A stretch of 64,000 nt of DNA, from assembly GCF_001677475.2 (NCBI RefSeq), contig NZ_CP015229.1; one strand, written 5' to 3'. Origin of the DNA: Escherichia coli. GTDB lineage: Bacteria > Pseudomonadota > Gammaproteobacteria > Enterobacterales > Enterobacteriaceae. Within the stretch, counting starts at the first letter, position 1. Each line of letters begins with the position of its first letter. The notes beneath the pieces are model-generated. The model was not told where the DNA came from, searched no databases, and saw only the letters and a program-made list of their open reading frames with translations. Both the position numbers and the translations under genes were made by a program. Positions 1 through 64,000 of this stretch are shown here, one piece after another.

Positions 1-684
1 GCTTCGCCGCGGATCCCGCAAGCGCGTAATTTGTGGCTGATTTCACTTAAGCTCTGGAGTTGCGAAGGCGAGATTATTGATGAACAAACATTTCGTCGTA
101 GCTTCAGCGATCCGGCACTTAGCCATGCTCTTGACCGACGGGTATTCCACGAATTTTTCCAGCAGGCCGCAAAAGCGGTTGCCAGTAAAGGCATAAGCAT
201 CGCCCTCCCCCTTTCCGTTGCTGGTTTGAGTAGCGCCACACTGGTGAATGAACTGCTTGAGCAGCTGGAAAATAGCCCTCTACCACCACGGTTATTGCAT
301 CTGATTATTCCGGCAGACGCGATTTTAGATCACGCAGAAAGCGTGCAAAAACTGCGACTGGCGGGATGTCGGATCGTATTCAGTCAGGTGGGCCGCGATC
401 TGCAAATCTTCAACTCGCTGAAAGCGAATATGGCAGATTACCTGCTACTTGATGGTGAGTTATGCGCCAACGTGCAGGGAAATTTGATGGATGAGATGCT
501 GATTACGATCATTCAGGGGCACGCTCAGCGGCTCGGGATGAAGACCATCGCCGGGCCAGTAGTTTTACCCCTGGTGATGGATACGCTTTCTGGCATCGGC
601 GTCGATCTGATTTATGGCGATGTGATTGCCGATGCCCAACCGCTGGATTTGCTGGTGAATAGCAGTTATTTCGCGATTAACTAA
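1..684 (+). CDS. dgcE: C-terminal EAL-domain portion of a large GGDEF/EAL c-di-GMP protein (5' end outside window)
   Basis: Frame 1 is open from position 1 to the stop at 684 (track ORF 31..684 is the tail). Position upstream of convergent alkA matches the yegE/dgcE-alkA arrangement known from E. coli. Confidence 0.65.
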   Translation, partial: ASPRIPQARNLWLISLKLWSCEGEIIDEQTFRRSFSDPALSHALDRRVFHEFFQQAAKAVASKGISIALPLSVAGLSSATLVNELLEQLENSPLPPRLLHLIIPADAILDHAESVQKLRLAGCRIVFSQVGRDLQIFNSLKANMADYLLLDGELCANVQGNLMDEMLITIIQGHAQRLGMKTIAGPVVLPLVMDTLSGIGVDLIYGDVIADAQPLDLLVNSSYFAIN

Positions 685-721
685 GGCGTGATTCCCCATC
701 GACTGATGCGGCGTATCAGGC

Positions 722-1579
722 CTACAATTCGTCCGTTCCGTCTGGTTGCCAGCCTTCCGTATACCAGATATGCAACAGCGCATAAGAACGCCAGGGCTTC
801 CAGCGTTCGGCATAACGGCGGATTTGTGCCGGTGTCATTCCCGGAAATCGCTGTTTAATCAGATAATCATCCGGCAGGAAAACATCTTTCGCCTGCCAGC
901 CACGTAAGGCGAAATAATTCGCCGTCCAGCGCCCGATACCCGGAAAAGTTTGCAGCGTTTTCATCGCTTGCTCTACGTCGCCCGGAATTGTCATTGATAA
1001 GGTGCCCTCCAGCGCCGCATTTGCCAGATGAATCAGTGCCTCTGCCCGTTTCAACGGCATACCTAACGCTTTTAATGCCTGCGGGTCGGCTGCTGCCAGC
1101 CGCTGAGGCGTGGGGAAGCAGACATAATCCGGAAAATCATCCAGCCGTTCGCCATAAAGCTGTGCCACTCTGGCGGTCAATTTTGCCGCCATCGCCACGC
1201 TCACCAGTTGGCCTAAAATCGCCCGCACGCCCTGCTCAAAAGCATCAACACTGCCGGGTAAACGCAATCCGGGCCGCGCCGCGCCTAACTTGCCCAACGC
1301 ACCGTTAACAATCTGCGGGTTACATTGCAGATCAAACAGGCGGCTCATTTTCGCCAGACACTCTGCGGCAACAGGTTCTAAACCTGCACTTAAATTTATG
1401 TGCAGAGTATGGCGGGCTATATCCGGAATAGCAGTCACCACGCCGCGATATTCGCCCACCGCCAGACTACGGGCATAATAATCGTCAGCGACCGTTTCCA
1501 CACCGTTCACCGCACGGGCGGCAAGAAATCCCAACATCCACGACCAGTCATACGGCGGCTGCCAGTTCAGGGTATACAT
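722..1579 (-). CDS. alkA: 3-methyladenine DNA glycosylase II
   Basis: 285-aa ORF beginning MYTLNWQPPYDWSWMLGFLAARAVNGVETV, recognised as AlkA; HhH-GPD fold region present. Confidence 0.85.
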   Translation of the reverse strand: MYTLNWQPPYDWSWMLGFLAARAVNGVETVADDYYARSLAVGEYRGVVTAIPDIARHTLHINLSAGLEPVAAECLAKMSRLFDLQCNPQIVNGALGKLGAARPGLRLPGSVDAFEQGVRAILGQLVSVAMAAKLTARVAQLYGERLDDFPDYVCFPTPQRLAAADPQALKALGMPLKRAEALIHLANAALEGTLSMTIPGDVEQAMKTLQTFPGIGRWTANYFALRGWQAKDVFLPDDYLIKQRFPGMTPAQIRRYAERWKPWRSYALLHIWYTEGWQPDGTDEL

Positions 1580-1712
1580 CGCATCTCCTTGTTAATCCGC
1601 TTTCAGCATAAACGTTATTCAGACGCTACGCTTTGCTTTCATATTCCGGTTGTCGCGACGGCAACATTTCGCTAAAGTCACGCCCCTTCTTCACCGGCAT
1701 GGGGATTATTTC

Positions 1713-3065
1713 GTGTTTATTGGTTTTGATTACGGTACAGCAAACTGTTCAGTGGCGGTCATGCGCGACGGTAAGCCGCAATTACTGAAAATGGAAAACG
1801 ACAGCACGCTGCTGCCTTCAATGCTTTGCGCGCCAACGCGTGAAGCGGTAAGCGAATGGCTGTACCGCCATCATGATGTTCCGGCAGACGACGATGAAAC
1901 GCAGGCGCTGTTGCGTCGGGCGATTCGTTATAACCGCGAAGAAGATATCGATGTTACGGCGAAAAGCGTGCAGTTCGGTCTTTCCTCACTGGCACAGTAC
2001 ATTGATGATCCAGAAGAAGTGTGGTTTGTGAAATCACCAAAATCGTTCCTCGGTGCCAGCGGCTTAAAACCGCAGCAGGTAGCGCTGTTTGAGGATCTGG
2101 TCTGCGCAATGATGTTACACATTCGCCAACAGGCGCAGGCGCAGCTGCCGGAGGCAATTACTCAGGCGGTGATTGGTCGCCCGATCAACTTCCAGGGGCT
2201 GGGCGGTGATGAAGCAAACACCCAGGCGCAAGGGATTCTGGAACGCGCGGCGAAGCGTGCCGGGTTTAAGGATGTGGTATTCCAGTACGAGCCGGTCGCG
2301 GCCGGGCTGGATTACGAAGCCACCTTACAGGAAGAAAAACGGGTGCTGGTGGTGGATATCGGCGGTGGTACGACTGACTGTTCATTGCTGCTGATGGGGC
2401 CGCAGTGGCGTTCGCGTCTCGATCGTGAAGCCAGCCTGCTGGGTCACAGTGGTTGCCGTATTGGCGGTAACGATCTGGATATCGCACTGGCGTTTAAAAA
2501 CCTGATGCCGTTACTGGGCATGGGTGGCGAAACCGAAAAAGGCATCGCCCTGCCGATTCTGCCGTGGTGGAATGCGGTTGCCATCAACGACGTACCTGCG
2601 CAAAGTGATTTCTACAGTAGTGCCAACGGTCGTCTGCTTAACGATCTGGTACGCGATGCCCGCGAACCGGATAAAGTGGCCCTGTTACAGAAAGTCTGGC
2701 GTCAGCGTTTAAGCTATCGCCTGGTACGTAGCGCAGAAGAGAGCAAAATTGCGCTTTCAAGCGTAGCGGAAACCCGCGCCTCACTGCCGTTTATCAGCGA
2801 TGAACTGGCTACGCTGATTAGCCAGCAAGGGCTGGAAAGCGCCCTCAACCAGCCACTGGCGCGGATTCTGGAACAGGTGCAACTGGCGCTGGATAACGCC
2901 CAGGAAAAACCGGATGTTATCTATCTGACCGGCGGTAGCGCCCGTTCACCGCTGATTAAAAAAGCGCTGACAGAACAGTTGCCGGGCATTCCGATTGCAG
3001 GTGGCGATGACTTTGGCTCCGTCACCGCCGGGCTGGCACGCTGGGCGGAAGTGGTGTTTCGTTAA
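1713..3065 (+). CDS. yegD: Hsp70/actin-fold ATPase YegD
   Basis: Track ORF 1650..3065; GTG at 1713 gives a 450-aa product starting FIGFDYGTANCSVAV (DnaK-like phosphate-1 motif) with later DIGGGTTD motif. Start codon choice is inferred. Confidence 0.8.
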   Translation: MFIGFDYGTANCSVAVMRDGKPQLLKMENDSTLLPSMLCAPTREAVSEWLYRHHDVPADDDETQALLRRAIRYNREEDIDVTAKSVQFGLSSLAQYIDDPEEVWFVKSPKSFLGASGLKPQQVALFEDLVCAMMLHIRQQAQAQLPEAITQAVIGRPINFQGLGGDEANTQAQGILERAAKRAGFKDVVFQYEPVAAGLDYEATLQEEKRVLVVDIGGGTTDCSLLLMGPQWRSRLDREASLLGHSGCRIGGNDLDIALAFKNLMPLLGMGGETEKGIALPILPWWNAVAINDVPAQSDFYSSANGRLLNDLVRDAREPDKVALLQKVWRQRLSYRLVRSAEESKIALSSVAETRASLPFISDELATLISQQGLESALNQPLARILEQVQLALDNAQEKPDVIYLTGGSARSPLIKKALTEQLPGIPIAGGDDFGSVTAGLARWAEVVFR

Positions 3066-3077
3066 TTGAAAACTGGC

Positions 3078-5027
3078 TCAGCAGCGGCTTAAATCAGCCT
3101 GCGCCTGAGCCAGTTTTTCTGCCGCCTGACGTAACGGTTCCATCAACGGCATGGTCCGTGCTGGAGCATGAAGGCGGAATCGCTGCAACTCTGTCGCGCC
3201 GACTGTCAACGCCGATTCCAGCCGATGTCGTTTGGCGGCCATTTTTGCCATTACCGCTTGTCTGTCTGCAGGCGTTATCGCTTCATTCGGCCTGAACACA
3301 AAACGGCGTTCACAGCTCGCTTTCCAGTCGATAACCGCCTGGGTCAGATGGTCGCCAAACCCTTTCACTTGCTTAACACCACGACGGGTAACATCCGCTG
3401 CTGTTTCAATACCAAAGGACCGTAACGCCGCTTTACGCGCAGGGCCAACGCCGGGAATAGAGGCAACATCAATAAAAAATCCCTCCAGAAACTTCTGCTT
3501 CTGCCGTTCCCTTGCAGTGTCATGAAGTGCTGCCAGAGCGCGTTTCTCTTCTTCCGGTAACCCGAGAATTTCGTTCTTCATTTTTTCGAGCATCGTCCGT
3601 TTGGCGATAAAACCTTCCAGCCCGCCCAACTGTTGGATCTGGCTGACTAAATGGTCATAGTCCATTTTTGCGCGATTAAAAGCCTCTCTTCGTCGCTGGA
3701 CTTCTGCTTTGTACGCTTTGCTTGTCAGGCTGCCAATAATCCAGATAGCCGCCAGCACGGGAACCAAAATGATATAACGCGGTTCTACCTGAAGGCCGCA
3801 AAGCAGCAGCGATAATGCTGACAGTGCGATCTCAATCAGAATGATGTATTCACGCCGTAACAGGCCTAAAGGAAGCGGCCTGCCAGTCGGTTGGAAATGA
3901 TCGGGTAATGGTAATTGCAATGCTGGCGGTGCTACTGACGCCATCACCATCGCCCAGACTTTCGCCAGCACAAAATCACCACTGGTGGTAATGACCTCTT
4001 CGCCGAGATCAATAAAATAGATAACGCCTTGATTATCCAGCGCACACCACGGGCAGTCAGTCAAATGACCGGGGTAAACATGCATTGCCGAAACGGTACA
4101 TTTCTTTAACTGTTGGCGTAGTAAATCAAGTGCCGCTACCCACGCTTTTGCCGTCGGACGCGCGGTTGCCACGCCACTTTCCGTGAATGCCTGCTGAAAC
4201 ATGGCTTCAACATCGCCCGGTAACATCGACAGCGGAATAGATCGTGGCGGCGGTTTTAAACCACGCCGCTGATTATCTGACGCGTAGGCATAACGGAAAT
4301 GAGCAATATCCGTCTCCAGCGCATTCCCCGCATCAGAGATAAGCGGTACACCGGAATAAGGATGCCGACCACCAAACAAGACGTGAAAAATCAGCAACGC
4401 AAGGCCAAAATTATCGTGATTCGCGGTGCGTTCAAAGCCGACAAATGATGGCAATGTTTGCAGCTCTGGCGGCGTAAAATGCGACACGCCGACTTCGCAT
4501 AAATGCAGCGTGCCATTGGCGTTAATCTGAAAGGAGTCGCTATCAATCAACACCACTTTGCTGTCGCGACCTACCATAAAGCTGTTCTGGTTTACGTCCC
4601 CCACGACGTGCCCGTGCTCGTGAACCGTAGCAAAAGATGAAGCAATATTGCGCGCAACATAGAGTAGAAAATCCCACGCACAATGAGGGTAACTCTGGCG
4701 ACGATGTGCCGGGCTATAGATCATATGAATCGGTTCTTTACCAGAAACTTTTGGCATCATAAAACCGATAACTTTTCCGCCTCGTCCACCGTGAAGCGTT
4801 GCCTGCGGCCAGGCGACATAATTCAGCAACTGCGCGTCAGCTGTCGCAGCCATAAAGGCAAGTTTGTCCTGTTTTAATGCGGGTGGCGGCGTGTGATAAA
4901 TCTTGGCGACGCTATCGACAAACTCCTCGATATCATAAACCGCGCCTTCGCCACCTTTGCCCAGTTCACGGCCTGGCGTAACGCACTCACCAGTAGCAGT
5001 ATATAAAGTGTGTTTCATGGTAACCAC
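3078..5027 (-). CDS. yegI: Atypical Ser/Thr protein kinase with predicted TM hairpin and C-terminal helix-hairpin-helix region
   Basis: 649-aa ORF; Gly-rich GKGGEGAVY, VAKIY lysine, HVVGDVNQNSF catalytic-loop-like and DSDSF (DFG-like) motifs; hydrophobic stretch ~aa 395-440; VASIPGVGPARKAAL HhH-like motif. Confidence 0.8.
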   Translation of the reverse strand: MVTMKHTLYTATGECVTPGRELGKGGEGAVYDIEEFVDSVAKIYHTPPPALKQDKLAFMAATADAQLLNYVAWPQATLHGGRGGKVIGFMMPKVSGKEPIHMIYSPAHRRQSYPHCAWDFLLYVARNIASSFATVHEHGHVVGDVNQNSFMVGRDSKVVLIDSDSFQINANGTLHLCEVGVSHFTPPELQTLPSFVGFERTANHDNFGLALLIFHVLFGGRHPYSGVPLISDAGNALETDIAHFRYAYASDNQRRGLKPPPRSIPLSMLPGDVEAMFQQAFTESGVATARPTAKAWVAALDLLRQQLKKCTVSAMHVYPGHLTDCPWCALDNQGVIYFIDLGEEVITTSGDFVLAKVWAMVMASVAPPALQLPLPDHFQPTGRPLPLGLLRREYIILIEIALSALSLLLCGLQVEPRYIILVPVLAAIWIIGSLTSKAYKAEVQRRREAFNRAKMDYDHLVSQIQQLGGLEGFIAKRTMLEKMKNEILGLPEEEKRALAALHDTARERQKQKFLEGFFIDVASIPGVGPARKAALRSFGIETAADVTRRGVKQVKGFGDHLTQAVIDWKASCERRFVFRPNEAITPADRQAVMAKMAAKRHRLESALTVGATELQRFRLHAPARTMPLMEPLRQAAEKLAQAQADLSRC

Positions 5028-5776
5028 AGCGCCAGTGCCAACGTTTTATCATCATCGGTACGCTCGTTTACCGCCGGGCTGGACAAAAACTGCTTTAACA
5101 ATTCAGGTAATAAATCGAGTTGTTCCTGCGTTGCTGACACCAGCCCATTGAAAAACGGGGTAAAGAAAGGCACATGGGGAGAATTATCCAGCATATTTAA
5201 CGCCAGCCGCTGGATACCATCCGTAAATGCTGCAACTTTGTGCGCACGCTCAGTGCTGGTGAAAGTTTCCAGTCTGGAAACCGCATCTTCATCGGTAATG
5301 AAGTGCGTCATGTTGGCATATTCACCCACCATCGGCGTGAGCGGCAGTTGCAGACCGTGCCCCAAATCTACCACCACACCGCCGTCGCCAATCTGCATAA
5401 TCAGGGTGCCATTAGCTGATGAAATCAATCCCAGAAACGTGCAGGCAAAATCGCGAACAGCTAATTCTTTGGCTTCCGCCTCGGCAAAAAGTCGCTGACG
5501 AACGGTCAGCACAATATCCGTTGCGAGGACATCATTGAGCCCCAATTCCCCGCCCTGCACTTTTTGCATCATATAAGCCATCGCTTCATTGACGGCGAGC
5601 ATCGCGCCTTCGCCACCCTGCGAGACGCTACCTGCGCCATCGGCGACAAATACCGACAATAATGGCTGCTGGTCATTTAGCCAGGCAACCTGCATCTGGC
5701 AGGCATCCTGGCAAGGCAAGTCCGCGCTGATGTGCGACGTTCCAACGGTTGATGCATAGACCAGACGCCAGCTCAC
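5015..5776 (-). CDS. pphC: PP2C-family Ser/Thr protein phosphatase
   Basis: 253-aa ORF with VADGAGS and IGDGG metal-binding motifs typical of PP2C; its stop overlaps the yegI start by 13 nt. Confidence 0.8.
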
Positions 5777-6432
5777 ACTGACGTCCAGCCTTTTGGCGCT
5801 TCCAGCACAACTTCCGTTCCCGGCGTGGAGCGGGAAACCGAACGCAGCGAACTGGATAACCAGCTAAACAGTTCACGGAATTGTAATCCCTGCAGTGGCA
5901 AAGGCTGACGAACGCTGATTTGTGCCAGCGTCTTCATATCCGCCCCCTGAACGCCGATGGCAAAGAAGGCAAACTTCTTACCTTCTTCCCCCTGAAACAC
6001 TTTGTTGGCGGCTGCCTGCCACTCATCGGTTGGTGCACCATCAGTGATCATGAAAATCCACGGACGATAATAGGAAATACCATTGGCGCGATACTCACGT
6101 TTGCGCTCCTCAACCATATCCAGGGCTTTGGTAATGGCGGCCCCCATTGGTGTATCGCCCTGGGCAAACAGGATGGGCGGGAAAAAGTTAGCGGCGCTGG
6201 TAAAGGGTTGTTCCACATGCACTGGGCCGAACGTCACAATACCAAGTTCCACTCTTTTTAAGGCCAGCGGGTCGGCAAGCAGCTCATCGCGAAAGGTAAC
6301 CAATCCGGCGTTAAGTTCATTAATGGGTCTACCGTTCATCGAACCAGAAACATCCAGCAGCAAAATGCAGGGGCAACGTGGTTCCGGGTTACTGGCAAAA
6401 TCGCTGGTGGCAAACGTGATTTGTTCGCTCAT
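5773..6432 (-). CDS. yegL: von Willebrand factor A (VWA) domain protein
   Basis: 219-aa ORF with MIDAS motif [11 protein letters not shown]; its stop overlaps the pphC start (4-nt overlap), indicating translational coupling. Confidence 0.8.
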
Positions 6433-6613
6433 AAGAAATCCTTTCTTAGAGAATTATTGAGGTCCGGTATCATACCGATTGCAATAATGAAATAAGAGCA
6501 AACGAAGAAACTTTCAGAATTAGTCCCGGCGGCGCAGAAAATTTTGCTATTCGCCTCGCAAGAACGGAGAGCCGTCGATTGACACTAAGGGCGGAGTGAC
6601 ATAATTTCAGGAG

Positions 6614-6758
6614 TGAGGGTTAGGGAGAGGTTTCCCCCTCCCCCTGGTGTTCTTAGTAAGCCTGGAAGCTAATCACTAAGAGTATCACCAGTATGATGAC
6701 GTGCTTCATCATAACCCTTTCCTTATTAAAAGCCCTCTTCTCCGGGAGAGGCTTTCCC
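6614..6758 (+). ncRNA. sibA: Sib antitoxin sRNA antisense to ibs copy 1 (ends approximate)
   Basis: Sigma70-like promoter TTGACA (6579-6584), 17-nt spacer, TAATTT (6602-6607) on the plus strand; imperfect GC-rich hairpin plus short T-run at ~6731-6758; fully antisense to the ibs ORF. Confidence 0.6.
6653..6712 (-). CDS. ibsA: Ibs type I toxin, 19 aa (MMKHVIILVILLVISFQAY)
   Basis: Reverse complement of 6653..6712 translates to MMKHVIILVILLVISFQAY plus TAA; this matches the IbsA peptide as I recall it. Below the 60-aa track cutoff. Confidence 0.8.
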   Translation of the reverse strand: MMKHVIILVILLVISFQAY

Positions 6759-6948
6759 GTTTCAGCGTCCCGCTGAAATCGTCGGCTTACCTCCTTTCGC
6801 CCTGAATGCAGTCTATCGCTAACGCGTGAACAAAATAGTTTCCTCTGTGATTATTGCGTAACGACTCGCAAAGAATATTTGCTGGCAGGATCGCAGACTG
6901 CAAAGCCTGCAGATTGACAATCTTATCGTGAAGGCATACTTTCAGGAG

Positions 6949-7092
6949 TGAGGGTAGAGCGGGGGTTCCCCCGCCCTGGTAGTCTTAGTAAGCCGGGAAG
7001 CTTATGACTAAGAGCACCACGATGATGATCCACTTCATCATGACCCTTTCCTTATTTAAGGCCCCTTCCTCGGGAGGGGCTTTCCCGTTTCA
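6949..7092 (+). ncRNA. sibB: Sib antitoxin sRNA antisense to ibs copy 2 (ends approximate)
   Basis: Promoter TTGACA (6914-6919), 17 nt, TACTTT (6937-6942); hairpin gcccct/aggggc at ~7061-7080 followed by cttt. Confidence 0.6.
6985..7041 (-). CDS. ibsB: Ibs type I toxin, 18 aa (MMKWIIIVVLLVISFPAY)
   Basis: Reverse complement translates to MMKWIIIVVLLVISFPAY plus TAA; close to IbsB as I recall it. Confidence 0.75.
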   Translation of the reverse strand: MMKWIIIVVLLVISFPAY

Positions 7093-7276
7093 GCGTCCCG
7101 CTGAAATCATCGGCTTACCTCCTTTCGCCCTGAATGCAGTCTATCGCTGACTTGCGGATAAAATAGTTTCACATGTGATTATTGCGTAGCGTCTCGCAAA
7201 GAATATTTGCTGGCAGGATCGCAGACTGCAAAGCCTGCAGATTGACAATCTTATCGTGAAGGCATACTTTCAGGAG

Positions 7277-7416
7277 TGAGGGTAGAGCGGGGTTTCCCCC
7301 GCCCTGGTAGTCTTAGTAAGCTGGCCAGCTAATGACTAAGAGCACCACGATGATGAGTATCTTCATCATGACCCTTTCCTTATTTAAGACCCCTTCCTCG
7401 GGAGGGGCTTTCCCGT
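7277..7416 (+). ncRNA. Sib antitoxin sRNA antisense to ibs copy 3 (ends approximate)
   Basis: Promoter TTGACA (7242-7247), 17 nt, TACTTT (7265-7270); hairpin ccccttcctcgggagggg at ~7390-7408 followed by ctttcccgttt. Confidence 0.55.
7313..7369 (-). CDS. Ibs type I toxin, 18 aa (MMKILIIVVLLVISWPAY), third copy
   Basis: Reverse complement translates to MMKILIIVVLLVISWPAY plus TAA. Confidence 0.75.
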   Translation of the reverse strand: MMKILIIVVLLVISWPAY

Positions 7417-7576
7417 TTCAGCGTCCCGCTGAAATCGTCGGCTTACCTCCTTTCGCCATGCAAGCAGTCTATCGCTAACGCGTAGATAAAATAGTTTCAT
7501 GTGTTATTACTGGATGCGTGCTCGCAAATGTGCCCGTCATTCAGACGATTCCCGACAGTGTTTCATAATTCCTCCA

Positions 7577-7594
7577 TTTTTCTCCCTTATTGGC
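7577..7594 (+). promoter_or_regulatory. BaeR box upstream of mdtA
   Basis: tttttctcccttattggc closely matches the published BaeR consensus TTTTTCTCCATDATTGGC as I recall it; lies ~55 nt upstream of the mdtA start. Confidence 0.55.
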
Positions 7595-7647
7595 TGGCTA
7601 CACTAGTATCATTCCGCGAAACGTTTCAGGAAGAGAAACTCTTAACG

Positions 7648-8895
7648 ATGAAAGGCAGTTATAAATCCCGTTGGGTAATCGTAATCGTGGTGGTTATCGC
7701 CGCCATCGCCGCATTCTGGTTCTGGCAAGGCCGCAATGACTCCCGGAGTGCAGCCCCAGGGGCGACGAAACAAGCGCAGCAATCGCCAGCGGGTGGTCGC
7801 CGTGGTATGCGTTCCGGCCCATTAGCCCCGGTTCAGGCGGCGACCGCCGTAGAACAGGCAGTTCCGCGTTACCTCACCGGGCTTGGCACCATTACCGCCG
7901 CTAATACTGTTACGGTGCGCAGCCGCGTGGACGGTCAACTGATGGCGTTGCATTTCCAGGAAGGCCAGCAGGTCAAAGCAGGCGATTTATTGGCAGAAAT
8001 TGACCCCAGCCAGTTCAAAGTTGCATTAGCACAAGCCCAGGGCCAACTGGCAAAAGATAAAGCCACGCTTGCCAACGCCCGCCGTGACCTGGCGCGTTAT
8101 CAACAACTGGTAAAAACCAATCTCGTCTCCCGCCAGGAGCTGGATGCCCAACAAGCGCTGGTCAGTGAAACCGAAGGCACCATTAAGGCTGATGAAGCAA
8201 GCGTCGCCAGCGCACAGCTGCAACTCGACTGGAGCCGTATTACCGCACCAGTCGATGGTCGCGTTGGTCTCAAGCAGGTTGATGTTGGTAACCAAATCTC
8301 CAGTGGTGATACCACCGGGATTGTGGTGATCACCCAGACGCATCCTATCGATTTGCTCTTTACCCTGCCGGAAAGCGATATCGCTACCGTCGTGCAGGCG
8401 CAAAAAGCCGGGAAACCGCTGGTGGTAGAAGCCTGGGATCGCACCAATTCAAAGAAATTAAGCGAAGGCACGCTGTTAAGTCTCGATAACCAAATCGATG
8501 CCACAACCGGTACGATTAAAGTGAAAGCACGCTTTAATAATCAGGATGATGCGCTGTTTCCCAATCAGTTTGTTAACGCGCGCATGTTAGTCGACACCGA
8601 ACAAAACGCCGTAGTGATCCCAACAGCCGCCCTGCAAATGGGCAATGAAGGCCATTTTGTCTGGGTGCTGAATAGCGAAAACAAGGTCAGCAAACATCTG
8701 GTGACGCCGGGCATTCAGGACAGTCAGAAAGTGGTGATCCGTGCAGGTATTTCTGCGGGCGATCGCGTGGTGACAGACGGCATTGATCGCCTGACCGAAG
8801 GGGCGAAAGTGGAAGTGGTGGAAGCCCAGAGCGCCACTACTCCGGAAGAGAAAGCCACCAGCCGCGAATACGCGAAAAAAGGAGCACGCTCCTGA
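7648..8895 (+). CDS. mdtA: RND efflux membrane fusion protein
   Basis: Track ORF 7501..8895; ATG at 7648 gives 415 aa starting [26 protein letters not shown] (signal anchor). Stop overlaps the mdtB start. Confidence 0.9.
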
Positions 8896-11800
8896 TGCAG
8901 GTGTTACCCCCGAGCAGCACAGGCGGCCCGTCGCGCCTGTTTATTATGCGTCCTGTCGCCACCACGCTGCTGATGGTGGCGATCTTACTCGCCGGGATTA
9001 TCGGTTATCGCGCCCTGCCCGTTTCGGCGCTGCCGGAAGTGGACTATCCGACCATTCAGGTGGTCACGCTCTACCCAGGTGCCAGCCCGGATGTCATGAC
9101 CTCTGCCGTTACCGCGCCGCTCGAACGCCAGTTCGGGCAGATGTCCGGCCTGAAACAGATGTCGTCGCAAAGTTCCGGCGGTGCGTCAGTTATCACTTTG
9201 CAGTTCCAGCTAACATTACCGCTCGATGTCGCCGAGCAGGAAGTGCAGGCCGCGATTAACGCTGCGACCAACTTGTTGCCGAGCGATCTGCCTAACCCGC
9301 CGGTTTACAGCAAAGTGAACCCGGCAGATCCGCCGATCATGACGCTCGCCGTCACCTCAACCGCCATGCCGATGACGCAAGTGGAAGATATGGTGGAAAC
9401 CCGCGTCGCGCAGAAAATCTCGCAGATTTCCGGTGTCGGCCTGGTGACGCTTTCCGGCGGGCAGCGTCCGGCTGTTCGCGTCAAACTTAACGCTCAGGCG
9501 ATTGCCGCCCTCGGCCTGACCAGCGAAACCGTGCGCACCGCCATTACCGGCGCTAACGTCAACTCGGCAAAAGGTAGCCTCGACGGCCCTTCCCGTGCGG
9601 TCACGCTTTCCGCGAACGACCAGATGCAATCCGCCGAAGAGTATCGCCAGCTGATCATCGCCTACCAGAACGGCGCACCGATTCGTCTGGGCGATGTCGC
9701 AACTGTAGAGCAAGGTGCAGAAAACAGCTGGCTCGGCGCGTGGGCGAACAAAGAACAGGCCATTGTGATGAATGTTCAGCGCCAGCCCAGTGCTAACATT
9801 ATCTCCACCGCCGACAGCATCCGGCAGATGCTGCCACAGCTCACCGAAAGTCTGCCGAAATCGGTGAAGGTAACGGTACTTTCTGACCGCACCACCAATA
9901 TTCGCGCATCCGTCGATGATACTCAGTTTGAATTGATGATGGCTATCGCGCTGGTAGTCATGATTATCTACCTGTTTTTACGCAATATTCCGGCGACCAT
10001 CATTCCCGGTGTTGCCGTGCCGCTGTCGTTAATCGGCACTTTTGCGGTTATGGTGTTTCTCGATTTTTCAATCAATAACCTGACGCTGATGGCGTTAACT
10101 ATCGCCACCGGATTCGTGGTCGATGACGCCATCGTGGTGATCGAAAACATTTCCCGCTATATCGAAAAAGGCGAAAAACCGCTGGCGGCGGCGCTCAAAG
10201 GCGCGGGTGAGATCGGCTTTACCATTATCTCGCTGACCTTCTCGCTGATTGCGGTGTTGATCCCACTGCTGTTTATGGGCGATATCGTCGGGCGATTGTT
10301 CCGCGAATTTGCTATTACTCTGGCGGTAGCGATTTTGATCTCAGCGGTGGTGTCGCTGACCCTGACACCGATGATGTGCGCGCGGATGCTCAGCCAGGAG
10401 TCGTTGCGTAAACAGAACCGCTTCTCCCGTGCCTCGGAAAAAATGTTCGACAGGATAATCGCCGCCTATGGTCGTGGACTGGCGAAAGTGCTGAATCATC
10501 CGTGGCTGACCTTAAGCGTGGCGCTCAGCACGCTGCTGCTTAGCGTACTGCTGTGGGTGTTCATTCCGAAAGGTTTCTTCCCGGTACAGGACAACGGCAT
10601 TATTCAGGGCACCTTGCAGGCACCGCAATCCAGCTCCTTTGCCAATATGGCCCAGCGGCAACGCCAGGTCGCGGATGTGATTTTACAAGATCCGGCAGTG
10701 CAAAGCCTGACCTCATTTGTTGGCGTTGATGGCACTAACCCGTCGCTGAACAGTGCGCGTTTACAGATCAACCTCAAACCGTTGGATGAACGTGATGATC
10801 GGGTGCAAAAAGTCATCACCCGTCTGCAAACGGCGGTGGATAAAGTGCCGGGCGTCGATCTCTTCTTGCAACCAACGCAGGACCTGACCATCGATACTCA
10901 GGTCAGCCGCACCCAGTACCAGTTTACCTTGCAGGCCACGTCACTGGATGCGCTCAGTACCTGGGTGCCGCAGCTCATGGAAAAACTCCAGCAATTGCCA
11001 CAGCTTTCTGATGTCTCCAGCGACTGGCAGGACAAAGGGCTGGTGGCGTATGTCAATGTTGATCGCGACAGCGCCAGCCGTCTGGGGATCAGCATGGCGG
11101 ATGTCGATAACGCCCTGTACAACGCGTTTGGTCAGCGACTGATTTCCACTATTTATACTCAGGCTAACCAGTATCGCGTGGTGCTGGAACACAACACCGA
11201 AAATACCCCAGGCCTCGCGGCGCTGGATACCATTCGCCTGACCAGCAGCGACGGTGGCGTGGTGCCGTTAAGCTCAATTGCCAAAATTGAGCAGCGTTTT
11301 GCGCCACTTTCCATCAACCATCTGGATCAGTTCCCGGTAACGACCATCTCCTTTAACGTGCCGGATAACTATTCGCTGGGCGATGCGGTGCAGGCGATTA
11401 TGGACACCGAAAAGACGCTGAATCTACCGGTGGATATCACCACGCAGTTCCAGGGCAGCACCCTCGCCTTCCAGTCGGCGCTTGGCAGCACTGTCTGGCT
11501 GATTGTCGCGGCGGTGGTGGCGATGTATATCGTGCTCGGCATTCTGTACGAGAGCTTTATTCACCCGATCACCATTCTCTCGACGCTACCCACCGCAGGG
11601 GTCGGCGCGCTGCTGGCATTAATGATTGCCGGTAGCGAACTGGATGTGATTGCGATTATCGGCATTATTTTGCTGATCGGTATCGTGAAGAAGAACGCCA
11701 TCATGATGATCGACTTCGCGCTGGCTGCTGAGCGTGAGCAAGGCATGTCGCCGCGCGATGCAATCTACCAGGCTTGTCTGTTGCGTTTTCGTCCGATCCT

Positions 11801-12017
11801 GATGACCACTCTGGCGGCACTGCTTGGCGCGCTGCCGCTGATGTTGAGTACCGGGGTCGGCGCGGAACTGCGTCGTCCGTTAGGTATCGGCATGGTCGGC
11901 GGTCTGATTGTCAGCCAGGTGCTGACGCTGTTTACCACGCCGGTGATTTATTTGCTGTTCGACCGCCTGGCATTGTGGACCAAAAGCCGCTTTGCCCGTC
12001 ATGAAGAGGAGGCGTAA
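8895..12017 (+). CDS. mdtB: RND multidrug efflux transporter subunit
   Basis: 1040-aa ORF with 12-TM RND architecture; follows mdtA with ATGA-type overlap. Confidence 0.9.
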
Positions 12018-15000
12018 GTGAAGTTTTTTGCCCTCTTCATTTACCGCCCGGTGGCGACGATTTTACTGTCGGTCGCCATTACCCTTTGCGGCATACTGGG
12101 CTTCCGTATGCTGCCGGTCGCCCCGCTGCCGCAGGTCGATTTTCCGGTGATTATGGTCAGCGCCTCGCTGCCCGGTGCGTCACCTGAAACAATGGCGTCT
12201 TCCGTTGCCACGCCGCTGGAGCGCTCACTTGGGCGCATTGCCGGAGTCAGCGAAATGACCTCCAGCAGTTCGCTCGGCAGCACGCGGATTATTTTGCAGT
12301 TTGATTTTGACCGGGATATCAACGGCGCAGCGCGTGATGTGCAGGCGGCGATCAACGCTGCACAAAGTTTGCTGCCCAGCGGGATGCCAAGCCGTCCGAC
12401 CTATCGCAAAGCGAACCCGTCGGATGCGCCAATTATGATCCTGACGCTAACCTCCGATACTTATTCGCAAGGTGAACTGTACGATTTCGCCTCAACACAG
12501 CTTGCCCCGACGATTGCGCAAATCGACGGTGTCGGTGATGTCGATGTTGGCGGCAGCTCGCTGCCCGCCGTGCGCGTCGGGCTGAATCCGCAGGCGCTGT
12601 TTAATCAGGGCGTATCGCTGGACGACGTACGCACTGCCATCAGCAATGCCAACGTGCGTAAACCGCAGGGGGCGCTGGAAGATGGCACTCACCGCTGGCA
12701 GATCCAGACCAATGATGAGCTAAAAACCGCCGCTGAATATCAGCCGTTGATTATTCATTACAACAACGGCGGCGCGGTTCGTCTGGGTGATGTGGCGACG
12801 GTGACAGACTCGGTGCAGGATGTGCGCAACGCCGGGATGACCAACGCCAAACCGGCTATTTTGCTGATGATCCGCAAGCTGCCGGAAGCCAATATTATCC
12901 AGACGGTTGACAGCATCCGGGCAAAATTACCGGAGTTGCAGGAGACCATTCCGGCGGCGATTGATCTGCAAATTGCCCAGGATCGCTCCCCCACCATTCG
13001 CGCCTCGCTGGAAGAAGTCGAGCAAACGCTGATTATCTCGGTGGCGCTGGTGATTCTGGTGGTGTTTTTATTCCTGCGCTCGGGTCGCGCCACTATTATT
13101 CCCGCCGTTGCGGTGCCGGTTTCGCTGATTGGTACGTTTGCGGCGATGTACCTGTGCGGTTTCAGTCTCAATAATCTTTCGTTAATGGCGCTCACCATCG
13201 CTACTGGTTTCGTGGTGGATGACGCCATCGTAGTGCTGGAAAACATTGCCCGTCATCTGGAAGCGGGGATGAAACCGCTACAGGCCGCGCTGCAAGGCAC
13301 CCGTGAAGTCGGATTTACGGTGCTGTCGATGAGTCTGTCACTGGTGGCGGTGTTCCTGCCGCTGCTGTTGATGGGCGGATTGCCGGGCCGACTGTTACGC
13401 GAATTTGCCGTGACGCTTTCAGTCGCCATTGGGATTTCGTTGCTGGTTTCCCTCACGCTAACGCCGATGATGTGCGGCTGGATGCTAAAAGCCAGCAAGC
13501 CGCGCGAGCAAAAGCGACTGCGTGGTTTTGGTCGCATGTTGGTAGCCCTGCAACAAGGCTATGGCAAGTCGCTGAAATGGGTGCTCAATCATACCCGTCT
13601 GGTTGGCGTGGTGCTGCTTGGCACCATTGCGCTGAATATCTGGCTATATATCTCGATCCCGAAAACCTTCTTCCCGGAGCAGGACACCGGCGTGTTGATG
13701 GGCGGGATACAGGCGGATCAGAGTATTTCGTTTCAGGCAATGCGCGGCAAATTGCAGGATTTCATGAAAATTATCCGTGACGATCCGGCAGTGGATAATG
13801 TCACCGGATTTACCGGCGGTTCGCGAGTGAACAGCGGGATGATGTTTATCACCCTCAAGCCACGCGACGAACGCAGCGAAACGGCGCAGCAAATTATCGA
13901 CCGTCTGCGGGTGAAGCTGGCGAAAGAACCGGGGGCGAATCTGTTCCTGATGGCGGTACAGGATATTCGCGTTGGTGGGCGTCAGTCGAACGCCAGCTAC
14001 CAGTACACGTTGTTATCCGACGACCTGGCGGCACTGCGCGAATGGGAGCCGAAAATCCGCAAAAAACTGGCGACGTTGCCAGAATTGGCGGACGTGAACT
14101 CCGATCAGCAGGATAACGGCGCGGAGATGAATCTGGTTTACGATCGCGACACCATGGCGCGGCTGGGAATCGACGTGCAGGCCGCCAACAGCCTGTTAAA
14201 TAACGCCTTCGGTCAGCGGCAAATCTCGACCATTTACCAGCCGATGAACCAGTACAAAGTGGTGATGGAAGTGGATCCGCGCTATACCCAGGACATCAGC
14301 GCGCTGGAAAAAATGTTCGTTATCAATAACGAAGGAAAAGCGATCCCACTGTCGTATTTCGCTAAATGGCAACCGGCGAATGCCCCGCTGTCGGTGAATC
14401 ATCAGGGATTATCGGCGGCCTCGACCATCTCGTTCAACCTGCCGACCGGAAAATCGCTCTCGGACGCCAGTGCGGCGATCGATCGCGCAATGACCCAGCT
14501 TGGTGTGCCTTCGACGGTGCGCGGCAGTTTTGCCGGAACAGCGCAGGTGTTCCAGGAGACGATGAACTCACAGGTGATCCTGATTATCGCCGCCATCGCC
14601 ACGGTCTATATCGTGCTGGGTATCCTTTACGAGAGTTACGTACATCCGTTGACGATTCTCTCCACCCTGCCCTCGGCGGGCGTTGGGGCGCTGTTGGCGC
14701 TGGAGCTGTTCAATGCCCCGTTCAGCCTAATCGCCCTAATAGGGATCATGCTATTAATCGGCATCGTGAAGAAAAACGCCATTATGATGGTCGATTTTGC
14801 GCTTGAAGCCCAACGGCACGGTAACCTCACGCCGCAGGAAGCTATTTTCCAGGCCTGTCTGCTGCGTTTTCGCCCGATTATGATGACTACCCTGGCGGCG
14901 CTGTTTGGCGCGCTGCCGCTGGTATTGTCGGGCGGTGACGGTTCGGAGCTGCGGCAACCCCTGGGGATCACCATTGTCGGCGGTCTGGTAATGAGCCAGC

Positions 15001-15095
15001 TTCTGACGCTGTATACCACACCGGTGGTGTATCTCTTTTTCGACCGTCTGCGGCTGCGTTTTTCGCGTAAACCTAAACAAACGGTAACCGAGTAA
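12018..15095 (+). CDS. mdtC: RND multidrug efflux transporter subunit
   Basis: 1025-aa ORF, paralogous to mdtB, immediately adjacent (GTG start at 12018). Confidence 0.9.
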
Positions 15096-16511
15096 ATGAC
15101 AGATCTTCCCGACAGCACCCGCTGGCAATTGTGGATTGTGGCTTTCGGCTTCTTTATGCAGTCGCTGGACACCACCATCGTAAACACTGCCCTTCCCTCA
15201 ATGGCACAAAGCCTCGGGGAAAGTCCGTTGCATATGCACATGGTCATTGTCTCTTATGTACTGACCGTGGCGGTGATGCTGCCCGCCAGCGGCTGGCTGG
15301 CGGACAAAGTCGGCGTGCGCAATATTTTCTTTACCGCCATCGTGCTGTTTACTCTCGGTTCACTGTTTTGCGCGCTTTCCGGCACGCTGAACGAACTGTT
15401 GCTGGCACGCGCGTTACAGGGCGTTGGCGGTGCGATGATGGTGCCGGTCGGCAGGTTAACGGTGATGAAAATCGTACCGCGCGAGCAATATATGGCGGCA
15501 ATGACCTTTGTCACGTTACCCGGTCAGGTCGGTCCGCTGCTCGGTCCGGCGCTCGGCGGTCTGCTGGTGGAATACGCGTCGTGGCACTGGATCTTTTTGA
15601 TCAACATTCCGGTGGGAATTATCGGTGCGATCGCCACATTGATGTTAATGCCGAACTACACCATGCAGACGCGGCGCTTTGATCTTTCCGGCTTTTTATT
15701 GCTGGCGGTTGGCATGGCGGTATTAACCCTGGCGCTGGACGGCAGTAAAGGTACAGGTTTATCGCCGCTGGCGATTGCTGGCCTGGTCGCAGTTGGCGTG
15801 GTGGCACTGGTGCTTTATCTGCTGCACGCCAGAAATAACAACCGCGCCCTGTTCAGTCTGAAACTGTTCCGTACTCGTTCCTTTTCGCTGGGCCTGGCGG
15901 GGAGTTTTGCCGGACGTATTGGCAGTGGCATGTTGCCCTTTATGACACCGGTTTTCCTGCAAATTGGCCTTGGCTTCTCACCGTTTCATGCCGGACTGAT
16001 GATGATCCCGATGGTGCTTGGCAGCATGGGAATGAAGCGAATTGTTGTTCAGGTGGTGAATCGCTTTGGCTACCGTCGGGTACTGGTAGCGACCACGCTG
16101 GGTCTGTCGCTGGTCACCCTGTTGTTTATGACTACCGCTCTGTTGGGCTGGTACTACGTTTTGCCGTTCGTCCTGTTTTTACAAGGGATGGTCAACTCGA
16201 CCCGTTTCTCCTCCATGAACACCCTGACGCTGAAAGATCTCCCGGACAATCTGGCGAGCAGCGGCAACAGTCTGCTGTCGATGATTATGCAATTGTCGAT
16301 GAGTATCGGCGTCACAATCGCCGGGCTGTTGCTGGGACTTTTTGGTTCGCAGCATGTCAGCGTCGACAGCGGCACCACACAAACCGTCTTTATGTACACC
16401 TGGCTTAGCATGGCGTTTATCATCGCCCTTCCGGCGTTCATCTTTGCCAGAGTGCCGAACGATACGCATCAAAATGTAGCTATTTCGCGGCGAAAAAGGA
16501 GCGCGCAATGA
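15096..16511 (+). CDS. mdtD: MFS-family transporter
   Basis: 471-aa ORF with multiple hydrophobic segments, directly downstream of mdtC. Confidence 0.85.
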
Positions 16512-17911
16512 AGTTTTGGCGACCCGGTATTACCGGCAAACTGTTTCTGGCGATTTTCGCCACCTGCATTGTCTTGCTGATCAGTATGCACTGGGCGGTG
16601 CGTATCAGTTTTGAGCGTGGCTTTATTGATTACATCAAGCATGGTAATGAACAGCGATTACAACTGTTAAGTGATGCGCTTGGCGAGCAGTATGCGCAAC
16701 ATGGCAACTGGCGCTTCCTGCGCAACAATGATCGCTTTGTCTTTCAGATCCTGCGTTCATTTGAACACGATAATTCGGAAGATAAACCCGGCCCGGGTAT
16801 GCCACCACACGGCTGGCGTACTCAGTTCTGGGTGGTTGATCAAAACAACAAAGTGCTGGTTGGTCCGCGAGCGCCGATTCCACCTGACGGTACACGGCGA
16901 CCCATTCTGGTCAACGGTGCGGAAGTGGGCGCGGTGATTGCCTCCCCCGTTGAGCGGCTGACCCGCAATACTGATATCAATTTCGATAAACAACAACGGC
17001 AAACCAGCTGGCTGATTGTCGCCCTGGCAACGTTACTCGCGGCACTCGCCACTTTTCTGCTGGCGCGCGGTTTGCTGGCACCGGTAAAACGACTTGTCGA
17101 TGGCACGCACAAACTGGCGGCAGGCGATTTCACTACCCGCGTAACGCCCACCAGTGAAGATGAACTGGGCAAACTGGCGCAAGACTTCAACCAGCTTGCC
17201 AGCACGCTGGAGAAAAACCAGCAAATGCGGCGCGATTTTATGGCCGATATTTCTCACGAACTGCGTACGCCATTAGCGGTGCTGCGCGGTGAACTGGAAG
17301 CCATTCAGGATGGCGTGCGCAAATTCACGCCGGAGACGGTGGCGTCTTTACAGGCGGAGGTCGGTACACTGACCAAACTGGTTGACGATCTTCATCAGTT
17401 GTCGATGTCTGATGAAGGCGCTCTCGCCTATCAAAAAGCACCGGTAGATTTGATCCCACTGCTGGAAGTGGCGGGCGGCGCATTTCGCGAACGATTTGCC
17501 AGCCGTGGCCTGAAACTGCAATTTTCCCTGCCAGACAGTATCACCGTATTTGGCGATCGCGACCGTTTAATGCAGTTATTCAATAACTTACTTGAAAACA
17601 GCCTGCGCTACACTGACAGCGGCGGCAGCCTGAAAATCTCTGCCGAGCAGCACGACAAAACGGTGCGCCTGACCTTTGCCGACAGTGCGCCAGGTGTCAG
17701 TGACGATCAGCTACAAAAATTGTTTGAACGTTTTTATCGCACCGAAGGTTCCCGCAACCGCGCCAGCGGCGGTTCCGGGCTGGGGCTGGCGATTTGCCTG
17801 AACATTGTTGAAGCACATAATGGCCGCATTATTGCTGCCCATTCGCCTTTTGGCGGGGTAAGCATTACAGTAGAGTTACCGCTGGAACGGGATTTACAGA
17901 GAGAAGTATGA
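16508..17911 (+). CDS. baeS: Envelope-stress sensor histidine kinase
   Basis: 467-aa ORF with H-box [13 protein letters not shown] region and GSGLGLAI G2 box; overlaps mdtD stop. Confidence 0.9.
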
Positions 17912-18630
17912 CCGAGTTACCAATCGACGAAAACACACCGCGTATTTTGATCGTGGAAGATGAACCGAAGCTGGGGCAGTTGCTCATTGATTATCTGCGT
18001 GCTGCGAGCTATGCGCCGACGCTTATCAGCCACGGCGATCAGGTACTGCCGTATGTGCGCCAGACACCACCGGATCTGATCCTGTTGGATCTGATGCTCC
18101 CTGGCACCGATGGCTTGACGCTGTGCCGGGAAATTCGTCGTTTTTCTGACATTCCTATCGTGATGGTGACGGCAAAAATCGAAGAGATCGACCGCCTGCT
18201 CGGACTGGAGATTGGCGCAGATGATTATATCTGTAAGCCGTACAGCCCACGGGAAGTGGTAGCGCGCGTCAAAACCATTTTGCGCCGTTGCAAACCGCAG
18301 CGCGAGTTGCAGCAACAGGATGCTGAAAGCCCGTTGATTATCGACGAAGGTCGTTTTCAGGCTTCATGGCGTGGTAAAATGCTTGACCTGACGCCTGCGG
18401 AATTTCGTCTGCTGAAAACGCTCTCTCATGAACCAGGAAAAGTGTTCTCCCGCGAGCAATTGCTCAATCATCTTTATGACGACTACCGCGTAGTAACCGA
18501 CCGCACCATCGACAGCCACATTAAAAACCTGCGCCGCAAGCTGGAATCTCTCGACGCCGAACAGTCATTTATCCGCGCCGTTTACGGCGTTGGTTACCGC
18601 TGGGAAGCCGACGCCTGCCGCATCGTTTAG
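17908..18630 (+). CDS. baeR: OmpR-family response regulator
   Basis: 240-aa ORF with receiver domain ([18 protein letters not shown]) and winged-helix C-terminus; overlaps baeS stop. Confidence 0.9.
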
Positions 18631-18820
18631 TTTTAGCGACATTACTTTGTTAGCCGGAGATGGCGTTCAGACCAGATCCGGCAACATTATCCCACGCATG
18701 GTCAGCAAACTGACATTATCTCTCCGCCCTGGCAGGTATCAGAAAATCGCTCATACTTTAATCGGTAAACAGCACCTTTAGATGCTGTTTTCGATACGCA
18801 ATTTCAATCAAGGAGTCATT

Positions 18821-19153
18821 ATGGCTGGTTGGTTTGAACTCAGTAAGAGCAGTGATAATCAGTTCCGGTTTGTGCTAAAAGCGGGCAATGGTGAGACTAT
18901 CCTCACCAGCGAGCTGTATACCTCAAAAGCCTCTGCGGAAAAGGGCATTGCGTCGGTGCGTAGCAACAGCCCGCAAGAAGAACGCTATGAGAAAAAAACG
19001 GCAAGCAACGGCAAATTCTATTTCAATCTGAAAGCCGCCAATCATCAAATTATCGGCTCCAGCCAGATGTACGCCACCGCGCAATCTCGTGAAACCGGAA
19101 TTGCCTCCGTTAAAGCCAATGGCACAAGCCAGACGGTGAAAGACAATACGTAA
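18821..19153 (+). CDS. yegP: Small duplicated-domain protein (DUF1508/UPF0339 family)
   Basis: Track ORF 18782..19153; ATG at 18821 preceded by AGGAG gives 110 aa starting MAGWFELSK; internal duplication (KASAEKGIASV / RETGIASV). Confidence 0.75.
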   Translation: MAGWFELSKSSDNQFRFVLKAGNGETILTSELYTSKASAEKGIASVRSNSPQEERYEKKTASNGKFYFNLKAANHQIIGSSQMYATAQSRETGIASVKANGTSQTVKDNT

Positions 19154-19299
19154 TTACGATGCCGGGCGTGGGTTGTTGGCGTCCGGCGCTTTACCAGATA
19201 CCCCCACAGCGCTACAATGCCCGCCCTTAAAGTGGGGGCACTCCCCTAACCGCTTCATCAGGTGAAGCGGATCTGACCTGTCATCAGAACGAGAGAATT

Positions 19300-20661
19300 A
19301 TGTTTAAACCGGAACTCCTTTCCCCGGCGGGAACGCTGAAAAATATGCGTTACGCTTTCGCTTATGGCGCAGATGCTGTTTATGCGGGCCAGCCGCGTTA
19401 CTCCCTGCGTGTGCGCAACAACGAATTCAACCACGAAAATCTTCAGCTCGGCATCAATGAAGCCCACGCGCTGGGGAAAAAGTTTTATGTCGTGGTCAAC
19501 ATTGCACCGCACAACGCCAAGCTGAAAACTTTTATCCGTGACCTGAAACCGGTGGTGGAAATGGGGCCGGATGCGCTGATTATGTCCGATCCAGGGCTGA
19601 TTATGCTGGTGCGTGAGCACTTCCCTGAAATGCCGATCCATCTCTCGGTACAGGCTAACGCCGTGAACTGGGCGACGGTGAAATTCTGGCAGCAAATGGG
19701 CCTGACCCGCGTGATCCTCTCTCGCGAGCTGTCGCTGGAAGAGATTGAAGAGATCCGCAATCAGGTGCCAGATATGGAGATCGAAATCTTCGTTCACGGC
19801 GCGCTGTGCATGGCCTACTCCGGTCGCTGCCTGCTCTCTGGCTATATCAACAAGCGCGACCCGAACCAGGGCACCTGCACCAACGCCTGCCGCTGGGAGT
19901 ACAACGTCCAGGAAGGGAAAGAAGATGACGTTGGCAACATCGTACACAAGTACGAGCCGATTCCGGTGCAAAATGTTGAGCCGACGCTGGGTATCGGCGC
20001 GCCAACCGACAAAGTGTTTATGATCGAAGAAGCCCAGCGTCCGGGCGAGTATATGACCGCGTTTGAAGATGAGCACGGCACTTACATCATGAACTCGAAA
20101 GATCTGCGCGCCATCGCCCATGTAGAACGCCTGACCAAAATGGGCGTGCATTCGCTGAAAATCGAAGGTCGTACCAAATCTTTCTACTATTGCGCACGCA
20201 CCGCGCAGGTTTACCGTAAAGCTATCGATGACGCCGCTGCGGGCAAACCGTTCGATACCAGCCTGCTGGAAACTCTGGAAGGTCTGGCGCATCGTGGCTA
20301 TACCGAAGGTTTCCTGCGTCGTCATACTCACGACGATTATCAGAACTACGAATACGGTTATTCAGTTTCTGACCGCCAGCAGTTTGTTGGTGAGTTTACC
20401 GGTGAGCGCAAGGGGGACCTCGCGGCGGTAGCGGTGAAAAATAAATTCTCCGTTGGCGACAGCCTGGAGCTGATGACGCCGCAAGGCAACATTAACTTTA
20501 CCCTTGAGCACATGGAAAACGCCAAAGGCGAAGCTATGCCGGTAGCACCAGGCGATGGTTATACTGTGTGGCTCCCGGTGCCGCAGGATCTTGAGCTAAA
20601 TTACGCGCTGCTGATGCGTAATTTCTCCGGGGAAACCACGCGTAACCCCCACGGTAAGTGA
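19300..20661 (+). CDS. yegQ: Peptidase U32-family protein (YegQ; TrhP tRNA U34 hydroxylation factor)
   Basis: 453-aa ORF; U32 family recognised by sequence and by position after yegP. Confidence 0.8.
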   Translation: MFKPELLSPAGTLKNMRYAFAYGADAVYAGQPRYSLRVRNNEFNHENLQLGINEAHALGKKFYVVVNIAPHNAKLKTFIRDLKPVVEMGPDALIMSDPGLIMLVREHFPEMPIHLSVQANAVNWATVKFWQQMGLTRVILSRELSLEEIEEIRNQVPDMEIEIFVHGALCMAYSGRCLLSGYINKRDPNQGTCTNACRWEYNVQEGKEDDVGNIVHKYEPIPVQNVEPTLGIGAPTDKVFMIEEAQRPGEYMTAFEDEHGTYIMNSKDLRAIAHVERLTKMGVHSLKIEGRTKSFYYCARTAQVYRKAIDDAAAGKPFDTSLLETLEGLAHRGYTEGFLRRHTHDDYQNYEYGYSVSDRQQFVGEFTGERKGDLAAVAVKNKFSVGDSLELMTPQGNINFTLEHMENAKGEAMPVAPGDGYTVWLPVPQDLELNYALLMRNFSGETTRNPHGK

Positions 20662-20695
20662 TTAATTTCGATTATTTTTCCCGGATGGAAAATTC

Positions 20696-20711
20696 TTAGA
20701 AACCGATCACA
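20696..20711 (+). promoter_or_regulatory. Putative CRP site upstream of cyaR
   Basis: TTAGAaaccgaTCACA resembles the CRP consensus TGTGA-N6-TCACA and is centred ~42 nt upstream of the cyaR 5' end; candidate -10 tatcat at 20733-20738. Weak left half-site. Confidence 0.4.
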
Positions 20712-20745
20712 TACAGCTGCATTTATTAAGGTTATCATCCGTTTC

Positions 20746-20832
20746 GCTGAAAAACATAACCCATAAAATGCTAGCTGTACCAGGAACCACCTCCTTAGCC
20801 TGTGTAATCTCCCTTACACGGGCTTATTTTTT
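20746..20832 (+). ncRNA. cyaR: CyaR (RyeE) Hfq-dependent sRNA
   Basis: gctgaaaaacataacccataaaatgctagctgtaccaggaaccacctccttagcctgtgtaatctcccttacacgggcttatttttt matches the CyaR sequence as I recall it, including the terminal hairpin and U-tail. Confidence 0.85.
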
Positions 20833-21160
20833 ATGCATAAGCCCTATCCCTGATAACCGTCTTCCATTGACCACATCGATAGAATCCCCCTTCATAGCAC
20901 GATGCCTTTCACTTAACGGCATCGTGCTCGCCCAGGTTCCGGCTACGCACGGCCAGAACGCGCATGTTTGACGCTTACCAAAAAATGAACCTAAAGCATT
21001 GGAATATTTTTGACATCATTTTCTGATGGCGGCATAGAATAAAAATTCTGCTTTAGTTTCATCTATCTGTTTGTCATTATTACTCACATTCAATAATGGT
21101 GTTGAAGAACATCTATCAGAGATAAAAATGAATGTGTCCATGGTAGTCTTGAATCTATTC

Positions 21161-21478
21161 TCACTCTCCACATTTGAATGTCAGACGAGCGACGCCATGT
21201 AATCCTGCACCTTCTGTCTTCAGGTCAACTATCTGCATTTTTTTGCCCTGAGTAACACAGAAATGGGCTGCATCATTTTTTACTATATTTTCTGCACCAG
21301 AAATTCTGCCCCTGGCTAAAGAAGCTTCGGCTTCGGTGTAGTATTGGTTATCGAGTTTACGCTGAATATTACTTTTATATGCAAGGCCAAATTTACCGAT
21401 ACTTGTCTCATCATTATGCACAGCACAACCAGACATAAGAAAAACACTAATTAATGATATAGCAGCTATCTTGTTCAC
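21161..21478 (-). CDS. yegR: Small lipoprotein YegR
   Basis: Track ORF 21161..21538; GTG at 21478 gives 105 aa starting VNKIAAISLISVFLMSGC (lipobox LMSGC). Start codon choice is inferred. Confidence 0.6.
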   Translation of the reverse strand: MNKIAAISLISVFLMSGCAVHNDETSIGKFGLAYKSNIQRKLDNQYYTEAEASLARGRISGAENIVKNDAAHFCVTQGKKMQIVDLKTEGAGLHGVARLTFKCGE

Positions 21479-21894
21479 CTCACCTTCCCCCATTAAATAC
21501 CAACGACACTCTCTAGTGTTTAAATATAATAATGGCATGATTATTATAATTGAATAGGATTATAATAAATATTCTGTACAACATTTCCTACATAAGTAGG
21601 AATTACGGACATGGAGGCCCTTCCGGGTAACTCCATGGGGGGCTTTAATATATTTTGAATAGTATATTGAAGATGCCACTGTTTAGTTGAATTATTAGGT
21701 ATATGCTCTTTTTTGAAATTTATCGGTAGCTGCCGTTAGTATTCGCTGTCCCCATTGCAAGCTCCTGGTGGTAACCACTGAATCCTCCATACTTGAACTG
21801 ACTTTTTATCCTCCGACTTTCATCCTGTTCTGACTCCACCTTTTCTTTTCTGCTCTACACTATCTACAGACCAATCATAAAGGCACATACGATC

Positions 21895-22794
21895 ATGGCA
21901 GAATTTCCCGCCAGCTTACTGATTCTTAATGGCAAAAGTACTGACAATTTACCATTGCGCGAAGCAATTATGCTTTTGCGTGAGGAAGGAATGACGATCC
22001 ATGTGCGGGTCACCTGGGAGAAAGGTGATGCCGCACGATTTGTAGAGGAGGCCCGGAAGTTGGGCGTCGCAACGGTGATTGCCGGTGGTGGCGATGGCAC
22101 CATTAATGAAGTTTCTACGGCGTTGATTCAGTGTGAGGGGGATGACATACCCGCGCTGGGAATTTTGCCATTAGGAACCGCCAATGATTTTGCCACCAGT
22201 GTAGGGATTCCTGAGGCACTGGATAAGGCACTGAAACTGGCAATTGCCGGTAACGCCATTGCAATAGATATGGCGCAGGTCAACAAACAAACCTGTTTTA
22301 TTAATATGGCGACAGGCGGGTTTGGGACGCGTATTACCACAGAAACGCCGGAAAAATTAAAAGCCGCGCTGGGTGGCGTCTCTTACATCATTCATGGCTT
22401 AATGCGTATGGATACTCTGCAACCGGACCGTTGTGAAATCCGCGGTGAAAACTTTCACTGGCAAGGTGACGCCCTGGTCATTGGTATTGGTAACGGGCGT
22501 CAGGCCGGTGGCGGTCAACAATTGTGCCCGAACGCGTTAATTAACGATGGCTTGCTGCAACTGCGCATTTTTACCGGCGATGAAATTCTTCCGGCTCTCG
22601 TATCAACCTTAAAATCTGACGAAGATAACCCGAATATTATCGAAGGCGCTTCGTCGTGGTTTGATATACAAGCCCCACACGAAATCACTTTTAATCTTGA
22701 TGGCGAACCGTTGAGTGGGCAAAACTTCCATATTGAAATACTTCCGGCGGCGTTACGTTGTCGATTACCACCAGATTGTCCATTATTGCGTTAA
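21895..22794 (+). CDS. yegS: Lipid kinase YegS (DAG-kinase catalytic domain family)
   Basis: 299-aa ORF with GGDGT motif ([13 protein letters not shown]). Confidence 0.85.
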
Positions 22795-22828
22795 TCAAAC
22801 TATTCTTTCTTGAACCAGGGAGAATCCG

Positions 22829-22863
22829 TAATGCCGGATGCGGTGTAAACACCTTATCCGGCA
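22829..22863. repeat. REP-like palindromic element
   Basis: gccggatgcggtgtaaacaccttatccggc palindrome between convergent yegS and gatR. Confidence 0.5.
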
Positions 22864-22875
22864 TACAGAACAATA

Positions 22876-23655
22876 CTACACCGTAATTAATTTTACCCGT
22901 GTCTTCTGCAATGCCAGTTTATCCACCTCTGACACAGCATCATCGGTAATAATAATGTCGATTTTTTCGATTGGCAGTACCTGATTAAAACCACGACGGT
23001 TAAATTTCGATGAATCGAGAACGGCAATCACTTTATTAGCGGCGGTGACCATCGCCCCGCTAATCGAATAACCTTCATTAAAGGTCGTAATACCATTAAC
23101 CGCATCAATACCATCAGCACCGACAAACATTAAATCGGCATTAATATCCTGCAATGAACGCTCGGCAATGGAACCATGCATCGAGCGCGTTTTATGGCGG
23201 ACGGTGCCACCACAGACGACCAGAGTAATGTCTTTATTTTCGGAAAGGGCAAACGCTGCCGGGAGACTATTGGTAATCACCGTGATATTTTTGGCGGTCA
23301 TTAATCCTTCAGCGATAAGCATCGTCGTACTTCCGCTGTCGAGAATAACGGTCATCCCTTCGTGGATCATTTTGACTGCCGCCTGCGCTATTCTGTTTTT
23401 TGGCGCGCTGGCGAGCTGAAATCGCTCTTTAAACCCGACTTCCTGGGTCTCGATTTCACTATTACCAGACATTATTTTCGCCGCACCGCCATGAAAGCGC
23501 GTAACCACGCCTTTTTGTTCGAGAAAGCGCAAATCGGCACGGATTGTCGCTTCCGAGGCAGCAAATACTCCCGCCAGATCCTGAACAAGCACGGTTCCCT
23601 GTTCATTCACTAATTGGATGATCTTATTCCTTCGCTCGAATGAATTCATCGTCAT
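22876..23655 (-). CDS. gatR: DeoR-family repressor of the galactitol operon (intact)
   Basis: 259-aa uninterrupted ORF with N-terminal HTH and C-terminal sugar-phosphate-binding domain; last gene of the gat cluster. Confidence 0.8.
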   Translation of the reverse strand: MTMNSFERRNKIIQLVNEQGTVLVQDLAGVFAASEATIRADLRFLEQKGVVTRFHGGAAKIMSGNSEIETQEVGFKERFQLASAPKNRIAQAAVKMIHEGMTVILDSGSTTMLIAEGLMTAKNITVITNSLPAAFALSENKDITLVVCGGTVRHKTRSMHGSIAERSLQDINADLMFVGADGIDAVNGITTFNEGYSISGAMVTAANKVIAVLDSSKFNRRGFNQVLPIEKIDIIITDDAVSEVDKLALQKTRVKLITV

Positions 23656-23754
23656 TTACCCATATTCAATTGTGGCTAGTGTAAACGAAGGGGGACCATT
23701 GGTGAATGATCTGTTTTGCACAATACCGGGCCAGCATCACGCTGGCCCGCGGTT

Positions 23755-24795
23755 TCAGGGAATGAGCAACACTTTGCCCGGCATAGCATTACGAGCGATG
23801 TCACGCACCGCCTGGGCGAAGCATTCAAAGCTTCCACTGTGAGCGATTAATGGCTCCAGGCTTAACTTACGCTCTGTCAGCAACCGGCTCGCCGTTTCCC
23901 ACTCCTGCCCCGGCCAAGGGCTGGAGTAGTTCATCCAACTGCCGATAACCGTCAGCTCTTTACGCAATATTTTGCCAAACGTTGCCGATGTTAAATGCAG
24001 ATCCTGATGCAATGTGCCCACCAGCGCCAGTTGGGCATGAGGACCGGCAATCTCTACCGCCAGTTCGACGGTTTGCGGGACGCCAGCCGTCTCGAGGATA
24101 AGCTGATTAAAGCGCAGCTCGCGTAAAACGCCCTGCATTTGCGGCGCGCTCATTTCGCTACTGTTAAATGTTTGCATCGCACCGAAAGATTTTGCCAGTG
24201 CCAGTTTTTCTGAGCTAATGTCGATAGCCGTCACACTCTTTGCTCCCAGCGCGACAGCGCACTGAATGGCCAGCAGGCCAATGGTTCCGGCACCAATAAT
24301 AATAACGTTTTTATTCTCACAACCTTGCGCTAAATGAAAAGCATGCAGGCCAACGGTAATCGGTTCAATAAAAGCCCCATCCTCAATAGGCATGTCCGCA
24401 GGTAGAGCAAAGACATTTTTCCGCTTAACGACAATATATTCGGCAAATCCACCATCACGCCGTGAGCCAATAAAATCATATTTTGCGCACTGGGAATAAA
24501 ACCCTTTCAGACACTCTGGACAAGTAAAACAGGGTAATAACGGTACACAGGCAACCGCATCGCCAGGGTGTAAATCATCAACACCGGATCCCACCGCATC
24601 AATATAGCCGCTAAATTCATGGCCTAACGTTATTGGATAATAATGTGCACCATTTTTAAATATCCTGGGTAAATCGGAACCACATAAGCCCGAGCTGGCA
24701 ATTTTTACCCGCACCTCATCCTGATGTTTAATTTCAGGAATGACGCTTTCTGCAACGCGCACGATACCATCAGTATCATTCACCACTGATTTCAT
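23755..24795 (-). CDS. gatD: Galactitol-1-phosphate 5-dehydrogenase (Zn-dependent ADH family)
   Basis: 346-aa ORF with GHEFSG zinc-ADH motif and GAGTIG Rossmann motif. Confidence 0.9.
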   Translation of the reverse strand: MKSVVNDTDGIVRVAESVIPEIKHQDEVRVKIASSGLCGSDLPRIFKNGAHYYPITLGHEFSGYIDAVGSGVDDLHPGDAVACVPLLPCFTCPECLKGFYSQCAKYDFIGSRRDGGFAEYIVVKRKNVFALPADMPIEDGAFIEPITVGLHAFHLAQGCENKNVIIIGAGTIGLLAIQCAVALGAKSVTAIDISSEKLALAKSFGAMQTFNSSEMSAPQMQGVLRELRFNQLILETAGVPQTVELAVEIAGPHAQLALVGTLHQDLHLTSATFGKILRKELTVIGSWMNYSSPWPGQEWETASRLLTERKLSLEPLIAHSGSFECFAQAVRDIARNAMPGKVLLIP

Positions 24796-24842
24796 AAAAA
24801 CTCCTGATTGTTAAGGGGGATAACCTCCCCCTCAGGTAAAAA

Positions 24843-26198
24843 TTATTCTGCGAGAACGGCTTTCTCTTGTTTAATAAAACCACGCGCTCTACGCCAGGTC
24901 ATGAAAATACCGGTCAGATAAATTGCGCCGATAATAATGAAACCGGGAATATTTTGCGGGGAGAAAACCTGAATCAGTAACCAGGTAATGGGAGAACCGC
25001 CCTGATCCATTGAAGCCACCATACCCCCGGCTTTTAACGCCCCAGCATTAGCCGCCAGTTGGGTGTGCAAACCAATAGTTTGCGTCGCGATCCACAGAGT
25101 GATGCTCATGATGATGACACCCGAGATTAAGGTGCGGAACAGATTTCCACGATGCACCGCGACCGCCATCGCCACGAAGAAGCCGATGGTGGCAAGGTCG
25201 CCAAACGGCAGCACCTGATTACCCGGCACACAAACAGCAATTAAAATGGTGAGTGGAATAAAAATCAGGCTTGCCGATACCACCGCCGTATGTCCCAGCA
25301 GCAACGCCGGATCAAGTCCAATCAGGAACTCCTGACCGCCGAACTTCGCCTGTAAACGGCTACGCGCCTGCTTAGCGATGGGCGTTAAACCATCCATGAT
25401 GGGTTTAATCACCCGCGGCATCAGCAGCATAACTGCCGCCGTTTTTACCGCCAGTTGCAATACACCTTTGACATCGTAACCCGCGAGGATGCCGATAATC
25501 AGCCCCATCACAAAACCCACGGTGACCGGTTCGCCAAAAGGACCAAATTTGCGCTGAATATCATCGGCGCTAAATTTAATTCGGTTAACGCCTGGAATTT
25601 TCTCGATGATAGCATCGACCAGCACCGCGATTGGCCCCATATACGCCGACGTACCGTGCGGAATGGCAATGCCTTCCAGCTCAAAGAAATTTCGGGTATC
25701 GCGGGCAAACCAGTCGCCGAGCTTATAAACAAACGCCGCGTGAATTACCACACCCACCATCCCTATCATCCATGAACCGGTTGCCAGATGCAGCAACGCG
25801 CCGGTGAAGGTCATATGCCAGATATTCCAGATATCAACATTTACCACCCGCGTCATACGGGTCAGTAACATCGCCACGTTAACCAGAATCGCAATCGGAA
25901 TCGCCACCAGCGCAATTTGCGACGCCCAGGTCATTGGTGAAGAGCCCGGCCAGCCGACATCGACCACATGCAGATTCAGGTCGAAATTTTCCGCCATCGC
26001 TTTCGCCGCAGGGCCAATGGAATCCAGCATTAAGCCAATCACAAGGCCAATGCCAACAAAGCCAATCCCGATATGCAGACCCGCTTTAAAGCAATCGCCT
26101 GCCTTCATGCCTAATATTTTAGAAAAAATAATGATGACAATCGGCAGCATCACCGTAGGGCCGAGGTCGAGAATATAACGCATGACTTCTGAAAACAT
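24843..26198 (-). CDS. gatC: Galactitol PTS EIIC component
   Basis: 451-aa polytopic membrane ORF within the gat operon. Confidence 0.9.
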   Translation of the reverse strand: MFSEVMRYILDLGPTVMLPIVIIIFSKILGMKAGDCFKAGLHIGIGFVGIGLVIGLMLDSIGPAAKAMAENFDLNLHVVDVGWPGSSPMTWASQIALVAIPIAILVNVAMLLTRMTRVVNVDIWNIWHMTFTGALLHLATGSWMIGMVGVVIHAAFVYKLGDWFARDTRNFFELEGIAIPHGTSAYMGPIAVLVDAIIEKIPGVNRIKFSADDIQRKFGPFGEPVTVGFVMGLIIGILAGYDVKGVLQLAVKTAAVMLLMPRVIKPIMDGLTPIAKQARSRLQAKFGGQEFLIGLDPALLLGHTAVVSASLIFIPLTILIAVCVPGNQVLPFGDLATIGFFVAMAVAVHRGNLFRTLISGVIIMSITLWIATQTIGLHTQLAANAGALKAGGMVASMDQGGSPITWLLIQVFSPQNIPGFIIIGAIYLTGIFMTWRRARGFIKQEKAVLAE

Positions 26199-26201
26199 AG
26201 G

Positions 26202-26486
26202 TCACCCCTGTAAGATAGTCAGAATTTTATTTTGTAATGCTTCGATACCGACACCAGAAACAAAAGGCATGCCGTGAACTAACGGAATATCGCCAAAACT
26301 ACGGTCAACTTTGGCGGTAGTACATATCAAATGCACGCCATCCATATAGGTCTCTATTTCATTAACCCGACACTGGATTAATTCAACAGGAATATTATGA
26401 CTCTGACACAACTCTTTAATTTCTTCCGCCGCCATCGTGGAGGTCGCAACCGCGCCTCCGCAAGCGACAATAATCTTGCGTTTCAT
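26202..26486 (-). CDS. gatB: Galactitol PTS EIIB component
   Basis: 94-aa ORF with active-site Cys motif [11 protein letters not shown]. Confidence 0.9.
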
Positions 26487-26516
26487 AAATAGTCCTTTTT
26501 ATTGTTACAGAGGGAT

Positions 26517-26969
26517 TTATTCGTCTGAATCTAAAACATACTTTGTGAAGTATTCCTTTAACTGGGTTTCAGGAAGAGTGATTAGTGTCTCGACGATATC
26601 GGGCTGTTGTAACTTGCCAAATAAACAGCGTAAAAGTTTCAATTGCTGCTGCGGATTTTCCACAATTAACGCAATAACCAACGATACCGCCACGTCGTTA
26701 TCATCATCCGCTTGCTGAAAATGAACTTTATTTGTTGGCCTTAACAGATAAATGGCTGACGACTTAGCATGAATCGCCTCACAATGCGGTATTGCAATGG
26801 CGTGCTGCTCAAGCATTATCCCGGTAGGGAATTCTGCTTCTCTGGCAATTAATGCCTGTGGCCAGGTATCATGAACCACACCTTTCGCGAGCATCTCATT
26901 ACCAATATGGGTTAAAACTTCGCTACGATCGGCAAAAGAAATTCCGCTACGAACAAACAGGTTAGTCAT
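26517..26969 (-). CDS. gatA: Galactitol PTS EIIA component
   Basis: 150-aa ORF, position and size match gatA. Confidence 0.9.
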   Translation of the reverse strand: MTNLFVRSGISFADRSEVLTHIGNEMLAKGVVHDTWPQALIAREAEFPTGIMLEQHAIAIPHCEAIHAKSSAIYLLRPTNKVHFQQADDDNDVAVSLVIALIVENPQQQLKLLRCLFGKLQQPDIVETLITLPETQLKEYFTKYVLDSDE

Positions 26970-26978
26970 ATACCATCC

Positions 26979-28241
26979 TTATTCCGCACAGCCGTAGCAA
27001 TAGGCGCGCAAAACATCATAAATTTTATCCATAATCAGCTGATGCGGTATTGCTGATAATTCCCCGGACTGAATGCGTTCAAATTGTTTGGGAAGATACT
27101 GACTAATCATGCCCAGTGGGATGTCCACGCCTTGCAGATTCACCATCATCGTTTCAACGCTATTTTTAATCCGACTATGCGGCCAGTAATAACGAATACG
27201 ATCCGACAGGCTGTAACGAATATCCAGTAATGAATCGTTAAAACCCGTACGATAATATTTTTTCCAGTATTGCGGTTCGTCGAGCATCACTTCTTCAATT
27301 ACCGCCAGGCAACCGCTGCGATTTTCGGGGGCGATAAGTTCCTGCTCAATTTGTGCCAGCGCAAATATCGCCTCACGTAAAGCAAAGGTTAATGCTGGCC
27401 CTACTTTCAAAATTGCAAAGTGATCGCGGACTAATTCCCAATAAGCCGTCCGGGTCTGGTAATCGGTGGAATGTGCTTCATAAACCATTTTGCTGTTTTC
27501 TATCCATTGCGCCAGCGCCTGCGCTTCTTGCGGCTGATAATGGATAATATTGCTGTGATCAAATTCAACGCCAGGCTGTACCACTATCGCAATCACGCGC
27601 GTTAACGCCTCTGTCAGGCCACGGGCAATAAACGCTTTTTGATGTGTGCGTAAAGTATTGGCAGCATCTTCTACCTTTGTGATGTGCACCGACTGAATGG
27701 CGCTGGCCTCACCGCCCGGAACCGGAACTTCGGTGCCAATCACATAAGTCAGTTGTTCACGCTGGTCATCTGTCGCCACGCTTTCCGCAGCAAAGCAAAG
27801 TACAGCGGCACGTTCAGCTACCGTTTCTGGCGCTAACGGTACAGGATCACCCGCACAGGACATTGACGCATCAAGATGAATTTTACTGAAACCGGCACGA
27901 ACATATGCCTTTACCAGCTCGACGGATTTTTCCATCGCCGCATCCGCATTTTCTTGCTGCCAGCAGTTTGGCCCCAGATGATCACCGCCGAGAATAATGC
28001 GCTCGCGCGCAAACCCAACTCTATCGGCAATCGCAAAAACAAATTCGCGAAAATCTGCCGGTGTCATTCCGGTATAACCGCCAAATTGATTGACCTGGTT
28101 TGACGTTGCTTCAATCAGCACTTTGCGTGTGCTGTTGAGATCGAAAGCCAGCGCCGCTTCAATAACCAACGGATGCGCCGAACAGACTGAACAAATTCCG
28201 ATATGTTCACCGGCTTTATGCCGGGCAATTAACGTTTTCAT
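26979..28241 (-). CDS. gatZ: Tagatose-bisphosphate aldolase non-catalytic subunit
   Basis: 420-aa ORF between gatA and gatY. Confidence 0.9.
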
Positions 28242-28269
28242 GGTTTTTCCTTGTTAAATGGCAGATGCG

Positions 28270-29178
<909 letters not shown>

Positions 29179-29285
29179 TTAAATGTCGAGGTAACGATCA
29201 CAAAAACGACAATTCGAAAATTAATCAGAATGACAGGCAAAAAAACGGCCTCCCGATAGGGAAGCCGTAGCAAAGTGCGCGTGTT

Positions 29286-29432
<147 letters not shown>

Positions 29433-29441
29433 TAAAACGTA

Positions 29442-30494
29442 TCAGGCGATAGTAATTTTGCTATCAAGATAAACGTCCTGCACGGCGTTAATCAGTTTCA
29501 CGCCGTCGGCCATCGATTTCTTGAACGCTTTACGTCCGAGGATCAGCCCCATTCCGCCTGCGCGTTTGTTGATAACCGCAGTACGCACCGCATCGCTAAG
29601 GTCAGTTTCACCGCCCGCAGCACCACCGGAGTTAATCAACCCTGCGCGCCCCATATAGCAGTTAGCTAACTGATAACGCACCAGATCAATCGGGTTTTCG
29701 CTGGTCAGCTTGCTGTACACGCGATCGTCGGTGTAGCCGTAATTAATCGCTTTATAGCCACCGTTATTTTCCGCCATTTTCTGTTTGACGATGTCCGCGC
29801 CAATGGTCGCCGCCAGATGGTTCGCCTGACCGGTCAGGTCGGCGGAAACGTGGTAATCAACGCCCTCTTTCTTAAAGGCGGAATTACGCAAATAGGCCCA
29901 CAGCACGGTCACCATGCCCAGTTCATGCGCACGTTCAAAGGCCGCAGAAATTTCTTCAATCTGGCGACGTGACTCTTCCGAGCCAAAATAGATAGTCGCA
30001 CCAACCGCCACCGCGCCCATGTTGAACGCCTGCTCCACGCTGGCATACAGCGTTTGATCGTAGGTATTCGGGTAACTTAGCGTCTCGTTGTGATTAAGTT
30101 TGACGAGGAATGGAATGCGATGCGCGTAACGCCGCGATACCGACGCCAGCACGCCGTAAGTTGACGCCACACAGTTACAGCCCGCTTCGATCGCCAATTC
30201 AACAATGTTTTTCGGGTCAAAGTAGAGCGGGTTAGCGGCAAATGAAGCTCCGGCAGAGTGCTCAACGCCCTGGTCAACGGGCAGAATAGAAAGATATCCT
30301 GTGCCAGCCAGACGCCCGGTGTTGTACAACGTCTGCATATTACGTAACACCGCAGGCGGGCGATTATTGTCAATCATCACGCGGTCTACGTAGTCATGTC
30401 CGGGGAGATAAAGCTGGTCAGAAGGAATAGTCATACAACGGTGCTGTAAAAGGTTGTCGGCGTCTTTGCCAAGCAACTGCGCAATATCTGTCAT
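29442..30494 (-). CDS. fbaB: Fructose-bisphosphate aldolase class I
   Basis: Track ORF 29442..30566; ATG at 30494 gives 350 aa starting [16 protein letters not shown]. Confidence 0.85.
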
Positions 30495-30750
30495 TACTAT
30501 GCTCCCGTAAATTCCGATTGGATATCGGCTATGGATTGTCCTGGCCCGCCTTTTGCGGGCAATCATAATCCTGGTCGTTACAGGCGAGTTTTTCCATCTT
30601 TTGGATGTTTTTTCAGCGTTTTCTGTTGGCTCGATTCATCAGAAAAAATGTTACCGCGGTCAAGTATTCACCGCAAAGGTATTTAAAAGGTATTATTAAA
30701 TGGTATTGTCATCGCGTACCTTACATTACCTGTCATGAAGGAATTAAAAG

Positions 30751-32028
30751 ATGAAAACAACAGCAAAGCTGTCGTTCATGATGTTTGTTGAATGGTTTAT
30801 CTGGGGCGCGTGGTTTGTGCCATTGTGGTTGTGGTTAAGTAAAAGCGGTTTTAGTGCCGGAGAAATTGGCTGGTCGTATGCCTGTACCGCCATTGCGGCG
30901 ATCCTGTCGCCAATTCTGGTTGGCTCCATCACTGACCGCTTTTTCTCGGCGCAGAAAGTGCTGGCGGTATTGATGTTCGCTGGTGCGGCGCTGATGTATT
31001 TCGCTGCGCAACAGACCACTTTTGCCGGGTTCTTCCCGTTACTGCTGGCCTACTCGCTAACCTATATGCCGACCATTGCGCTGACTAACAGCATCGCTTT
31101 TGCCAACGTGCCGGATGTGGAGCGTGATTTCCCACGCATTCGTGTGATGGGCACTATCGGCTGGATTGCCTCCGGTCTGGCATGTGGATTTTTGCCGCAA
31201 ATGCTGGGGTATGCCGATATCTCACCGACTAACATCCCGCTGCTGATTACCGCCGGAAGTTCTGCTCTGCTCGGTGTGTTTGCGTTTTTCCTGCCCGACA
31301 CGCCGCCAAAAAGCACCGGCAAAATGGACATTAAAGTCATGCTCGGCCTGGATGCGCTGATCCTGCTGCGCGATAAAAACTTCCTCGTCTTTTTCTTCTG
31401 TTCATTCTTGTTTGCGATGCCACTGGCGTTCTATTACATCTTTGCCAACGGTTATCTGACCGAAGTCGGCATGAAAAACGCCACCGGCTGGATGACGCTC
31501 GGCCAGTTCTCTGAAATCTTCTTTATGCTGGCATTGCCGTTTTTCACTAAACGCTTTGGTATCAAAAAGGTATTATTGCTTGGTCTGGTCACCGCTGCGA
31601 TCCGCTATGGCTTCTTTATTTACGGTAGTGCGGATGAATATTTCACCTACGCGTTACTGTTCCTCGGTATTTTGCTGCACGGCGTAAGTTACGATTTTTA
31701 CTATGTTACCGCTTACATCTATGTCGATAAAAAAGCCCCCGAGCATATGCGTACCGCTGCGCAGGGGCTGATCACGCTCTGCTGCCAGGGCTTCGGCAGT
31801 TTGCTCGGCTATCGTCTTGGCGGTGTGATGATGGAAAAGATGTTCGCTTATCCGGAACCGGTAAACGGACTGACTTTCAACTGGGCCGGGATGTGGACTT
31901 TTGGCGCGGTGATGATTGCCATTATCGCCGTGCTGTTCATGATTTTTTTCCGCGAATCCGACAACGAAATTACGGCTATCAAGGTCGATGATCGCGATAT
32001 TGCGTTGACACAAGGGGAAGTTAAATGA
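30751..32028 (+). CDS. yegT: Nucleoside:H+ symporter-family (NupG/XapB-like) transporter
   Basis: 425-aa polytopic membrane ORF; family recognised by sequence. Confidence 0.8.
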   Translation: MKTTAKLSFMMFVEWFIWGAWFVPLWLWLSKSGFSAGEIGWSYACTAIAAILSPILVGSITDRFFSAQKVLAVLMFAGAALMYFAAQQTTFAGFFPLLLAYSLTYMPTIALTNSIAFANVPDVERDFPRIRVMGTIGWIASGLACGFLPQMLGYADISPTNIPLLITAGSSALLGVFAFFLPDTPPKSTGKMDIKVMLGLDALILLRDKNFLVFFFCSFLFAMPLAFYYIFANGYLTEVGMKNATGWMTLGQFSEIFFMLALPFFTKRFGIKKVLLLGLVTAAIRYGFFIYGSADEYFTYALLFLGILLHGVSYDFYYVTAYIYVDKKAPEHMRTAAQGLITLCCQGFGSLLGYRLGGVMMEKMFAYPEPVNGLTFNWAGMWTFGAVMIAIIAVLFMIFFRESDNEITAIKVDDRDIALTQGEVK

Positions 32029-33029
32029 AAACAGAACGTATTCTCGGTGCTCTTTATGGGCAGGCGTTAGGGGATGCGATGGGGATGCCCTCCGAGCTTT
32101 GGCCACGCAGCCGCGTTAAAGCACACTTTGGCTGGATTGACCGTTTTCTGCCTGGACCAAAAGAGAATAACGCGGCCTGTTATTTTAACCGCGCCGAATT
32201 CACCGACGATACCTCGATGGCACTGTGTCTGGCGGATGCGTTACTGGAACGTGAAGGCAAGATCGATCCGAATCTGATTGGGCGTAATATTCTCGACTGG
32301 GCGCTGCGTTTCGACGCCTTTAACAAAAACGTACTAGGTCCGACCTCGAAGATTGCTCTCAACGCCATTCGCGACGGTAAACCCGTTGCTGAACTGGAAA
32401 ACAACGGCGTGACCAACGGCGCAGCGATGCGCGTCTCGCCATTAGGCTGTTTGCTTCCGGCGCGTGATGTTGATTCCTTTATTGATGATGTGGCGCTGGC
32501 GTCCAGCCCGACCCATAAATCCGATCTGGCAGTTGCAGGTGCGGTAGTCATCGCATGGGCGATTTCTCGTGCCATTGACGGAGAAAGCTGGTCAGCGATT
32601 GTTGATTCACTGCCTTCAATTGCGCGACATGCACAGCAAAAACGCATCACTACCTTCAGCGCATCACTGGCAGCACGTCTGGAGATTGCGCTGAAAATTG
32701 TGCGCAATGCCGACGGCACTGAATCCGCCAGCGAACAGCTTTACCAGGTCGTTGGCGCAGGTACCAGCACTATTGAGTCCGTTCCGTGCGCCATTGCGCT
32801 GGTTGAACTGGCACAAACCGACCCGAATCGCTGCGCCGTCCTGTGCGCTAACCTTGGCGGCGACACAGACACCATCGGTGCTATGGCGACGGCGATTTGC
32901 GGCGCGTTGCATGGCGTTAAGGCTATCGATCCTACGTTAAAGGCGGAACTGGATGCGGTAAATCAGCTTGATTTCAACCGCTATGCCACAGCGTTGGCGA
33001 AATATCGTCAACAACGGGAGGCGGTATGA
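32025..33029 (+). CDS. yegU: ADP-ribosylglycohydrolase-family protein
   Basis: 334-aa ORF overlapping yegT stop; N-terminal GALYGQALGDAMGMP and C-terminal GGDTDTIGAMA motifs typical of the ARH/DraG family. Confidence 0.75.
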   Translation: MKTERILGALYGQALGDAMGMPSELWPRSRVKAHFGWIDRFLPGPKENNAACYFNRAEFTDDTSMALCLADALLEREGKIDPNLIGRNILDWALRFDAFNKNVLGPTSKIALNAIRDGKPVAELENNGVTNGAAMRVSPLGCLLPARDVDSFIDDVALASSPTHKSDLAVAGAVVIAWAISRAIDGESWSAIVDSLPSIARHAQQKRITTFSASLAARLEIALKIVRNADGTESASEQLYQVVGAGTSTIESVPCAIALVELAQTDPNRCAVLCANLGGDTDTIGAMATAICGALHGVKAIDPTLKAELDAVNQLDFNRYATALAKYRQQREAV

Positions 33030-33991
33030 GCGGCGCTCGATTACACACGCTGCTGCCTGAATTAACCACGCGTCAGCCAGTTATGGTGATTGGCGCGGCG
33101 GTCATTGATGTGATCGCCGACGCTTATGCCCTCCCCTGGCGTGGGTGCGATATCGAACTGAAACAGCAGAGCGTTAACGTTGGCGGCTGCGCCCTGAATA
33201 TTGCCGTGGCGTTAAAACGCCTCGGCATCGAAGCGGGTAACGCCTTGCCGCTCGGTCAGGGCGTGTGGGCGGAGATTATTCGCAACCGGATGGCAAAAGA
33301 GGGCTTAATCAGCCTGATCGATAACGCCGAAGGTGATAACGGCTGGTGTCTGGCGCTGGTTGAGCCGGATGGCGAACGCACTTTTATGTCATTCAGCGGT
33401 GTGGAAAATCAGTGGAATCTCCAGTGGCTGGCGCGATTAACCGTTGCGCCTGGCAGCCTGCTCTATTTTTCCGGTTATCAACTGGCCTCGCCCTGCGGCG
33501 AATTGTTAGTGGAATGGCTGGAAGAGCTGCAAGACGTGACGCTGTTTATCGATTTTGGCCCACGTATTGGCGATATCCCGGATGCATTACTGGCGCGGCT
33601 CATGGCCTGTCGACCTTTAGTGTCACTTAATCGTCAGGAGGCTGAGATTGCCGCCGAACGTTTTGCTTTATCCGCAGAGATAACAACACTTGGCAAGCAA
33701 TGGCAGGAGAAATTTGCCGCGCCGTTGATCGTTCGTCTCGATAAAGAAGGCGCATGGTATTTCAGCAACGACGCTTCTGGCTGCATTCCGGCATTTCCAA
33801 CGCAAGTTGTAGACACCATTGGGGCGGGCGACAGTCATGCAGGTGGCGTACTTGCCGGGCTGGCCTCTGGTCTGCCACTGGCGGATGCCGTATTACTGGG
33901 CAATGCAGTGGCGTCGTGGGTTGTCGGGCATCGGGGCGGTGATTGTGCGCCAACGCGCGAGGAACTACTCCTCGCACACAAAAACGTATAG
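33026..33991 (+). CDS. yegV: PfkB-family sugar/nucleoside kinase
   Basis: 321-aa ORF overlapping yegU stop; DTIGAGDSHAGG motif near the C-terminus typical of ribokinase-family kinases. Confidence 0.75.
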   Translation: MSGARLHTLLPELTTRQPVMVIGAAVIDVIADAYALPWRGCDIELKQQSVNVGGCALNIAVALKRLGIEAGNALPLGQGVWAEIIRNRMAKEGLISLIDNAEGDNGWCLALVEPDGERTFMSFSGVENQWNLQWLARLTVAPGSLLYFSGYQLASPCGELLVEWLEELQDVTLFIDFGPRIGDIPDALLARLMACRPLVSLNRQEAEIAAERFALSAEITTLGKQWQEKFAAPLIVRLDKEGAWYFSNDASGCIPAFPTQVVDTIGAGDSHAGGVLAGLASGLPLADAVLLGNAVASWVVGHRGGDCAPTREELLLAHKNV

Positions 33992-34711
33992 ATCGCTGCG
34001 ACAGTGGCTAATGCTGTACTCAATAGGCCGTTGCTGTTGGTCAAGCGCCACTTGCTTGATCACCAGCACCGGTATTTTGCTATCTAACTGAATATGTGAC
34101 TGAAACTCGGCATCCGGCATCCGGGCGCTAACGCGGGAACGCGTACGTTGTGGGTAAATGTGCTGGCTGCGGAAATAGTCATAAAGAGAAATTCCGATGG
34201 CATCAACATCATGAATTAAATGCGCCGGAACCCACGATTCCTCAATCGATACCGCTTCTTCATCGACATAGCGAATACGCTTAAGCAAAAAGACATCACT
34301 TCCCGCTTCGACCGCCAGCTGCTGCGCGACTTCTTCGGGACATTTCACGACACGCTTGTTAACCCATAACGTATCGGGCTTTTTCCCGCGCAATACCACC
34401 TGCTGAGAAAAACCTCGCGCTTCTTTCAACGAGTATTCGAAGATGTTGTTGATCTGCGTGCCGTAACCACGCGAACGCGTCACCACACCCTCTTCTTCCA
34501 GCACCTGCATCGCCTTGCGCACCGTAATGCGCGAAACGCCGGTTAACTGACTTAAATCACGCTCACCGGGCAAAATATTGCCATGCTCCAGCACCCCGCT
34601 GCGCACGGCATTTTTTACCGTTTCGGCAAACTTGATATAAAGCGGCGTGTTATCCGTCGCTAAAATACGCTCGTTCAGTTGGGCAATCAGCTGGGTATGC
34701 GCTTGTTCCAT
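33965..34711 (-). CDS. yegW: GntR-family transcriptional regulator (UTRA effector domain)
   Basis: 248-aa ORF with N-terminal winged HTH (LPGERDLSQLTGVSRITVRKA); 3' end overlaps convergent yegV by 27 nt. Confidence 0.8.
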   Translation of the reverse strand: MEQAHTQLIAQLNERILATDNTPLYIKFAETVKNAVRSGVLEHGNILPGERDLSQLTGVSRITVRKAMQVLEEEGVVTRSRGYGTQINNIFEYSLKEARGFSQQVVLRGKKPDTLWVNKRVVKCPEEVAQQLAVEAGSDVFLLKRIRYVDEEAVSIEESWVPAHLIHDVDAIGISLYDYFRSQHIYPQRTRSRVSARMPDAEFQSHIQLDSKIPVLVIKQVALDQQQRPIEYSISHCRSDLYVFVCEE

Positions 34712-34762
34712 TTGTCTTTTTCCTGCCGGGGAGTCTGGTGGGAGTATATCACTGCTTCTTAT

Positions 34763-35581
34763 TTAAGGCGTTTCTTTAATCCCATCAACGAATGCCTGCA
34801 ACTCCTCCGCCGTGCCATTAAACACATTAAAATCCACCGGACCATTGATGCCATCTACCTGTCCACGGTCGGAATGCTGCCAGAAGCGCCAGGCCATTCC
34901 GTCATTGTCCGGACGACGTTGATAATAGTGAGCCACCCACCACGGATATTCATTGAAATAGCCCGCCAGATTCGAGTGATAAAAAACGGCTCCTGAGTAA
35001 ATAATCGGCTTTTTTCCCGTGCGTTTTTCGACCATTTTTAGCCACTGACTTACCCGCTTGCGTAATTCTTTTGCCGATAATTTTCCCCGTTCTTCTACGT
35101 CCAGCACGGCAGGGAGATCGCCGTGGGCAAAATCCACCGTTTGCAGAAATAATCGCGCCTGAACTGAAGCGGATACCGACGGGGACAAATAATGATACGC
35201 CCCGCGCAGCAGGCCATTTTCGCGGCTTAGTTGCCAGTTACGCGAAAAATAGGGGTCCACCAGCTTTTCGCCTTCCGTCGCCTTGATAAAGGCAAACTGC
35301 AAGCGAATACCGTTATCGCGCATTTTTGCCACCCGCTGCCAGTCGATTCGCTCCTGCCAGCGTGAAACATCAATACCATGAATGGTGTAACTGGCAGGAA
35401 TGCGAATAGCAAAAGATTTGACCGGACGATAACCGTAGAAGTGGATGTAGTCTTTAATCTGAATTGCTGTCGAGTAGAAAAAATTCACCGTCTGACGCGG
35501 ATAAATTGCAACGATGGAAATTAGCCCAAGAGCGCATAATAAAGCGGTGAATTTTTTTCGACTGGTGATTCTTAGCTGCAT
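34763..35581 (-). CDS. yegX: Glycoside hydrolase family 25 (lysozyme-like) protein
   Basis: Track ORF 34763..35590; GH25-like sequence with N-terminal signal/anchor. Start codon uncertain (35581 or 35590). Confidence 0.7.
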   Translation of the reverse strand: MQLRITSRKKFTALLCALGLISIVAIYPRQTVNFFYSTAIQIKDYIHFYGYRPVKSFAIRIPASYTIHGIDVSRWQERIDWQRVAKMRDNGIRLQFAFIKATEGEKLVDPYFSRNWQLSRENGLLRGAYHYLSPSVSASVQARLFLQTVDFAHGDLPAVLDVEERGKLSAKELRKRVSQWLKMVEKRTGKKPIIYSGAVFYHSNLAGYFNEYPWWVAHYYQRRPDNDGMAWRFWQHSDRGQVDGINGPVDFNVFNGTAEELQAFVDGIKETP

Positions 35582-35645
35582 TGGTTTCATCCCTGAATGT
35601 CAGCGCCAAAGACTGACAATAACCAAAGCAGCTATAGTAAGGTGC

Positions 35646-36446
35646 TCACCACCACGCGTGGAAGTGGTGAACCGGACCAATACCGTGACCAACTTCCAGC
35701 GTGTCGGCCTGGGCTAACGCCGATGAAAGCCAGCTTTTTGCCTCCTGTACGGTGTCAGCCCAGTTTGTATGGCGCGGGCGTAGTGCAGCCAACGCCGCAG
35801 AGAGCGTACAACCAGTGCCGTGGGTGTTTTTGGTCATAATGCGCGGTGCAGTAAATCGTTGTTCCCCCTCACGAGTAAACAGCCAGTCCGGGCTTTGCTC
35901 ATCATCCAGATGACCACCTTTCATTAGCACTGCGCCACAGCCCATCGCCAACAGCGATCGCCCTTGTTCCAGCATTTCCTGTTCGGTGCGCGCGTGTGGC
36001 GCGTCGAGCAAGGCGGCAGCTTCGGGCAAGTTTGGCGTTATTAATGAAACCTGTGGCAATAATCGACTGCGCAGCGTAGCAACCGCCGAAGGTGAAAGCA
36101 GCGGGTCGCCGCTTTTTGCCAGCATAACGGTATCAAGTACCACGTTTTTGATCTGATAACGTTGCAACCTTTCTGCCACCGCTTCAACAATATCGGTTTC
36201 CGCCAACATACCGATTTTAGTGGTGTCGATTCGCACATCGCTGAACACCGAATCGAGCTGGGCGGCGACAAAATCAGGCTCAATGCGATACACCGACTGT
36301 ACGCCACGGGTATTTTGCGCCACTAGTGCAGTAATAACTGAGCAACCATAAGCGCCAAGTGCCGAGAAGGTTTTAAGATCGGCCTGAATCCCCGCACCAC
36401 CACTCGGATCAGTACCGGCAATCGTCAGAGCGTTAATTCGTTTCAT
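35646..36446 (-). CDS. thiD: Hydroxymethylpyrimidine/phosphomethylpyrimidine kinase
   Basis: 266-aa ORF, ribokinase-like fold motifs ([12 protein letters not shown]); overlaps thiM stop. Confidence 0.9.
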
Positions 36447-37231
36447 GCCTGCACCTCCGGCGTCAATTGCCAGAGCGCATCAAGGAAATGTGGAACAAAA
36501 CTGCCTGGCCCCTCGCTTCTGGCGACTGCGCGTTCTCCGGCTTGTTTCATCCAGTGACAGGCAGATGCGGCATTTCCCAGCGTATCGCCTGGTAACGCAC
36601 TACAGGCAGCGACAACCGCCGATAATGCACAGCCAGTTCCCACCACTTTGGTCATTAACGGATCGCCGCCGTGAATGCCAACGGTGCGACGACCATCGGT
36701 AACATAATCCACCTCGCCAGTGACCACGACGATTGCGCCAGTTTCCCGTGCCAGTGTTTGTGCAGCGGGTATCGCATTAGCTACGGCGTCAGTGGTATCC
36801 ACTCCCCGTCCACCATTAGCAACGCCAGCTAATGCCATGATTTCCGAAGCATTACCACGTATGGCGGTTGGCTTATGAGACAGAAGTTCCAGACAAAAAC
36901 GGCGGCGATAGTCGAGTGCACCAACCGCAACCGGATCAAGCGTCCAGGGTGTTTGAGAGCTTTTTGCTTGCTCAACGGCGGCACGCATCGCCTGTGCGCG
37001 TGGCTGCGTCAGTGTGCCAACGTTAATCAGCAACGCACTGGCGATGGCCGCAAACTGACTGGCCTCTTCGGTTTCGATAACCATCGCTGGCGATGCACCA
37101 AGCGCCAGCAAGGTATTAGCAGTAAAGGTTTGCACCACATCGTTGGTCATGCAGTGCACAAGAGGGGAATGTTGGTGAAAAAGGTGTAACGTGTGCGCAG
37201 ATTGCGCGGAACTCAGCAGGTCGACTTGCAT
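36443..37231 (-). CDS. thiM: Hydroxyethylthiazole kinase
   Basis: 262-aa ORF immediately downstream of a TPP riboswitch. Confidence 0.9.
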
Positions 37232-37239
37232 AGTTTGCT

Positions 37240-37400
37240 CCTGCCATAACGTGAAGAAGCAATGACCTGGTGGTCCGTGACTTCCCTACGCTGGCATTAT
37301 CCAGATCAGGTGATACGGGTATTTCTCAGCCTTCACGCAGAAGGGCACCCCGAGTCGTTTGGTTGCGATGATAAATCGCAGAGGAGGATGGTAATGTCCA
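37240..37400 (-). promoter_or_regulatory. TPP (THI-box) riboswitch in the thiM leader
   Basis: Minus-strand sequence ...ggggtgcccttctgcgtgaaggctgagaaatacccgtatcacctgatctggataatgccagcgtagggaag... matches the thiM TPP aptamer (CUGAGA and conserved helices), at ~37281-37357. Confidence 0.85.
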
Positions 37401-37453
37401 GCGCACGCGTTGTAAACGAGGAAAAACCGCAGTTTTACAATCGCGTTAATAAA

Positions 37454-37726
37454 TTATTTGATATATGAATCCAGCACCTTCAGAACGACATCCAGATCTT
37501 CTTCACGTTTTAGCTCATCCCCCTGGTGAACGATGTGTTCCGTCAGATGACCTTTAATCACTTCCCGCATCAGACCGTTTACCGCGCCACGGATAGCTGC
37601 AATCTGTTGTAAAACTGCAGCGCATTCGTGCGGCTCGTCGAGCATTTTCTTGAGCGCCACGACCTGGCCCTGAATCTTACTGGCACGCGCTTTCAGTTTC
37701 TGTTTATCACGGATTGTATGAGACAT
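37454..37726 (-). CDS. rcnR: Ni/Co-responsive transcriptional repressor (CsoR/RcnR family)
   Basis: 90-aa ORF, divergent from rcnA. Confidence 0.85.
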
Positions 37727-37774
37727 GGCAACACCTGGTTAACAAGAACATGAAAAATCATAGCACTATTAATC

Positions 37775-37809
37775 TACTGGGGGGTAGTATCAGGTACTGG
37801 GGGGGAGTA
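37775..37809. promoter_or_regulatory. Tandem RcnR operator sites (TACT-G6/7-N-AGTA)
   Basis: tactggggggtagta (37775-37789) and tactgggggggagta (37795-37809) in the rcnR-rcnA intergenic region match the G-tract RcnR site pattern. Confidence 0.7.
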
Positions 37810-37846
37810 GAATCAGATTGCCGAATTAATACTAAGAATTATTATC

Positions 37847-38683
37847 ATGACCGAATTTACAACTCTTCTTCAGCAAGGAAACGCCTGGTTCTTCATCCCC
37901 AGCGCCATCTTACTTGGTGCGCTTCATGGCCTGGAACCAGGGCACTCAAAAACGATGATGGCGGCGTTTATCATCGCCATCAAAGGCACCATTAAACAGG
38001 CGGTGATGCTCGGACTGGCAGCAACTATTTCGCATACCGCAGTGGTCTGGTTGATTGCCTTTGGCGGGATGGTGATCAGCAAGCGTTTTACTGCTCAATC
38101 AGCAGAACCGTGGCTTCAGTTGATTTCCGCGGTGATCATTATTAGCACCGCGTTCTGGATGTTCTGGCGTACCTGGCGCGGCGAACGCAACTGGCTGGAG
38201 AATATGCACGGGCATGATCATGAGCATCATCACCATCATCACGAACATCATCAAGACCACGAACATCACCACGACCATGGACACCATCACGAACATGGCG
38301 AGTATCAGGATGCCCATGCACGAGCCCATGCCAATGACATTAAACGACGCTTTGATGGTAGAGAGGTCACCAACTGGCAAATTTTGTTATTTGGCTTAAC
38401 CGGTGGCCTTATCCCCTGCCCGGCAGCAATTACCGTGCTGTTGATTTGCATTCAGTTGAAAGCCCTGACACTGGGCGCAACACTGGTCGTCAGTTTCAGC
38501 ATTGGCCTGGCGTTAACGCTGGTCACCGTAGGCGTTGGCGCAGCAATCAGCGTTCAGCAGGTCGCAAAACGCTGGAGCGGATTTAACACTCTCGCTAAAC
38601 GCGCCCCCTATTTTTCCAGTCTGTTGATTGGCTTAGTTGGTGTGTATATGGGCGTACATGGCTTCATGGGCATAATGCGATAA
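37847..38683 (+). CDS. rcnA: Ni/Co efflux permease with His-rich loop
   Basis: 278-aa membrane ORF with extended His-rich loop HGHDHEHHHHHHEHHQDHEHHHDHGHHHEHGEYQDAH. Confidence 0.85.
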   Translation: MTEFTTLLQQGNAWFFIPSAILLGALHGLEPGHSKTMMAAFIIAIKGTIKQAVMLGLAATISHTAVVWLIAFGGMVISKRFTAQSAEPWLQLISAVIIISTAFWMFWRTWRGERNWLENMHGHDHEHHHHHHEHHQDHEHHHDHGHHHEHGEYQDAHARAHANDIKRRFDGREVTNWQILLFGLTGGLIPCPAAITVLLICIQLKALTLGATLVVSFSIGLALTLVTVGVGAAISVQQVAKRWSGFNTLAKRAPYFSSLLIGLVGVYMGVHGFMGIMR

Positions 38684-38901
38684 CTCAATCCTTTAGGCTT
38701 GCATGTTATCTTCAGCCCAGGATGATTCTTAAATCAGCTATTTCCGCTGACTCTCTGCTCGCTAAGGATGCTTTTAGGGCATCCTTTCATTTACACTTTT
38801 TACGAAATCATGGGATCACTAACAAAATATCGCTTGTCAGTTATATTGTATGGCAGGAAAGATATGCGACTGATATTACAGATCCCCAAAGTGGAGAGTT
38901 T

Positions 38902-39240
38902 ATGACCATTAAAAATAAGATGTTGCTGGGTGCGCTTTTGCTGGTTACCAGTGCCGCCTGGGCCGCACCAGCCACCGCGGGTTCGACCAATACCTCGGGA
39001 ATTTCTAAGTATGAGTTAAGCAGTTTCATTGCTGACTTTAAGCATTTCAAACCAGGCGATACCGTCCCAGAGATGTACCGCACCGATGAGTACAACATTA
39101 AGCAGTGGCAGTTACGTAACCTGCCCGCGCCTGATGCCGGGACGCACTGGACCTATATGGGTGGCGCGTACGTGTTGATCAGCGACACCGACGGTAAAAT
39201 CATTAAAGCCTACGACGGTGAGATTTTTTATCATCGCTAA
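38902..39240 (+). CDS. rcnB: Periplasmic Ni/Co homeostasis protein
   Basis: Track ORF 38722..39240; ATG at 38902 gives 112 aa starting MTIKNKMLLGALLLVTSAAWA (signal peptide). Confidence 0.8.
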   Translation: MTIKNKMLLGALLLVTSAAWAAPATAGSTNTSGISKYELSSFIADFKHFKPGDTVPEMYRTDEYNIKQWQLRNLPAPDAGTHWTYMGGAYVLISDTDGKIIKAYDGEIFYHR

Positions 39241-39246
39241 AAAAAG

Positions 39247-39265
39247 CCCCCTCATCATGAGGGGG
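39247..39265. terminator. Palindromic hairpin between convergent rcnB and yehA
   Basis: ccccctcatcatgaggggg palindrome flanked by aaaaa upstream (T-run on the minus strand) and a T-rich stretch downstream. Confidence 0.5.
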
Positions 39266-39321
39266 AAATGCAGACACCTTGTTATTTTTTATTATTAGCC
39301 ACTTGCTCGTCTTGCTTGTTA

Positions 39322-40356
39322 TTAGTCGTATTTCACGTTGATTAATGCGGTTGCCTCCAGTGCGCCAGATTTAACTTTGTTTGTATCGTAGACGTAGTAA
39401 CTGGCTGTTATCGGAATTGAAACCGTTGTATCTGTAAGTTTTGACTTTGCCGCAATTTCTTTTAAATTTGTGTATCCTTTACTGCTGTTAGTGATATTTA
39501 AAAGTGTGACTGGCGAACCATTACTTTCAAGAATAAATCCTACGCCATTATCTTCCGCACCTTTCAGTATTGTGTTGCTGTTGGTTAACAAGTCAGAACT
39601 TGATAAATACACCTGCATTTTCCGTGATGTTTGATTTTGTTGACCTAATAAATTTTTACAACGCAGAATAATATCCCCTTTTTTACTATTTATTGTTGCT
39701 TTGTTACCTGTGGCTGGTAATTGTGAAACGGGAATACTGTCTAAAGTAATTAATAAATCGTCCGGTTTGCAGGTTGTGGTTATCGGGTTGTATGACAATG
39801 TCAGATTAAAGGAATAGACACCTGCATTTTGTGCCAATGCATTTCTGTAGCTATTTACACATGCATCCCATGACTTGCCACCTAATAAACACAGTAGAAA
39901 TTGTACTGCGGCACTCCCGCGTGTCGATGATGAAGCACTGGATAATGTCGCAACTCCATTAATCATCACTGAACCGCCGCCTCCCGCAGAAACATTTACT
40001 TTTGCATTACTGGACGCAGGTGTCACCGTTACCGAATAACCACTGGTGAAACTGGTCTGATTATTTGACAACGTGATGTTGTTTTTATTGGTCCATTCAA
40101 AATGTAAATTTAATTTAATGGTATCGTTATAAAGTCCAACAATAATATCCGACGGGCTCATAGGGGTGATAGTATTTGTACTCACGCATGACGAATCATT
40201 AAAATTATGCTCATAGGTCGCCATTTGTGTTTGAGTAAGTGCAAAATCCCCCTGAACAACCAAATTGTGCTGAACAGATAACTCACTATAACATGCCGCA
40301 TAGCTCACAGGCATAACCATCATCATTAATATAAATAGCATTATGCGAATTTCCAT
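39322..40356 (-). CDS. yehA: Fimbrial adhesin-like subunit
   Basis: 344-aa ORF with N-terminal signal peptide; last gene of a chaperone-usher cluster. Confidence 0.7.
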   Translation of the reverse strand: MEIRIMLFILMMMVMPVSYAACYSELSVQHNLVVQGDFALTQTQMATYEHNFNDSSCVSTNTITPMSPSDIIVGLYNDTIKLNLHFEWTNKNNITLSNNQTSFTSGYSVTVTPASSNAKVNVSAGGGGSVMINGVATLSSASSSTRGSAAVQFLLCLLGGKSWDACVNSYRNALAQNAGVYSFNLTLSYNPITTTCKPDDLLITLDSIPVSQLPATGNKATINSKKGDIILRCKNLLGQQNQTSRKMQVYLSSSDLLTNSNTILKGAEDNGVGFILESNGSPVTLLNITNSSKGYTNLKEIAAKSKLTDTTVSIPITASYYVYDTNKVKSGALEATALINVKYD

Positions 40357-40371
40357 AGAACCACCTGACTA

Positions 40372-42852
40372 TTACTGGCAAATATAATTTCTACTTTCAT
40401 CAATCTCTTTACCGAAGGTGATTGTGCATGAAAGTCCTTGTTGCTTATCAATTGCTACATTAACCGATGGCGGTACTTCATTGGTGCGAATAAATAACTG
40501 GCTTCCCTGGCCGACAACGCCAATATTATGACCATGGATATCATTGACTTCATAACCAAACGTTAATGGTTGACCATCCGCTCTTAACGCTTTTATAAAC
40601 CAGGGCTTGCGCTGATCGGTATCAAAATTAACCAGTACAACCGCGCCGCGAAAAGGGGCGGCAATTTTCCGGTTGCCACGTAATTCTGCTTCGCTATCGC
40701 TTTGCGACACATCCAGCATCAGGTGATTTTCCCGATAAGGTGTCATTCCGTCGTATACCACCACTCCATTATGGTTTGTTGTGCGATATTTTTGCCCATT
40801 GACATAAGCATCTTTAATTCCTGGCGCATTCATCACAGCAAACGTTTCGGAAAGACGGTTCGCCAGATTAACGCCACCCGACCAGGCGACAATGCCCCCT
40901 GAAACACTGGCTCCAGCCTGTCGATAAGTACTCGACTGACTATAACTGCCATTCACCGTTGCCACCGGCGCGTTCCAGGTTAAATTCGCTCCAGCTGTCG
41001 TTTCATTTCCCTGATGCTGATGACTCAGGTTGACCCCATAGTTAAATTGATCCCGGCTTCCAACGGTTCCCGATAATCCCGTATTATTTGAGGCAAAACC
41101 CTGATCATCAAACGTCGTTGAGTTAGACATATATATTTGCCGACGAGGCGTCGTAACGTCATCACCCCAATCAAAGGGAATCGATATAAAAATATTAAAA
41201 CGTTTCTCTTCATGATGATTCTCGTCATAAGCCTGGCTTGCCGCGAGGGTATAGCTTATCCGTCGCAGGTTGTTGGAATAACTCAACTGATAATCCTTAC
41301 TGCTGCCGCTACGCCCCCAGTAATCTCGCCATAACGTACTTAAGGACACAGAACCCCAGCCTTCTGGCAATGACTGGCTCATATTGGCAGAAAAGCTATT
41401 TTTACGGCCAAAATCGTTCTGGTAATAATCGGCAATGTCATAGATATCGTTTTCATCACGGCGATAATTATCTTTATTGTTTGCCCAAACGTGATCGTTA
41501 AATGTCCGGTAATCACGCGACGAATAACGCCAGGCCGCCAGACCAAAACGCGTCGACGTTTGGCTCACAAATTTGTTGTAGGCAATTTGATAACTTTGCC
41601 CGTCAAACACATCGCCGTTGTCTTGTTTACTATGCGACTTCGTGGCATCGACGGAAATGGCACCAATGCGTGTATTCCAGCCAGTCCCCAAAGTGAACGC
41701 GTAATAATTATTCGCGACCATCGATCCGCCATACAGCGTCAATAAGTTATTAAAACCATACTGATAACCCGCCTGGACAAAATCACTTTGTTTGCTCGCC
41801 CCTTCAATATGGCTACGACCCGCCGCAAAATCATATTTCGACACGCCAGGTTGCAGCATATTCGGCACCGCTGAATAAGGCACCAGATAGGTGGTTACCG
41901 AACCGTCCGCCTCTTTCACGCTGACATCAAGATCTGCTCCACCACCGGCCAACTGCAAATCTGTAATCGCAAACGGGCCAGGAGGAACCTCTTTCTGATA
42001 AACGACAAAACCATTCTGTTCAATAGTTACCAACGCGTTACTCTGAGCAATCCCCTGCACCCGTGGCGTAAAATTTTGTTTCGAGTTAGGCAACATCTGC
42101 ATATCACGAAACAACCGCACACCTCTGAAGCGAACAGAATCAAAAATATCGCTTGATGTATACATATCACCCACGCGAAGCGTGCCGAGAAGTTGGACAA
42201 ATCCACGTTCCAGATACAGGGTATTGCTTTTCCACACCCCTGGATTGTTATTTGTTTTACTGAAACTTGCATCAGAATGCAGTTGCCACCCCAGTAAATT
42301 TAACCCGCTGTTAAAACGTACATATGTACTCTTACTGTTACCCGACGCTTTATAGTCACTGTAATACTGACTCACATAATAAGAGGTATAAACCGCATTA
42401 ATACCCCGCTCCCAGTTTTCCGGTGGAACATAGCCACTTTCCAGTTCTTCCACCCAGGCCTGCGGGACACTGAAATCGAGACGAAAAACCCCGATATCCC
42501 AGGTATAGCTCCCACCCTGAACAAGTTGCTCAAATGTTAAACATTGCTTACCGCTGGCGAAGTTATCGCTATTAATGCCTAACCGCTTGATAACTTCTCT
42601 TGATAAACATGTTTCTTGCGGGTTGTCTTTAACAATAATCTCATATTTCCCGCGCCATTGCTTATTGACATAAATATCGATGTCATACTGCCCCGGCAAG
42701 GGTTGATTATCATCAAGACGAATATTTGCAACCTGCTGGTCTTTCATTCCACCTATCATAAAATGGGTATCAAAGGTTTCTTCAGCTGCATAAGCTTCAA
42801 TGCCGAGCAATAACGCTACGATTGCTGATGCAAGTGGGGTCATTCTCAACAT
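40372..42852 (-). CDS. yehB: Fimbrial outer-membrane usher
   Basis: Track ORF 40372..42867; ~826-831 aa, usher-sized with signal peptide. Start codon uncertain. Confidence 0.8.
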   Translation of the reverse strand: MLRMTPLASAIVALLLGIEAYAAEETFDTHFMIGGMKDQQVANIRLDDNQPLPGQYDIDIYVNKQWRGKYEIIVKDNPQETCLSREVIKRLGINSDNFASGKQCLTFEQLVQGGSYTWDIGVFRLDFSVPQAWVEELESGYVPPENWERGINAVYTSYYVSQYYSDYKASGNSKSTYVRFNSGLNLLGWQLHSDASFSKTNNNPGVWKSNTLYLERGFVQLLGTLRVGDMYTSSDIFDSVRFRGVRLFRDMQMLPNSKQNFTPRVQGIAQSNALVTIEQNGFVVYQKEVPPGPFAITDLQLAGGGADLDVSVKEADGSVTTYLVPYSAVPNMLQPGVSKYDFAAGRSHIEGASKQSDFVQAGYQYGFNNLLTLYGGSMVANNYYAFTLGTGWNTRIGAISVDATKSHSKQDNGDVFDGQSYQIAYNKFVSQTSTRFGLAAWRYSSRDYRTFNDHVWANNKDNYRRDENDIYDIADYYQNDFGRKNSFSANMSQSLPEGWGSVSLSTLWRDYWGRSGSSKDYQLSYSNNLRRISYTLAASQAYDENHHEEKRFNIFISIPFDWGDDVTTPRRQIYMSNSTTFDDQGFASNNTGLSGTVGSRDQFNYGVNLSHQHQGNETTAGANLTWNAPVATVNGSYSQSSTYRQAGASVSGGIVAWSGGVNLANRLSETFAVMNAPGIKDAYVNGQKYRTTNHNGVVVYDGMTPYRENHLMLDVSQSDSEAELRGNRKIAAPFRGAVVLVNFDTDQRKPWFIKALRADGQPLTFGYEVNDIHGHNIGVVGQGSQLFIRTNEVPPSVNVAIDKQQGLSCTITFGKEIDESRNYICQ

Positions 42853-42867
42853 AGGCAGCTCCTGCAA

Positions 42868-43542
42868 TTAAATTTTGTCACTAATATAGTTGCCGTGGTC
42901 ATCGATAATGGTCAGATACCAGTTATTTGCATTATTACTTTTGACATTAACACTCTGACTTTCTAAGGGGGCAATCATAATAGTTTCATAATTGACTTTG
43001 ATATTATTCGCTTTTACATCGGAAATCGTCACCCAGTTCGGCGAATCATTTTTTATCACCAGCCCATTGCCGCTACGATTTACCAGCAATTTCTTAAACG
43101 TTGCTTTATTAACCGGAGCAATACCCGCCGGTCGGTAAAACAATTTGATTCTGTTTTGCATCGCAAACTTCAGTGCATTCTTGCCTTCTTGTTCTGGACT
43201 ATTTGGTGGAATATCCAGAACATTAAGATAAAAAATGCTCTCTTTATTACTGGGCAACTTATTCGGCATGATTTTAATTTTTACTTGCTGTCCGGAGTTA
43301 GCCCCTATTTTTGCCACTGGTGGCGTTAGCATGAAAGGAACCTGAATCTTTTCCGGCGGCAGTGATGTGTCGCCATCATCAATCCACGCCTGAAGTAATG
43401 AAGATCGGTTTCCCTGATTCATCAACTGCACCATAACTTCTTTATTTTCTGCCGGGTAAATAATGCGCGTCCCGTAGATAACAATTCCGGCATGTGCAGG
43501 AAGGACTATAGAAAAAATGAGTAAAGATAATAATCCTTTCAT
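42868..43542 (-). CDS. yehC: Periplasmic fimbrial chaperone (PapD-like)
   Basis: 224-aa ORF with signal peptide, between usher and major subunit. Confidence 0.8.
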   Translation of the reverse strand: MKGLLSLLIFSIVLPAHAGIVIYGTRIIYPAENKEVMVQLMNQGNRSSLLQAWIDDGDTSLPPEKIQVPFMLTPPVAKIGANSGQQVKIKIMPNKLPSNKESIFYLNVLDIPPNSPEQEGKNALKFAMQNRIKLFYRPAGIAPVNKATFKKLLVNRSGNGLVIKNDSPNWVTISDVKANNIKVNYETIMIAPLESQSVNVKSNNANNWYLTIIDDHGNYISDKI

Positions 43543-43622
43543 CTTAATGCCTCTTAAATTAAAAAGCCGCCATGGGGATAGCGGCCATGTTTATTACCTG
43601 GAGAAACTTGCAATTTTATTTA

Positions 43623-44165
43623 TTAATCCTGCGCCACACGCATAACCAGAGAAGATAACACATCACCTGATTGCACTGAGTTATCTGTCAGTTTCAGGTA
43701 TTTTGCTTTAAACGGAATAGCATATTGACCTTCCGCTGTTTTATAACTCTCAATGTTAAAAGGTGCAGAAACATCCAGGACATCGCTGTTATCACCTAAA
43801 TAGAGATAGTACCCCACGGTATCGTTGCTACTGGCTATCGCCTTATCGTTTCCGGTTATTTTATCGTTGGTAATCAACGAGAGTTTCACACCAGCAACTT
43901 CTTTCGGACAGCTAATTTTTAACATGCTGCTGGTTACACCGACTGCATCATCATAGGTCGAGTATTTAGCTTTACCTTCAAAGACAGTGGTTGGTACAGT
44001 TGGCATATTAATACTTACTGAATCACCACCCGCTTCGAATTTACACGGAGATTCTGCAATATTCCCTTTAATAGTTAATGTTCCGGTATCAACGTCTGCA
44101 GCAAATACTCCAGCGCTCATAAAAAAAGAAGAAAAGACAGCGGCAGCAATAATTGAACGTTTCAT
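43623..44165 (-). CDS. yehD: Fimbrial major subunit-like protein
   Basis: 180-aa ORF with signal peptide MKRSIIAAAVFSSFFMSAGVFA and fimbrin-like C-terminus. Confidence 0.75.
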   Translation of the reverse strand: MKRSIIAAAVFSSFFMSAGVFAADVDTGTLTIKGNIAESPCKFEAGGDSVSINMPTVPTTVFEGKAKYSTYDDAVGVTSSMLKISCPKEVAGVKLSLITNDKITGNDKAIASSNDTVGYYLYLGDNSDVLDVSAPFNIESYKTAEGQYAIPFKAKYLKLTDNSVQSGDVLSSLVMRVAQD

Positions 44166-44458
44166 AATATGTTCCTTAATAAAATTTATTTTTGGTTGTT
44201 AAGAGTCTGTATCTCTTGGAAACAAATTTCTCACATCAAAAAAGTTGCCGCAATGTAAACATATTGTTTTATTGATTTAAAACAAATTAACCATTGCAAT
44301 ATAAATACAACAAATACTTAAGAGTATTAAATATTTATCGCATCTATTAATTAATGTAGATTTATGTAAATGGTATTGTTGATATCAATAAAAAAAGCCG
44401 AAATCATTTATATAAATGATTTCGGCTTTCTAAATGCAATTAAAACCAGGGTGGCAAA

Positions 44459-44740
44459 TTAATCGTAGCGATTTAACACGATTCGACGTTTGCTATCGCT
44501 ACCTGCAACAACCACTTCTGTCGTCACACCTTTGACTGGCGAAGAAACCTGATGACGGGTATCAACATCATACGTTAACTGACCACAATGCTGTTGAGGT
44601 TGACCATTAACCATAGCCATACTGCATGTTGGGGGACTGATCCTGCCATTAATCGTTAATGTGGCAGTCTGTGAAGAGAACGCGGGAGAAGCCATTCCAT
44701 AGGCAAGAAAAATAATTCCTGACAGCCAGTACTTATTCAT
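44459..44740 (-). CDS. yehE: Small secreted protein YehE
   Basis: 93-aa ORF with signal peptide, upstream of yehD on the same strand. Confidence 0.6.
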   Translation of the reverse strand: MNKYWLSGIIFLAYGMASPAFSSQTATLTINGRISPPTCSMAMVNGQPQQHCGQLTYDVDTRHQVSSPVKGVTTEVVVAGSDSKRRIVLNRYD

Positions 44741-44929
44741 TGAACGTTATCCCTGTAGTAAAGGTTATGCCTGGATAGAATGAGTGCATAACAAACTATA
44801 GCTGTACATCCACTACACAGCCACGAAGGATGATAATGAAGCATTGCCTGTACGATCAATCGACTTTATAGAGTTTCGGACGAAGGTCCGCAGAATATTC
44901 GCAGCATTAAATAAGTGTTCATTAATGCG

Positions 44930-44973
44930 GCAAAAACAAATACACCGCATCAATGTTACATCTCTGCGGTGTA
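44930..44973 (-). terminator. Rho-independent terminator downstream of apbC
   Basis: Stem tacaccgca/tgcggtgta (44941-44973) followed on the minus strand by a T-rich run (ttgtttttgcc). Confidence 0.5.
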
Positions 44974-45002
44974 TGAAAAACAACCAAAAAGGTTAATGCG
45001 CG

Positions 45003-46112
45003 TTAGACCGCGCGGAAGGAAATCTCGCCAGGAATGACTTCACCCTGCCAATAAAGCTGGGCAGCAACGCGGTCAGCCAGCTGGCGGTAGATAGCGGTAA
45101 ATTCGCTCTCCGGACGGCTGATAACCGTTGGCGTGCCTTTATCGAGATCTTCACGTAAGGAGATGTGTAACGGCATCTGCCCCAGCAACTGCGTGTGGTA
45201 TTTCTCGGCCAGTTTCTCTGCACCACCGGTACCGAAAATCGGTTCATGGTGACCACAGTTACTGCAAATGTGCACACTCATGTTCTCGACAATACCGAGC
45301 ACCGGAACCTCGACTTTCTCGAACATCACAATGCCTTTTTTCGCATCGATCAACGCGATGTCCTGCGGGGTGGTGACCACGACCGCACCAGTTACTGGAA
45401 TGTTTTGTGCCAGTGTCAATTGAATGTCACCGGTGCCTGGCGGCATATCAAGCACCAGATAGTCGAGATCCGGCCACAAGGTTTCCTGCAACATCTGCAT
45501 TAACGCCTTGCTCGCCATCGGACCACGCCACACCATCGCATTGTCGTCAGTGACCAGATAACCAATTGAATTGGTTGCCAGTCCATGAGACATAATCGGT
45601 GCCATATGGGTACCGTCCGGCGAAGTTGGACGCTGATTTTCTGCGCCCAGCATGGTGGGAATTGATGGGCCGTAGATATCGGCGTCCAGAATGCCGACTT
45701 TCGCCCCTTCCGCCGCCAGTGCCAGCGCCAGGTTTACCGCCGTGGAGGATTTACCCACGCCGCCTTTACCTGAGCTGACCGCAATGATGTTCTTCACGCC
45801 GTTAATTCCCGGCTGATTCTTCACGCGTTTTAAGGTGGCGATATTATGCGACAGTTTCCAGTCAATAGCTTTCGCCCCGGTGATACGCAGCAGTTCGGCG
45901 CTACATTGCTCTTTTAACTCTTCGAACGCGCTATGCCAGACGAATGGCATAACCAGTTCCACATGCAACGTGTCGTCCATCCAGGCGACATGGTGCAACG
46001 CTTTCAGCGTGGTGAGGTTATGCTTCAGGGTTGGGTGCTGAAAATTGGCCAGTGTCCCGGCGACCATTGCGCGCAAGGCTTCTGGTGATTTGGCCTGGGA
46101 TTGTTCGTTCAT
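45003..46112 (-). CDS. apbC: Fe-S cluster carrier P-loop ATPase (Mrp/ApbC)
   Basis: Track ORF 45003..46142; ATG at 46112 gives 369 aa starting MNEQSQAKSPEAL; Walker A VSSGKGGVGKSST and CxxC motif. Confidence 0.9.
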   Translation of the reverse strand: MNEQSQAKSPEALRAMVAGTLANFQHPTLKHNLTTLKALHHVAWMDDTLHVELVMPFVWHSAFEELKEQCSAELLRITGAKAIDWKLSHNIATLKRVKNQPGINGVKNIIAVSSGKGGVGKSSTAVNLALALAAEGAKVGILDADIYGPSIPTMLGAENQRPTSPDGTHMAPIMSHGLATNSIGYLVTDDNAMVWRGPMASKALMQMLQETLWPDLDYLVLDMPPGTGDIQLTLAQNIPVTGAVVVTTPQDIALIDAKKGIVMFEKVEVPVLGIVENMSVHICSNCGHHEPIFGTGGAEKLAEKYHTQLLGQMPLHISLREDLDKGTPTVISRPESEFTAIYRQLADRVAAQLYWQGEVIPGEISFRAV

Positions 46113-46243
46113 CCCGACTCCTTTTTTGTATAGATAAACCATCAGCTGATAGTTTACCTGAAGAATATAGAGAAGTACTTACTTAACATTTTCCCATTTG
46201 GTACTATCTAACCCCTTTTCACTATTAAGAAGTAATGCCTACT

Positions 46244-48277
46244 ATGACTCAAGTCGCGAAGAAAATTCTGGTGACGTGCGCACTGCCGTACGCTAACGGC
46301 TCAATCCACCTCGGCCATATGCTGGAGCACATCCAGGCTGATGTCTGGGTCCGTTACCAGCGAATGCGCGGCCACGAGGTCAACTTCATCTGCGCCGACG
46401 ATGCCCACGGCACACCGATCATGCTGAAAGCTCAGCAGCTTGGTATCACTCCGGAGCAGATGATTGGCGAAATGAGTCAGGAGCATCAGACTGATTTCGC
46501 AGGCTTTAACATCAGCTATGACAACTATCACTCAACGCACAGCGAAGAGAACCGCCAGTTGTCAGAACTTATTTATTCTCGCCTGAAAGAAAACGGTTTT
46601 ATTAAAAACCGCACCATCTCTCAGCTGTACGATCCGGAAAAAGGCATGTTCCTGCCGGACCGTTTTGTGAAAGGCACCTGCCCGAAATGTAAATCCCCGG
46701 ATCAATACGGCGATAACTGTGAAGTCTGCGGCGCGACCTACAGCCCGACTGAGCTGATCGAGCCTAAATCGGTGGTTTCTGGTGCTACGCCGGTAATGCG
46801 TGATTCTGAACACTTCTTCTTTGATCTGCCCTCTTTCAGCGAAATGCTGCAGGCATGGACCCGCAGCGGCGCGTTGCAGGAGCAAGTGGCAAACAAAATG
46901 CAGGAGTGGTTTGAATCTGGCCTGCAACAGTGGGATATCTCCCGCGATGCGCCGTACTTCGGTTTTGAAATTCCGAACGCACCGGGCAAATATTTCTACG
47001 TCTGGCTGGATGCGCCGATTGGCTACATGGGTTCTTTCAAGAATCTGTGCGACAAACGCGGCGACACCACCAGCTTCGATGAATACTGGAAGAAAGATTC
47101 CACCGCCGAGCTGTACCACTTCATCGGTAAAGATATCGTTTACTTCCACAGCCTGTTCTGGCCTGCCATGCTGGAAGGCAGCAACTTCCGCAAGCCGACC
47201 AACCTGTTTGTTCATGGCTATGTGACGGTGAACGGCGCGAAGATGTCCAAGTCTCGCGGCACCTTTATTAAAGCCAGCACCTGGCTGAATCATTTTGACG
47301 CTGACAGCCTGCGTTACTACTACACTGCGAAACTCTCTTCGCGCATTGATGATATCGATCTCAACCTGGAAGATTTCGTTCAGCGTGTGAATGCCGATAT
47401 CGTGAATAAAGTGGTTAACCTGGCCTCCCGTAACGCTGGCTTTATCAACAAGCGTTTTGACGGCGTGCTGGCAAGCGAACTGGCTGACCCGCAGTTGTAC
47501 AAAACCTTCACGGATGCCGCTGAAGTGATTGGTGAAGCATGGGAAAGCCGCGAATTTGGTAAAGCAGTGCGCGAAATTATGGCGCTGGCTGATCTGGCTA
47601 ACCGCTATGTCGATGAACAGGCTCCGTGGGTGGTGGCGAAACAGGAAGGCCGCGATGCCGACCTGCAGGCAATTTGTTCGATGGGCATCAACCTGTTCCG
47701 CGTGCTGATGACTTACCTGAAGCCGGTACTGCCGAAACTGACCGAGCGTGCAGAAGCATTCCTCAATACAGAACTGACCTGGCATGGTATCCAGCAACCG
47801 CTGCTGGCGCATAAAGTGAATCCGTTCAAGGCACTGTATAACCGTATCGATATGAAACAGGTGGAAGCACTGGTGGAAGCATCCAAAGAAGAAGTGAAAG
47901 CCACAGCCGCACCGGTAACTGGCCCACTGGCTGACGACCCGATTCAGGAAACCATCACCTTTGACGACTTCGCCAAAGTTGACCTGCGTGTGGCGCTGAT
48001 TGAAAACGCGGAGTTTGTTGAAGGCTCTGACAAACTGCTGCGTCTGACACTGGATCTCGGTGGTGAAAAGCGTAATGTCTTCTCAGGCATCCGTTCTGCT
48101 TATCCAGACCCACAGGCACTGATTGGTCGTCACACCATTATGGTGGCCAACCTGGCACCACGTAAAATGCGCTTCGGTATCTCCGAAGGCATGGTGATGG
48201 CTGCCGGTCCTGGCGGGAAAGATATCTTCCTGCTAAGCCCGGATGCCGGTGCTAAACCGGGTCATCAGGTGAAATAA
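46244..48277 (+). CDS. metG: Methionyl-tRNA synthetase
   Basis: Track ORF 46235..48277; ATG at 46244 gives 677 aa starting [19 protein letters not shown] with HIGH (HLGH) and KMSKS motifs. Confidence 0.95.
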
Positions 48278-48287
48278 TCTCCTTTCA

Positions 48288-48316
48288 AGGCGCTGTATCG
48301 ACAGCGCCTTTTCTTT
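48288..48316 (+). terminator. Rho-independent terminator of metG
   Basis: Stem aggcgctg/cagcgcct with 6-nt loop followed by tttctttat, immediately after the metG stop. Confidence 0.7.
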
Positions 48317-48417
48317 ATAAATTCCTAAAGTTGTTTTCTTGCGATTTTGTCTCTCTCTAACCCGCATAAATACTGGTAGCATCTGCATTCAACTGGATAA
48401 AATTACAGGGATGCAGA

Positions 48418-51400
48418 ATGAGACACTTTATCTTTCAGGACGAAAAATCACATAAATTCTGGGCGGTGGAGCAGCAGGGAAACGAGCTGCATATCAACTG
48501 GGGAAAAGTCGGCACCAACGGGCAAAGTCAGGTAAAAAGCTTTGCTGATGCTGCGGCGGCGGAAAAAGCGGAACTGAAGTTGATTGCGGAGAAGATTAAG
48601 AAGGGGTATGTGGATGATGGTTCGCCAGAAACCATCATAAACTCTCCGATATCAAGCACAGTTTCAGTACAAGAGTTAGCAATATCAACAGGAAACTTCA
48701 CAACGACTGAAACGGCACAGCCACAAGCGATGCCCACGTTGGAAACGCCGCCCTGGCTGAAGAACGGTGAGTCAATTGTTATTTTTGCCAATGCTGAACC
48801 CGCGCCGTTTAGCCATCGTCACTTGATTAATGATCCTCTGGACATTGTTGATAAAGATGGCTTCTTCTGGATACAACTAAAAGAGTACCCATATTGGGCA
48901 GCATTTTACCTTGCCTGTCTGCAAAAGTTCGATGTCAGCCAATGCCAGTCAGAATGGCAATTGGCGTTACAGGAAACTATTTCGCGCATCCAGAAATTAC
49001 AGCAAGACGGATCGTTGCTTTCCGACGTCATATTGACACTGACAAGATTAATTATCGGCCGCCCCGGTCGCCCTCATACATGGCTGGATAGCATAGTGCA
49101 ACTGCGAGGCCTTGAGTATGCCACTGAGTTAGTTATCGCTATGCAGCATGTACAAATGACTGACGACGCAAATACCGATCCTACAAAAAATGCCACTTTA
49201 AAACTTCATTACAATAGTCTTTTTAGTGCGCTGAGAAGAGGGGAAATGGCAGACAATTATTATCTACCTGTAGTAAGCCTTAGCCACGATATTTCCGACA
49301 TGCGCTACAAATATGGATTCAGCGACGAAATAGAGTTACGTTTACGAGAACACCTTTCGCACACAGATGAGGAAACCTGGCAACGCTGTGCTAATAAACT
49401 CATAGATGCTCTCCCTTCACTGCCTCCCCGCAAACGCCCATTAATTGCTTTTTTGCTACCAGAAAAACCAGATATTGCCAATCAGATAGCCCTGGAAATT
49501 GCCCCTATGCATGATTACCCAGAGATTGAGTGGCTTTCCCTTGTCACAACTGACCCGCAAGCAACGTGTCTGCTGAAGAATTTCCATCAACTTGAACTCA
49601 CAACGGGATGGGGAGGCGATATGACGAATCGTTGTATTAAAACCCTACTGCGTGAACAAGGTCTTAATGCCCTGTCACGTCTGCAAGAGGGAGTTAACGA
49701 TAGTTATCCTGTCAGACACGCACTTCAGGAAATTAACCATCCTGATGTCGTTACGTTGTTTATCAAAGAGGAATGTGCCATAGGTGTCGAAATTTCGGCT
49801 TCGAAGTACCCAGAATCGGCGCTTTATGCCCTTACTGCAGCTTTGCTTAGTGCTAAAAATCTGAGGTATTCTCGCCTGATGGAACGAATTGTATTAGGTA
49901 ATGCTCAAACCTTGCGTAATACAATGCCCTGGTTGAGTGAGGAACAGAAACAACTTTTATTCAGTTATTTTCCTCAACTTCATGCTAAAGAAGAGATAGC
50001 CAATGCTTGTGAGTTACCCGGTATATTAACTAATCCAATTTGGCTGAAGAAAAAGAATAAATCCGCCACGACGATATTTACATTACCCGTATTGCCTCTG
50101 GAGTCCATTGGCCCCAACCCTCAGCCACAACCCGAAGCAGAAATACCTTCTACTGCTGAAGTCTTACGCCACCTGGGATTCAGTAGTGGAGCATTTGAAG
50201 AGAATAATCCTGATCCAGAAAGATTCGATATTAAATGGGGCGTAACCAAAACGGCCATTCGTCTTCTGGAAACGGAAGATTATGAATCGTTGTTAAATAC
50301 CCGACCAAAGTATGATTATGAAGGTTTTATTACCTTTTATGTATCCATACTCACTCGTCTACCAGCAGAGAAAGCGCTCTCAATCTGGAATGGACTCTCA
50401 CACATGCACCTCGTGGGTGCTGAGAAAGTGGTTGAGCGATTTGGTCTATCTACGGTACCGGGTCTGTTGCGTTATGCCCTGGTAAACCCTAAGGAGGCGG
50501 TTCCCCTGGCAGCACAATTCGGTGCAACTGAAGTTGCCCTGCTGATGGCCCGCGCATTTTGCCAGTTAAAATCCGTACGAGATGTCGCCGAATATTGGCT
50601 CACCACCTACCCGGAACATGCCATTACCGGGCTGCTGCCTATTGCGCTGGGTAAACCAGTTAAAGAACAACAAGATGCCCGGATGACATTACGCTACCTG
50701 GTCAATAATGGTCATCTCGCGTTGCTGAAAAAAATTGCCAGCCGTTACCAACAACCTGAGGTAATAACTGCACTTACCGACTTTTTAGCAGCAGATCCGC
50801 TGGAAAACTATCCACAGAAAATCGCCAAACTCCCTGGGTGGTGTTCACCAGAAGTATGGCACCGCCCGCTTCTGCGCAGTAACGGCAAGGCACTTTCAGA
50901 TTCAGCCATCCTGCACCTGTGCACCATGCTCTCTTTTCCCCGCGAAGCCACCCTTTACCCAGGGATAACACAGGTAATCAAGGCCTGTACTCCGCAATCT
51001 CTTGCCGATTTCGCCTGGGATCTCTTCCTCAGTTGGGAATCTGCCAGTGGCTCCGCTAAAGATAACTGGGCATTTACCGCACTGGGGATTCTGGGCAACG
51101 ATGACACCGCCCGCAAACTCACCCCGCTCATCCGCGCCTGGCCGGGGGAATCTCAGCATAAACGCGCCACTGTCGGGCTGGATATTCTTGCTGCTATCGG
51201 CAGCGATATCGCCCTGATGCAGCTTAACGGCATCGCGCAAAAGCTAAAATTTAAAGCCTTGCAGGATCAGGCAAGAGTTAAAATCGCCCAGATTGCCGAA
51301 AGCCGCCAACTCACCGTCGCAGAAATGGAAGACCGGTTAGCGCCGGATCTCGGACTGGATGATAACGGCTCACTACTGCTGGATTTCGGCCCACGCCAGT

Positions 51401-52254
51401 TCACCGTCAGCTTTGATGAATCCTTAAAACCGTTTGTGCGCGATGCTTCCGGCAGCCGCCTGAAAGACCTGCCCAAACCGAACAAAAGCGATGATGAAAC
51501 ACTGGCTGAGGAAGCGGTAAATCGCTACAAGTTGTTGAAAAAAGATGTCCGCACGGTGGCAGCGCAACAAATTTCGCGTCTGGAAGCCGCCATGTGTCAG
51601 CGTCGCCGCTGGACAGCAGAACAGTTCCGCCTGTTTCTGGTTGAGCATCCCCTGGTACGTCATATCACCCAACGTCTGATGTGGGGCGTATACGATGCAG
51701 ATAATCAGCTTATCACCTGTTTTCGCGTGGCGGAGGATGGCAGTTTTAGCGACGGTCAGGATAACCCGTTAACCCCTGCGCAGGGTAGCATCGGTATCCC
51801 GCATGTGCTGGAAATCCCGGCCCCGCAGGCGGCTGAATTTGCTCAACTGTTTTCTGACTACGAACTCCTGCCACCGTTCCGTCAACTCGATCGCCCCTGG
51901 TCTCAGCTCTCTGATTCAGAAAAAAACAGCAACGATTTGCAGCGCTGGGCTGGTCGCCAGGCACCAAGTGGGCGCGTCGCCGGGCTGATGAATAAAGGCT
52001 GGCAACGGGGCGATGTGCTGGATGGTGGCGGCTATTACTCATTTTATAAAGCTGTGGATGATGGCTACGTCGAACTGAGTGTGACACCCGGCTTCAGTGT
52101 TGGATTACCCGTCACCGAAATCAGCGCCAGCCAAAAAATTGAGCACATTCAGTTGTGCAAACTGACGCCGCACAAATCGGTTTATCCCTTCTCCGTGCTC
52201 GACGACATCACCGCCAGCGAACTCATTAACGATATTGAATCACTGTTTGATTAA
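48418..52254 (+). CDS. molR: Giant WGR-domain/DUF4132-type protein, paralog 1 (molR-like), 1278 aa
   Basis: Uninterrupted 1278-aa ORF; N-terminal ~60 aa has WGR-domain character (KFWAVEQQGNELHINWGKVGTNGQSQ); C-terminal ~350 aa conserved with paralogs 2 and 3. Symbol from memory of the K-12 locus after metG. Confidence 0.75.
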   Translation: MRHFIFQDEKSHKFWAVEQQGNELHINWGKVGTNGQSQVKSFADAAAAEKAELKLIAEKIKKGYVDDGSPETIINSPISSTVSVQELAISTGNFTTTETAQPQAMPTLETPPWLKNGESIVIFANAEPAPFSHRHLINDPLDIVDKDGFFWIQLKEYPYWAAFYLACLQKFDVSQCQSEWQLALQETISRIQKLQQDGSLLSDVILTLTRLIIGRPGRPHTWLDSIVQLRGLEYATELVIAMQHVQMTDDANTDPTKNATLKLHYNSLFSALRRGEMADNYYLPVVSLSHDISDMRYKYGFSDEIELRLREHLSHTDEETWQRCANKLIDALPSLPPRKRPLIAFLLPEKPDIANQIALEIAPMHDYPEIEWLSLVTTDPQATCLLKNFHQLELTTGWGGDMTNRCIKTLLREQGLNALSRLQEGVNDSYPVRHALQEINHPDVVTLFIKEECAIGVEISASKYPESALYALTAALLSAKNLRYSRLMERIVLGNAQTLRNTMPWLSEEQKQLLFSYFPQLHAKEEIANACELPGILTNPIWLKKKNKSATTIFTLPVLPLESIGPNPQPQPEAEIPSTAEVLRHLGFSSGAFEENNPDPERFDIKWGVTKTAIRLLETEDYESLLNTRPKYDYEGFITFYVSILTRLPAEKALSIWNGLSHMHLVGAEKVVERFGLSTVPGLLRYALVNPKEAVPLAAQFGATEVALLMARAFCQLKSVRDVAEYWLTTYPEHAITGLLPIALGKPVKEQQDARMTLRYLVNNGHLALLKKIASRYQQPEVITALTDFLAADPLENYPQKIAKLPGWCSPEVWHRPLLRSNGKALSDSAILHLCTMLSFPREATLYPGITQVIKACTPQSLADFAWDLFLSWESASGSAKDNWAFTALGILGNDDTARKLTPLIRAWPGESQHKRATVGLDILAAIGSDIALMQLNGIAQKLKFKALQDQARVKIAQIAESRQLTVAEMEDRLAPDLGLDDNGSLLLDFGPRQFTVSFDESLKPFVRDASGSRLKDLPKPNKSDDETLAEEAVNRYKLLKKDVRTVAAQQISRLEAAMCQRRRWTAEQFRLFLVEHPLVRHITQRLMWGVYDADNQLITCFRVAEDGSFSDGQDNPLTPAQGSIGIPHVLEIPAPQAAEFAQLFSDYELLPPFRQLDRPWSQLSDSEKNSNDLQRWAGRQAPSGRVAGLMNKGWQRGDVLDGGGYYSFYKAVDDGYVELSVTPGFSVGLPVTEISASQKIEHIQLCKLTPHKSVYPFSVLDDITASELINDIESLFD

Positions 52255-52266
52255 AAGGATTTAGCA

Positions 52267-55200
52267 ATGAAAACCTATATTTATCAGGACGAAAAATCAC
52301 ATAAATTCTGGGCGGTGGAGCAGCAAGACAACGAGCTGCATATTAGCTGGGGTAAAGTCGGTACTAACGGGCAAAGTCAGGTAAAAAGCTTTGCTGATGC
52401 TGCGGCGGCGGAAAAAGCGGAACTGAAGTTGATTGCGGAGAAAACAAAAAAGGGCTACGTAGAAGAAGTATCCGTGATAACACCGACATCTGTCCCCGTC
52501 CAGGTTATCGAATGCCCCGAAATAGCCCCTTTGCCACAAGACAAACCAGTATTTGTTGGAGACAACCTCCCCTGGCTGGCAGACGACGCCCAAATCATTT
52601 TACCGACAGAGGTTGCGCCAACCACACTAAGTCATCGACGCTGGCCTGGCGATCCTGTGCCACAGGAGAATGAATTAACTCTGCTACGCTCCGTCGCCGC
52701 GAATACTCACCGACGTTTTAAAAAGGTGATCACCTTCGATTACAGCACCTGTTCACTGGACTGGCAGCAGGCGATAACACAAGCAGTGGGCCTTATCGAC
52801 TCGCCGATTAGCACCACGCTACCACCGATGGTTCTGGCGGTACTGGTTGCGCTGGAACAAGGCTTCAATCGTAACGATCACGAAGAGTTAATGGATCAAA
52901 TTGTCCAGGAAGGTGGTCTGGAATATGCCACTGAGGTTGTCATTGCACTACAATTCATCCGCTTCGACTGGGATTATGATGCCCATCTTATTACGTTCAC
53001 CCCGGATGACAGGCAGCCTGGCTATCTGTTGCGCTTTGCCTCGGTTGAAATGCGCCTGCGCAAGCATTTCTCACTTGCAAATGACGATGTATGGCAGCGC
53101 TGCGCCGACAAACTGATTGCCGCTCTCGGAAACATGCCCGCCTGGCACCAGCCGCTGGTTGCACTATTGTTGCCGGAAAAACCAGAAGTAGCTCATGAGA
53201 TTGCCAGACATTTTTGCGGGCAAAAAGGGTTATATGCGCTGGAATGGCTAAAACTGACGGTCACCGATGCTCAGGTATTAGCAGACCTGGAAAAATACTA
53301 TCCAGGACAGCCTGGGCAGGTATTTGATGATTACTATGGCGGTAACATCTGGTGTGCGACAGCACTCCAGGAGCAAGGAGTCACTGCGCTGGCCCGTTTT
53401 GCCCATTACGCTACTGGTGACACATGTGGTGAAGTGTTGATGCATATCAACCACCCGCAGGCACTTACACTACTTATCCATGCAAGCGAGCAAGGAAAGC
53501 GTTGCCACGATCGCATGACAAAGGCTTTCGTTCGCTTCCCACACGCAGCGCTGGCGGCATTAGCAGAACTTCTGGCACAAAAAGATGAAAAGCGCTGGCG
53601 CATGATGCTAATGACGATGCTTATCTCGCAACCGGCACTAGCAGAACAGGTCACTCCCTGGCTCTCAACCCCCGCAGTTGCAGTGCTGAAATCATGCCAG
53701 CAACAACTGACACAGCCCTCAAACCATGCCAGCGCCGATCTACTGCCAGCCATATTAGTCTCACCGCCCTGGCTTTCGAAAAAGAAAAAATCTGTAATGC
53801 CGGTATTGGATTTAACGCCATTACCGCTGGAGTCATGCTGCACATTGACCGAGACGGCAGAAAAAGAGATTCATGCAAGGCATCGCTGGCACGCACATCA
53901 AATAGACGTCGGCCAAAAAGAGGATATTCAGAACTACCTGACACGTCTGGGTTTCAATCGCTGGAATAATGGCCAGTATATGAAAGCGTCTGATGCTGTT
54001 GTAGAACTCTGGCAGAGGGGAGATTATTCTGCGCTAATCAGCGAATTTAAAACCTTCTGGCACTCCTATCAACGGGAATGGCAGCTTTACATGTTAGCCG
54101 CCCTGCCTATCGAAAAAACAGCGCAGGCGTGGAATGTCCTCAGTAAAGAGCCACACGTCGGTGTCGAGTTTGTCATGACGCACCTGCAACTCGCTGGGTT
54201 ACAGGGTTTTATTCACTCCTTTTCACGCTATCCACAAGAAGCTCTGCCTGTAGCACAATATTTTGCGGCTATCGAATTAGCGCCACTGATCGCCCGCGCC
54301 TTCAACAAACTCAAAACCCTACGACAAGACGCCCGCACCTGGCTGCTGAAATACCCGGAACACGCCATTACCGGCCTGCTACCTTCGGCGCTCGGCAAAG
54401 CCGGTGAAGCACAGGATAACGCCCGCGCTGCCTTGCGTATGCTTACCGAAAACGGTCATCAGCCATTACTGCAAGAAATCGCCCGGCGTTATAACCAGCC
54501 GGAAGTAACAGATGCGGTGAACGCTCTGCTTGCGCTCGATCCCTTAGATAATCACCCGACAAAAATCCCCACTCTTCCGGCCTTTTATCAGCCATCGCTC
54601 TGGACGCGCCCGGTATTAAAAGCAAATGCCCAATCACTGCCAGATAGCGCCCTCCTACGCCTCGGCGAAATGCTCCGCTTCCCTCAGGAAGAGGCACTGT
54701 ATCCGGGATTATTGCAGGTGAAAGCCGCCTGTACCGCCGACTCACTGGCTGAATTTGCCTGGGATCTGTTTACCGCCTGGCAGACCGCTGGCGCACCGTC
54801 GAAAGAAAGCTGGGCGTTCACTGCGTTAGGTGTTCTCGGCAACGATGACACCGCCCGCAAACTGACGCCTTTGATTCGCGCCTGGCCTGGTGAATCCCAG
54901 CATAAACGCGCCACCGTCGGGCTGGATATTCTCGCTGCTATCGGTAGTGATATCGCCCTGATGCAGCTTAACGGGATCGCCCAGAAACTGAAATTCAAAG
55001 CATTACAGGAGCGGGCAAAAGAAAAAATTGCCGACATTGCCGAGAGTCGCGAACTGACGGTAGCGGAGCTTGAAGATCGGTTAGCACCGGATCTCGGTCT
55101 GGATGATAACGGTTCGCTGCTGCTGGATTTTGGCCCACGGCAGTTCGCCGTCAGCTTTGATGAAACCTTAAAACCGTTTGTGCGCGATGTTTCCGGCAGC

Positions 55201-56028
55201 CGCCTGAAAGACTTACCTAAACCCAATAAAAGCGATGATGAATCACAGGCGAACGATGCTGTTAACCGCTACAAATTGCTGAAAAAAGATGCGCGTACCG
55301 TCGCCGCCCAGCAGGTAGCAAGGCTGGAATCCGCCATGTGCCTGCGCCGCCGCTGGTCGCCGGAAAACTTTCAGCTCTTCCTGGTTGAGCATCCGCTGGT
55401 TCGTCACTTAACCCGCCGTCTGATTTGGGGCGTTTATAGCGCCGAAAACGAGCTACTGGCTTGCTTTCGCGTGGCGGAAGATAACAGCTACAGCACCACA
55501 GACGATGATCTTTTCACCCTGCCGGAAGGCGATATCTCTGTTGGTATTCCTCACGTTCTGGAAATATCACCCACGGATGCCGCTGCCTTTGGTCAGCTTT
55601 TTGCCGACTACGAACTGTTACCGCCGTTCCGCCAGCTTGACCGCAACAGTTACGCGCTGACAGAAGCCGAACGCAACGCCAGTGAACTGTCCCGCTGGGC
55701 CGGCAGAAAATGTCCGAGCGGTCGAGTAATGGGGCTGGCGAATAAAGGCTGGATGCGTGGTGAACCGCAGGACGGTGGCTGGATCAGCTGGATGATCAAA
55801 CCTCTGGGCCGCTGGTCGTTAATTATGGAAATCGATGAAGGTTTTGCGGTCGGCATGTCGCCAGCCGAACTGAGTGCCGAGCAACTCTTAAGCAAGGTGT
55901 GGCTATGGAAAGGCAAAGCAGAAAACTATGGCTGGAGGAGTTATTCAACACAGGAAGCGCAGTTCTCCGTACTCGATGACATCACCGCCAGCGAGCTGAT
56001 TAGCGATATTGAATCTCTGTTTGAATAA
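52267..56028 (+). CDS. Giant WGR-domain/DUF4132-type protein, paralog 2, 1253 aa
   Basis: Uninterrupted 1253-aa ORF 12 nt downstream of paralog 1, with near-identical N-terminal WGR segment and conserved C-terminal region. Confidence 0.75.
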   Translation: MKTYIYQDEKSHKFWAVEQQDNELHISWGKVGTNGQSQVKSFADAAAAEKAELKLIAEKTKKGYVEEVSVITPTSVPVQVIECPEIAPLPQDKPVFVGDNLPWLADDAQIILPTEVAPTTLSHRRWPGDPVPQENELTLLRSVAANTHRRFKKVITFDYSTCSLDWQQAITQAVGLIDSPISTTLPPMVLAVLVALEQGFNRNDHEELMDQIVQEGGLEYATEVVIALQFIRFDWDYDAHLITFTPDDRQPGYLLRFASVEMRLRKHFSLANDDVWQRCADKLIAALGNMPAWHQPLVALLLPEKPEVAHEIARHFCGQKGLYALEWLKLTVTDAQVLADLEKYYPGQPGQVFDDYYGGNIWCATALQEQGVTALARFAHYATGDTCGEVLMHINHPQALTLLIHASEQGKRCHDRMTKAFVRFPHAALAALAELLAQKDEKRWRMMLMTMLISQPALAEQVTPWLSTPAVAVLKSCQQQLTQPSNHASADLLPAILVSPPWLSKKKKSVMPVLDLTPLPLESCCTLTETAEKEIHARHRWHAHQIDVGQKEDIQNYLTRLGFNRWNNGQYMKASDAVVELWQRGDYSALISEFKTFWHSYQREWQLYMLAALPIEKTAQAWNVLSKEPHVGVEFVMTHLQLAGLQGFIHSFSRYPQEALPVAQYFAAIELAPLIARAFNKLKTLRQDARTWLLKYPEHAITGLLPSALGKAGEAQDNARAALRMLTENGHQPLLQEIARRYNQPEVTDAVNALLALDPLDNHPTKIPTLPAFYQPSLWTRPVLKANAQSLPDSALLRLGEMLRFPQEEALYPGLLQVKAACTADSLAEFAWDLFTAWQTAGAPSKESWAFTALGVLGNDDTARKLTPLIRAWPGESQHKRATVGLDILAAIGSDIALMQLNGIAQKLKFKALQERAKEKIADIAESRELTVAELEDRLAPDLGLDDNGSLLLDFGPRQFAVSFDETLKPFVRDVSGSRLKDLPKPNKSDDESQANDAVNRYKLLKKDARTVAAQQVARLESAMCLRRRWSPENFQLFLVEHPLVRHLTRRLIWGVYSAENELLACFRVAEDNSYSTTDDDLFTLPEGDISVGIPHVLEISPTDAAAFGQLFADYELLPPFRQLDRNSYALTEAERNASELSRWAGRKCPSGRVMGLANKGWMRGEPQDGGWISWMIKPLGRWSLIMEIDEGFAVGMSPAELSAEQLLSKVWLWKGKAENYGWRSYSTQEAQFSVLDDITASELISDIESLFE

Positions 56029-56037
56029 GGAAATAAC

Positions 56038-59000
56038 ATGAACAAGGAATTACCGTGGCTGGCGGATAACGCACAACTGGAACTGAAATATAAAAAAGGC
56101 AAAACGCCGCTCAGCCATCGCAGTTGGCCGGGCGAACCGGTGCCTGTTATTACTGAAAGCCTCATCCAGACACTGGGTGATGAATTGCTACAAAAAGCTG
56201 AGAAGAAAAAAAACATTATCTGGCGTTATGAAAATTTTTCACTGGAGTAGCAGTCCGCCATCACGGAAGCCATCAACTTGATTGGCGAACACAAACCCTC
56301 AATTCCGGCACGGACAATGGCGGCGCTAGTCTGTATCGCGCAAAAGGACAGCCAACAGTTGCTCGACGAAATCGTCCAACAAGAGGGACTGGAATATGCG
56401 ACTGAGGTGGTGATTGCACGCCAGTTTATTACACGATGTTATGAGAGTGATCCTCTGCTAGTGACATTGCAGTATCAGAACGAGGACTATGGCTATGGTT
56501 ATCGCTCAGAAACCTATAACGAATTCGATCTGCGACTGCGTAAGCATCTCTCTCTGGCAGAGGAAAGCTGCTGGCAGCGTTGCGCCGACAAACTCATTGC
56601 CGCACTGCCAGGAATACCCAAAATTCGCCGTCCTTTTATTGCGCTGGTCCTCCCGGAAAAACCAGAAATAGCCAATGAGTTGGTAGGTCTTGAATGCCCG
56701 CGGACTCATTTTCATTCTAAGGAGTGGTTAAAAGCTGTTGCTACTGCCCCCCGGGCGGTGAGAAAACTCGAACACTACTGGAGCCAGGATATATTTAGCG
56801 ATCGCGAAGCCAGCTACATGTCGCATGAAAACCGCTTCGGGTACGCGGCCTGCGCCGCCCTTTTGCGTGAACAAGGACTGGCAGCCGTTCCGCGCCTGGC
56901 AATGTATGCCCATAGAGAGGATTGCGGAAGCCTGCTGGTACAAATTAACCATCCGCAGGTCATCCGCACCTTGCTGTTAGTTGCTGATAAAAACAAACCC
57001 AGCCTGCAACGTGTGGCTAAATACAGTAAAAATTTCCCCCACGCGACACTCGCCGCACTGGCAGAACTGCTGGCGCTAAAAGAACCACCTGCGCGTCCTG
57101 GTTATCCAATCATCGAAGACAAAAAGCTGCCTGCACAGCAAAAAGCACGTGATGAATACTGGCGTACGCTGTTACAAACGCTGATGGCATCGCAGCCACA
57201 ACTGGCAGAAGAGGTGATGCCGTGGTTAAGTACTCAAGCCCGGTCAGTGCTGAATAGTTATTTATCGGCACCGCCTAAAACGGTTATTGATAGCACCGAT
57301 AACAGCCAAATGCCTGAAATCCTCGTTTCACCACCGTGGCGTAGTAAGAAAAAAATGACAGTTCCACGTCTTGATTTGGCACCGTTCGAATTAACGCCGC
57401 AAGTTTACTGGAAACCAGGCGAACGAGAGAGGCTTGCCGCCACTGAGTCTGCCCGTTATTTCAGTACGGAATCTCTTGCGGAACGCATGGAACATAAAAG
57501 TGGACGAGTTGTACTACAGGAGCTGGGTTTTGGAGATGATGTATGGCTGTTTTTGAATTATATACTCCCCGGAAAACTGGATGCTGCACGCAATTCACTC
57601 ATTGTTCAGTGGCATTACTACCCAGGGCGGGTTGAAGAGATCATGAATGGCTGGAGCTCCCCGGAAGCTCAATTAGCAGAACAGGCGCTTCGCAGCGGTC
57701 ACGTAGAAGTGTTAATTAACATATGGGAAAATGACAGCTACTCACGCTATCGTCGGGAAAAGAGTATCTGGAACCTGTATTTATTGGCGCAGTTGCCGCG
57801 TGAGATGGCTTTGACTTTCTGGCTACGTATCAATGAGAAAAAGCATCTGTCTGCGGGTGAGGACTATTTTCTCAGTATCTTCGGATTGGATGCTCTACTA
57901 GGTCTGCTGTTGGCTTTTTCACATCGTCCAAAAGAAACATTTCCGTTAATTTTAAATTTCGGCGCAACCGAACTAGCCCTGCCCGTTGCCCGCGTCTGGC
58001 GACGTTTCGCGGCGCAGCGTGATCTGGCCCGCCAGTGGATTTTACAATGGCCGGAACATACGGCTACTGCACTTATCCCTCTTGTCTTCACCAAATCCAG
58101 CGATAATAGCGAAGCTGCATTACTTGCCCTGCGTTTACTTTACGAACAGGGACATGGCGAGTTACTGCAAACCGTGGCAAACCGCTGGCAGCGTACAGAT
58201 GTATGGCCTGCCCTGGAGCAATTACTTAAACAGAGTCCAATAGAGATTTACCCGACACGCATTCCAAAAGCCCCTGATTTCTGGCAGCCGGCAATGTGGT
58301 CCAGGCCGCGCCTTATCACGAATAATCAACCTGTTACTGATGACGCTCTGGAAATTATCGGCGAAATGCTGCGCTTTACCCAGGGCGGACGTTTTTATAG
58401 CGGACTGGAACAGCTGAAAACGTTTTGCCAGCCGCAAACGCTGGCAGCCTTTGCCTGGGATCTTTTCACCGCGTGGCAACAAGCTGGTGCTCCCGCAAAA
58501 GACAACTGGGCATTTCTGGCGTTAAGTCTCTTTGGCGACGAAAGCACGGCACGGGATCTGACGACACAGATCCTTGCCTGGCCACAGGAAGGCAAATCTG
58601 CCCGTGCTGTCAGTGGTCTGAATATACTTACTCAGATGAATAATGATATGGCACTGATACAGTTGCATCATATATCGCAACGGGCGAAATCCCGCCCCTT
58701 ACGTGATAACGCGGCGGAATTTCTTCAGGTGGTCGCAGAAAATCGCGGGCTAAGCCAGGAACAGTTAGCGGACAGATTAGTCCCAACACTGGGTCTTGAT
58801 GATCCGCAGGCGTTGATTTTTGATTTTGGTCCACGGCAATTTACCGTTCGCTTCGATGAAAACCTTAACCCGGTTATCTTTGATCAGCAAAACGTTCGCC
58901 AGAAAAGCGTTCCCCGGTTGCGCGCCGATGACGATCAACTGAAAGCACCCGAGGCACTGGCCCGACTAAAAGGGCTAAAAAAAGATGCCACTCAGGTGAG

Positions 59001-59670
59001 CAAAAACCTGCTCCCGCGTCTTGAAACTGCCCTGCGCACCACCCGACGCTGGTCGCTGGCAGATTTTCATTCTCTGTTTGTTAATCATCCCTTTACCCGC
59101 CTGGTTACTCGGCGATTGATATGGGGTGTTTATCCGGCAAATGAACCGCGTCGTTTACTCAACGCCTTTCGTGTGGCCGCTGAGGGGGAGTTCTGCAATG
59201 CGCAAGATGAGCCAATTGACCTGCCTGCCGATGCTCTGATTGGCATTGCCCACCCGTTAGAAATGGCAGCAGAAATGCGCAGTGAATTTGCACAGCTTTT
59301 TGCCGATTACGAAATTATGCCGCCTTTTCGCCAGTTGGCACGGCGCACAGTGCTGCTCACGCCTGACGAGTCAGCCAGTAATAGTTTGAATCGCTGGGAA
59401 GGTAAATCTGCTACCGTTGGGCAACTTATGGGAATGCGATACAAAGGCTGGGAGTCAGGCTATGAGAACGCATTTGTCTATGACCTGGGCGAGTACCGGC
59501 TGGTCCTTAAGTTTTCATCCGGTTTTAACCACTACAATGTTGATAGCAAAGCGCTAATGAGCTTCCGTTCTCTTCATGTATACCGTGAGAATAAATCTGT
59601 CACTTTTGCCGAACTTGATGTGTTTGATTTGAGTGAAGCGTTAAGCGCACCCGACGTTATTTTCCATTAA
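56038..59670 (+). pseudogene. yehI: yehI-like DUF4132 paralog 3 with in-frame amber codon at 56248..56250
   Basis: Track ORFs 56038..56250 and 56278..59670 are in the same frame, separated only by TAG (..ENFSLE*QSAITEAINLIGEH..). The full span is 1210 codons plus stop. Lacks the WGR N-terminal module of paralogs 1 and 2. Confidence 0.75.
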
Positions 59671-59730
59671 AACACAGCGGGCAGTGATGCGACTGCCCGT
59701 TATTAACACGACCTGCCACCGGGAAAAGCG

Positions 59731-60051
59731 ATGATCGTGCAAAAAGAGCTGGTCACTATTTACGATTATGAGGCCCCTGTACCTGAAGAGCCGTTTTCCT
59801 TCAGGCTTGAGATCCATAAACGCTCTGAATTATTTACAGGTTCCGTCTATCGACTGGAACGATTCCGGCTACGTCCAACATTTCATCAACGTGATCGAGA
59901 AGATGTCGACCCGCTAATAAATGATGCGTTGATTTATATAAGAGATGAGTTTATTGATGAGCGAAAATTACGAGGTGAATCACCTGAAACTGTAATAGCA
60001 ATTTTTAATCGCGAACTACAAAATATATTCAACCAACAAATAGAAAAATAG
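59731..60051 (+). CDS. yehK: Small protein YehK
   Basis: 106-aa ORF; position after yehI matches the gene order as I recall it. Confidence 0.7.
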   Translation: MIVQKELVTIYDYEAPVPEEPFSFRLEIHKRSELFTGSVYRLERFRLRPTFHQRDREDVDPLINDALIYIRDEFIDERKLRGESPETVIAIFNRELQNIFNQQIEK

Positions 60052-60104
60052 CTTTATTAAAGGGGGAAACGGTATTCCCCCTTAGATGCGTTTCAATTTG
60101 CCCG

Positions 60105-60194
60105 TTACTTCAACAAATCAATCAACCGTAACAGAGCCACTAATAGCTCCAGTACAGCAATGAGCACGGTTAACTTTTGTGTCAGCGTGTCCAT
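60105..60194 (-). CDS. Candidate 29-aa hydrophobic/amphipathic peptide (MDTLTQKLTVLIAVLELLVALLRLIDLLK)
   Basis: Minus-strand ATG at 60194 preceded by AAGGAG with 5-nt spacing; 29 codons then TAA. Not in the track (below 60 aa). Composition resembles small membrane peptides and type I toxins. Confidence 0.4.
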   Translation of the reverse strand: MDTLTQKLTVLIAVLELLVALLRLIDLLK

Positions 60195-60490
60195 CCGCTC
60201 TCCTTATTAAGGAGCGCAATACCAGCACCTTACCCTTACACTGCCTGTCGATACTGGTTTACGTATGTTGGACCACGATGTTGCACTCCGGATCAGGGCA
60301 CCACCTGCAGCACCACCCGTCCGGTAGCCAGGACTTAAAATTGGTCCGATCCGGCGCAACGTCCCAACCGTCTGGATTATAAATCTCATTATCTTAATTG
60401 CAACGGGGTCCACCGATGGTTATAATTCGTTCGTTGGAACACGATGTTGCACAGGCTGCGGTGTTGGGCCTGAAAATAGTAAATAAAAGA

Positions 60491-60516
60491 ACCTGCCTCA
60501 CCAGCAGGTTTTTTTA
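60491..60516 (+). terminator. Rho-independent terminator on the plus strand upstream of yehL
   Basis: Stem acctgc/gcaggt with 7-nt loop followed by ttttttt (60510-60516); implies a plus-strand transcript ending here with no annotated gene. Confidence 0.6.
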
Positions 60517-60626
60517 TTTACTGTGATCTGCTTTCCAGATATTTTTCGCTCAAACAACTAATGCGCAAAACATTTATTGCGCGTAAAATATCGTTTATTT
60601 CATTAATACATTTCAGGGATGAATAT

Positions 60627-61715
60627 ATGTCACCGCAGAATAATCATCTGCAGCGTCCGCCTGCCGCTGTGTTATACGCCGATGAACTGGCAAAATTAAA
60701 ACAAAATGATAACGCACCTTGCCCGCCAGGTTGGCAGTTAAGTTTGCCTGCGGCCCGCGCTTTTATCCTTGGCGACGAAGCGCAAAATATTAGCCGTAAA
60801 GTCGTGATCAGTCCCTCCGCTGTCGAACGCATGTTAGTCACTCTCGCTACCGGGCGCGGTTTGATGTTGGTGGGGGAACCTGGCACCGCAAAATCTCTCC
60901 TGTCTGAATTACTGGCGACCGCTATTAGCGGCGATGCCGGGTTAACCATCCAGGGCGGCGCATCTACCACCGAAGATCAAATCAAGTACGGCTGGAACTA
61001 CGCCCTGCTTATCAACCATGGTCCGTCAACGGAAGCGCTGGTCCCTGCCCCGCTTTACCAGGGAATGCGCGACGGCAAAATTGTCCGTTTTGAAGAGATA
61101 ACGCGTACACCGCTGGAAGTACAAGACTGTCTGTTAGGTATGCTTTCTGACAGGGTAATGACGGTGCCGGAACTCACTGGTGAAGCCAGTCAGCTCTATG
61201 CGCGGGAAGGCTTTAATATTATTGCCACTGCCAATACCCGCGATCGCGGCGTCAATGAAATGAGTGCTGCGCTAAAGCGTCGCTTCGATTTTGAAACTGT
61301 CTTTCCGATTATGGATTTCGCCCAGGAGCTGGAACTGGTCGCCAGTGCTTCCGCGCGTTTGCTGGCCCATAGCGGTATTCCGCATAAAGTGCCTGACGCG
61401 GTACTGGAATTACTGGTGCGCACGTTCCGCGATCTGCGTGCCAACGGCGAAAAGAAAACGTCAATGGATACACTGACAGCGATTATGTCCACCGCTGAAG
61501 CCGTTAACGTGGCCCATGCTGTGGGTGTCCGCGCCTGGTTTTTAGCGAATCGCGCGGGGGAGCCTGCCGACCTGGTGGATTGTATTGCCGGAACCATCGT
61601 CAAAGATAACGAAGAAGATCGCGCGCGTCTGCGCCGTTACTTCGAACAGCGCGTCGCCACACATAAAGAAGCTCACTGGCAGGCTTATTATCAAGCTCGC
61701 CACCGCCTGCCGTGA
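60627..61715 (+). CDS. yehL: AAA+ ATPase (MoxR-like)
   Basis: Track ORF 60561..61715; ATG at 60627 gives 362 aa starting MSPQNNHLQRPPAAVLYADELAKL; Walker A LVGEPGTAKS. Confidence 0.8.
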   Translation: MSPQNNHLQRPPAAVLYADELAKLKQNDNAPCPPGWQLSLPAARAFILGDEAQNISRKVVISPSAVERMLVTLATGRGLMLVGEPGTAKSLLSELLATAISGDAGLTIQGGASTTEDQIKYGWNYALLINHGPSTEALVPAPLYQGMRDGKIVRFEEITRTPLEVQDCLLGMLSDRVMTVPELTGEASQLYAREGFNIIATANTRDRGVNEMSAALKRRFDFETVFPIMDFAQELELVASASARLLAHSGIPHKVPDAVLELLVRTFRDLRANGEKKTSMDTLTAIMSTAEAVNVAHAVGVRAWFLANRAGEPADLVDCIAGTIVKDNEEDRARLRRYFEQRVATHKEAHWQAYYQARHRLP

Positions 61716-61725
61716 GGAAAGATGC

Positions 61726-64000
61726 ATGAGCGAGCCGTTAATTGTCGGCATCCGGCATCATAGTCCGGCCTGCGCCCGGCTGGTGAAATCGTTAATCGAA
61801 AGCCAGCGGCCACGATACGTGTTGATTGAAGGCCCGGCTGATTTTAATGACCGGGTAGACGAACTGTTGTTAGCCCACCAGCTTCCGGTAGCTATTTACA
61901 GTTATTGCCAGTATCAGGACGGTGCGGCCCCCGGGTGTGGTGCCTGGACGCCATTTGCTGAATTTTCGCCAGAGTGGCAGGCGCTACAAGCCGCACGTCG
62001 TATTCAGGCACAAACTTACTTCATCGATTTGCCTTGCTGGGCACAGAGTGAAGAAGAGGACGATTCGCCTGATACGCAAGAGGAAAGCCAGACCTTGCTG
62101 CTGCGTGCCACCCGCATGGATAACAGCGATACCCTGTGGGATCACTTGTTCGAAGATGAAAGCCAGCAAACTGCATTACCCTCTGCGCTGGTGCACTATT
62201 TTGCCCAACTGCGGGGCGACTCCCCCGGAGATGCTCTCAATCGTCAGCGTGAAGCCTTTATGGCCCGCTGGATTTCATGGGCGATGCAGCAAAATAATGG
62301 CGACGTGTTAGTTGTCTGCGGAGGCTGGCACGCTCCGGCACTGGCAAAAATGTGGCGCGAATGCCCGCAGGAAATTAACACGCCAGAATTGCCCTCGCTG
62401 GCAGATGCCGTTACAGGTTGTTATCTCACACCCTACAGTGAAAAGCGCCTTGATGTGCTGGCAGGATACCTTTCAGGAATGCCTGCCCCGGTCTGGCAAA
62501 ACTGGTGCTGGCGGTGGGGCTTGCAGCAGGCAGGTGAACAACTGCTGAAAACGGTTCTTACCCATTTGCGCCAGCACCACTTGCCTGCTTCAACAGCGGA
62601 TATGGCTGCCGCTCATCTACATGCGATGGCACTGGCACAGTTGCGTGGTCATACACTACCGTTACGCACTGACTGGCTGGATGCCATAGCAGGCTCGCTG
62701 ATTAAAGAAGCCCTGAATGCGCCGTTGCCGTGGAGCTATCGCGGCGTTATTCATCCCGATACCGATCCGATTCTGCTAACGTTGATAGACACATTAGCGG
62801 GTGACGGATTCGGTAAACTTGCCCCTTCTACGCCACAACCGCCTCTGCCAAAAGATGTCACCTGCGAACTGGAACGTACAGGAATCTCTTTTCCGGCGGA
62901 GCTTACCTTAAATCGCTTTACCCCCGATGGACTGGCGCAAAGTCAGGTGTTACATCGGCTGGCAATACTGGAGATCCCAGGGATTGTGCGCCAGCAGGGA
63001 AGTACACTGACACTTGCAGGCAACGGTGAAGAACACTGGAAATTAACCCGCCCGCTTAGCCAGCATGCGGCATTGATTGAGGCCGCATGCTTTGGTGCCA
63101 CACTCCAGGAAGCCGCACGCCATAAATTAGAAGCCGATATGCTGGACGCGGGTGGAATCGGCAGTATCACCACATGTCTTAGCCAGGCGGCGTTAGCGGG
63201 TCTGGCGTCCTTCAGTCAACAATTACTGGAGCAACTCACATTATTAATCGCCCAGGAAAATCAATTTGCCGAAATGGGCCAGGCGCTGGAAGTGCTATAT
63301 GCCTTATGGCGGCTGGATGAAATTAGCGGTATGCAAGGCGCGCAGATATTACAAACGACGTTATGCGCGGCTATCGATCGCACGCTGTGGCTGTGTGAAT
63401 CTAACGGCAGACCAGATGAAAAGGAGTTTCACGCTCACCTGCATAGCTGGCAGGCGCTTTGCCATATCCTGCGCGATCTACATAGCGGCGTTAATTTACC
63501 CGGCGTTTCTCTTTCTGCGGCGGTAGCCTTACTGGAGCGCCGCAGTCAGGCGATTCATGCCCCGGCGCTGGATCGCGGCGCGGCTCTTGGCGCACTGATG
63601 CGTCTGGAACATCCCAACGCCAGTGCCGAAGCGGCGCTGACGATGCTGGCGCAGTTATCCCCGACACAGTCCGGCGAGGCGCTGCACGGTTTGCTGGCAT
63701 TAGCCCGTCATCAACTGGCCTGTCAGCCGGCATTTATCGCCGGTTTCAGTAGTCATTTAAATCAACGGAGTGACGACGATTTTATTAACGCCCTGCCCGA
63801 TTTACGCGCGGCGATGGCCTGGCTACCACCACGAGAACGCGGGACGCTGGCGCATCAGGTGCTTGAGCATTACCAGCTCGCACAGCTTCCCGTTTCAGCG
63901 CTGCAAATGCCGTTGCATTGTCCACCGCAAGCCATTGCACATCATCAACAACTCGAACAGCAGGCACTGGCATCGCTGCAACACTGGGGAGTTTTCCATG
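61726..64000 (+). CDS. yehM: Large uncharacterised protein YehM (3' end beyond window)
   Basis: ATG at 61726, 11 nt after the yehL stop; frame 1 is open to the window end, so the gene is absent from the track. Begins MSEPLIVGIRHHSPACARLVKSLIE. Confidence 0.7.
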   Translation, partial: MSEPLIVGIRHHSPACARLVKSLIESQRPRYVLIEGPADFNDRVDELLLAHQLPVAIYSYCQYQDGAAPGCGAWTPFAEFSPEWQALQAARRIQAQTYFIDLPCWAQSEEEDDSPDTQEESQTLLLRATRMDNSDTLWDHLFEDESQQTALPSALVHYFAQLRGDSPGDALNRQREAFMARWISWAMQQNNGDVLVVCGGWHAPALAKMWRECPQEINTPELPSLADAVTGCYLTPYSEKRLDVLAGYLSGMPAPVWQNWCWRWGLQQAGEQLLKTVLTHLRQHHLPASTADMAAAHLHAMALAQLRGHTLPLRTDWLDAIAGSLIKEALNAPLPWSYRGVIHPDTDPILLTLIDTLAGDGFGKLAPSTPQPPLPKDVTCELERTGISFPAELTLNRFTPDGLAQSQVLHRLAILEIPGIVRQQGSTLTLAGNGEEHWKLTRPLSQHAALIEAACFGATLQEAARHKLEADMLDAGGIGSITTCLSQAALAGLASFSQQLLEQLTLLIAQENQFAEMGQALEVLYALWRLDEISGMQGAQILQTTLCAAIDRTLWLCESNGRPDEKEFHAHLHSWQALCHILRDLHSGVNLPGVSLSAAVALLERRSQAIHAPALDRGAALGALMRLEHPNASAEAALTMLAQLSPTQSGEALHGLLALARHQLACQPAFIAGFSSHLNQRSDDDFINALPDLRAAMAWLPPRERGTLAHQVLEHYQLAQLPVSALQMPLHCPPQAIAHHQQLEQQALASLQHWGVFH

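Follow-up and report, generated by a model that had tools for sequence, protein, structure and literature searches.

The yegL-pphC-yegI operon of an Escherichia coli chromosome: a compact, ancestral three-gene cassette that looks like the TerY-P type

In laboratory K-12 the E. coli genes for a von Willebrand A (VWA) protein, a phosphatase and a kinase are split by a further gene, yegJ, and at the corresponding place in other strains they are not; which of these arrangements is ancestral, and what kind of system does the triad encode? The question is raised here by a stretch of 64,000 nucleotides of contig NZ_CP015229.1 (assembly GCF_001677475.2; the window), in which yegL, pphC and yegI are consecutive on the minus strand. 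A preliminary description made from the sequence read them as a translationally coupled operon and a possible signalling or conflict module. We conclude, with a probability of roughly 0.8, that this part of the window is the chromosomal E. coli yegL-pphC-yegI operon in its uninterrupted and ancestral form, a three-gene cassette of TerY-P type. Much of this has been published: the operon, its compact form, the ATGA overlap, the difference between B and K strains, the topology of YegI, and the dephosphorylation of YegI by PphC (the overlap and the difference from K-12 in 2018 and 2020 by Rajagopalan and Dworkin, and again in RNA Biol 2026). The compact finding itself thus repeats published knowledge, and the arrangement is an ordinary one, shared by about two thirds of E. 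coli. New here are the TerY-like character of YegL, the finding that, of four contexts examined outside Escherichia, three place the cassette next to defence genes, and the recognition that the K-12 form is a replacement of 53 nt with a diverged kinase N-terminus, and not a clean insertion.

All three reading frames are intact, with catalytic and MIDAS residues present, and they are flanked by yegD on one side and by ibs/sib repeats and mdtA on the other, as judged from open reading frames and Rfam Sib RNAs. Annotated E. coli genomes have a layout identical to that of the window at this locus, and the gene-by-gene DNA identity of the triad to these loci is 96-97.5%. The preliminary description had given overlaps of 4 nt and 13 nt for the two junctions: both junctions do overlap, and the figure for yegL/pphC stands, but the pphC/yegI overlap is likewise 4 nt (Table 1). 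An overlap of 4 nt speaks for translational coupling, although alone it is no proof of 1:1 stoichiometry. The discrepancy lies in the choice of start codon, as the ATG at 5018 produces an overlap of 4 nt and the first in-frame GTG, at 5027, one of 13 nt. We place the start of yegI at the ATG because it is the RefSeq start in compact-type genomes, because the 646-aa protein that begins there is the one that was cloned and assayed (Rajagopalan and Dworkin 2018), and because all members of the family line up from it in an alignment of their N-termini; the upstream GTG is used neither in annotation nor in published work. A scan of the window for consensus promoters and terminators found none beyond what shuffled sequence gives, either ahead of yegL or between the genes.

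Table 1. Features of the yegL-pphC-yegI operon in the window
Feature	Position	Strand	Basis
yegL, 219-aa TerY-like von Willebrand A protein	5773..6432	-	ORF, Pfam, tblastn
yegL/pphC stop-start overlap GTGA, 4 nt	5773..5776	-	read from sequence
pphC (yegK), 253-aa PP2C-type Ser/Thr phosphatase, GTG start	5015..5776	-	ORF, Pfam PP2C_2 1.8e-50
pphC/yegI stop-start overlap ATGA, 4 nt	5015..5018	-	read from sequence
53 nt specific to the compact form (yegI codons 1-16 and last two pphC codons)	4971..5023	-	alignment, three E. coli loci
yegI, 646-aa inner-membrane Hanks-type Ser/Thr kinase	3078..5018	-	ORF, RefSeq start, homology
YegI kinase domain, ~residues 18-300, with G-loop GRELGKGGEG	4119..4967	-	alignment invariants, Foldseek, published motif analysis
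YegI putative zinc-binding module, C307-x5-H313-x8-C322-P-W-C325	4044..4100	-	invariant columns
YegI two-helix membrane hairpin, ~residues 391-434	3717..3848	-	hydropathy, model, published topology
YegI cytoplasmic C-terminal domain, residues 441-646, long antiparallel coiled-coil stalk	3081..3698	-	AlphaFold model
YegI double helix-hairpin-helix (HhH) tip, ~residues 515-571	3306-3476	-	model, Pfam, motifs

The operon of E. coli B (REL606) and O157:H7, for which the ATGA overlap has been reported (Rajagopalan, Nagle and Dworkin 2018), shares with the window the yegD-mdtA locus, the three genes and the 646-aa hairpin kinase; the differences are allelic only, with proteins 96-98% identical, and include His at YegI residue 3 of the window against Pro in the B/O157:H7-type allele. 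YegI is also 96-98% identical to the E. coli clusters named 'protein kinase YegI', and the best 5-kb match to the window reaches 97.2%. With regard to K-12, the junction comparison that the preliminary description had proposed was run, and its account of the gene order was correct: in W3110, yegJ lies between yegI and pphC on the opposite strand and interrupts the junction, whereas the window has no yegJ and its two genes overlap directly. Outside the junction, the K-12 locus shares with the window the flanking genes and all three proteins. Across 5,426 complete E. coli genomes, a 74-nt query spanning the site found the compact junction in 3,471 (none identical to the window over those 74 nt) and yegJ is present in 1,925 (~35%), so that the two forms together account for 5,396 genomes. 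In one E. coli strain, IS1 stands in place of yegJ.

Alignment of the window with three E. coli loci reveals that the K-12 form exchanges the 53 nt of the compact form for approximately 790 AT-rich nt, which is a replacement and not a clean insertion. This insert has a GC content of 38% (the triad has about 52%), and it contains yegJ (DUF2314), an 11-bp hairpin between the stop codons of the converging pphC and yegJ, and altered ends of both interrupted genes: PphC terminates in WTE instead of the WLP of the compact form, and the kinase begins with a diverged N-terminus of 18-19 residues (MKTNIKVFTSTGELTTLG), the proportion of synonymous differences between the two forms (pS) being 0.59 over the first 17 yegI codons. 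Judged by its sequence, the K-12-type segment brings a foreign kinase N-terminus. A phmmer search for its donor (32 residues against 1.84 billion representatives) returned E. coli fragments only, and this N-terminus occurs in none among the 120 homologues listed; nor were remnants of pphC, yegL, yegD or mdtA found inside the insert.

No interruption occurs in any outgroup or distant homologous cassette examined, and the compact operon is therefore ancestral and the yegJ segment a gain of K-12-type strains; the two possibilities offered by the preliminary description, an insertion in K-12 or an ancestral compact operon, both hold. E. marmotae has an uninterrupted cassette at the corresponding alkA-yegD...mdtA locus, and its triad genes are as similar to those of E. 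coli (86-92% identity) as its flanking genes are, a pattern that indicates vertical descent in Escherichia. The reverse polarity, in which E. coli began with the K-12 arrangement and a deletion of yegJ produced the compact operon, has some points in its favour: the closest homologue of yegJ (75% amino acid identity) sits in the yegD-mdtA interval of Superficieibacter, about 100 nt upstream of the gene are alignable there too, this level of divergence is within that spanned by the neighbouring orthologues (YegD 86-87%, MdtA 81-82%, AlkA 61-68%), and yegJ-type segments from different E. coli are up to ~5% apart, so that this form is old. A deletion, however, could not restore the exact ATGA overlap together with a family-type N-terminus, and the compact junction and the MK(S/P)TLYTATGECVTP N-terminus are common to E. 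marmotae and other non-coli Escherichia. The yegJ segment is, moreover, AT-rich compared with the operon, a scan of 100,044 species genomes found yegJ in no Escherichia representative besides E. coli strains, and the distant cassettes examined all lack an interruption; we consider an ancestral K-12 arrangement highly improbable. The yegD-yegJ-mdtA loci of Superficieibacter were searched for remnants of the triad and contained none, and none of 80 yegJ-family loci from the species-genome scan has triad genes within 10 kb. Two E. coli yegJ proteins that seemed divergent (78-79% identity) were dropped, as their assemblies are frameshift-ridden.

The ancestral compact operon encodes three proteins whose features bear on its function. 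YegL matches Pfam VWA (3.5e-9) and VWA_2 (9.6e-7), has the MIDAS motif DxSxS at residue 27 (D27-x-S-x-S31), and in tblastn is 29-34% identical (E 1e-12 to 1e-17) to VWA/TerY-C proteins belonging to the terW-terY-terX cluster of IncHI2 and Klebsiella plasmids; these alignments make YegL a homologue of the TerY VWA proteins. PphC, in which the catalytic D46 is retained, is a Mn-dependent PP2C phosphatase that strips phosphate from YegI (Rajagopalan and Dworkin 2020). YegI is an autophosphorylating inner-membrane Ser/Thr kinase with both termini in the cytoplasm and with several canonical kinase residues absent (Rajagopalan, Nagle and Dworkin 2018). Residues K39, D141, D159 and S162 are all present in the window, and every Foldseek match of the YegI model is a protein kinase; Pfam Pkinase does not match, NCBIfam gives generic sub-threshold matches only, and the kinase domain of the full-length model has a pLDDT of 30-60.

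Directly C-terminal to the kinase domain, C307, H313, C322, P323, W324 and C325 are invariant in 47 YegI homologues and may form a zinc-binding module; the region is modelled as a beta-hairpin followed by a helix (pLDDT 62-77), with no profile match and none in Pfam. YegI continues for ~320 residues beyond it. Hydropathy peaks at ~391-410 and 414-434, and model helices at 389-409 and from 418 onward, bear out the membrane hairpin proposed in the preliminary description and agree with the published PhoA-LacZ topology (Rajagopalan, Nagle and Dworkin 2018), the periplasmic loop between the helices being a few residues only. The coiled-coil C-terminal domain is modelled with a mean pLDDT of 93.2. 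The HhH-like motif proposed for it is real though weak in Pfam (HHH_5, E = 0.0025, residues 515-550), and two motifs, PGVGPARKAAL and GFGDHLTQAV, are directly readable. From this match and inspection of the motifs, we infer that the tip may bind DNA; overproduced YegL and YegI have each been scored as DNA-damage-promoting proteins. A profile built from the 47 homologues matched no solved structure by sequence, and Foldseek with residues 441-646 gave no significant whole-domain match among solved structures. The coiled-coil matches that it did give, such as dynein stalk, SMC and RecN, were non-significant, and the assignment is restricted to a coiled-coil stalk with an HhH tip.

Taken together, the cassette looks like a conflict module of TerY-P type, and the signalling or conflict role suggested for it in the preliminary description fits the published concept of the TerY-P triad. 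This triad (Anantharaman, Iyer and Aravind 2012) is described as joining the gene of a TerY-like VWA protein to those of a PP2C phosphatase and a Ser/Thr kinase, in that order, the kinase being fused C-terminally to a zinc ribbon or, in the variant of Gao et al. (2020), to an OB fold; the latter study treats TerY-P as a defence system, with anti-phage activity of related modules. The cassette agrees with this description in its TerY-like VWA protein with MIDAS and in the adjacent PP2C phosphatase and Ser/Thr kinase, which follow in the same order. The small Cys/His module of YegI, which lies where the TerY-P kinases have their zinc ribbon, may be a further parallel, as may a position near restriction or other defence genes, which the cassette has in three of four non-Escherichia contexts and not at the E. 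coli locus. The TerY-P kinases, so described, end in a zinc ribbon or OB fold, whereas YegI also spans the membrane with a hairpin and ends in a coiled-coil arm that bears a double HhH tip. The PADLOC TerY-P models, searched up to E = 10, did not recognise the proteins as members: YegL scored 12.6 bits on TerY (E = 0.017), PphC had no match, and YegI gave weak generic kinase matches only (PD-T4-6, E = 2e-4). In the literature searched, there is no report of phage protection, or of tellurite or stress resistance, by the E. coli operon, nor is it known to confer any other phenotype.

The single co-directional, overlapping cassette of the preliminary description recurs in other genera, with gene order and architecture conserved in E. 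marmotae, Klebsiella spallanzanii, Chromobacterium and Piscinibacter, and with the 4-nt yegL/pphC overlap in the last three as well. The Klebsiella, Piscinibacter and Chromobacterium cassettes and one metagenomic cassette are uninterrupted and lie elsewhere than at the E. coli locus; the distribution is patchy, Klebsiella and beta-proteobacterial copies are 57-63% identical, and homologues occur on 74 non-E. coli plasmids. By these comparisons the cassette is mobile between genera, keeps the same protein lengths and is carried on large plasmids. Its neighbours are a GmrSD-type Orf5 (2e-213) in Klebsiella, JetB (3e-93), PDC-S36 (4e-95) and a WYL regulator in Piscinibacter, and PifA (1e-118) and AbiH (8e-20) in Chromobacterium, which amounts to defence genes in three of four contexts, a small sample; the metagenomic copy has purely housekeeping neighbours. 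The E. coli locus has an efflux pump, a chaperone-like gene and the Ibs/Sib toxin-antitoxin repeats around it, and no classical defence island.

We propose that one transcript and coupled translation would supply YegL, PphC and YegI, that YegI and PphC would act as an on/off switch held off by PphC, and that the MIDAS domain of YegL would serve as a metal- or ligand-dependent sensor or adaptor. Through its coiled-coil arm and double HhH tip, the membrane-anchored YegI could touch DNA near the inner membrane, and the output would most likely be an anti-phage or stress response, in keeping with what has been suggested for TerY-P triads. Strains of K-12 type have yegI parted from pphC by the yegJ segment, and the kinase would there need its own promoter and ribosome-binding site. 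A more far-reaching combination, which we offer as a doubtful one, makes the triad a membrane-anchored, TerY-P-type anti-phage or DNA-sensing switch, its HhH-tipped arm detecting DNA at the inner membrane, and the yegJ cassette an old mosaic import, joined on one side through recombination inside the stretch of a foreign kinase gene that encodes the conserved G-loop. The yegJ polymorphism (35% of E. coli) would then persist because it uncouples kinase from phosphatase, and enterobacteria would share, in the yegD-mdtA interval, a conserved hotspot of conflict genes. Apart from this, what the locus points to is a conserved yet silent TerY-P-like kinase/phosphatase/VWA cassette in E. coli, with a natural polymorphism that splits kinase from phosphatase in about one third of strains, laboratory K-12 included. 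Should the cassette serve as a switch in defence or stress, work in K-12 may concern a rewired version, and compact strains would be the better experimental background.

The same triad might be a housekeeping signalling pair with YegL as an accessory, acting in normal physiology (envelope, growth phase, translation) through Ser/Thr phosphorylation. Like the Hanks-type pairs PrkC/PrpC and PknB/PstP of Gram-positive bacteria, YegI/PphC combines an autophosphorylating membrane kinase with an adjacently encoded PP2C phosphatase that resets it, a classical pairing; its inheritance at one chromosomal locus since before the split of E. coli and E. marmotae, its presence in nearly all E. coli (5,396/5,426 genomes), the purifying selection on it, and the published difference in transcript levels between adherent-invasive and other strains would all suit such a role. 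YegI also differs from those kinases in lacking several canonical kinase residues and a Pfam Pkinase match. Against the housekeeping reading, it has no extracellular PASTA or other sensor domain, both of its termini being cytoplasmic, and the system includes a VWA partner of TerY-like kind. The patchy taxonomy, the homologues on large plasmids, the defence genes adjoining the cassette in three of four other genera, and the silence of the operon in standard growth also speak against housekeeping, which we regard as unlikely.

That silence could instead mark a cryptic, functionless remnant that drifts towards loss, with yegJ as one of several inactivating lesions. Under laboratory conditions, expression of the operon escaped detection (Rajagopalan and Dworkin 2018, 2020; RNA Biol 2026), and published work has so far found no condition for it; of ten E. 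coli loci sampled, two carry a frameshift in yegI, and a further strain has IS1 in place of yegJ, nucleotide diversity at the operon is raised, and recurrent yegI mutations in the long-term evolution experiment are cited in Rajagopalan and Dworkin (2020). Set against these lesions, all three genes are under purifying selection: dN/dS is ~0.06-0.15 for each gene and for every domain of YegI, both within E. coli and against E. marmotae (for yegI, computed on a codon alignment), which speaks against a functionless remnant and leads us to rate one as quite improbable. The catalytic and MIDAS residues of the window likewise argue against decay, K-12-type yegI is still a full reading frame whose N-terminus is genuinely of the family type, and purified YegI and PphC are active (Rajagopalan and Dworkin 2018, 2020).

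In the ORF list of the window, three minus-strand genes follow one another, yegL, pphC (also yegK) and yegI, encoding a VWA protein, a PP2C phosphatase and a Ser/Thr kinase (table). Taken mechanically, the yegI ORF begins at GTG 5027 and overlaps pphC by 13 nt. The start at ATG 5018 is better supported, because RefSeq annotates it in genomes of the compact type (those with an uninterrupted pphC/yegI junction), because the 646-residue protein that was expressed and found active begins there, as described by Rajagopalan et al. (2018), and because all homologue N-termini line up from that position. The presence of the GTG is accounted for by pphC coding, since LALW, a conserved motif at the C-terminus of PphC, has its Trp codon (TGG) at 5024-5026, overlapping that GTG. 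With ATG 5018 as the start, each junction is a 4-nt overlap; the preliminary description, which gave overlaps of 4 nt and 13 nt, was therefore right about overlap at both junctions and about the 4 nt, while its 13 nt arises from GTG 5027.

Features of the yegL-pphC-yegI locus and its surroundings, in window coordinates
Feature	Position	Strand	Remarks
yegL-pphC-yegI cassette	3078-6432	-	three genes in succession
yegL	5773-6432	-	219 aa; Pfam VWA 3.5e-9, also VWA_2; MIDAS DxSxS at residue 27
pphC	5015-5776	-	253 aa; GTG start; Pfam PP2C_2 1.8e-50; catalytic D46 retained
yegI	3078-5018	-	646 aa from ATG at 5018; gene end 3078
GTGA overlap, yegL/pphC	5773-5776	-	read directly
ATGA overlap, pphC/yegI	5015-5018	-	read directly
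Segment replaced in K-12-type genomes	4971-5023		53 nt; yegI codons 1-16 and last two pphC codons
YegI Cys/His cluster	4044-4100		C307-x5-H313-x8-C322-P-W-C325
yegD/yegI stop codons	3065-3078	+/-	convergent; 12 nt between stop codons
Sib/Ibs repeat 1	6579-6727	+	Sib antitoxin RNA / Ibs type I toxin
Sib/Ibs repeat 2	6914-7056	+	Sib antitoxin RNA / Ibs type I toxin
Sib/Ibs repeat 3	7242-7384	+	Sib antitoxin RNA / Ibs type I toxin
mdtA, mechanical ORF	7501-8895		begins at GTG 7501

The gene order in K-12 W3110 is yegI (-), yegJ (+), pphC (-), yegL (-), confirming that K-12 carries yegJ between yegI and pphC, as the preliminary description had stated; compared with the window, K-12 has no direct pphC/yegI overlap, as yegJ intervenes. 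When 5,426 complete E. coli genomes were searched with a 74-nt query across the compact junction and with a yegJ segment query, 3,471 matched the former, 1,925 the latter and ~30 neither, making the compact form the majority (64%, against 35% for the yegJ form). A 2026 paper that places yegJ in K strains only understates its spread. In Escherichia marmotae the cassette occupies the equivalent alkA-yegD...mdtA locus without interruption, its triad 86-92% identical in DNA to that of E. coli, in line with the flanking genes, and the YegI proteins of other non-coli Escherichia have 646 residues and the compact-type N-terminus. Unlinked cassettes are likewise uninterrupted in Klebsiella spallanzanii, Piscinibacter aquaticus, Chromobacterium haemolyticum and a metagenome; the three species have protein calls of ~219, 253 and 646-652 aa, and on the metagenome contigs the phosphatase is called shorter (212 aa). 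The VWA-to-PP2C overlap of 4 nt is retained in all three species and the PP2C-to-kinase overlap in the Enterobacteriaceae, the beta-proteobacteria having a 7-9-nt spacer instead. From this evidence the compact operon is the ancestral state and the K-12 form a derived one; of the two alternatives raised for this strain, a gain in K-12 and an older compact operon, both hold.

The K-12 form is a replacement rather than a clean insertion, in which the 53 nt of the window correspond to ~790 nt in K-12-type genomes. Along the plus strand, the K-12 segment comprises an altered yegI 5' end, MKTNIKVFTSTGELTTLG in place of the compact 16-residue N-terminus; a 200-nt spacer of 31.5% GC; yegJ; 64 nt with an 11-bp GC-rich hairpin (about -19 kcal/mol, z about -3) without a T tract; and a PphC end reading WTE, versus WLP in the compact form. 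The whole insert has a GC content of 38% (operon ~52%), and the left boundary of the replacement coincides exactly with the first codon of the G-loop motif (GRELGKGGEG), where the family is most conserved. The K-12-type kinase N-terminus fits the family consensus F-T-S-x-G ... L-G-R-E-L-G, and most of its synonymous sites differ from the compact one (proportion of synonymous differences, pS, 0.59; of non-synonymous differences, pN, 0.30); the pS of 0.59, against 0.36 for compact E. coli versus E. marmotae, indicates that this N-terminus originated in another, more remote kinase gene. A search for the donor among 1.84 billion representatives returned E. coli fragments only, and the K-12 insert holds no other triad remnant. 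Homology in the G-loop region would have mediated one junction of the replacement, the opposite junction being illegitimate. The yegJ segments vary by up to ~5% among sampled E. coli, a divergence that points to an old yegJ form.

Close relatives of yegJ were found only in the sister genus Superficieibacter (scan of 100,044 species genomes), where the gene, oriented as in E. coli, is flanked by yegD and mdtA and the triad is absent. Superficieibacter YegJ is 75% identical in protein to E. coli YegJ, a value inside the span seen for the orthologues on either side (YegD 86-87%, MdtA 81-82%, AlkA 61-68%), and ~100 nt 5' of the start codon also align. This synteny does not overturn the polarity in which the compact operon is ancestral. 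Triad genes were near none of 80 yegJ-family loci; yegJ and the triad are thus not generally linked. E. coli YegJ (comparison locus L002, 4226-4687; alignment A2) starts with a typical secretion signal, MKKILLMLSLLFFTTAGFS; the lipoprotein box ending in Cys, present in most homologues, is lost in E. coli. The 2026 paper, which also redraws the synteny of the locus, lists YegJ as cytoplasmic and binding RNase E, which sits uneasily with the predicted export.

Within E. coli (window 3078-6432 versus comparison loci L001-L003, L094 and L098-L102), the triad genes exceed yegD in diversity: the lowest pairwise identities are 91.6% for pphC and 93.6% for the yegI 3' half, versus 97-99.8% in yegD, and mean dS is 0.13-0.18, two to three times the 0.07 of yegD. 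With dN/dS at ~0.06-0.15 for all three genes and each YegI domain, purifying selection acts on every one of them, and the alleles do not segregate cleanly with yegJ state. The O157 pphC is ~92% identical to that of other strains, and the best complete E. coli genome match to a 5-kb query (window 2500-7500) is 97.2%, with alkA and yegD matching at 99%. Natural lesions include yegI frameshifts in two of ten sampled E. coli loci (AR Bank #0346 and ETEC4089; L099, L100), a yegJ frameshift in strain CPF6 (L102) and an IS1 in place of yegJ in strain PCP06021 (L103).

YegI has no Pfam Pkinase match; the published functional residues K39, D141, D159 and S162 are all present in the window's protein, and the full-length AlphaFold model, weak in the kinase domain, nonetheless matches protein kinases only in Foldseek. 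The membrane hairpin that had been proposed corresponds to two hydrophobic segments (~391-410 and 414-434), in agreement with the PhoA-LacZ topology of Rajagopalan et al. (2018), which places both termini in the cytoplasm. The proposed C-terminal HhH-like motif stands as HhH, with a weak Pfam match only (HHH_5, residues 515-550, E = 0.0025); residues 441-646, modelled separately with confidence (mean pLDDT 93.2), fold in the model into a long antiparallel coiled-coil stalk tipped by a small double helix-hairpin-helix unit, a domain for which Foldseek returned no significant match among solved structures and the family profile no solved relative by sequence. Just C-terminal of the kinase domain lies a Cys/His cluster, invariant in 47 of 47 aligned homologues, that is probably a zinc-binding module akin to the zinc ribbon carried by TerY-P kinases; the YegI literature passages found by keyword make no mention of it.

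In the literature consulted, the TerY-P triad consists of a VWA protein of the TerY type, a PP2C-family phosphatase and a Ser/Thr kinase with a fused zinc ribbon, and is a proposed metal-sensing phosphorylation switch tied to restriction and to DNA processing; a variant whose kinase has an OB fold confers protection from T7-like phages (Gao et al. 2020). YegL matches VWA and TerY-C proteins encoded in the terW/terX cluster of IncHI2 and Klebsiella plasmids (29-34% identity, E 1e-12 to 1e-17), so the VWA partner is TerY-like. By defence-profile matches, the cassette neighbours a GmrSD-type Orf5 (2e-213) in Klebsiella; JetB (3e-93), PDC-S36 (4e-95) and a WYL regulator in Piscinibacter; and PifA (1e-118) and AbiH (8e-20), beside Tn7-like genes, in Chromobacterium; the fourth non-Escherichia context, the metagenome, has housekeeping genes. 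Homologues occur on 74 non-E. coli plasmids, many conjugative, and 50,697 phage records gave one weak partial match only (27% identity over half the query). Several E. coli "plasmid" records matching yegI (H57, H58, H61; 4.8-4.9 Mb) are evidently chromosomes, and so do not represent plasmid carriage. Overproduction of either YegL or YegI increases DNA damage in E. coli, which fits a DNA-directed activity. The cassette has TerY-P architecture and probably works like a TerY-P triad; it is not classed as a detected member of the curated defence family, because the PADLOC TerY-P profiles do not recognise its proteins. The reading of the operon as a signalling or conflict module thus gains from this architecture, the TerY-like YegL and the defence neighbours in other genera.

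According to Rajagopalan et al. (2018) and Rajagopalan and Dworkin (2020), YegI autophosphorylates and is dephosphorylated by PphC; these and the 2026 paper give no known expression condition for the operon. The same two studies already contain the compact and K-12 arrangements with the ATGA overlap, as well as the membrane hairpin and the relation between kinase and phosphatase; the original finding, soundly read from the sequence, is correct but already known. Some novelty lies only in the yegJ cassette as an old mosaic, the Superficieibacter synteny and the TerY-like and defence-island evidence, which are leads, not results.

The yegD-mdtA interval may be an integration hotspot. Conflict genes gather there in other Enterobacteriaceae: in Superficieibacter electus (L009 6914-11261) it holds type VI immunity/effector-like genes (SUKH, Tli3, Tle3_C, Imm52), and in one E. 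marmotae genome (L005 759-2892) type III effector genes (NleG, AvrPphF-like) adjoin yegL upstream of an Ibs toxin gene. No terminator-like hairpin was detected between the yegD and yegI stop codons, so the two transcripts probably run into each other's gene. Alignment with annotated genomes puts the mdtA start at ~7648, and the N-terminal extension of the mechanical ORF is probably not translated. Between yegL and mdtA, the three tandem Sib/Ibs repeats recur with a ~330-nt period (Rfam 138-150 bits), their number varying by strain from two in K-12 W3110 to three in the window strain and O157 and four in EC-1639.

Follow-up and report, generated by a model that had tools for sequence, protein, structure and literature searches.

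A common three-unit form of the ibsA/sibA–ibsB/sibB type I toxin–antitoxin locus between yegL and mdtA in Escherichia coli

The intergenic region between yegL and mdtA in Escherichia coli (assembly GCF_001677475.2, contig NZ_CP015229.1) is best read as the chromosomal ibsA/sibA–ibsB/sibB type I toxin–antitoxin locus in a common three-unit allelic form, with a probability of about 0.93. The region was analyzed within a stretch of 64,000 nucleotides (here called the window), in which it contains three tandem ibs/sib units of ~328 bp each (Table 1). The reading is carried by the anatomy of the array, its covariance-model membership, the identity of its genes to annotated ones, and its frequency in the population. 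The family, the locus, the variation in copy number, and these exact peptides are already known or annotated.

In each unit, the minus strand would encode a hydrophobic Ibs membrane toxin of 18–19 aa, and the plus strand would produce, from its own promoter, a Sib RNA of ~140 nt that spans the full ibs ORF together with its ribosome-binding site. If the units work like the characterized ones of K-12, the first pairing would take place via two recognition domains: TRD1, formed by a hairpin loop that faces the C-terminal codons, and TRD2, a single-stranded segment that faces the start codon and the Shine-Dalgarno sequence. Extension of the duplex would then block translation and be followed by cleavage by RNase III, so that toxin synthesis stays off. 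Pairing through TRD1 and TRD2, the translational block, and the action of RNase III have been described (PMC2943612, PMC4147584), and overproduced Ibs is toxic and is repressed by Sib in K-12 units (PMC2943612, PMC4147584, PMC8309996). For the units of the window, we infer similar transcript ends, promoter activity, toxicity, and pairing mechanism.

Anatomy of the array

Tandem Repeats Finder detects a single array (6600–7528) with a period of 328, 2.8 copies, and 88% matches, and the repeat search of the window returns three-copy families with a start-to-start spacing of 328–335 nt. Units 2 and 3 are mutually the closest within the window (92% over 300 nt), and the order yegL–array–mdtA is the same in annotated genomes. 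A preliminary description of this DNA had proposed three Ibs/Sib type I toxin–antitoxin units; the tandem repeat, three matches to the Rfam model, and three intact ORFs agree with that count, although the start of the array moves from 6605 to the −35 hexamer of the first Sib at 6579.

Table 1. Positions in the window of the array, its flanking genes, and the observed and predicted elements of each unit.
Feature	Position	Strand	Basis or annotation
yegL homologue, array flank	5773–6432	-	homology to annotated genomes
Whole tandem array, three ibs/sib units	6579–7528	.	Tandem Repeats Finder, repeat families, flanking-gene homology
Putative Sib unit 1 (sibA) promoter: TTGACA 6579–6584, 17-nt spacer, TAATTT 6602–6607	6579–6607	+	homology
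SibA-type antisense RNA, unit 1, ~144 nt	6615–6758	+	Rfam 149.5 bits (match 6579–6727); ends inferred from SibC
ibsA ORF, 19 aa, MMKHVIILVILLVISFQAY	6653–6712	-	same peptide as WP_010723109.1, annotated IbsA
ibs unit 1 5' UTR and putative weak promoter; -10-like GACGAT 6783–6778	6713–6812	-	inference
Putative Sib unit 2 promoter: TTGACA 6914–6919, 17-nt spacer, TACTTT 6937–6942	6914–6942	+	homology
Sib unit 2 antisense RNA, ~137 nt	6950–7086	+	Rfam 137.8 bits (match 6914–7056); ends inferred from SibC
ibs unit 2 ORF, 18 aa, MMKWIIIVVLLVISFPAY	6985–7041	-	same peptide as WP_012767741.1, annotated Ibs family toxin
ibs unit 2 5' UTR and putative promoter; -10-like GATGAT 7111–7106	7042–7140	-	inference
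Putative Sib unit 3 promoter: TTGACA 7242–7247, 17-nt spacer, TACTTT 7265–7270	7242–7270	+	homology
Sib unit 3 antisense RNA, ~137 nt	7278–7414	+	Rfam 139.3 bits (match 7242–7384); ends inferred from SibC
ibs unit 3 ORF, 18 aa, MMKILIIVVLLVISWPAY	7313–7369	-	same peptide as WP_100692412.1, strain 504838
ibs unit 3 5' UTR and putative promoter; -10-like GACGAT 7439–7434	7370–7468	-	inference
mdtA, other array flank	ATG at 7649	+	homology to annotated genomes

All three ibs ORFs are intact, and AAGGAAAGGG lies 3 nt upstream of every ATG. Each ORF encodes a hydrophobic peptide of 18–19 aa (MMK...[A/T]Y) opposite the Sib and inside the predicted Sib RNA, and the three peptides listed in the preliminary description match these minus-strand ORFs letter for letter. 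Assignment to the toxin family rests on peptide identity to annotated RefSeq proteins; in the arrays examined, at the same yegL–mdtA position, RefSeq labels the ORFs "IbsA" or "type I toxin-antitoxin system Ibs family toxin".

On the plus strand, the Rfam model RF00113 (SIB_RNA) has three matches, each over the full model (positions 1–147) and with E-values of 1e-28 to 1e-31; the gathering score of the family is 56, and all three units exceed it by more than 80 bits. Because positions 1–6 of the model are UUGACA, the −35 hexamer, and the model stops before the terminator, the coordinates of these matches are not those of the transcript ends. The ends in Table 1 come from homology to the 141-nt SibC, whose +1 and 3' end were set by placing the primers published by Han et al. 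2010 (PMC2943612) on sibC of K-12. The three Sibs share a predicted fold with P1 as its closing helix, three internal hairpins, an unpaired UCCUUAUUUAAG stretch, and a GC-rich terminator hairpin, with predicted energies of −54.7 kcal/mol for Sib1 (z −4.4), −62.2 for Sib2 (z −4.5), and −56.1 for Sib3 (z −3.7). Over 168 nt, unit 1 and K-12 unit A are identical.

Each Sib appears to have a putative promoter of its own as well as a predicted terminator hairpin. In all three promoters, 7 nt separate the −10 hexamer from the predicted start, a geometry shared with sibC. The promoter of unit 1 is the same as that of K-12 sibA over all 50 nt compared (−45 to +5 of the predicted start), and the promoter of unit 2 is the same as that of K-12 sibB from the −35 hexamer to the predicted +1; unit 3 is like unit 2 throughout, and thus like K-12 sibB over the same interval. 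A generic scan of the plus strand for sigma-70 promoters and terminators called no Sib promoter or terminator, and the promoters were missed because their −10 hexamers match the consensus at only three of six positions. Consensus promoters had been claimed for the Sibs, which is correct for the −35 hexamer and the 17-nt spacing but not for the −10 hexamers. Likewise, the promoters of Sib2 and Sib3 had been placed inside the preceding unit; they are located instead in the spacer between units, where they stand back to back with the putative ibs promoter of the unit before, ~140 nt past the predicted start of its ibs transcript, and overlap none of that unit's predicted transcripts.

The ibs promoters are weak matches, and their placement in Table 1 is a prediction by homology. 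By analogy with the +1 primers of ibsC and ibsD, ibs transcription would start near 6770–6776, 7098–7104, and 7426–7432. Over the proximal 100 nt of the ibs upstream regions, unit 1 has one mismatch to K-12 ibsA, whereas unit 2 has five and unit 3 two to ibsB.

Recognition loops, toxin peptides, and predicted cross-repression

The differences between the units are concentrated where the predicted Sib structure has loops. In an alignment of 25 B-type units (13 genomes plus the window), 8 of the 20 apical-loop positions of the B-type Sib transcript are variable, compared with 8 of the 117 other positions (Fisher p = 3e-4, for units that are related and not independent, from an ad hoc sample and with a structure predicted from a single unit). 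Codons 6–11 are invariant in the same alignment, synonymous sites included. The codons of residues 15–16 exactly face the loop of the predicted hairpin corresponding to TRD1, and those of residues 4–5 face the loop of a predicted AUGAUGA/UCAUCAU hairpin. TRD1 and TRD2 act independently, either one is sufficient for repression, and a change of 3 nt in TRD1 switches specificity (Han et al., PMC2943612). Because the variable residues lie opposite Sib loops, one of which is TRD1, the peptide differences are possibly a shadow of RNA recognition; they may largely reflect selection on RNA–RNA recognition rather than on toxin function. Thus, the earlier view of the units as "distinct toxin variants" is right about the peptide sequences, although the coincidence of the variable residues with predicted Sib hairpin loops points to RNA recognition no less than to toxin function.

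Conversely, the peptide differences could matter mainly for the toxins (membrane targets, potency) and not for RNA recognition, which we regard as rather unlikely. The aromatic swaps are non-conservative (F/W/Y at residue 15 and W/L/I at residue 4), toxicity of IbsC needs C-terminal residues (PMC8309996), and different functions for different Ibs proteins have been raised as a possibility (Han et al., PMC2943612). However, toxicity of IbsC depends little on its N-terminal residues (PMC8309996), and both the gathering of variable nucleotides in the predicted apical loops and the identity of one loop with the experimentally defined TRD1, with its 3-nt specificity switch, argue for recognition. 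The two readings are not mutually exclusive. Since the variants sit on recognition loops, any test of Ibs peptide function must separate the effects of the peptide from those of the RNA.

TRD1 (+46 to +68) and TRD2 (+99 to +115) of SibC were mapped onto the three units. Both domains are present in every unit and perfectly complementary in cis, which follows automatically from the sense/antisense overlap. Between units 2 and 3, TRD1 differs at 4 of 23 positions, and the 17-nt TRD2 shows no difference in 20 aligned columns, with an identical run of 28 nt. In contrast, each non-cognate pair among SibA–E of K-12 has at least three mismatches in TRD2 and at least four in TRD1. Discrimination at both domains is a property of the K-12 set that is absent from units 2 and 3; it does not define membership in the family. 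Because TRD2 is identical and either domain is sufficient by the criteria of Han et al., Sib2 and Sib3 are each predicted to repress both ibs2 and ibs3, with TRD2 as the shared point of contact. Strictly cognate repression, the published rule, may therefore fail in most natural strains, since about half of E. coli genomes carry three or four units with a shared B-type TRD2.

A reading in which one or two units have lost function and are decaying, with a single pair left active, seems very unlikely and was rejected. Chromosomal copies of hok/sok are often degenerate (PMC2887945), the −10 hexamers of Sib2 and Sib3 (TACTTT) are poor, and K-12 ibsA has been reported to be dispensable or cross-covered (PMC2943612). 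On the other hand, the three ORFs are intact and each is preceded by a Shine-Dalgarno sequence, every Sib scores far above the Rfam threshold, the promoters and upstream regions match those of the K-12 units exactly or almost exactly, and the invariance of codons 6–11, even at synonymous sites, argues for constraint.

Copy number and age of the units

The whole intergenic region has megablast matches in 5,419 of 5,426 complete E. coli genomes, and a query covering the three units is matched in one piece at 95% identity or more in 2,329 of 5,422 records. Copy number was determined in 60 of 5,423 complete genomes, sampled systematically in even steps down the ranking obtained with a flank-anchored query. 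Four units are found at the locus in 7 of the 60 genomes, three in 22 (including three O157:H7 strains), two in 27 (including K-12 RV308 and B2-type arrays without IbsA), and one in a single genome; in 3 genomes the locus is not joined or is partial. In one unjoined genome, a prophage integrase lies immediately upstream of mdtA. Genome-wide counts of exact alleles by short megablast were set aside, since local alignments trim terminal mismatches.

The three-unit form thus occurs in ~37–43% of genomes and is one of the two commonest states, and three- and four-unit arrays together make up about half of the sampled genomes. The preliminary description had correctly given two units for K-12, as found both in the MG1655 derivative MGY, which carries IbsA and IbsB (MMKLLIIVVLLVISFPAY), and in RV308. 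Its implication that three units are a novelty is contradicted by the sample, by the matching records, and by RefSeq annotation: although most strains do not carry three units, three is not exceptional. An assembly artefact is ruled out by the occurrence of the same arrangement in thousands of complete genomes. Tandem duplication of ibs–sib has already been described, with six Ibs genes in EDL933, seven in Sakai, seven in S. boydii, and four in S. flexneri (PMC2887945).

Strain 504838 (NZ_CP025856.1) has the identical triple of peptides (accessions in Table 1) and is 97.5% identical over the whole region, for which the best record reaches 99.1%. For the Sib region of unit 3, 12 records have one mismatch in 139 nt. 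Among complete E. coli genomes, the highest identity to the window over 20 kb is 97.6%, so the background of this strain is without an exact representative among them.

The pool of B-type peptides in the sampled arrays is small (LL, WI, IL, or LV at residues 4–5, I or V at residue 13, and F, W, Y, or L at residue 15), and these alleles appear in several combinations, with an order along the array that varies by strain. The unit 2 peptide (WI..F) is also present in Nissle 1917 and E. whittamii, and the unit 3 peptide (IL..W) in E. coli E69 and Escherichia sp. E1V33; the flanks of E. whittamii, E69, and E1V33 are only 92–94% identical to the window. One or two units also lie just upstream of mdtA in Salmonella enterica subsp. 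diarizonae and Pseudocitrobacter faecalis, and a scan of contigs with a 24-nt conserved Sib/SD pattern yielded outgroup loci. Because the peptides of units 2 and 3 occur in diverged lineages and units occur in outgroups, the locus is old and its alleles predate the diversification of E. coli. The three-unit state is an old copy-number polymorphism and not a recent private duplication, and the earlier proposal of duplication plus diversification of the units is supported. That ibsB/sibB was duplicated recently in this strain and diverged afterwards, which would be a novelty relative to K-12, is hardly credible and largely refuted. K-12 has only two units, and within the window units 2 and 3 are most similar to one another, but they differ by ~8%, far above the divergence of flanks between strains, each peptide is common to other lineages, the same alleles stand in different orders in different strains, and arrays of three or four units account for roughly half of the sample.

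The old polymorphism in copy number (one to four units) would likely arise by unequal crossing-over between the 328-bp repeats, and the units would represent a small set of old alleles whose differences lie mainly in two Sib hairpin loops. A broader model is put forward tentatively, as possible rather than probable: the array would be a set of recombining cassettes, in which ancient B-type alleles shared by E. coli and cryptic Escherichia are reshuffled by unequal crossing-over, diversity is kept specifically in two Sib loops (TRD1/P5 and P6), the peptide differences are largely a coding by-product, and the identical TRD2 leads to cross-protection among Sibs. If this model is true, multi-copy arrays would be partly redundant antitoxin networks and not insulated pairs, contrary to the cognate-only picture from K-12.

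Comparison with known systems

The ibsA/sibA–ibsB/sibB locus of K-12 was reportedly described by Fozo and colleagues in 2008. The array of the window shares with that locus its position between yegL and mdtA, its overlapping sense/antisense layout, and its Rfam family, and differs from it in having three units instead of two. Neither B-type peptide of the window equals K-12 IbsB: residues 4–5 are WI in unit 2 and IL, in place of LL, in unit 3, where residue 15 is W. The TRD2 sequences of units 2 and 3 are also identical, as no non-cognate pair is in K-12. O157:H7 strains and O26 RM10386 have the same number of units at the same locus, and other three-unit strains combine other alleles (for instance, LL..F plus LL..Y in O26). 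K-12 is the reference for all experiments on Ibs and Sib, yet its two-unit form is a minority-to-plurality state.

The same general design is found in ldr/rdl (LDR repeats) and zorO/orzO–zorP/orzP, which also pair a small hydrophobic toxin with an antisense RNA. As with ibs/sib, tandem copies share a single intergenic region, and their number differs among strains (PMC2887945). However, Sib covers both the full ORF and the ribosome-binding site in cis, whereas Orz and Rdl pair with the 5' UTR, and the Ibs toxins belong to a family unrelated to the Ldr and Zor toxins.

In CopA/CopT of plasmid R1 and RNAI/RNAII of ColE1, loop–loop (kissing) contacts determine the specificity of the antisense RNA, and variation in the hairpin loops of first contact is how closely related antisense systems avoid cross-talk. 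Sib resembles these systems in that its variation is concentrated in predicted hairpin loops. Unlike CopA/CopT and RNAI/RNAII, the Sib loops lie opposite coding sequence, so that variation in a loop alters the toxin peptide. Loop-focused variation and a shared TRD2 are small refinements and do not make the array a new kind of system.

Composition and codon constraint of ibs/sib arrays

The number of units in the ibs/sib array, the tandem type I toxin–antitoxin repeats between yegL and mdtA, does not by itself specify which units are present. In flank-anchored counts, many two-unit genomes have no IbsA-type unit, Nissle 1917, clone D i14 and ST95-32 among them; these genomes are apparently B2-type. 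Their arrays consist instead of two B-type units, one encoding LL..Y and the other WI..F (residues 4–5 followed by residue 15 of the peptide). Because the IbsA-type unit is missing from these strains, "two units" has a different meaning there than in K-12.

Within the B-type units compared, the center of the toxin gene is invariant. When 25 such units, drawn both from E. coli and from four cryptic-clade genomes, are aligned, ibs codons 6–11 (equivalent to window positions 7006–7029 in unit 2) show no substitutions, synonymous ones included. The flanking loop codons, which lie opposite predicted Sib hairpin loops, carry multi-nucleotide replacements in the same alignment. Ibs-like ORFs (MMK[HYLVQR]VIIL...) were also found in Citrobacter, Kluyvera, Phytobacter, Pseudocitrobacter and Salmonella diarizonae by scanning genome contigs with a 24-nt pattern, which has three copies in the window and two or more in typical E. 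coli; even so, the scan yielded single-match stretches only and no standard E. coli representative.

The Rfam matches to Sib in the window are not the boundaries of the transcript. Positions 1–6 of model RF00113 are UUGACA, the −35 promoter hexamer, and the model ends before the Sib terminator; thus, the match coordinates are displaced upstream by about 36 nt relative to the actual RNA.

Relatedness of the window and integrity of the locus

Among 5,426 complete E. coli genomes, the best match to window positions 1–20000 reaches only 97.6% identity over 20 kb. Despite the E. coli gene order of this segment, such a value suggests that the lineage of the window is not closely represented among these genomes, and the window possibly comes from a divergent clade. 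The corresponding loci of cryptic-clade genomes (E. whittamii, E1V33, MOD1-EC7003 and E69) are further away, at 92–94% identity.

In E. coli TB354 (NZ_AP038814.1), the stretch directly upstream of mdtA (positions 1–4785 of the extracted locus) carries phage genes, among them those for a tyrosine integrase, an IS3 transposase and an excisionase; these lie about 340 nt upstream of mdtA, at the usual site of the array. The yegL-side and mdtA-side flanks are unjoined in 272 of 5,423 records (~5%). Taken together, these observations suggest that, in some strains, prophages may integrate at the array or its edge.

Other elements in the window

The CyaR/RyeE, TPP riboswitch and naRNA4 matches are all expected on an E. 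coli chromosome.

RNA elements and the toxin-like ORF located in the window
Feature	Position	Strand	Remark
Sib, RF00113 match	6579–6727	+	
Sib, RF00113 match	6914–7056	+	
Sib, RF00113 match	7242–7384	+	
CyaR/RyeE sRNA	20744–20829	+	Rfam, above gathering score
naRNA4	29341–29411	−	Rfam, above gathering score
TPP riboswitch	37266–37362	−	Rfam, above gathering score
ZorO/ZorP-like ORF, 29 aa, MDTLTQKLTVLIAVLELLVALLRLIDLLK	60105–60194	−	adjoins OrzO-P match
OrzO-P RNA	60440–60515	+	one Rfam match, 101 bits

The ZorO/ZorP-like ORF and the OrzO-P RNA constitute the window's second type I toxin–antitoxin system. The zor/orz locus is missing from K-12 MG1655 and is a tandem duplicate in O157:H7 EDL933 (PMC2887945), whereas the window appears to carry a single copy.

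Follow-up and report, generated by a model that had tools for sequence, protein, structure and literature searches.

The window, by which we mean the whole 64,000-nucleotide stretch of Escherichia coli DNA that was analysed, contains the six genes of mdtABCD-baeSR, which encode an RND efflux system, an MFS transporter, and the two-component system BaeSR (Table 1). All six open reading frames clear, by a wide margin, the curated NCBIfam cut-offs of MdtA, MdtB, MdtC, MdtD, BaeS, and BaeR. In a profile search BaeR also matches the PhoB, OmpR, and CreB models, and its solved structure, 4B09, is of the protein without DNA. The intergenic gap from mdtA to baeR is zero at all five junctions. A first-pass annotation of this DNA had described the junctions as overlapping, which holds for mdtA/mdtB, mdtD/baeS, and baeS/baeR, while mdtB/mdtC and mdtC/mdtD only abut. 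The 1.3 kb around the BaeR box upstream of mdtA matches the yegL / sib-ibs / mdtA region in more than 5,200 complete E. coli genomes.

Table 1. Features of the mdtA promoter and the mdtABCD-baeSR operon in the window
Feature	Position	Strand	Sequence or parts	Remarks
U half-site	7560-7570	+	GTTTCATAATT; core TTYCAT 7561-7566	11 bp upstream of D; 1.7-2.0 bits in most columns
D half-site	7571-7581	+	CCTCCATTTTT; core CTCCAT 7572-7577	most conserved element; 1.6-2.0 bits per column
BaeR box (P register), 18-mer	7577-7594	+	tttttctcccttattggc; TTTTT, core CTCCCT (7582-7587), T, tail ATTGGC (7589-7594)	published mdtA-promoter box
Invariant block	7598-7613	+	CTAMACTAGTATCATT	two overlapping -10 candidates: TACACT (7599-7604), TATCAT (7607-7612)
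Equivalent of second K-12 BaeR ChIP-exo peak	7604-7630	+		mapped with the offset; covers -10/start region
mdtA, RND periplasmic adaptor	7648-8895	+		first operon gene; NF008589, 722 bits vs cut-off 391
mdtB, RND permease	8895-12017	+		above NCBIfam cut-off; start overlaps mdtA stop by 1 nt
mdtC, RND permease	12018-15095	+		above NCBIfam cut-off; abuts mdtB, no gap
mdtD/iceT, MFS transporter	15096-16511	+		above NCBIfam cut-off; abuts mdtC, no gap
baeS, sensor kinase	16508-17911	+		above NCBIfam cut-off; 4-nt ATGA overlap with mdtD
baeR, OmpR/PhoB-family response regulator	17908-18630	+		NF007982, 450 bits; 4-nt ATGA overlap with baeS

Three tandem Sib antitoxin RNA genes are found between yegL and mdtA, at 6579-6727, 6914-7056, and 7242-7384 on the plus strand (Rfam RF00113, 138-150 bits), with ibs toxin open reading frames on the minus strand, e.g., at about 7318-7374. 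K-12 MG1655 has two Sib genes at this place (sibA and sibB) against three here, and in the best-matching E. coli genomes three Ibs toxins are annotated as well. The type I toxin-antitoxin array immediately preceding the mdtA promoter varies in copy number. The sequence flanking a minus-strand transcription start assigned to ibsB matches the window at about 7470-7520 (PMC3415461 supplement). An ibs promoter would fire divergently from there, about 130-180 nt ahead of the mdtA ATG, within the intergenic region that also holds the mdtA control elements.

An in-frame ATG at 7528, and also a GTG at 7501, lies upstream of the mdtA start, and the former permits a 40-residue extension of MdtA (7528-7647). 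MdtA proteins of 455 residues occur in the database clusters P0122 and P0123, the latter with 4769 members. Because such an extension would bury the BaeR operator and the promoter in coding sequence, it is almost certainly a mis-called start. Within the mdtA leader, GTTTCAGGAWGAGA (7623-7636) is conserved across genera at 12-25 nt before the ATG, and the rest of the leader is variable. Ribosome-binding sites usually lie closer to the start codon than this element, which may represent an extended version of such a site or a regulatory RNA element.

The BaeR box and published binding in K-12

Envelope stress caused by indole, copper or zinc, tungstate, tannins, or ethanol activates the kinase BaeS, which in turn phosphorylates BaeR. 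BaeR binds upstream of mdtA and is needed to induce the whole six-gene unit. As the induced unit ends with baeS and baeR, the system is subject to positive autoregulation.

The 18-mer that the first-pass annotation assigned to BaeR is located 54-71 nt upstream of the mdtA ATG, with its 3' end about 53-54 nt before this codon. Nishino et al. 2005 reportedly derived the BaeR motif from the mdtA, spy, and acrD promoters. The published 18-bp consensus is TTTTTCTCCATDATTGGC, as quoted in PMC3799227 and PMC3915751, both of which credit Nishino et al. 2005. The 18-mer agrees with it at 17 of 18 positions (the sole mismatch is C for A at position 10), a match whose significance is partly circular, since the published consensus, with its D at position 12, is exactly what results when the mdtA box, the spy box TTTTTCTCCATAATTGGC, and the acrD box TTTTTCTCCACGATTGGC of K-12 are combined, and the mdtA site was evidently among the sequences used to build it. 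The spy and acrD boxes have TTTTTCTCC...ATTGGC in common with the mdtA 18-mer, with 15 of the 18 positions invariant. The match first reported, at 16 of 18 positions, is real but undercounted by one. Neither strand of the 64 kb has another match, even when up to three mismatches are allowed, where 0.17 would be expected by chance; at no more than one mismatch, 100 shuffles gave 0.00 matches. A different BaeR box, the 9-mer TCTNCANAA of Yamamoto et al. 2008 (quoted in PMC3799227), is matched by eye at 7 of 9 positions by TCTCCCTTA (7581-7589), at 6 of 9 by CCTCCATTT (7571-7579), and at 7 of 9 by GTTTCATAA (7560-7568). For the spy box, TCTCCATAA, the agreement is 9 of 9.

Compared with K-12 MG1655, the region 7440-7660 of the window contains three base differences, none of them in 7555-7645, so that the box and the core promoter are identical and experiments performed in K-12 carry over directly. 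Apart from these bases and the three sib/ibs copies instead of two upstream, the K-12 mdtA box is the same site in front of the same operon. Window positions were converted to MG1655 coordinates with an offset of +2146368. Choudhary et al. reported a BaeR ChIP-exo peak upstream of mdtA at 2153931-2153967 (PMC7657598, Data Set S2), which maps to 7563-7599 in the window, with coordinates that may be off by one (0-based vs 1-based), and encloses the 18-mer. A second BaeR peak upstream of mdtA, at 2153972-2153998 (PMC7657598, Data Set S2), probably reflects the region of promoter-bound RNA polymerase.

Expression data from the same study agree with this. In 5% ethanol, deletion of baeR lowered mdtA, mdtB, mdtC, mdtD/iceT, and baeS by log2 4.0, 3.8, 3.6, 3.4, and 4.6, respectively (RNA-seq, PMC7657598), i.e., mdtA through baeS drop about 10-25-fold without baeR under induction. 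In unstimulated cells, the deletion was without effect on mdtA-baeS (PMC7657598). Binding of BaeR to the mdtA promoter has been stated for both E. coli and Salmonella, and an EMSA with Erwinia material indicated that phosphorylation of BaeR improves this binding about 2-fold (PMC4107485). The BaeR site has been called well characterised (PMC3160322). The gapless genes and the published baeS change of log2 -4.6 in the baeR deletion are those of a positively autoregulated two-component operon, which PMC7657598 likewise assigns as mdtABCD-baeSR, and the gapless junctions together with the loss of expression from mdtA through baeS bear out the earlier proposal that BaeSR controls mdtABCD-baeSR as one unit. 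An extra internal promoter for baeSR may exist.

Of 5426 complete E. coli genomes, 5416 carry the 96-nt promoter, 5260 of them with at least 99% identity. Identity with K-12, ChIP-exo, RNA-seq, the gapless junctions, and conservation within E. coli all support the BaeR-box reading, and we consider it highly probable that the 18-mer belongs to a functional BaeR operator. That it resembles the consensus by chance and has no function is scarcely credible. The circularity of the consensus is all that speaks for such a coincidence, and it is opposed by the empty result of the 100 shuffles at one mismatch, by the BaeR ChIP-exo peak over the identical stretch in K-12, and by the near-invariance of the promoter in 5416 E. 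coli genomes. The placement proposed earlier as correct for mdtA control is confirmed by the distance to the ATG and by the position inside the K-12 peak. The 18-mer is the already described BaeR site of the mdtA promoter, and there is nothing new in it.

Conservation of the mdtA promoter in Enterobacteriaceae

The mdtA loci of 80 species from about 25 genera of Enterobacteriaceae were compared, based on MdtA relatives with at least 77% identity. The set is without Salmonella, K. pneumoniae, Erwinia, and more distant genera, and related sequences in it do not count as independent observations; Salmonella MdtA did not appear among the 120 best protein hits either. In 79 of the 80 species the promoter aligned without any indel. 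Two blocks are near-invariant in these 79 species, namely 7561-7581 (GTTTCATAWTTCCTCCATTTTT) and 7598-7613, both with 1.6-2.0 bits. Apart from an invariant T at 7595, the columns of the stretch between them, 7582-7597, reach 0.15-1.0 bits (in Enterobacter this stretch reads CCGCTGTGTTGCCTGA), and the flanking intergenic columns further upstream have 0.05-0.7 bits. Given that the neutral columns are well diverged, constraint is acting on the two conserved blocks.

Only the TTTTT of the box lies in a conserved block. The remaining 13 of its 18 bases (CTCCCTTATTGGC) are kept only in Escherichia and Citrobacter among the 79 species; the core CTCCCT was found in 20 of the 79, all of them Escherichia or Citrobacter, and the tail ATTGGC in four. 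Within these two genera, the top-base frequency is 0.97 in the P core and 0.75 in the tail. For the 56 species outside them, the same register has a mean of 8.0 mismatches to the consensus. The regulator itself is well conserved: baeR is linked to mdtA on the same strand in all 66 informative loci, BaeR proteins from these loci are 86-98% identical, and 83% of the DNA-binding domain is invariant, including one fully invariant stretch that we take, from the fold of the family, to be the recognition helix. Across the 79 species, the 18-mer is thus not conserved wherever BaeR and mdtA are. Low conservation next to a linked and conserved BaeR means that the 18-mer is not the family-wide operator; its membership of the operator in E. 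coli stands. The first-pass annotation was right to call it a BaeR element, as it is the published box, but it is only part of the operator and, judged by conservation, the less ancient part.

The upstream block comprises two half-sites, D and U. The D core is CTCCAT in 75 of the 79 species and CTTCAT in the other four. The U core is TTTCAT in 51 of the 79 and TTCCAT in 19. Together, they form a near-invariant tandem direct repeat, TTYCAT-N5-CTCCAT (7561-7577). If P is included, direct repeats follow each other with a 10-11-bp period (TTTCAT at 7561, CTCCAT at 7572, and CTCCCT at 7582), and the first two are conserved in the 79 species.

A sigma-70-like match, TTCAGA-18-CATAAT, is present at 7540-7569, and its -10 element CATAAT overlaps U. 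As an alternative reading, U could be the -10 element of this upstream promoter. The -35 element of the match is overlapped by ATTCAGACGATTCCCGACAGT (7539-7559), which shows about 1-1.5 bits, and TTC recurs every 9-11 bp, at 7540, 7549, 7562, 7569, and 7580. Additional half-sites for a regulator, curved DNA, or an upstream promoter may be located in the segment 7539-7559.

Core promoter and architecture common to mdtA, spy, and acrD

The two -10 candidates downstream of the box are equally conserved, TAMACT in 78 of 79 species and TAWYAT in all 79, and TATCAT has the best match to a -10 element (5 of 6). Both follow the box, as had been proposed when it was placed just upstream of a plausible -10 element. 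A consensus -35 element is absent 16-18 nt upstream of either candidate. TTGGCT (7590-7595) was rejected as a -35 element, its spacing to every -10 candidate being 3-11 nt, and TAGTAT (7604-7609) is an unlikely -10 element, as some species have TAGTAA or TAGTAC and have lost the final T. The conserved block of 16 nt exceeds the need of a -10 hexamer and contains -10-like hexamers 8 nt apart. Possibilities are that all of 7598-7613 is fixed as a discriminator and start region, or as the site of another factor.

Searches of Cappable-seq supplements yielded no mapped induced mdtA start near the site, and full-text literature searches yielded none either, so all promoter-relative positions given here are inferred. 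In the transcription start table of Kim 2012, the only mdtA start is 646 nt upstream, in the sib/ibs region (PMC3415461 supplement). With a start at 7611, the downstream border of the second ChIP-exo peak (7630) would be at about +20, a slight point in favour of TACACT. We lean slightly towards TACACT, rather than TATCAT, as the -10 element in use.

Explicit coordinate arithmetic in K-12 revealed that the mdtA, spy, and acrD promoters have CTCCAY-N21-TACAST in common. At mdtA, the 21-nt spacing runs from the upstream CTCCAT (7572-7577), i.e., the D core, to TACACT (7599-7604), and D thereby corresponds in position to the spy and acrD boxes. The CTCCCT core of the 18-mer is only 11 nt from TACACT, and the D core is 10 bp further upstream. 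The pattern CTCCAT-N21-TACACT occurs once in the window vs 0.02 expected, and the probability that a promoter has TACA[CG]T at a given position by chance is about 7e-4. At spy, box, spacing, and hexamer are retained in Salmonella and two Citrobacter species, with CTCCAT changed to CTTCAY; the hexamer TACACT is changed to TATACT in Salmonella and Citrobacter, which is nearer to the -10 consensus. The ATTGGC tail is kept at spy in three genera. Second repeats are present at the other two promoters as well: CTCCTT is 11 bp upstream of CTCCAC at acrD, and CTCCAT is 22 bp upstream at spy. The repeats at mdtA are at -11 and +10 by comparison.

The K-12 spy box (MG1655 1825764-1825781, minus strand) falls between published BaeR ChIP-exo peaks at 1825677-1825711 and 1825823-1825843. 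The conserved TACACT/TATACT, 21 nt downstream of this box, is about 118 nt before the spy ATG. This hints at a BaeR-dependent start there, separate from the apparent downstream sigma-70 promoter TTGACG-16-TAATCT recognised by eye.

These data bear on the view that the 18-mer by itself makes up the whole, primary BaeR site, with TATCAT as the active -10 element and with another role for 7561-7581, either as the -10 region of TTCAGA-18-CATAAT or as the site of another regulator such as CpxR, a reported binder here. Several observations fit it: the 17/18 match includes the ATTGGC tail common to spy and acrD, which spy retains in three genera; the ChIP-exo peak at 7563-7599 is roughly centred on the 18-mer; a sigma-70-like match exists at 7540-7569; and TATCAT is both conserved and the best -10 match. 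Yet conservation of 13 of the 18 bases stops at Escherichia and Citrobacter despite an 83% invariant DNA-binding domain and linked baeSR, and the spy/acrD core CTCCAY with its 21-nt spacing to TACAST is found in the upstream element instead. The CpxR variant is further weakened by a search of 7380-7660 for the CpxR consensus GTAAA-N5-GTAAA, which gave no match with up to two mismatches and only four uninformative matches with three. We therefore regard a self-sufficient 18-mer as unlikely, though it deserves serious consideration.

A putative operator of tandem half-sites

Regulators of the PhoB/OmpR type bind head-to-tail to tandem repeats 10-11 bp apart. The mdtA promoter shares two features of such operators, namely a regulator of this family and at least two direct repeats at a 10-11-bp period. 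With high confidence, we interpret 7560-7594 as the BaeR operator of the mdtABCD-baeSR promoter, of which the 18-mer is the promoter-proximal part.

In the proposed model, phosphorylated BaeR would bind head-to-tail to U (7561) and D (7572), and additionally to P (7582) in Escherichia and Citrobacter only. D is 21 nt upstream of TACACT, so BaeR bound there would be at about -40 (D at about -39 to -34), over the missing -35 element. By analogy with PhoB, BaeR may then recruit the sigma-70 RNA polymerase through contact with sigma-70, with transcription starting near 7611. On the present sequence comparison, the chances are about even that U and D are the ancestral core, to which P was added as a lineage-specific half-site. 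Somewhat more doubtful is the stronger version, in which the textbook mdtA box would be a recent accessory of Escherichia and Citrobacter and the ancestral operator would be TTYCAT-N5-CTCCAT, placed 21 nt from TAMACT as at spy and acrD.

The ChIP-exo peak covers D, P, and only part of U, so occupancy of D and P fits E. coli at least as well as occupancy of U and D. Judging from the borders of this peak (7563-7599), BaeR appears to occupy P in E. coli. The published consensus and the ATTGGC tail common with spy and acrD favour the P register in this species. If TACACT is the -10 element, P falls within the -35/-10 spacer, where an activator would be awkwardly placed. P might be a modulatory site, confined to Escherichia and Citrobacter, that tunes or limits output at high levels of phosphorylated BaeR and damps the positive feedback. 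Its core would be at about -29 to -24 with TACACT as the -10 element, and it is clade-restricted and yet conserved there in the core (0.97), less so in the tail (0.75). However, the published data give only net BaeR-dependent activation, and the -10 assignment behind this idea is itself tentative; we consider such a damping role improbable. The preferred reading remains that of an activating operator in which P is the promoter-proximal part.

Known systems offer parallels. The pho box of PhoB and other OmpR-type operators are bound by the same regulator family, and the mdtA repeats have the same 10-11-bp period and A/T-rich spacers. As in the pho box, the mdtA repeats would be at the -35 position of a promoter without a good -35 element. 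The repeat units differ, with CTGTCAT in the pho box vs TYCAT/CTCCAT at mdtA. A closer likeness is the DzrR box of Dickeya and Burkholderia, where a DzrR footprint covers two direct CTCCAT repeats (PMC10052836). As at mdtA, an OmpR-family regulator controls an RND efflux operon there via a CTCCAT direct repeat of about 11 bp (PMC10052836). Unlike BaeR, DzrR is AdeR-like, apparently independent of phosphorylation, and directed at other target genes, and baeR is dispensable for the DzrR-controlled efflux promoter in that organism (PMC10052836).

That reading of the sequence alone recovered a real operator is of modest value as a positive control. What may be new is a modest refinement: the mdtA operator has its conserved core 10 bp upstream of the canonical box, and this core has a fixed-distance architecture in common with spy and acrD. 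If the stronger version of the model is true, the BaeR consensus and position-weight matrix were set on the wrong register at mdtA and under-predict sites outside E. coli. The comparison has a small practical value for the prediction of BaeR regulons: scanning Klebsiella, Enterobacter, and other Enterobacteriaceae with the E. coli 18-mer would fail to find even the site at mdtA, which the CTCCAT tandem-repeat core combined with a fixed distance to the -10 element would detect in those bacteria.

Follow-up and report, generated by a model that had tools for sequence, protein, structure and literature searches.

The window analysed here, a stretch of 64,000 nucleotides of Escherichia coli DNA, carries a complete gat cluster on its minus strand. 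The six structural genes gatYZABCD occupy positions 23755..29124, in the order gatY (28270-29124), gatZ (26979-28241), gatA (26517-26969), gatB (26202-26486), gatC (24843-26198) and gatD (23755-24795); all of them are full-length from ATG to stop, with neither stops nor gaps in comparison with reference genes. The regulatory gene gatR lies just downstream of gatD on the same strand, and is convergent with yegS. The gatYZABCD-gatR order is also kept in Enterobacter, Kosakonia and Phytobacter, together with a spacer of ~105-110 nt between gatD and gatR. In the loci of the Enterobacter, Kosakonia and Phytobacter type, the cluster is located between garD and rsmI-lpoA, and in E. coli it is located between fbaB and yegS; the whole gatYZABCD-gatR cluster has moved as a unit.

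The gatR reading frame and its start codon

In the initial annotation gatR was described as one unbroken open reading frame (ORF) of 259 codons, and this is indeed what the minus strand holds, the frame running from an ATG at 23655 to a TAG stop at 22876-22878 with no internal stops. Alignment to functional GatR orthologues reveals neither a frameshift nor a premature stop, and there are 0 gaps with respect to the allele of E. coli HS. The figure of 259 aa stands as the longest reading of the frame; as the length of the likely protein it gives way to 257 aa, encoded at 22876..23649 (minus strand, 257 aa and the TAG stop), an assignment that draws on the ORF, on membership of the DeoR family, on a conserved second ATG and on the PGAP annotation. 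GatR is most likely 257 aa because this second ATG (23649, MNSFERRNKI...) is conserved in the Enterobacter-, Kosakonia- and Phytobacter-type loci, because GatR orthologues are essentially all of 257 aa, because PGAP annotates gatR as 774 nt starting at the second ATG, and because a GGG Shine-Dalgarno-like triplet is found 9 nt upstream of the second ATG and only 3 nt upstream of the first. The triplet at the position of the first ATG (23655) is ATC or ATT in the three types of loci mentioned above, and shows no conservation. We regard the ATG at 23649 as probably being the true gatR start. A survey across E. coli genomes reported gatR start codons that are either ATG or non-ATG (PMC11445065); in the window, both candidate starts (23649 and 23655) are ATG. 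The choice between 257 and 259 aa has no effect on the conclusion that gatR is intact.

Domain architecture and family membership

The protein displays the architecture of the DeoR/GlpR family, with a DeoR-type helix-turn-helix (HTH) at its N-terminus and a DeoRC region at its C-terminus. The HTH_DeoR DNA-binding domain (PF08220) covers residues 8-60 of the 259-aa form (23476..23634, minus strand) and was recognized in Pfam with E=1.3e-16 and 60.5 bits, against a cut-off of 21; the DeoRC sensor/oligomerisation domain (PF00455) covers residues 85-238 in the same numbering (22942..23403, minus strand), with E=2.6e-51 and 174.2 bits against a cut-off of 31.8. These two matches rule out that 22876-23655 is a chance ORF. 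The DeoRC part is also distantly matched to the structure of the C-terminal domain of DeoR (7L6L).

The best NCBIfam matches were to AgaR (NF040755, 232.7 bits) and SrlR (NF007753, 225.9 bits), the repressors for N-acetylgalactosamine and glucitol (the latter also known as GutR), which are paralogues within the DeoR family and have the two-domain architecture in common with GatR. Both scores lie under the curated equivalog cut-offs, of 260 and 350 bits respectively, and the protein is therefore neither AgaR nor SrlR; furthermore, the gene in the window is linked to gat genes, whereas these paralogues belong with aga or srl genes. What identifies it as a GatR orthologue is its location just downstream of gatYZABCD on the same strand, as well as a full-length, gap-free alignment to an experimentally proven GatR, that of E. 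coli HS (WP_001295426.1), with which it has 256 of 257 residues in common.

Sequences flanking gatR

The spacer between gatD and gatR (23650..23754, minus strand) is 100% identical to that of E. coli HS, and contains a hairpin and a weak candidate promoter for gatR. The hairpin has an 8-bp stem (23728-23748, minus strand), directly follows the gatD stop, and persists across genera, where a single compensatory change replaces G:C by A:U; it has no T-run in E. coli, and may act as an attenuator or as an mRNA-stabilising element between the two genes. The candidate promoter (minus strand; -35 TTCACC at 23701-23706, -10 TACACT at 23678-23683, 17-nt spacing) is put forward on cross-genus conservation, its -10 reading TAGAAT in the Enterobacter-type locus; with 8/12 matches, it was not called by the promoter scan. 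The conservation of this element suggests that gatR may use both read-through from gatD and a promoter of its own.

At the other end of the gene, a hairpin of the REP type (22826..22868, minus strand; MFE -29.8 kcal/mol, z = -4.1), which we take to be a REP sequence, separates the convergent gatR and yegS, and is likely a 3'-end/terminator element for both. Neither gatR nor its flanks gave a match to an Rfam family, the matches to CyaR and naRNA4 being elsewhere. The small RNA CyaR (RyeE) is encoded at 20744-20829 (plus strand; 100.7 bits) between yegQ and yegR, an interval in which K-12 holds a P2-prophage remnant (ogrK and a fragment of gene D) that the window does not have. The match to naRNA4, a REP-derived nucleoid-associated RNA (65.7 bits; 29341-29411, minus strand), falls in the cluster of REP elements that separates fbaB from the gatY promoter.

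The IS3 insertion of K-12 and the empty site in the window

The gatR::IS3E lesion of K-12 and the constitutive expression of gat in that strain have reportedly been known since 1996, the work of Nobelmann and Lengeler being, it is said, the primary E. coli paper, and also the one that described GatR of wild isolates. The initial annotation had named both an IS disruption and constitutive expression, and both statements prove correct. The PGAP annotation of the K-12 derivative NEB5-alpha splits gatR into two pseudogene pieces around a transposase gene, described as 'IS3-like element IS3 family transposase', and according to the literature MG1655 has its gatR disrupted by IS3E and, as a result, expresses gat constitutively (PMC5850726; bioRxiv 10.64898/2026.01.05.697630). 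One passage of PMC5850726 names the element IS1, while other papers say IS3 or IS3E; considering these other papers, the PGAP annotation and the size of 1,258 bp, 'IS1' appears to be a slip.

Comparison of the gatD-yegS interval of the window with K-12 yields two aligned pieces, with a 3-nt overlap and 1,258 bp between them. The K-12 junctions read ...GGGATGAC|TGATCCTACC...(IS3)...GGGTAAGATCA|GACCGTTATT, which corresponds to a 3-bp target duplication of GAC, and the alignment places the unoccupied target site of the window at 23351..23353 (minus strand), where a single GAC spans codons 101/102. IS3 in K-12 thus sits between codons 101 and 102 in the 259-aa numbering and severs the HTH domain from the sensor domain. 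The gatR::IS3 (IS3E) pseudogene of K-12 MG1655 and its derivatives is the same gene, in the same position, as gatR of the window; the difference is that K-12 has acquired a 1,258-bp IS3 and a duplicated GAC, whereas the window, with its single GAC and no IS3 sequence anywhere, displays the empty site. The alignment to K-12 gatR that had been proposed as a check was performed with the IS excised in silico, and the K-12 protein then differs from that of the window only by T68I. The K-12 gatR::IS3 allele is a lineage-specific lesion, and the window holds the ancestral empty site.

Occurrence of intact gatR in E. coli

The occurrence of intact gatR was evaluated by searching 5,426 complete E. coli genomes with a region of 1,180 nt composed of the end of yegS, gatR and the end of gatD. 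It is matched without interruption in 4,756 of the 5,426 genomes. In all, 5,797 matched places were recorded in 5,418 genomes, with a maximum of two per genome, which implies that 379 genomes hold the gatR region in two pieces; approximately 308 genomes match only at 80-90% identity and, among the matches listed, it is the yegS end alone that is covered. A 140-nt probe for the K-12 gatR/IS3 junction was fully matched in 345 of the complete genomes, and the carriers among the matches listed are laboratory strains. The comparison of these numbers, 4,756 uninterrupted copies against 345 with the K-12 junction, indicates that an intact gatR is the norm of the species. The lesion of K-12 is in essence a single event in one lineage, and intact gatR is the default of E. 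coli, not a peculiarity of the strain from which the window derives.

Search for insertion sequences across the window

The claim that no IS is present anywhere in the 64 kb was examined through collinearity with transposase-free genomes, a search for IS3 and self-comparison, and it is supported for the whole window. Positions 1-22000 and 22001-43000 each align in one piece, over nearly their whole length, to annotated chromosomes without a transposase there, and 43001-64000 is collinear with a reference that lacks transposases. The only poorly aligned stretch, at ~48.6-52.2 kb, is located by a Pfam scan inside an ORF of 1,278 aa of the WGR/DUF4132 type. K-12 IS3 had no blastn match in the window, and self-comparison revealed as internal repeats only the ibs/sib tandem units and the paralogous mdtB/mdtC and DUF4132 genes. 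These four lines of evidence led us to reject the presence of a concealed IS or of a piece of one.

At 6600-7528, three tandem units of ~330 nt, 84-89% identical, constitute ibs/sib type I toxin-antitoxin repeats, for which three Ibs toxins are annotated in the collinear reference and two in E. coli HS. At 48418-59670 (plus strand), three consecutive intact paralogues encode two WGR+DUF4132 proteins of 1,278 aa and 1,253 aa and a DUF4132 protein of 1,130 aa; the first WGR+DUF4132 gene has ~71% DNA identity to its paralogues in the closest complete genome, which has a WGR pseudogene fragment at this location. A draft E. coli assembly (GCA_033745465.1) matches the window over 6,774 nt at 100% identity, and the best of the 5,426 complete RefSeq E. 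coli genomes reaches ~97.2-97.4% identity over 1-43 kb and ~93.7% (86% coverage) over 43-64 kb. The lineage of the window is poorly represented among complete genomes.

Functionality of the repressor

E. coli HS provides the closest experimentally characterized counterpart of this gene. Introduction of its native gatR in place of the MG1655 pseudogene led to a regulated gat operon (Sousa et al., PMC5850726), and de novo IS insertions in the HS-derived gatR gave rise to constitutive mutants once again (PMC5850726). The HS locus has the same arrangement as that of the window (yegS / gatR-gatD-gatC-gatB-gatA-gatZ-gatY / fbaB), and its GatR is of the same length; the HTH domain is identical in the window, HS and K-12 alleles. 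HS differs from the window in a single linker residue of GatR, and in its control region and gatYZ segment, which belong to another allele class, 6-11.5% diverged.

The two gatR genes are separated by 13 nucleotide differences, which amount to 12 synonymous codon changes and one non-synonymous change. The latter, T68I (residue 66 in 257-aa numbering), affects codon 68 (ATC, Ile; 23452..23454, minus strand) in the linker between the two domains, and is the sole amino-acid difference from HS. One could envisage that this substitution, or poor transcription or translation of gatR, impairs the repressor and leaves the operon constitutive despite an intact ORF: T68I replaces a polar residue by a hydrophobic one, Ile is absent from this position in the 17 other orthologues aligned, and the promoter scan detected no strong promoter in the gatD-gatR spacer. 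This possibility appears extremely remote, however, considering that in an alignment of 18 orthologues, with identity down to 71%, the residue 68 column (T/A/S/N/G) belongs to the part of the protein that varies most, while every one of the ~125 invariant columns is kept in the window protein. In addition, the 257-aa and 259-aa forms both have exact matches in NCBI E. coli records, on 48 and 36 E. coli contigs for the two start variants, which identifies a lineage allele rather than an isolated defect; synonymous changes outnumber non-synonymous ones by 12:1, which points to purifying selection on gatR; and the spacer upstream is 100% identical to that of HS, whose gatR works. The reading of gatR as a functional repressor is thus preferred.

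Other systems provide a broader context for this reading. The gat cluster of Salmonella (Nolle et al. 2017) is reported to have another gene content, which includes a tagatose kinase and an MFS transporter. GatR of Salmonella Typhimurium and GatR of the window are both DeoR-type proteins, and the former represses gat promoters in the account given in PMC7972205, which also cites Nolle et al. 2017 for the observation that deletion of the HTH abolishes repression. In the natural E. coli isolates LF82 and CFT073, CRISPRi silencing of gatR was beneficial in the mouse gut (bioRxiv 10.64898/2026.01.05.697630), which indicates that intact gatR represses actively in vivo.

The gatY control region as presumed target of GatR

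The presumed target of GatR is the control region of gatY (29125..29244, minus strand), delimited upstream by the fbaB terminator (29245-29268) and proposed through comparison of motifs, of alleles and of genera. Proceeding toward the gatY ATG (29124), the minus strand holds TTGTCGTTT (29204-29212), which includes an inverted TGTCGTTT core (29204-29211); a putative CRP-like site, TGTGA-N6-CCTCG (29187-29202); the predicted -35 TCGACA (29184-29189); the predicted -10 CATTAT (29160-29165), inside an AgaR-like core, TTTCATTATGTTTT, of the TTTCRTTT type (29155-29168); and the inverted AAACGACAGG (29133-29142), with a second TGTCGTTT core (29135-29142). If gatY transcription starts near 29153, the CRP site would be centred at -41.5, as in class II promoters.

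Short repeats in an AT-rich promoter such as that of gatY were not accepted by themselves, and only those with conservation between alleles and between genera were retained. In seven E. coli alleles the block ATTGTCGTTTTTGTGATCGTTA does not vary; the -10 region is identical in 6/6 of those that still carry it among the seven aligned, and AAACGACAGG is identical in 5/6 of the alleles that retain the -10 region. Counterparts are found at the same positions in other genera, in the form of TCTTTCATTT, TAAGA-N6-TCACA and AAACGAAAGG, and every block that shows conservation among E. coli alleles and between genera is kept in the window. Across the 64 kb we count 6 copies of the TGTCGTTT core versus 2.2 expected by chance, and a search with the AgaR-like consensus, which the gatY-promoter core matches at 13/14 positions, yielded 3 matches in the same stretch versus 0.64 expected; these excesses are modest and suggestive only. 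A generic promoter and terminator scan of 22.7-29.5 kb found no excess over shuffled sequence (8 vs 9.7 promoters; 8 vs 8.7 terminators), and only the gatY promoter match and the fbaB terminator were kept from it, because both are at conserved positions.

Three short motifs are the likeliest GatR operators: the pair of inverted T(G/T)TCGTTT cores and the site that overlaps the -10. GatR would bind to sites in this control region and hold the operon off, the two inverted TGTCGTTT-containing cores surrounding a CRP-dependent promoter and the third candidate site lying over the -10 hexamer; repression would occur by promoter occlusion, possibly with looping, and galactitol or its phosphorylated product would presumably relieve it.

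Divergence of the control region and of gatYZ

In comparison with K-12 and HS, the control region has 12 changed positions and a 2-nt indel in ~120 nt, which corresponds to 88.5% identity (~11.5% diverged) versus ~98% for gatR through gatA. Compared with HS the operon is a mosaic (26979-29441), in which the divergence amounts to ~2% in gatR-gatA, 5.8% in gatZ, 6.3% in gatY, 11.5% in the control region and ~14% in the REP cluster. In E. coli as a whole, several identity classes can be distinguished for the control region, with 575 genomes having at least 95% identity, 3,934 having 90-95% and 595 having 80-90%.

These observations evoke the question of whether GatR is functional and the divergent gatY control allele nevertheless shifts the response, through CRP dependence, through the basal strength of the promoter, or through repression that is tighter or leakier. 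In that case the strain would still be repressible, with a quantitative difference from HS or from K-12 with its repressor restored. The only window-specific change, absent from the six other E. coli alleles aligned, is a T-to-C in the right half-site of the putative CRP site; the -35 also differs from K-12, TCGACA being the common form and the TCGATA of K-12 a minority among the sampled alleles. Strains LF82 and CFT073, moreover, appear to under-induce gat in vivo (bioRxiv 10.64898/2026.01.05.697630). On the other hand, all of the blocks conserved within the species and across genera are retained, the differences are mostly at positions that vary among other alleles too, and an effect of these polymorphisms on expression is hypothetical. 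A shifted response is therefore considered unlikely.

A more speculative proposal, and one that we consider improbable, is that gatZ, gatY and above all the ~120-nt control region represent an old, recombining polymorphism of E. coli with at least three allele classes. The minority allele of the window has a changed CRP half-site and a consensus-like -35; combined with a GatR whose DNA-binding domain is unaltered, it might shift the threshold for induction or the sensitivity to catabolites. If true, this would amount to a natural variation of gat regulation, at a locus that is known for strong and fluctuating selection in the gut.

A regulator would be phenotypically irrelevant if the pathway were inactive for another reason, such as missense changes in the divergent gatY or gatZ, or a temperature-sensitive Gat system. 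GatZ and GatY have 96.4% and 95.8% protein identity to a reference, and the gat operon is often inactivated in other strains. Strain 2012C-4221 has an internal stop in gatC and IS110 and phage genes in place of gatY, NEB5-alpha has IS5 in gatB, and a deletion in strain 11899A takes out the -10 and start of gatY; such independent damage fits the view that gat is inactivated frequently. Nonetheless, none of the six structural genes of the window is truncated, interrupted by a stop or gapped, and a control-region allele that is 98.2% identical is found in a complete genome with an annotated gatY, so that an inactive pathway is regarded as very improbable. A working pathway under the control of GatR remains the favoured reading.

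Implications for the biology of gat in E. coli

The initial annotation had considered the operon of this strain as probably repressible, an expectation that is well supported by the intact structural genes and by the control-region blocks that are kept. We infer that gatR in the window is very likely a functional, galactitol-responsive repressor, and the overall explanation, in which the window carries a wild-type functional gatR with an empty IS3 site and K-12 carries the lesion, is held with high confidence. An intact gatR and its disruption in K-12 represent biology that is already known, and it is K-12, not the strain of the window, that is the odd one. During evolution in the gut, gat-negative mutants sweep in K-12, and none emerged once a working gatR had been put back (PMC5850726); strains such as that of the window should therefore act as natural isolates with regulated gat, and not as MG1655. 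These considerations provide a caution against extrapolating gat behaviour from K-12.

Follow-up and report, generated by a model that had tools for sequence, protein, structure and literature searches.

The genes yegT, yegU and yegV of Escherichia coli and their regulator gene yegW (ggaR) probably, if by no means certainly, form an inducible system that takes up a non-canonical riboside and degrades or salvages it. In this model YegT would import the riboside, YegV, a ribofuranose-type PfkB kinase, would phosphorylate its 5'-hydroxyl and thereby trap the compound in the cell, and YegU, a di-metal hydrolase with the fold of the ADP-ribosylglycohydrolases (ARH), would cleave the bond at the anomeric carbon to yield ribose-5-phosphate and the aglycone. 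YegW would repress the operon through an operator with GGTAT repeats, which overlaps the promoter, and through a weaker copy inside yegT; the ligand releasing it would probably be the phosphorylated intermediate or a compound very similar to it. We infer the order of the enzymatic steps, the products, the effector and transcriptional interference at the end of the operon. New observations are that the module is conserved, that its kinase and hydrolase genes are sometimes fused and that its transporter is exchanged between loci, together with the residue patterns and the operator sequence; co-transcription, repression, two regions bound by the repressor and the lack of binding of four nucleosides by YegT were already known. 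All positions refer to the analysed window, a stretch of 64,000 nt from contig NZ_CP015229.1.

Organisation and control of the locus

According to the ORF list, yegT (30751-32028, 425 aa; NHS-family MFS transporter), yegU (32025-33029, 334 aa; ARH-fold hydrolase of the ADP-ribosylglycohydrolase family) and yegV (33026-33991, 321 aa; PfkB-family kinase of a distinct 'GGC' subfamily) are located on the plus strand, and yegW (33965-34711, 248 aa; GntR/HutC-type repressor with a UTRA effector domain) and yegX (34763-35590; membrane-anchored GH25 muramidase-like protein) on the minus strand, at the positions given in the first-pass annotation. YegX has 275 aa as the longest ORF and 272 aa in the aligned E. 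coli RefSeq record, with a start at window position 35581. The families proposed earlier (nucleoside transporter, ARH, PfkB, GntR/UTRA and GH25) were recovered with Pfam: Nuc_H_symport in YegT (608 bits), ADP_ribosyl_GH in YegU (225 bits), PfkB in YegV (189 bits), GntR and UTRA in YegW, and Glyco_hydro_25 in YegX (185 bits), all far above the gathering scores. Of 5426 complete E. coli genomes, 5420 contain the 4.84-kb block at a coverage of at least 80% and with identical gene names.

The yegT/yegU and yegU/yegV junctions, TTAAATGAAAAC and CGGTATGAGCGG, are both 4-nt ATGA start/stop overlaps, with a ribosome-binding site resembling GGGGAAG or GGGAGG upstream of each, in agreement with the proposed translational coupling. 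A 3.3-kb yegTUV mRNA was described, and YegW (GgaR) is its single-target repressor (PMC10819704). The description of yegTUV as a cryptic unit for nucleoside-like uptake and processing is also borne out, cryptic here meaning tightly repressed. However, the cluster is less unexplored than had been assumed, since co-transcription, repression, an effector and a phenotype (PMC10819704) as well as the YegT structure (PMC11979927) are already published.

At their 3'-ends, the convergent genes yegV and yegW overlap by 27 nt on both strands (33965-33991 by ORF coordinates), as had been noted from the sequence. The overlap has exactly this length in 23 loci of other Enterobacterales species (genera including Citrobacter, Enterobacter, Kluyvera, Cedecea and Pectobacterium), even where YegV identity is down to 62%, and is thus no accident of one strain. 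The pair was reported as an RNA-seq-supported excludon (PMC12288877). It is conceivable that the overlap lets induced yegTUV transcription interfere with the expression of yegW.

Upstream of yegT, a sigma-70-like promoter candidate was found on the plus strand (30667..30696; -35 TTCACC, 18-nt spacer, -10 TATTAT). It is the sole consensus match between positions 30500 and 30800, where 0.8 matches are expected by chance, and is therefore weak on its own; its -10 region lies inside a conserved block, which we propose as the primary YegW/GgaR operator (30674..30724, plus strand). This candidate consists of three GGTAT(T) direct repeats, with spacings of 11 and 13 nt, and a GTACC after them. In about 20 Enterobacterales loci the region 5' of yegT contains the block CAAAGGTATTTAAAAGGTATTATT..TGGTAT..GTACC almost unchanged, and two Vibrio species have a related form. 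The candidate operator is located within the 190-bp fragment bound by GgaR in EMSA, in a study that gives no GgaR binding motif (PMC10819704). Its 38-nt core (30678-30715) is identical at 30 of 38 positions to a second operator-like copy inside yegT (31558..31595, plus strand; ORF nt 808-845), while 300 shuffles gave at most 24 matches (mean 21.9, sd 0.9). This copy falls into probe-5 (yegT ORF nt 571-869), the second of the two binding regions, to which GgaR binds at higher protein concentration (PMC10819704). The conservation of the second copy is confounded because the same DNA encodes the conserved peptide FGIKKVLLLGL.

The module across bacteria and its active-site residues

Seventy-four loci with a YegU homologue were compared across several phyla (Enterobacterales, Vibrio, Aeromonas, Chromobacterium, Gilliamella, Lachnospiraceae and other Clostridia, Bacilli, Lactobacillales, Veillonellaceae, Sutterellaceae, Spirochaetales and Epulopiscium). 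A YegV-type kinase is encoded within three genes of the YegU homologue in 66 of them, a YegW-like GntR/UTRA regulator in 51, and the same module core is present in independent metagenome contigs. Nine of ten long homologues tested are fusions, PfkB-ARH or ARH-PfkB, in both orders. In a few Enterobacterales (Edwardsiella, some Serratia, Brenneria), the YegU homologue has no adjacent kinase or transporter. The transporter type changes between the loci (NHS in 32, NCS1 in 17, PnuC-family in 15 and ECF/ABC in about seven), and such swapping is typical of the uptake of exogenous small molecules. Facilitators of the PnuC type are known to rely on a cognate kinase that traps the substrate. No further gene family recurs beside the module in the neighbourhoods of the 74 loci, and thus its products probably enter general metabolism.

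YegT scores above the TIGR00889 cut-off (650 versus 446 bits) and contains the GVSYD motif including G311 and D315. Its crystal structure was published together with ITC measurements, in which it bound none of uridine, adenosine, cytidine and guanosine (PMC11979927). In line with the earlier statement that the substrate is undefined, full-text searches of the literature up to August 2026 yielded no paper that assigns a biochemical function to YegU or YegV, the latter still appearing in a 2025 preprint's list as an uncharacterised sugar kinase.

The nearest solved structures to YegV are ribokinases (E 3e-16 to 3e-14). Across 67 members of the YegV family D28, G53-G54, N58, N202xxE205 and GAGD269 vary little or not at all, and D28, the GG pair, N58 and D269 align with ribokinase Asp16, Gly41-Gly42, Asn46 and Asp255. 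Of these, Asp16 and Asn46 presumably bind the 2'/3'-hydroxyls of ribose. Ribokinase Asn14, Lys43 and Glu143, which we also take to be ribose ligands, correspond to Val, Cys and Ala in YegV: the Asn14 position is always hydrophobic among the 67 members and Cys55 occupies the Lys43 position in 65 of them, so that the GGK of ribokinase is replaced by GGC in nearly the whole family.

The AlphaFold2 model of YegU (pLDDT 97) gave MJ1187 (TM 0.81/0.90), ARH3 and DraG as best Foldseek matches. In the alignment with ARH3, YegU E24, D61-D62, H164 and G278-G-D-T-D-T283 correspond to E41, D77-D78, H182 and D314/D316/T317, so that the metal ligands and the catalytic Glu are kept; the His aligned to H182 does not vary within the family. 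At the positions of ARH3 F143, S148 and Y149, YegU has other residues or gaps. Since H182 presumably contacts the diphosphate, the invariant His suggests a phosphorylated substrate. If F143 and Y149 stack the adenine, as we assume, the sequence comparison suggests that YegU retains the phosphate-contact residue of ARH3 without its adenine-stacking residues.

With ribokinases as its nearest characterised relatives, YegV could also act on free ribose after hydrolysis. YegU would then cleave an unphosphorylated riboside to ribose and aglycone, and YegV would serve as a dedicated ribokinase feeding the pentose-phosphate pathway. There is some precedent in the rus loci of Bacteroidetes, where ribokinases are found with ADP-ribosylglycohydrolases or nucleoside hydrolases (bioRxiv 10.1101/574913). 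Ribokinases are also the best NCBIfam relatives of YegV, and the kinase gene precedes the hydrolase gene in some loci and follows it in others; however, YegV remains far below the ribokinase equivalog cut-offs (82 bits versus 300). Further, this order would have to accommodate the replacement of three presumed ribose ligands together with a family-wide GGC signature, the invariant His of YegU, and PnuC-type facilitators left without a trapping step. We regard it as unlikely, though it deserves more weight than the other alternatives.

Glycogen, yegX and ADP-ribosylation

The published interpretation is that yegTUV functions in the supply or handling of ADP-glucose, which GgaR senses to set glycogen accumulation. 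In EMSA, 10-100 uM ADP-glucose frees GgaR from its operator and ADP and glucose do not; a ggaR deletion resulted in two- to threefold glycogen and slower growth on glucose minimal medium, and a yegV deletion was glycogen-deficient in an earlier screen (PMC10819704). The riboside model does not predict the ADP-glucose effect or the glycogen phenotype and can accommodate them only as analogue or side effects. On the other hand, the authors state that no biochemical link of YegT, YegU or YegV to ADP-glucose was shown, the in vivo induction of yegTUV by raised glucose was only about 3-fold compared to about 30-fold in the ggaR deletion, and the effectors tried, as far as the text shows, exclude ADP-ribose and ribosides (PMC10819704). 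Moreover, neither a glycogen gene family nor any other recurs beside the module in the 74 loci, whereas vitamin- or nucleoside-type importers (PnuC, NCS1, ECF) do, and a PfkB kinase and an ARH hydrolase have no obvious reaction on ADP-glucose. A direct role in ADP-glucose metabolism thus seems rather improbable to us. The altered glycogen level might arise indirectly, for example from a side activity of the derepressed enzymes on the nucleotide pools that control GlgC.

The families, the coupling and the yegTUV unit of the first-pass annotation stand, but its inclusion of yegX in the cluster does not. The gene immediately precedes yegW on its strand at a distance of 51 nt, and the whole block is conserved within E. 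coli; in a five-gene unit YegX might, for example, free a cell-wall-derived or glycan-linked compound for YegTUV. This is very improbable, since 73 of the 74 related loci lack yegX, the exception being that of E. coli, and yegTUVW is intact without it in Citrobacter, Enterobacter, Kluyvera and E. albertii. In other Enterobacteriaceae, an ORF pair matching thiD-thiM of the annotated E. coli record comes immediately after yegW. The single ChIP target of GgaR is at yegT (PMC10819704). YegX, which has a DVE motif at residue 164 and an N-terminal hydrophobic segment, resembles phage GH25 endolysins (35-40% identity), and the GC content of yegX is about 0.48-0.51 compared to 0.55-0.57 in yegUV. We conclude that yegX is an unrelated, E. 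coli-lineage-specific neighbour outside the yegTUV-yegW module.

Least credible is that YegU de-ADP-ribosylates proteins or nucleic acids (compare DraG, Tri1 and ARH3) in an operon for stress or conflict: the ARH fold, the intact catalytic centre and a weak similarity to the DraG and Tri1 models would fit, but YegU is far below the equivalog cut-offs (80 versus 337 for DraG, 70 versus 490 for Tri1), is linked and sometimes fused to a sugar/nucleoside kinase and linked to small-molecule importers, is non-aromatic at the positions of the presumed adenine stackers, and has no ADP-ribosyltransferase in the surveyed neighbourhoods.

Comparison with known systems

YegT shares family, fold and the GxxxD protonation motif of TM10 with the nucleoside:H+ symporters NupG and XapB. 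It is about 27% identical to NupG, but the uridine-contact residues of NupG are not kept and YegT did not bind the four nucleosides in ITC (PMC11979927). YegW has its best NCBIfam similarity, below the cut-off, to PhnF, and shares the winged-helix and UTRA domains with PhnF, NagR/DasR and TreR, HutC-subfamily GntR repressors that likewise control an adjacent catabolic operon locally. Their operators have half-sites of the GGT-A/C-T type as in the candidate YegW operator, which differs from their single palindrome by its three direct GGTAT repeats and GTACC.

Like RbsK and PfkB nucleoside kinases, YegV has a PfkB fold with the GG switch, an NxxE motif and a GAGD anion hole containing the catalytic Asp, and it matches the Asp and Asn of RbsK presumed to contact the ribose 2'/3'-hydroxyls. 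It differs in the Val/Cys/Ala replacements, in a GGC signature conserved across phyla, and in scoring below every NCBIfam equivalog cut-off.

YegU has the same all-helical fold as ARH3, ARH1, DraG and Tri1 (Pfam PF03747; TM 0.72-0.81), to which it is about 20-26% identical, and agrees with them in the Asp/Thr ligands of the di-metal site, the catalytic Glu and the conserved His. Unlike them, YegU scores below the NCBIfam DraG and Tri1 cut-offs, is not aromatic at the positions of ARH3 F143 and Y149, and has its gene next to importer genes and next to, or joined with, a kinase gene, not with that of an ADP-ribosyltransferase or target protein. The closest solved structures to YegU (E 4e-30 in the sequence comparison, TM 0.81/0.90), MJ1187 (PDB 1t5j) and an ARH-related protein of Thermus thermophilus (2cwc), are structural-genomics entries for which no assigned function was found in the searchable literature. 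To our knowledge, all characterised ARH enzymes act on ADP-ribosyl conjugates and not on small ribotides, which speaks against the riboside model.

A pathway of the proposed kind exists in E. coli for pseudouridine catabolism. In psuT-psuK-psuG (yeiM-yeiC-yeiN), a nucleoside-type transporter is combined with a PfkB kinase yielding the 5'-phosphate and a glycosidase that splits this phosphorylated riboside into ribose-5-phosphate and the base. The transporter belongs to another family than YegT, and the cleaving enzyme has the PsuG fold instead of the ARH fold of YegU. The logic is the same as that proposed for yegTUV, for which we infer the order of the steps.

Gene arrangement and conservation of the yegTUV-yegW locus

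The ORF list and the gene junctions agree with the first-pass annotation, which had described five genes at this locus, the first three of them with overlapping stops and starts. The genes yegT (30751-32028), yegU (32025-33029) and yegV (33026-33991) are located on the plus strand, and yegW (33965-34711) and yegX (34763-35590) on the minus strand. For yegX the coordinates are those of the longest ORF; the 272 aa of the RefSeq-aligned E. coli record correspond to a start at position 35581 of the window. An ATGA overlap was found at both plus-strand junctions (yegT/yegU and yegU/yegV), with a purine-rich ribosome-binding site before each, and the 3' ends of yegV and yegW have 27 nt in common (33965-33991), the overlap length previously read from the sequence. 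The family assignments of that annotation are also borne out by Pfam, according to which the products, all far over threshold, are a nucleoside:H+ symporter (NHS) family transporter, a protein of the ADP-ribosylglycohydrolase (ARH) family, a PfkB kinase, a GntR/UTRA regulator and a GH25 hydrolase. In NCBIfam, no equivalog model names YegU, YegV, YegW or YegX.

Repression by YegW, co-transcription of yegTUV and the structure of YegT are already in the literature. YegW was renamed GgaR and has a single ChIP target, which is located at yegT (Saito et al. 2024, PMC10819704). The three genes yegTUV, which had been supposed to be transcribed together, give one transcript of 3.3 kb, which is undetectable in the wild type and approximately 30-fold derepressed in a ggaR deletion mutant (PMC10819704). 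The cluster had been called cryptic, and in the full-text literature to August 2026 we found no biochemical assignment of YegU or YegV; YegV is still entered as an uncharacterised sugar kinase in a 2025 preprint. Searches of the full-text literature for YegU/YegV/YegX, for ARH together with PfkB or PnuC, and for MJ1187-type proteins retrieved nothing beyond the papers on GgaR and on the YegT structure and some incidental mentions, and no assay of YegU on an ADP-ribosyl-acceptor bond. Two leads from the literature were discarded: the Salmonella PfkB kinase STM3547 (RikA) is another gene in another context, and the ARH-like enzymes of a paper on RNA ADP-ribosylation are unrelated Streptomyces proteins.

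The genes yegT, yegU and yegV are among those of E. coli without an assigned biochemical function, yet the yegT-yegX block was found with identical gene names in 5420 of 5426 complete E. coli genomes. The convergent overlap of yegV and yegW has the same length of exactly 27 nt in 23 loci of other Enterobacterales species and genera, even where YegV identity falls to 62%. It is shortened or gone in Budvicia, Tatumella and Gilliamella, and in Vibrio ruber yegW is co-directional. The gene pair is also included in the ExcludonFinder list of RNA-seq-supported convergent overlaps (PMC12288877). No convincing terminator was detected by our scan between yegX and yegW or after yegV. It is conceivable that induced yegTUV transcription interferes with yegW through the 27-nt overlap, which would amount to positive feedback.

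Some observations concern the surroundings of the locus. When the region 10000-35590 was compared to its best match among the 5426 complete E. coli genomes, the identity was only approximately 97-98% (98.1% over the yeg block and 96.6-97.1% over 20 kb), with unchanged gene order. The window probably derives from a lineage outside the sampled genomes, for example a cryptic Escherichia clade or another divergent group. At the fbaB position, the longest ORF (29442-30566, minus strand, 374 aa) has 24 more N-terminal codons than the 350-aa fbaB of the aligned E. coli record, and this extension is probably not translated. The gene fbaB is divergent from yegT and, in published Northern and qPCR experiments, was not under the control of YegW. 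On the other side, the aligned record has a TPP riboswitch annotation immediately before thiM, which would fall at approximately 37260-37400 in the window.

A candidate operator of YegW

YegW contains an N-terminal winged helix and a C-terminal effector domain (GntR, 58 bits; UTRA, 125 bits). The protein was shown to bind two fragments, one of 190 bp located upstream of yegT and one corresponding to nt 571-869 of the yegT ORF, the latter at higher protein concentration; no operator sequence was given (PMC10819704). We found a repeated element of 38 nt, with one copy at 30678-30715 (36-73 nt ahead of the yegT ATG) and the other at 31558-31595 (nt 808-845 of the yegT ORF). Each copy is located within one of the two GgaR-bound fragments. 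They agree at 30 of the 38 positions, while the best agreement in 300 shuffles was 24 (mean 21.9, sd 0.9). The upstream copy is composed of three GGTAT(T) repeats with a spacing of 11 and 13 nt, and a GTACC follows them. From Escherichia to Pectobacterium and Budvicia, the sequence before yegT contains the block CAAAGGTATTTAAAAGGTATTATT..TGGTAT..GTACC in nearly invariant form, and a related arrangement with an inverted AATACC is present in two Vibrio species. We therefore propose the shared 38-mer as a candidate YegW operator.

The sole sigma-70-like match of the intergenic region, which is of a quality occurring at chance frequency, has its -10 element TATTAT at 30691-30696, within the second repeat. 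This position would fit repression through promoter occlusion. Since the sequence 31558-31595 encodes a conserved peptide, the conservation of the internal copy is not independent evidence; this copy is treated here as bound in E. coli, as published, without independent conservation across genera.

The conserved module and its importers

The YegU-family alignment was scanned against one genome per species, resulting in 80 loci, 74 of them with a called YegU ORF; the ORFs called in these loci were compared with reference proteins. A YegV-type PfkB kinase is found at most three genes away from the YegU ORF in 66 of the 74 loci, and a YegW-like GntR/UTRA regulator is nearby in 51. The importers near the YegU ORF belong to several families: NHS transporters in 32/74 loci (Enterobacterales, Vibrio, Gilliamella), NCS1 transporters in 17/74 (Aeromonas, Chromobacterium, Bacilli, Lactobacillales, Dialister, Sutterellaceae), PnuC-family transporters, assigned by PF04973 and by TIGR01528 over its cut-off, in 15/74 (Lachnospiraceae and other Clostridia, Epulopiscium), and ECF or ABC components in approximately 7/74. 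Pfam-annotated metagenome contigs independently revealed the same module composition. Further, nine of ten long YegU homologues tested, taken from 1.84 billion representative proteins, are fusions with PfkB, four in the order kinase-hydrolase and five in the order hydrolase-kinase. The kinase-hydrolase pair is thus conserved in Proteobacteria, Firmicutes and other phyla, with repeated fusion of the two genes, and many of the organisms are gut-associated.

In a few Firmicutes loci AraC regulators stand in for GntR. When the 269 unlabelled neighbour ORFs of the divergent loci were clustered, no recurrent family emerged except these AraC-type regulators (six loci) and local synteny. Nine Firmicutes and Veillonellaceae loci in which no YegW-like regulator had been called were scanned with Rfam; nothing was detected upstream of the module, the only matches being an SRP RNA and one distant TPP riboswitch.

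The product of yegX is a putative muramidase (Pfam GH25, 185 bits; catalytic-type motif D164-V-E166) with 35-40% identity to phage GH25 endolysins, and the GC content of the gene is slightly below that of yegUV. Only one of the 74 loci, that of E. coli, contains yegX. In Citrobacter, Enterobacter, Kluyvera, Cedecea and others, two ORFs of approximately 266 and 262 aa directly follow yegW, and these have the size of the window's own thiD- and thiM-position ORFs. Based on the 74-locus comparison, we regard transporter, kinase, ARH hydrolase and regulator as the functional unit and yegX as a lineage-specific neighbour. Of the proposed five-gene cluster, yegTUV and yegW stay together as one unit, and yegX has to be taken out.

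YegT matches Nuc_H_symport (608 bits; cut-off 25.9) and TIGR00889 (650 bits; cut-off 446) over its full length, and harbours the GxxxD protonation motif, as defined in PMC11979927, in the middle of TM10 (G311-V-S-Y-D315). In the study reporting its structure at 3.1 Å, the uridine-contacting residues of NupG were not conserved in YegT, and isothermal titration calorimetry (ITC) revealed no significant binding of uridine, adenosine, cytidine or guanosine (Xiao et al. 2025, PMC11979927). The ITC data suggest that the substrate of YegT differs from the canonical nucleosides. The diversity of the importers suggests that the module acts on a nucleoside-like or vitamin-like riboside.

Several loci deviate from the common composition. 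In two Vibrio loci an extra MFS transporter gene is located between yegV and yegW (L041, 10047-11324; L042, 9893-11239), so that these loci have two different MFS transporters. In L012 (1815-3209, minus strand) and L089 (2682-5249, plus strand) a second, longer ARH-family protein of 464 and 855 aa, respectively, adjoins the kinase-hydrolase pair. Neither protein matched an NCBIfam model, and in such Firmicutes-type loci the second ARH protein may provide an extra cleavage step or another specificity. In four Edwardsiella and Serratia loci (L045, L048, L049, L056) a YegU homologue of approximately 65% identity is found beside a YegW-like regulator of 37-40% identity, with a response-regulator-like ORF (approximately 224 aa) and an ORF of approximately 488 aa on the upstream side, and in the Edwardsiella loci an ORF of approximately 459 aa on the downstream side. 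Since no kinase or transporter adjoins the YegU homologue there, these genera have a split or reduced module. Last, in L014 a PfkB-ARH fusion with an ECF transporter is followed downstream by a phosphopentomutase-like gene, an NCS1 transporter and a DeoC-type aldolase (8945-12875), which suggests that in this organism the module is tied to pentose or deoxyribose-phosphate catabolism.

Active-site residues and the predicted order of reactions

YegV is a PfkB kinase (Pfam, 189 bits) and falls below the cut-off of the RbsK equivalog (82 vs 300 bits). In 67 YegV-type members, G53-G54, N202-E205 (NxxE) and G266-A-G-D269 (GAGD) are invariant or nearly so. The ribose ligands of E. coli ribokinase are Asn14, Asp16, Lys43, Asn46, Glu143 and Asp255, of which Asn14, Lys43 and Glu143 bind ribose hydroxyls. 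In the alignment to this enzyme, D28, G53-G54, N58 and D269 of YegV correspond to Asp16, Gly41-Gly42, Asn46 and the catalytic Asp255, and Asn14, Lys43 and Glu143 are replaced by Val26, Cys55 and Ala154, which leaves the ribose-ligand set incomplete. Among the 67 YegV-type kinases adjoining YegU homologues, 65 have Cys and two have Ser at the Lys43 position, and at the Asn14 position all have Val, Met, Phe or Ile. Because they share these replacements, the YegV-type kinases form a coherent subfamily apart from ribokinase. Judged from these residues, the pocket would still recognise the 2',3'-diol and the 5'-OH of a ribofuranose, and would be hydrophobic at the positions by which ribokinase holds the remainder of the free sugar, as expected for a riboside with an aglycone.

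YegU (PF03747, 225 bits) is modelled as an all-helical ARH fold (pLDDT 97). Foldseek matched the model with probability 1.00 to MJ1187, ARH3 and DraG, and a Thermus ARH-related protein is also among the nearest structures. In the HMMER alignment to human ARH3, E24 of YegU corresponds to the catalytic E41, D61-D62 to D77-D78, H164 to H182, and D280, D282 and T283 to D314, D316 and T317; thus, the binuclear metal site and the catalytic Glu are retained. D61, H164 and D282 are invariant across 28 YegU homologues with 31-71% identity. In the ARH3-ADP-ribose structures, the adenine is stacked by F143 and Y149, and the diphosphate is contacted by S148 and H182. F143, S148 and Y149 are replaced in YegU by Asn, a three-residue deletion and Val, so the adenosine-binding set is lacking. 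If these roles hold, YegU would retain the ribose, metal and phosphate site without the adenosine site, and a 5-phosphoribosyl substrate smaller than ADP-ribose would fit.

Most likely, the cluster is a riboside operon of the type 'import, phosphorylate, cleave' with an ARH-fold hydrolase. A riboside would be imported by YegT in E. coli and by NCS1, PnuC or ECF transporters elsewhere, then phosphorylated at the 5' position by YegV and cleaved by YegU to ribose-5-phosphate and the aglycone. A serious rival is the reverse order, hydrolysis by YegU followed by YegV acting as a ribokinase. We prefer the kinase-first order because, to our knowledge, the substrates of all known ARH enzymes bear phosphate, because the YegU His aligned with H182 of ARH3 is invariant, because of the kinase pocket residues, and because PnuC-type facilitators need a cognate kinase for substrate trapping. 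The same His, the PnuC linkage and the pocket residues suggest that YegU acts on the 5'-phosphorylated riboside. A broader proposal, that YegU and YegV represent a widespread branch of the ARH superfamily acting on small molecules instead of ADP-ribosylated macromolecules, in which a dedicated riboside kinase with a 'GGC' motif (GGK in ribokinase) would supply YegU as a 5-phosphoribosyl-X hydrolase, we consider rather improbable.

All characterised ARH enzymes known to us cleave alpha-linked ribosyl bonds, which makes an alpha-riboside substrate a real possibility. Candidates could be alpha-ribazole-type nucleosides from cobamides, alpha-nicotinamide riboside, ribosyl-adenosine or ribosyl-amino-acid debris of ADP-ribosylation; if so, the operon would encode the first catabolic or salvage route dedicated to alpha-ribosides. 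The PnuC- and NCS1-type importers suggest a more ordinary variant, in which nicotinamide or nicotinate riboside would be the substrate and YegU would act as an NMN-type glycohydrolase. The isochorismatase-family genes found in or near the module in L016 and L088 lend no support to a nicotinamide route, since they reach only 26-41 bits compared to the PncA cut-off of 174.

According to the published model, ADP-glucose is the effector of GgaR and links the operon to glycogen: at 10-100 uM it frees GgaR from DNA in vitro, ADP and glucose do not, and a ggaR deletion mutant has two- to three-fold higher glycogen stores and grows slower on glucose minimal medium (PMC10819704). The EMSA is real evidence that YegW can bind ADP-glucose. 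However, induction of yegTUV by glucose in vivo is only about three-fold, far from the derepression in the mutant, and ADP-ribose and ribotides are not among the effectors reported as tried. Moreover, the comparative data connect the module with importers of exogenous small molecules, and neither glycogen genes nor any other family recur beside it. These points suggest that the published model is incomplete. In our view, ADP-glucose more likely mimics the true effector, and the glycogen phenotype may be a side effect of constitutive kinase and hydrolase, for example via nucleotide pools controlling GlgC.

With yegTUV-yegW, the best-studied bacterium harbours a well-conserved orphan pathway, for which we provide a defined candidate operator, a predicted order of reactions and a bounded set of riboside candidates not represented by the four canonical nucleosides. 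Identification of the substrate would establish a metabolic role of the ARH fold on small molecules, extend the range of nutrients or vitamin-like compounds scavenged by gut bacteria, and clarify the shift in glycogen storage and growth upon derepression of the operon. The predicted logic of import, phosphorylation and cleavage is that of the pseudouridine genes psuT-psuK-psuG, except that an ARH-fold enzyme would replace PsuG. As for an operon of the psuTKG type, co-transcription (the published 3.3-kb mRNA, PMC10819704) and co-inheritance of transporter, kinase and glycosidase are both found.
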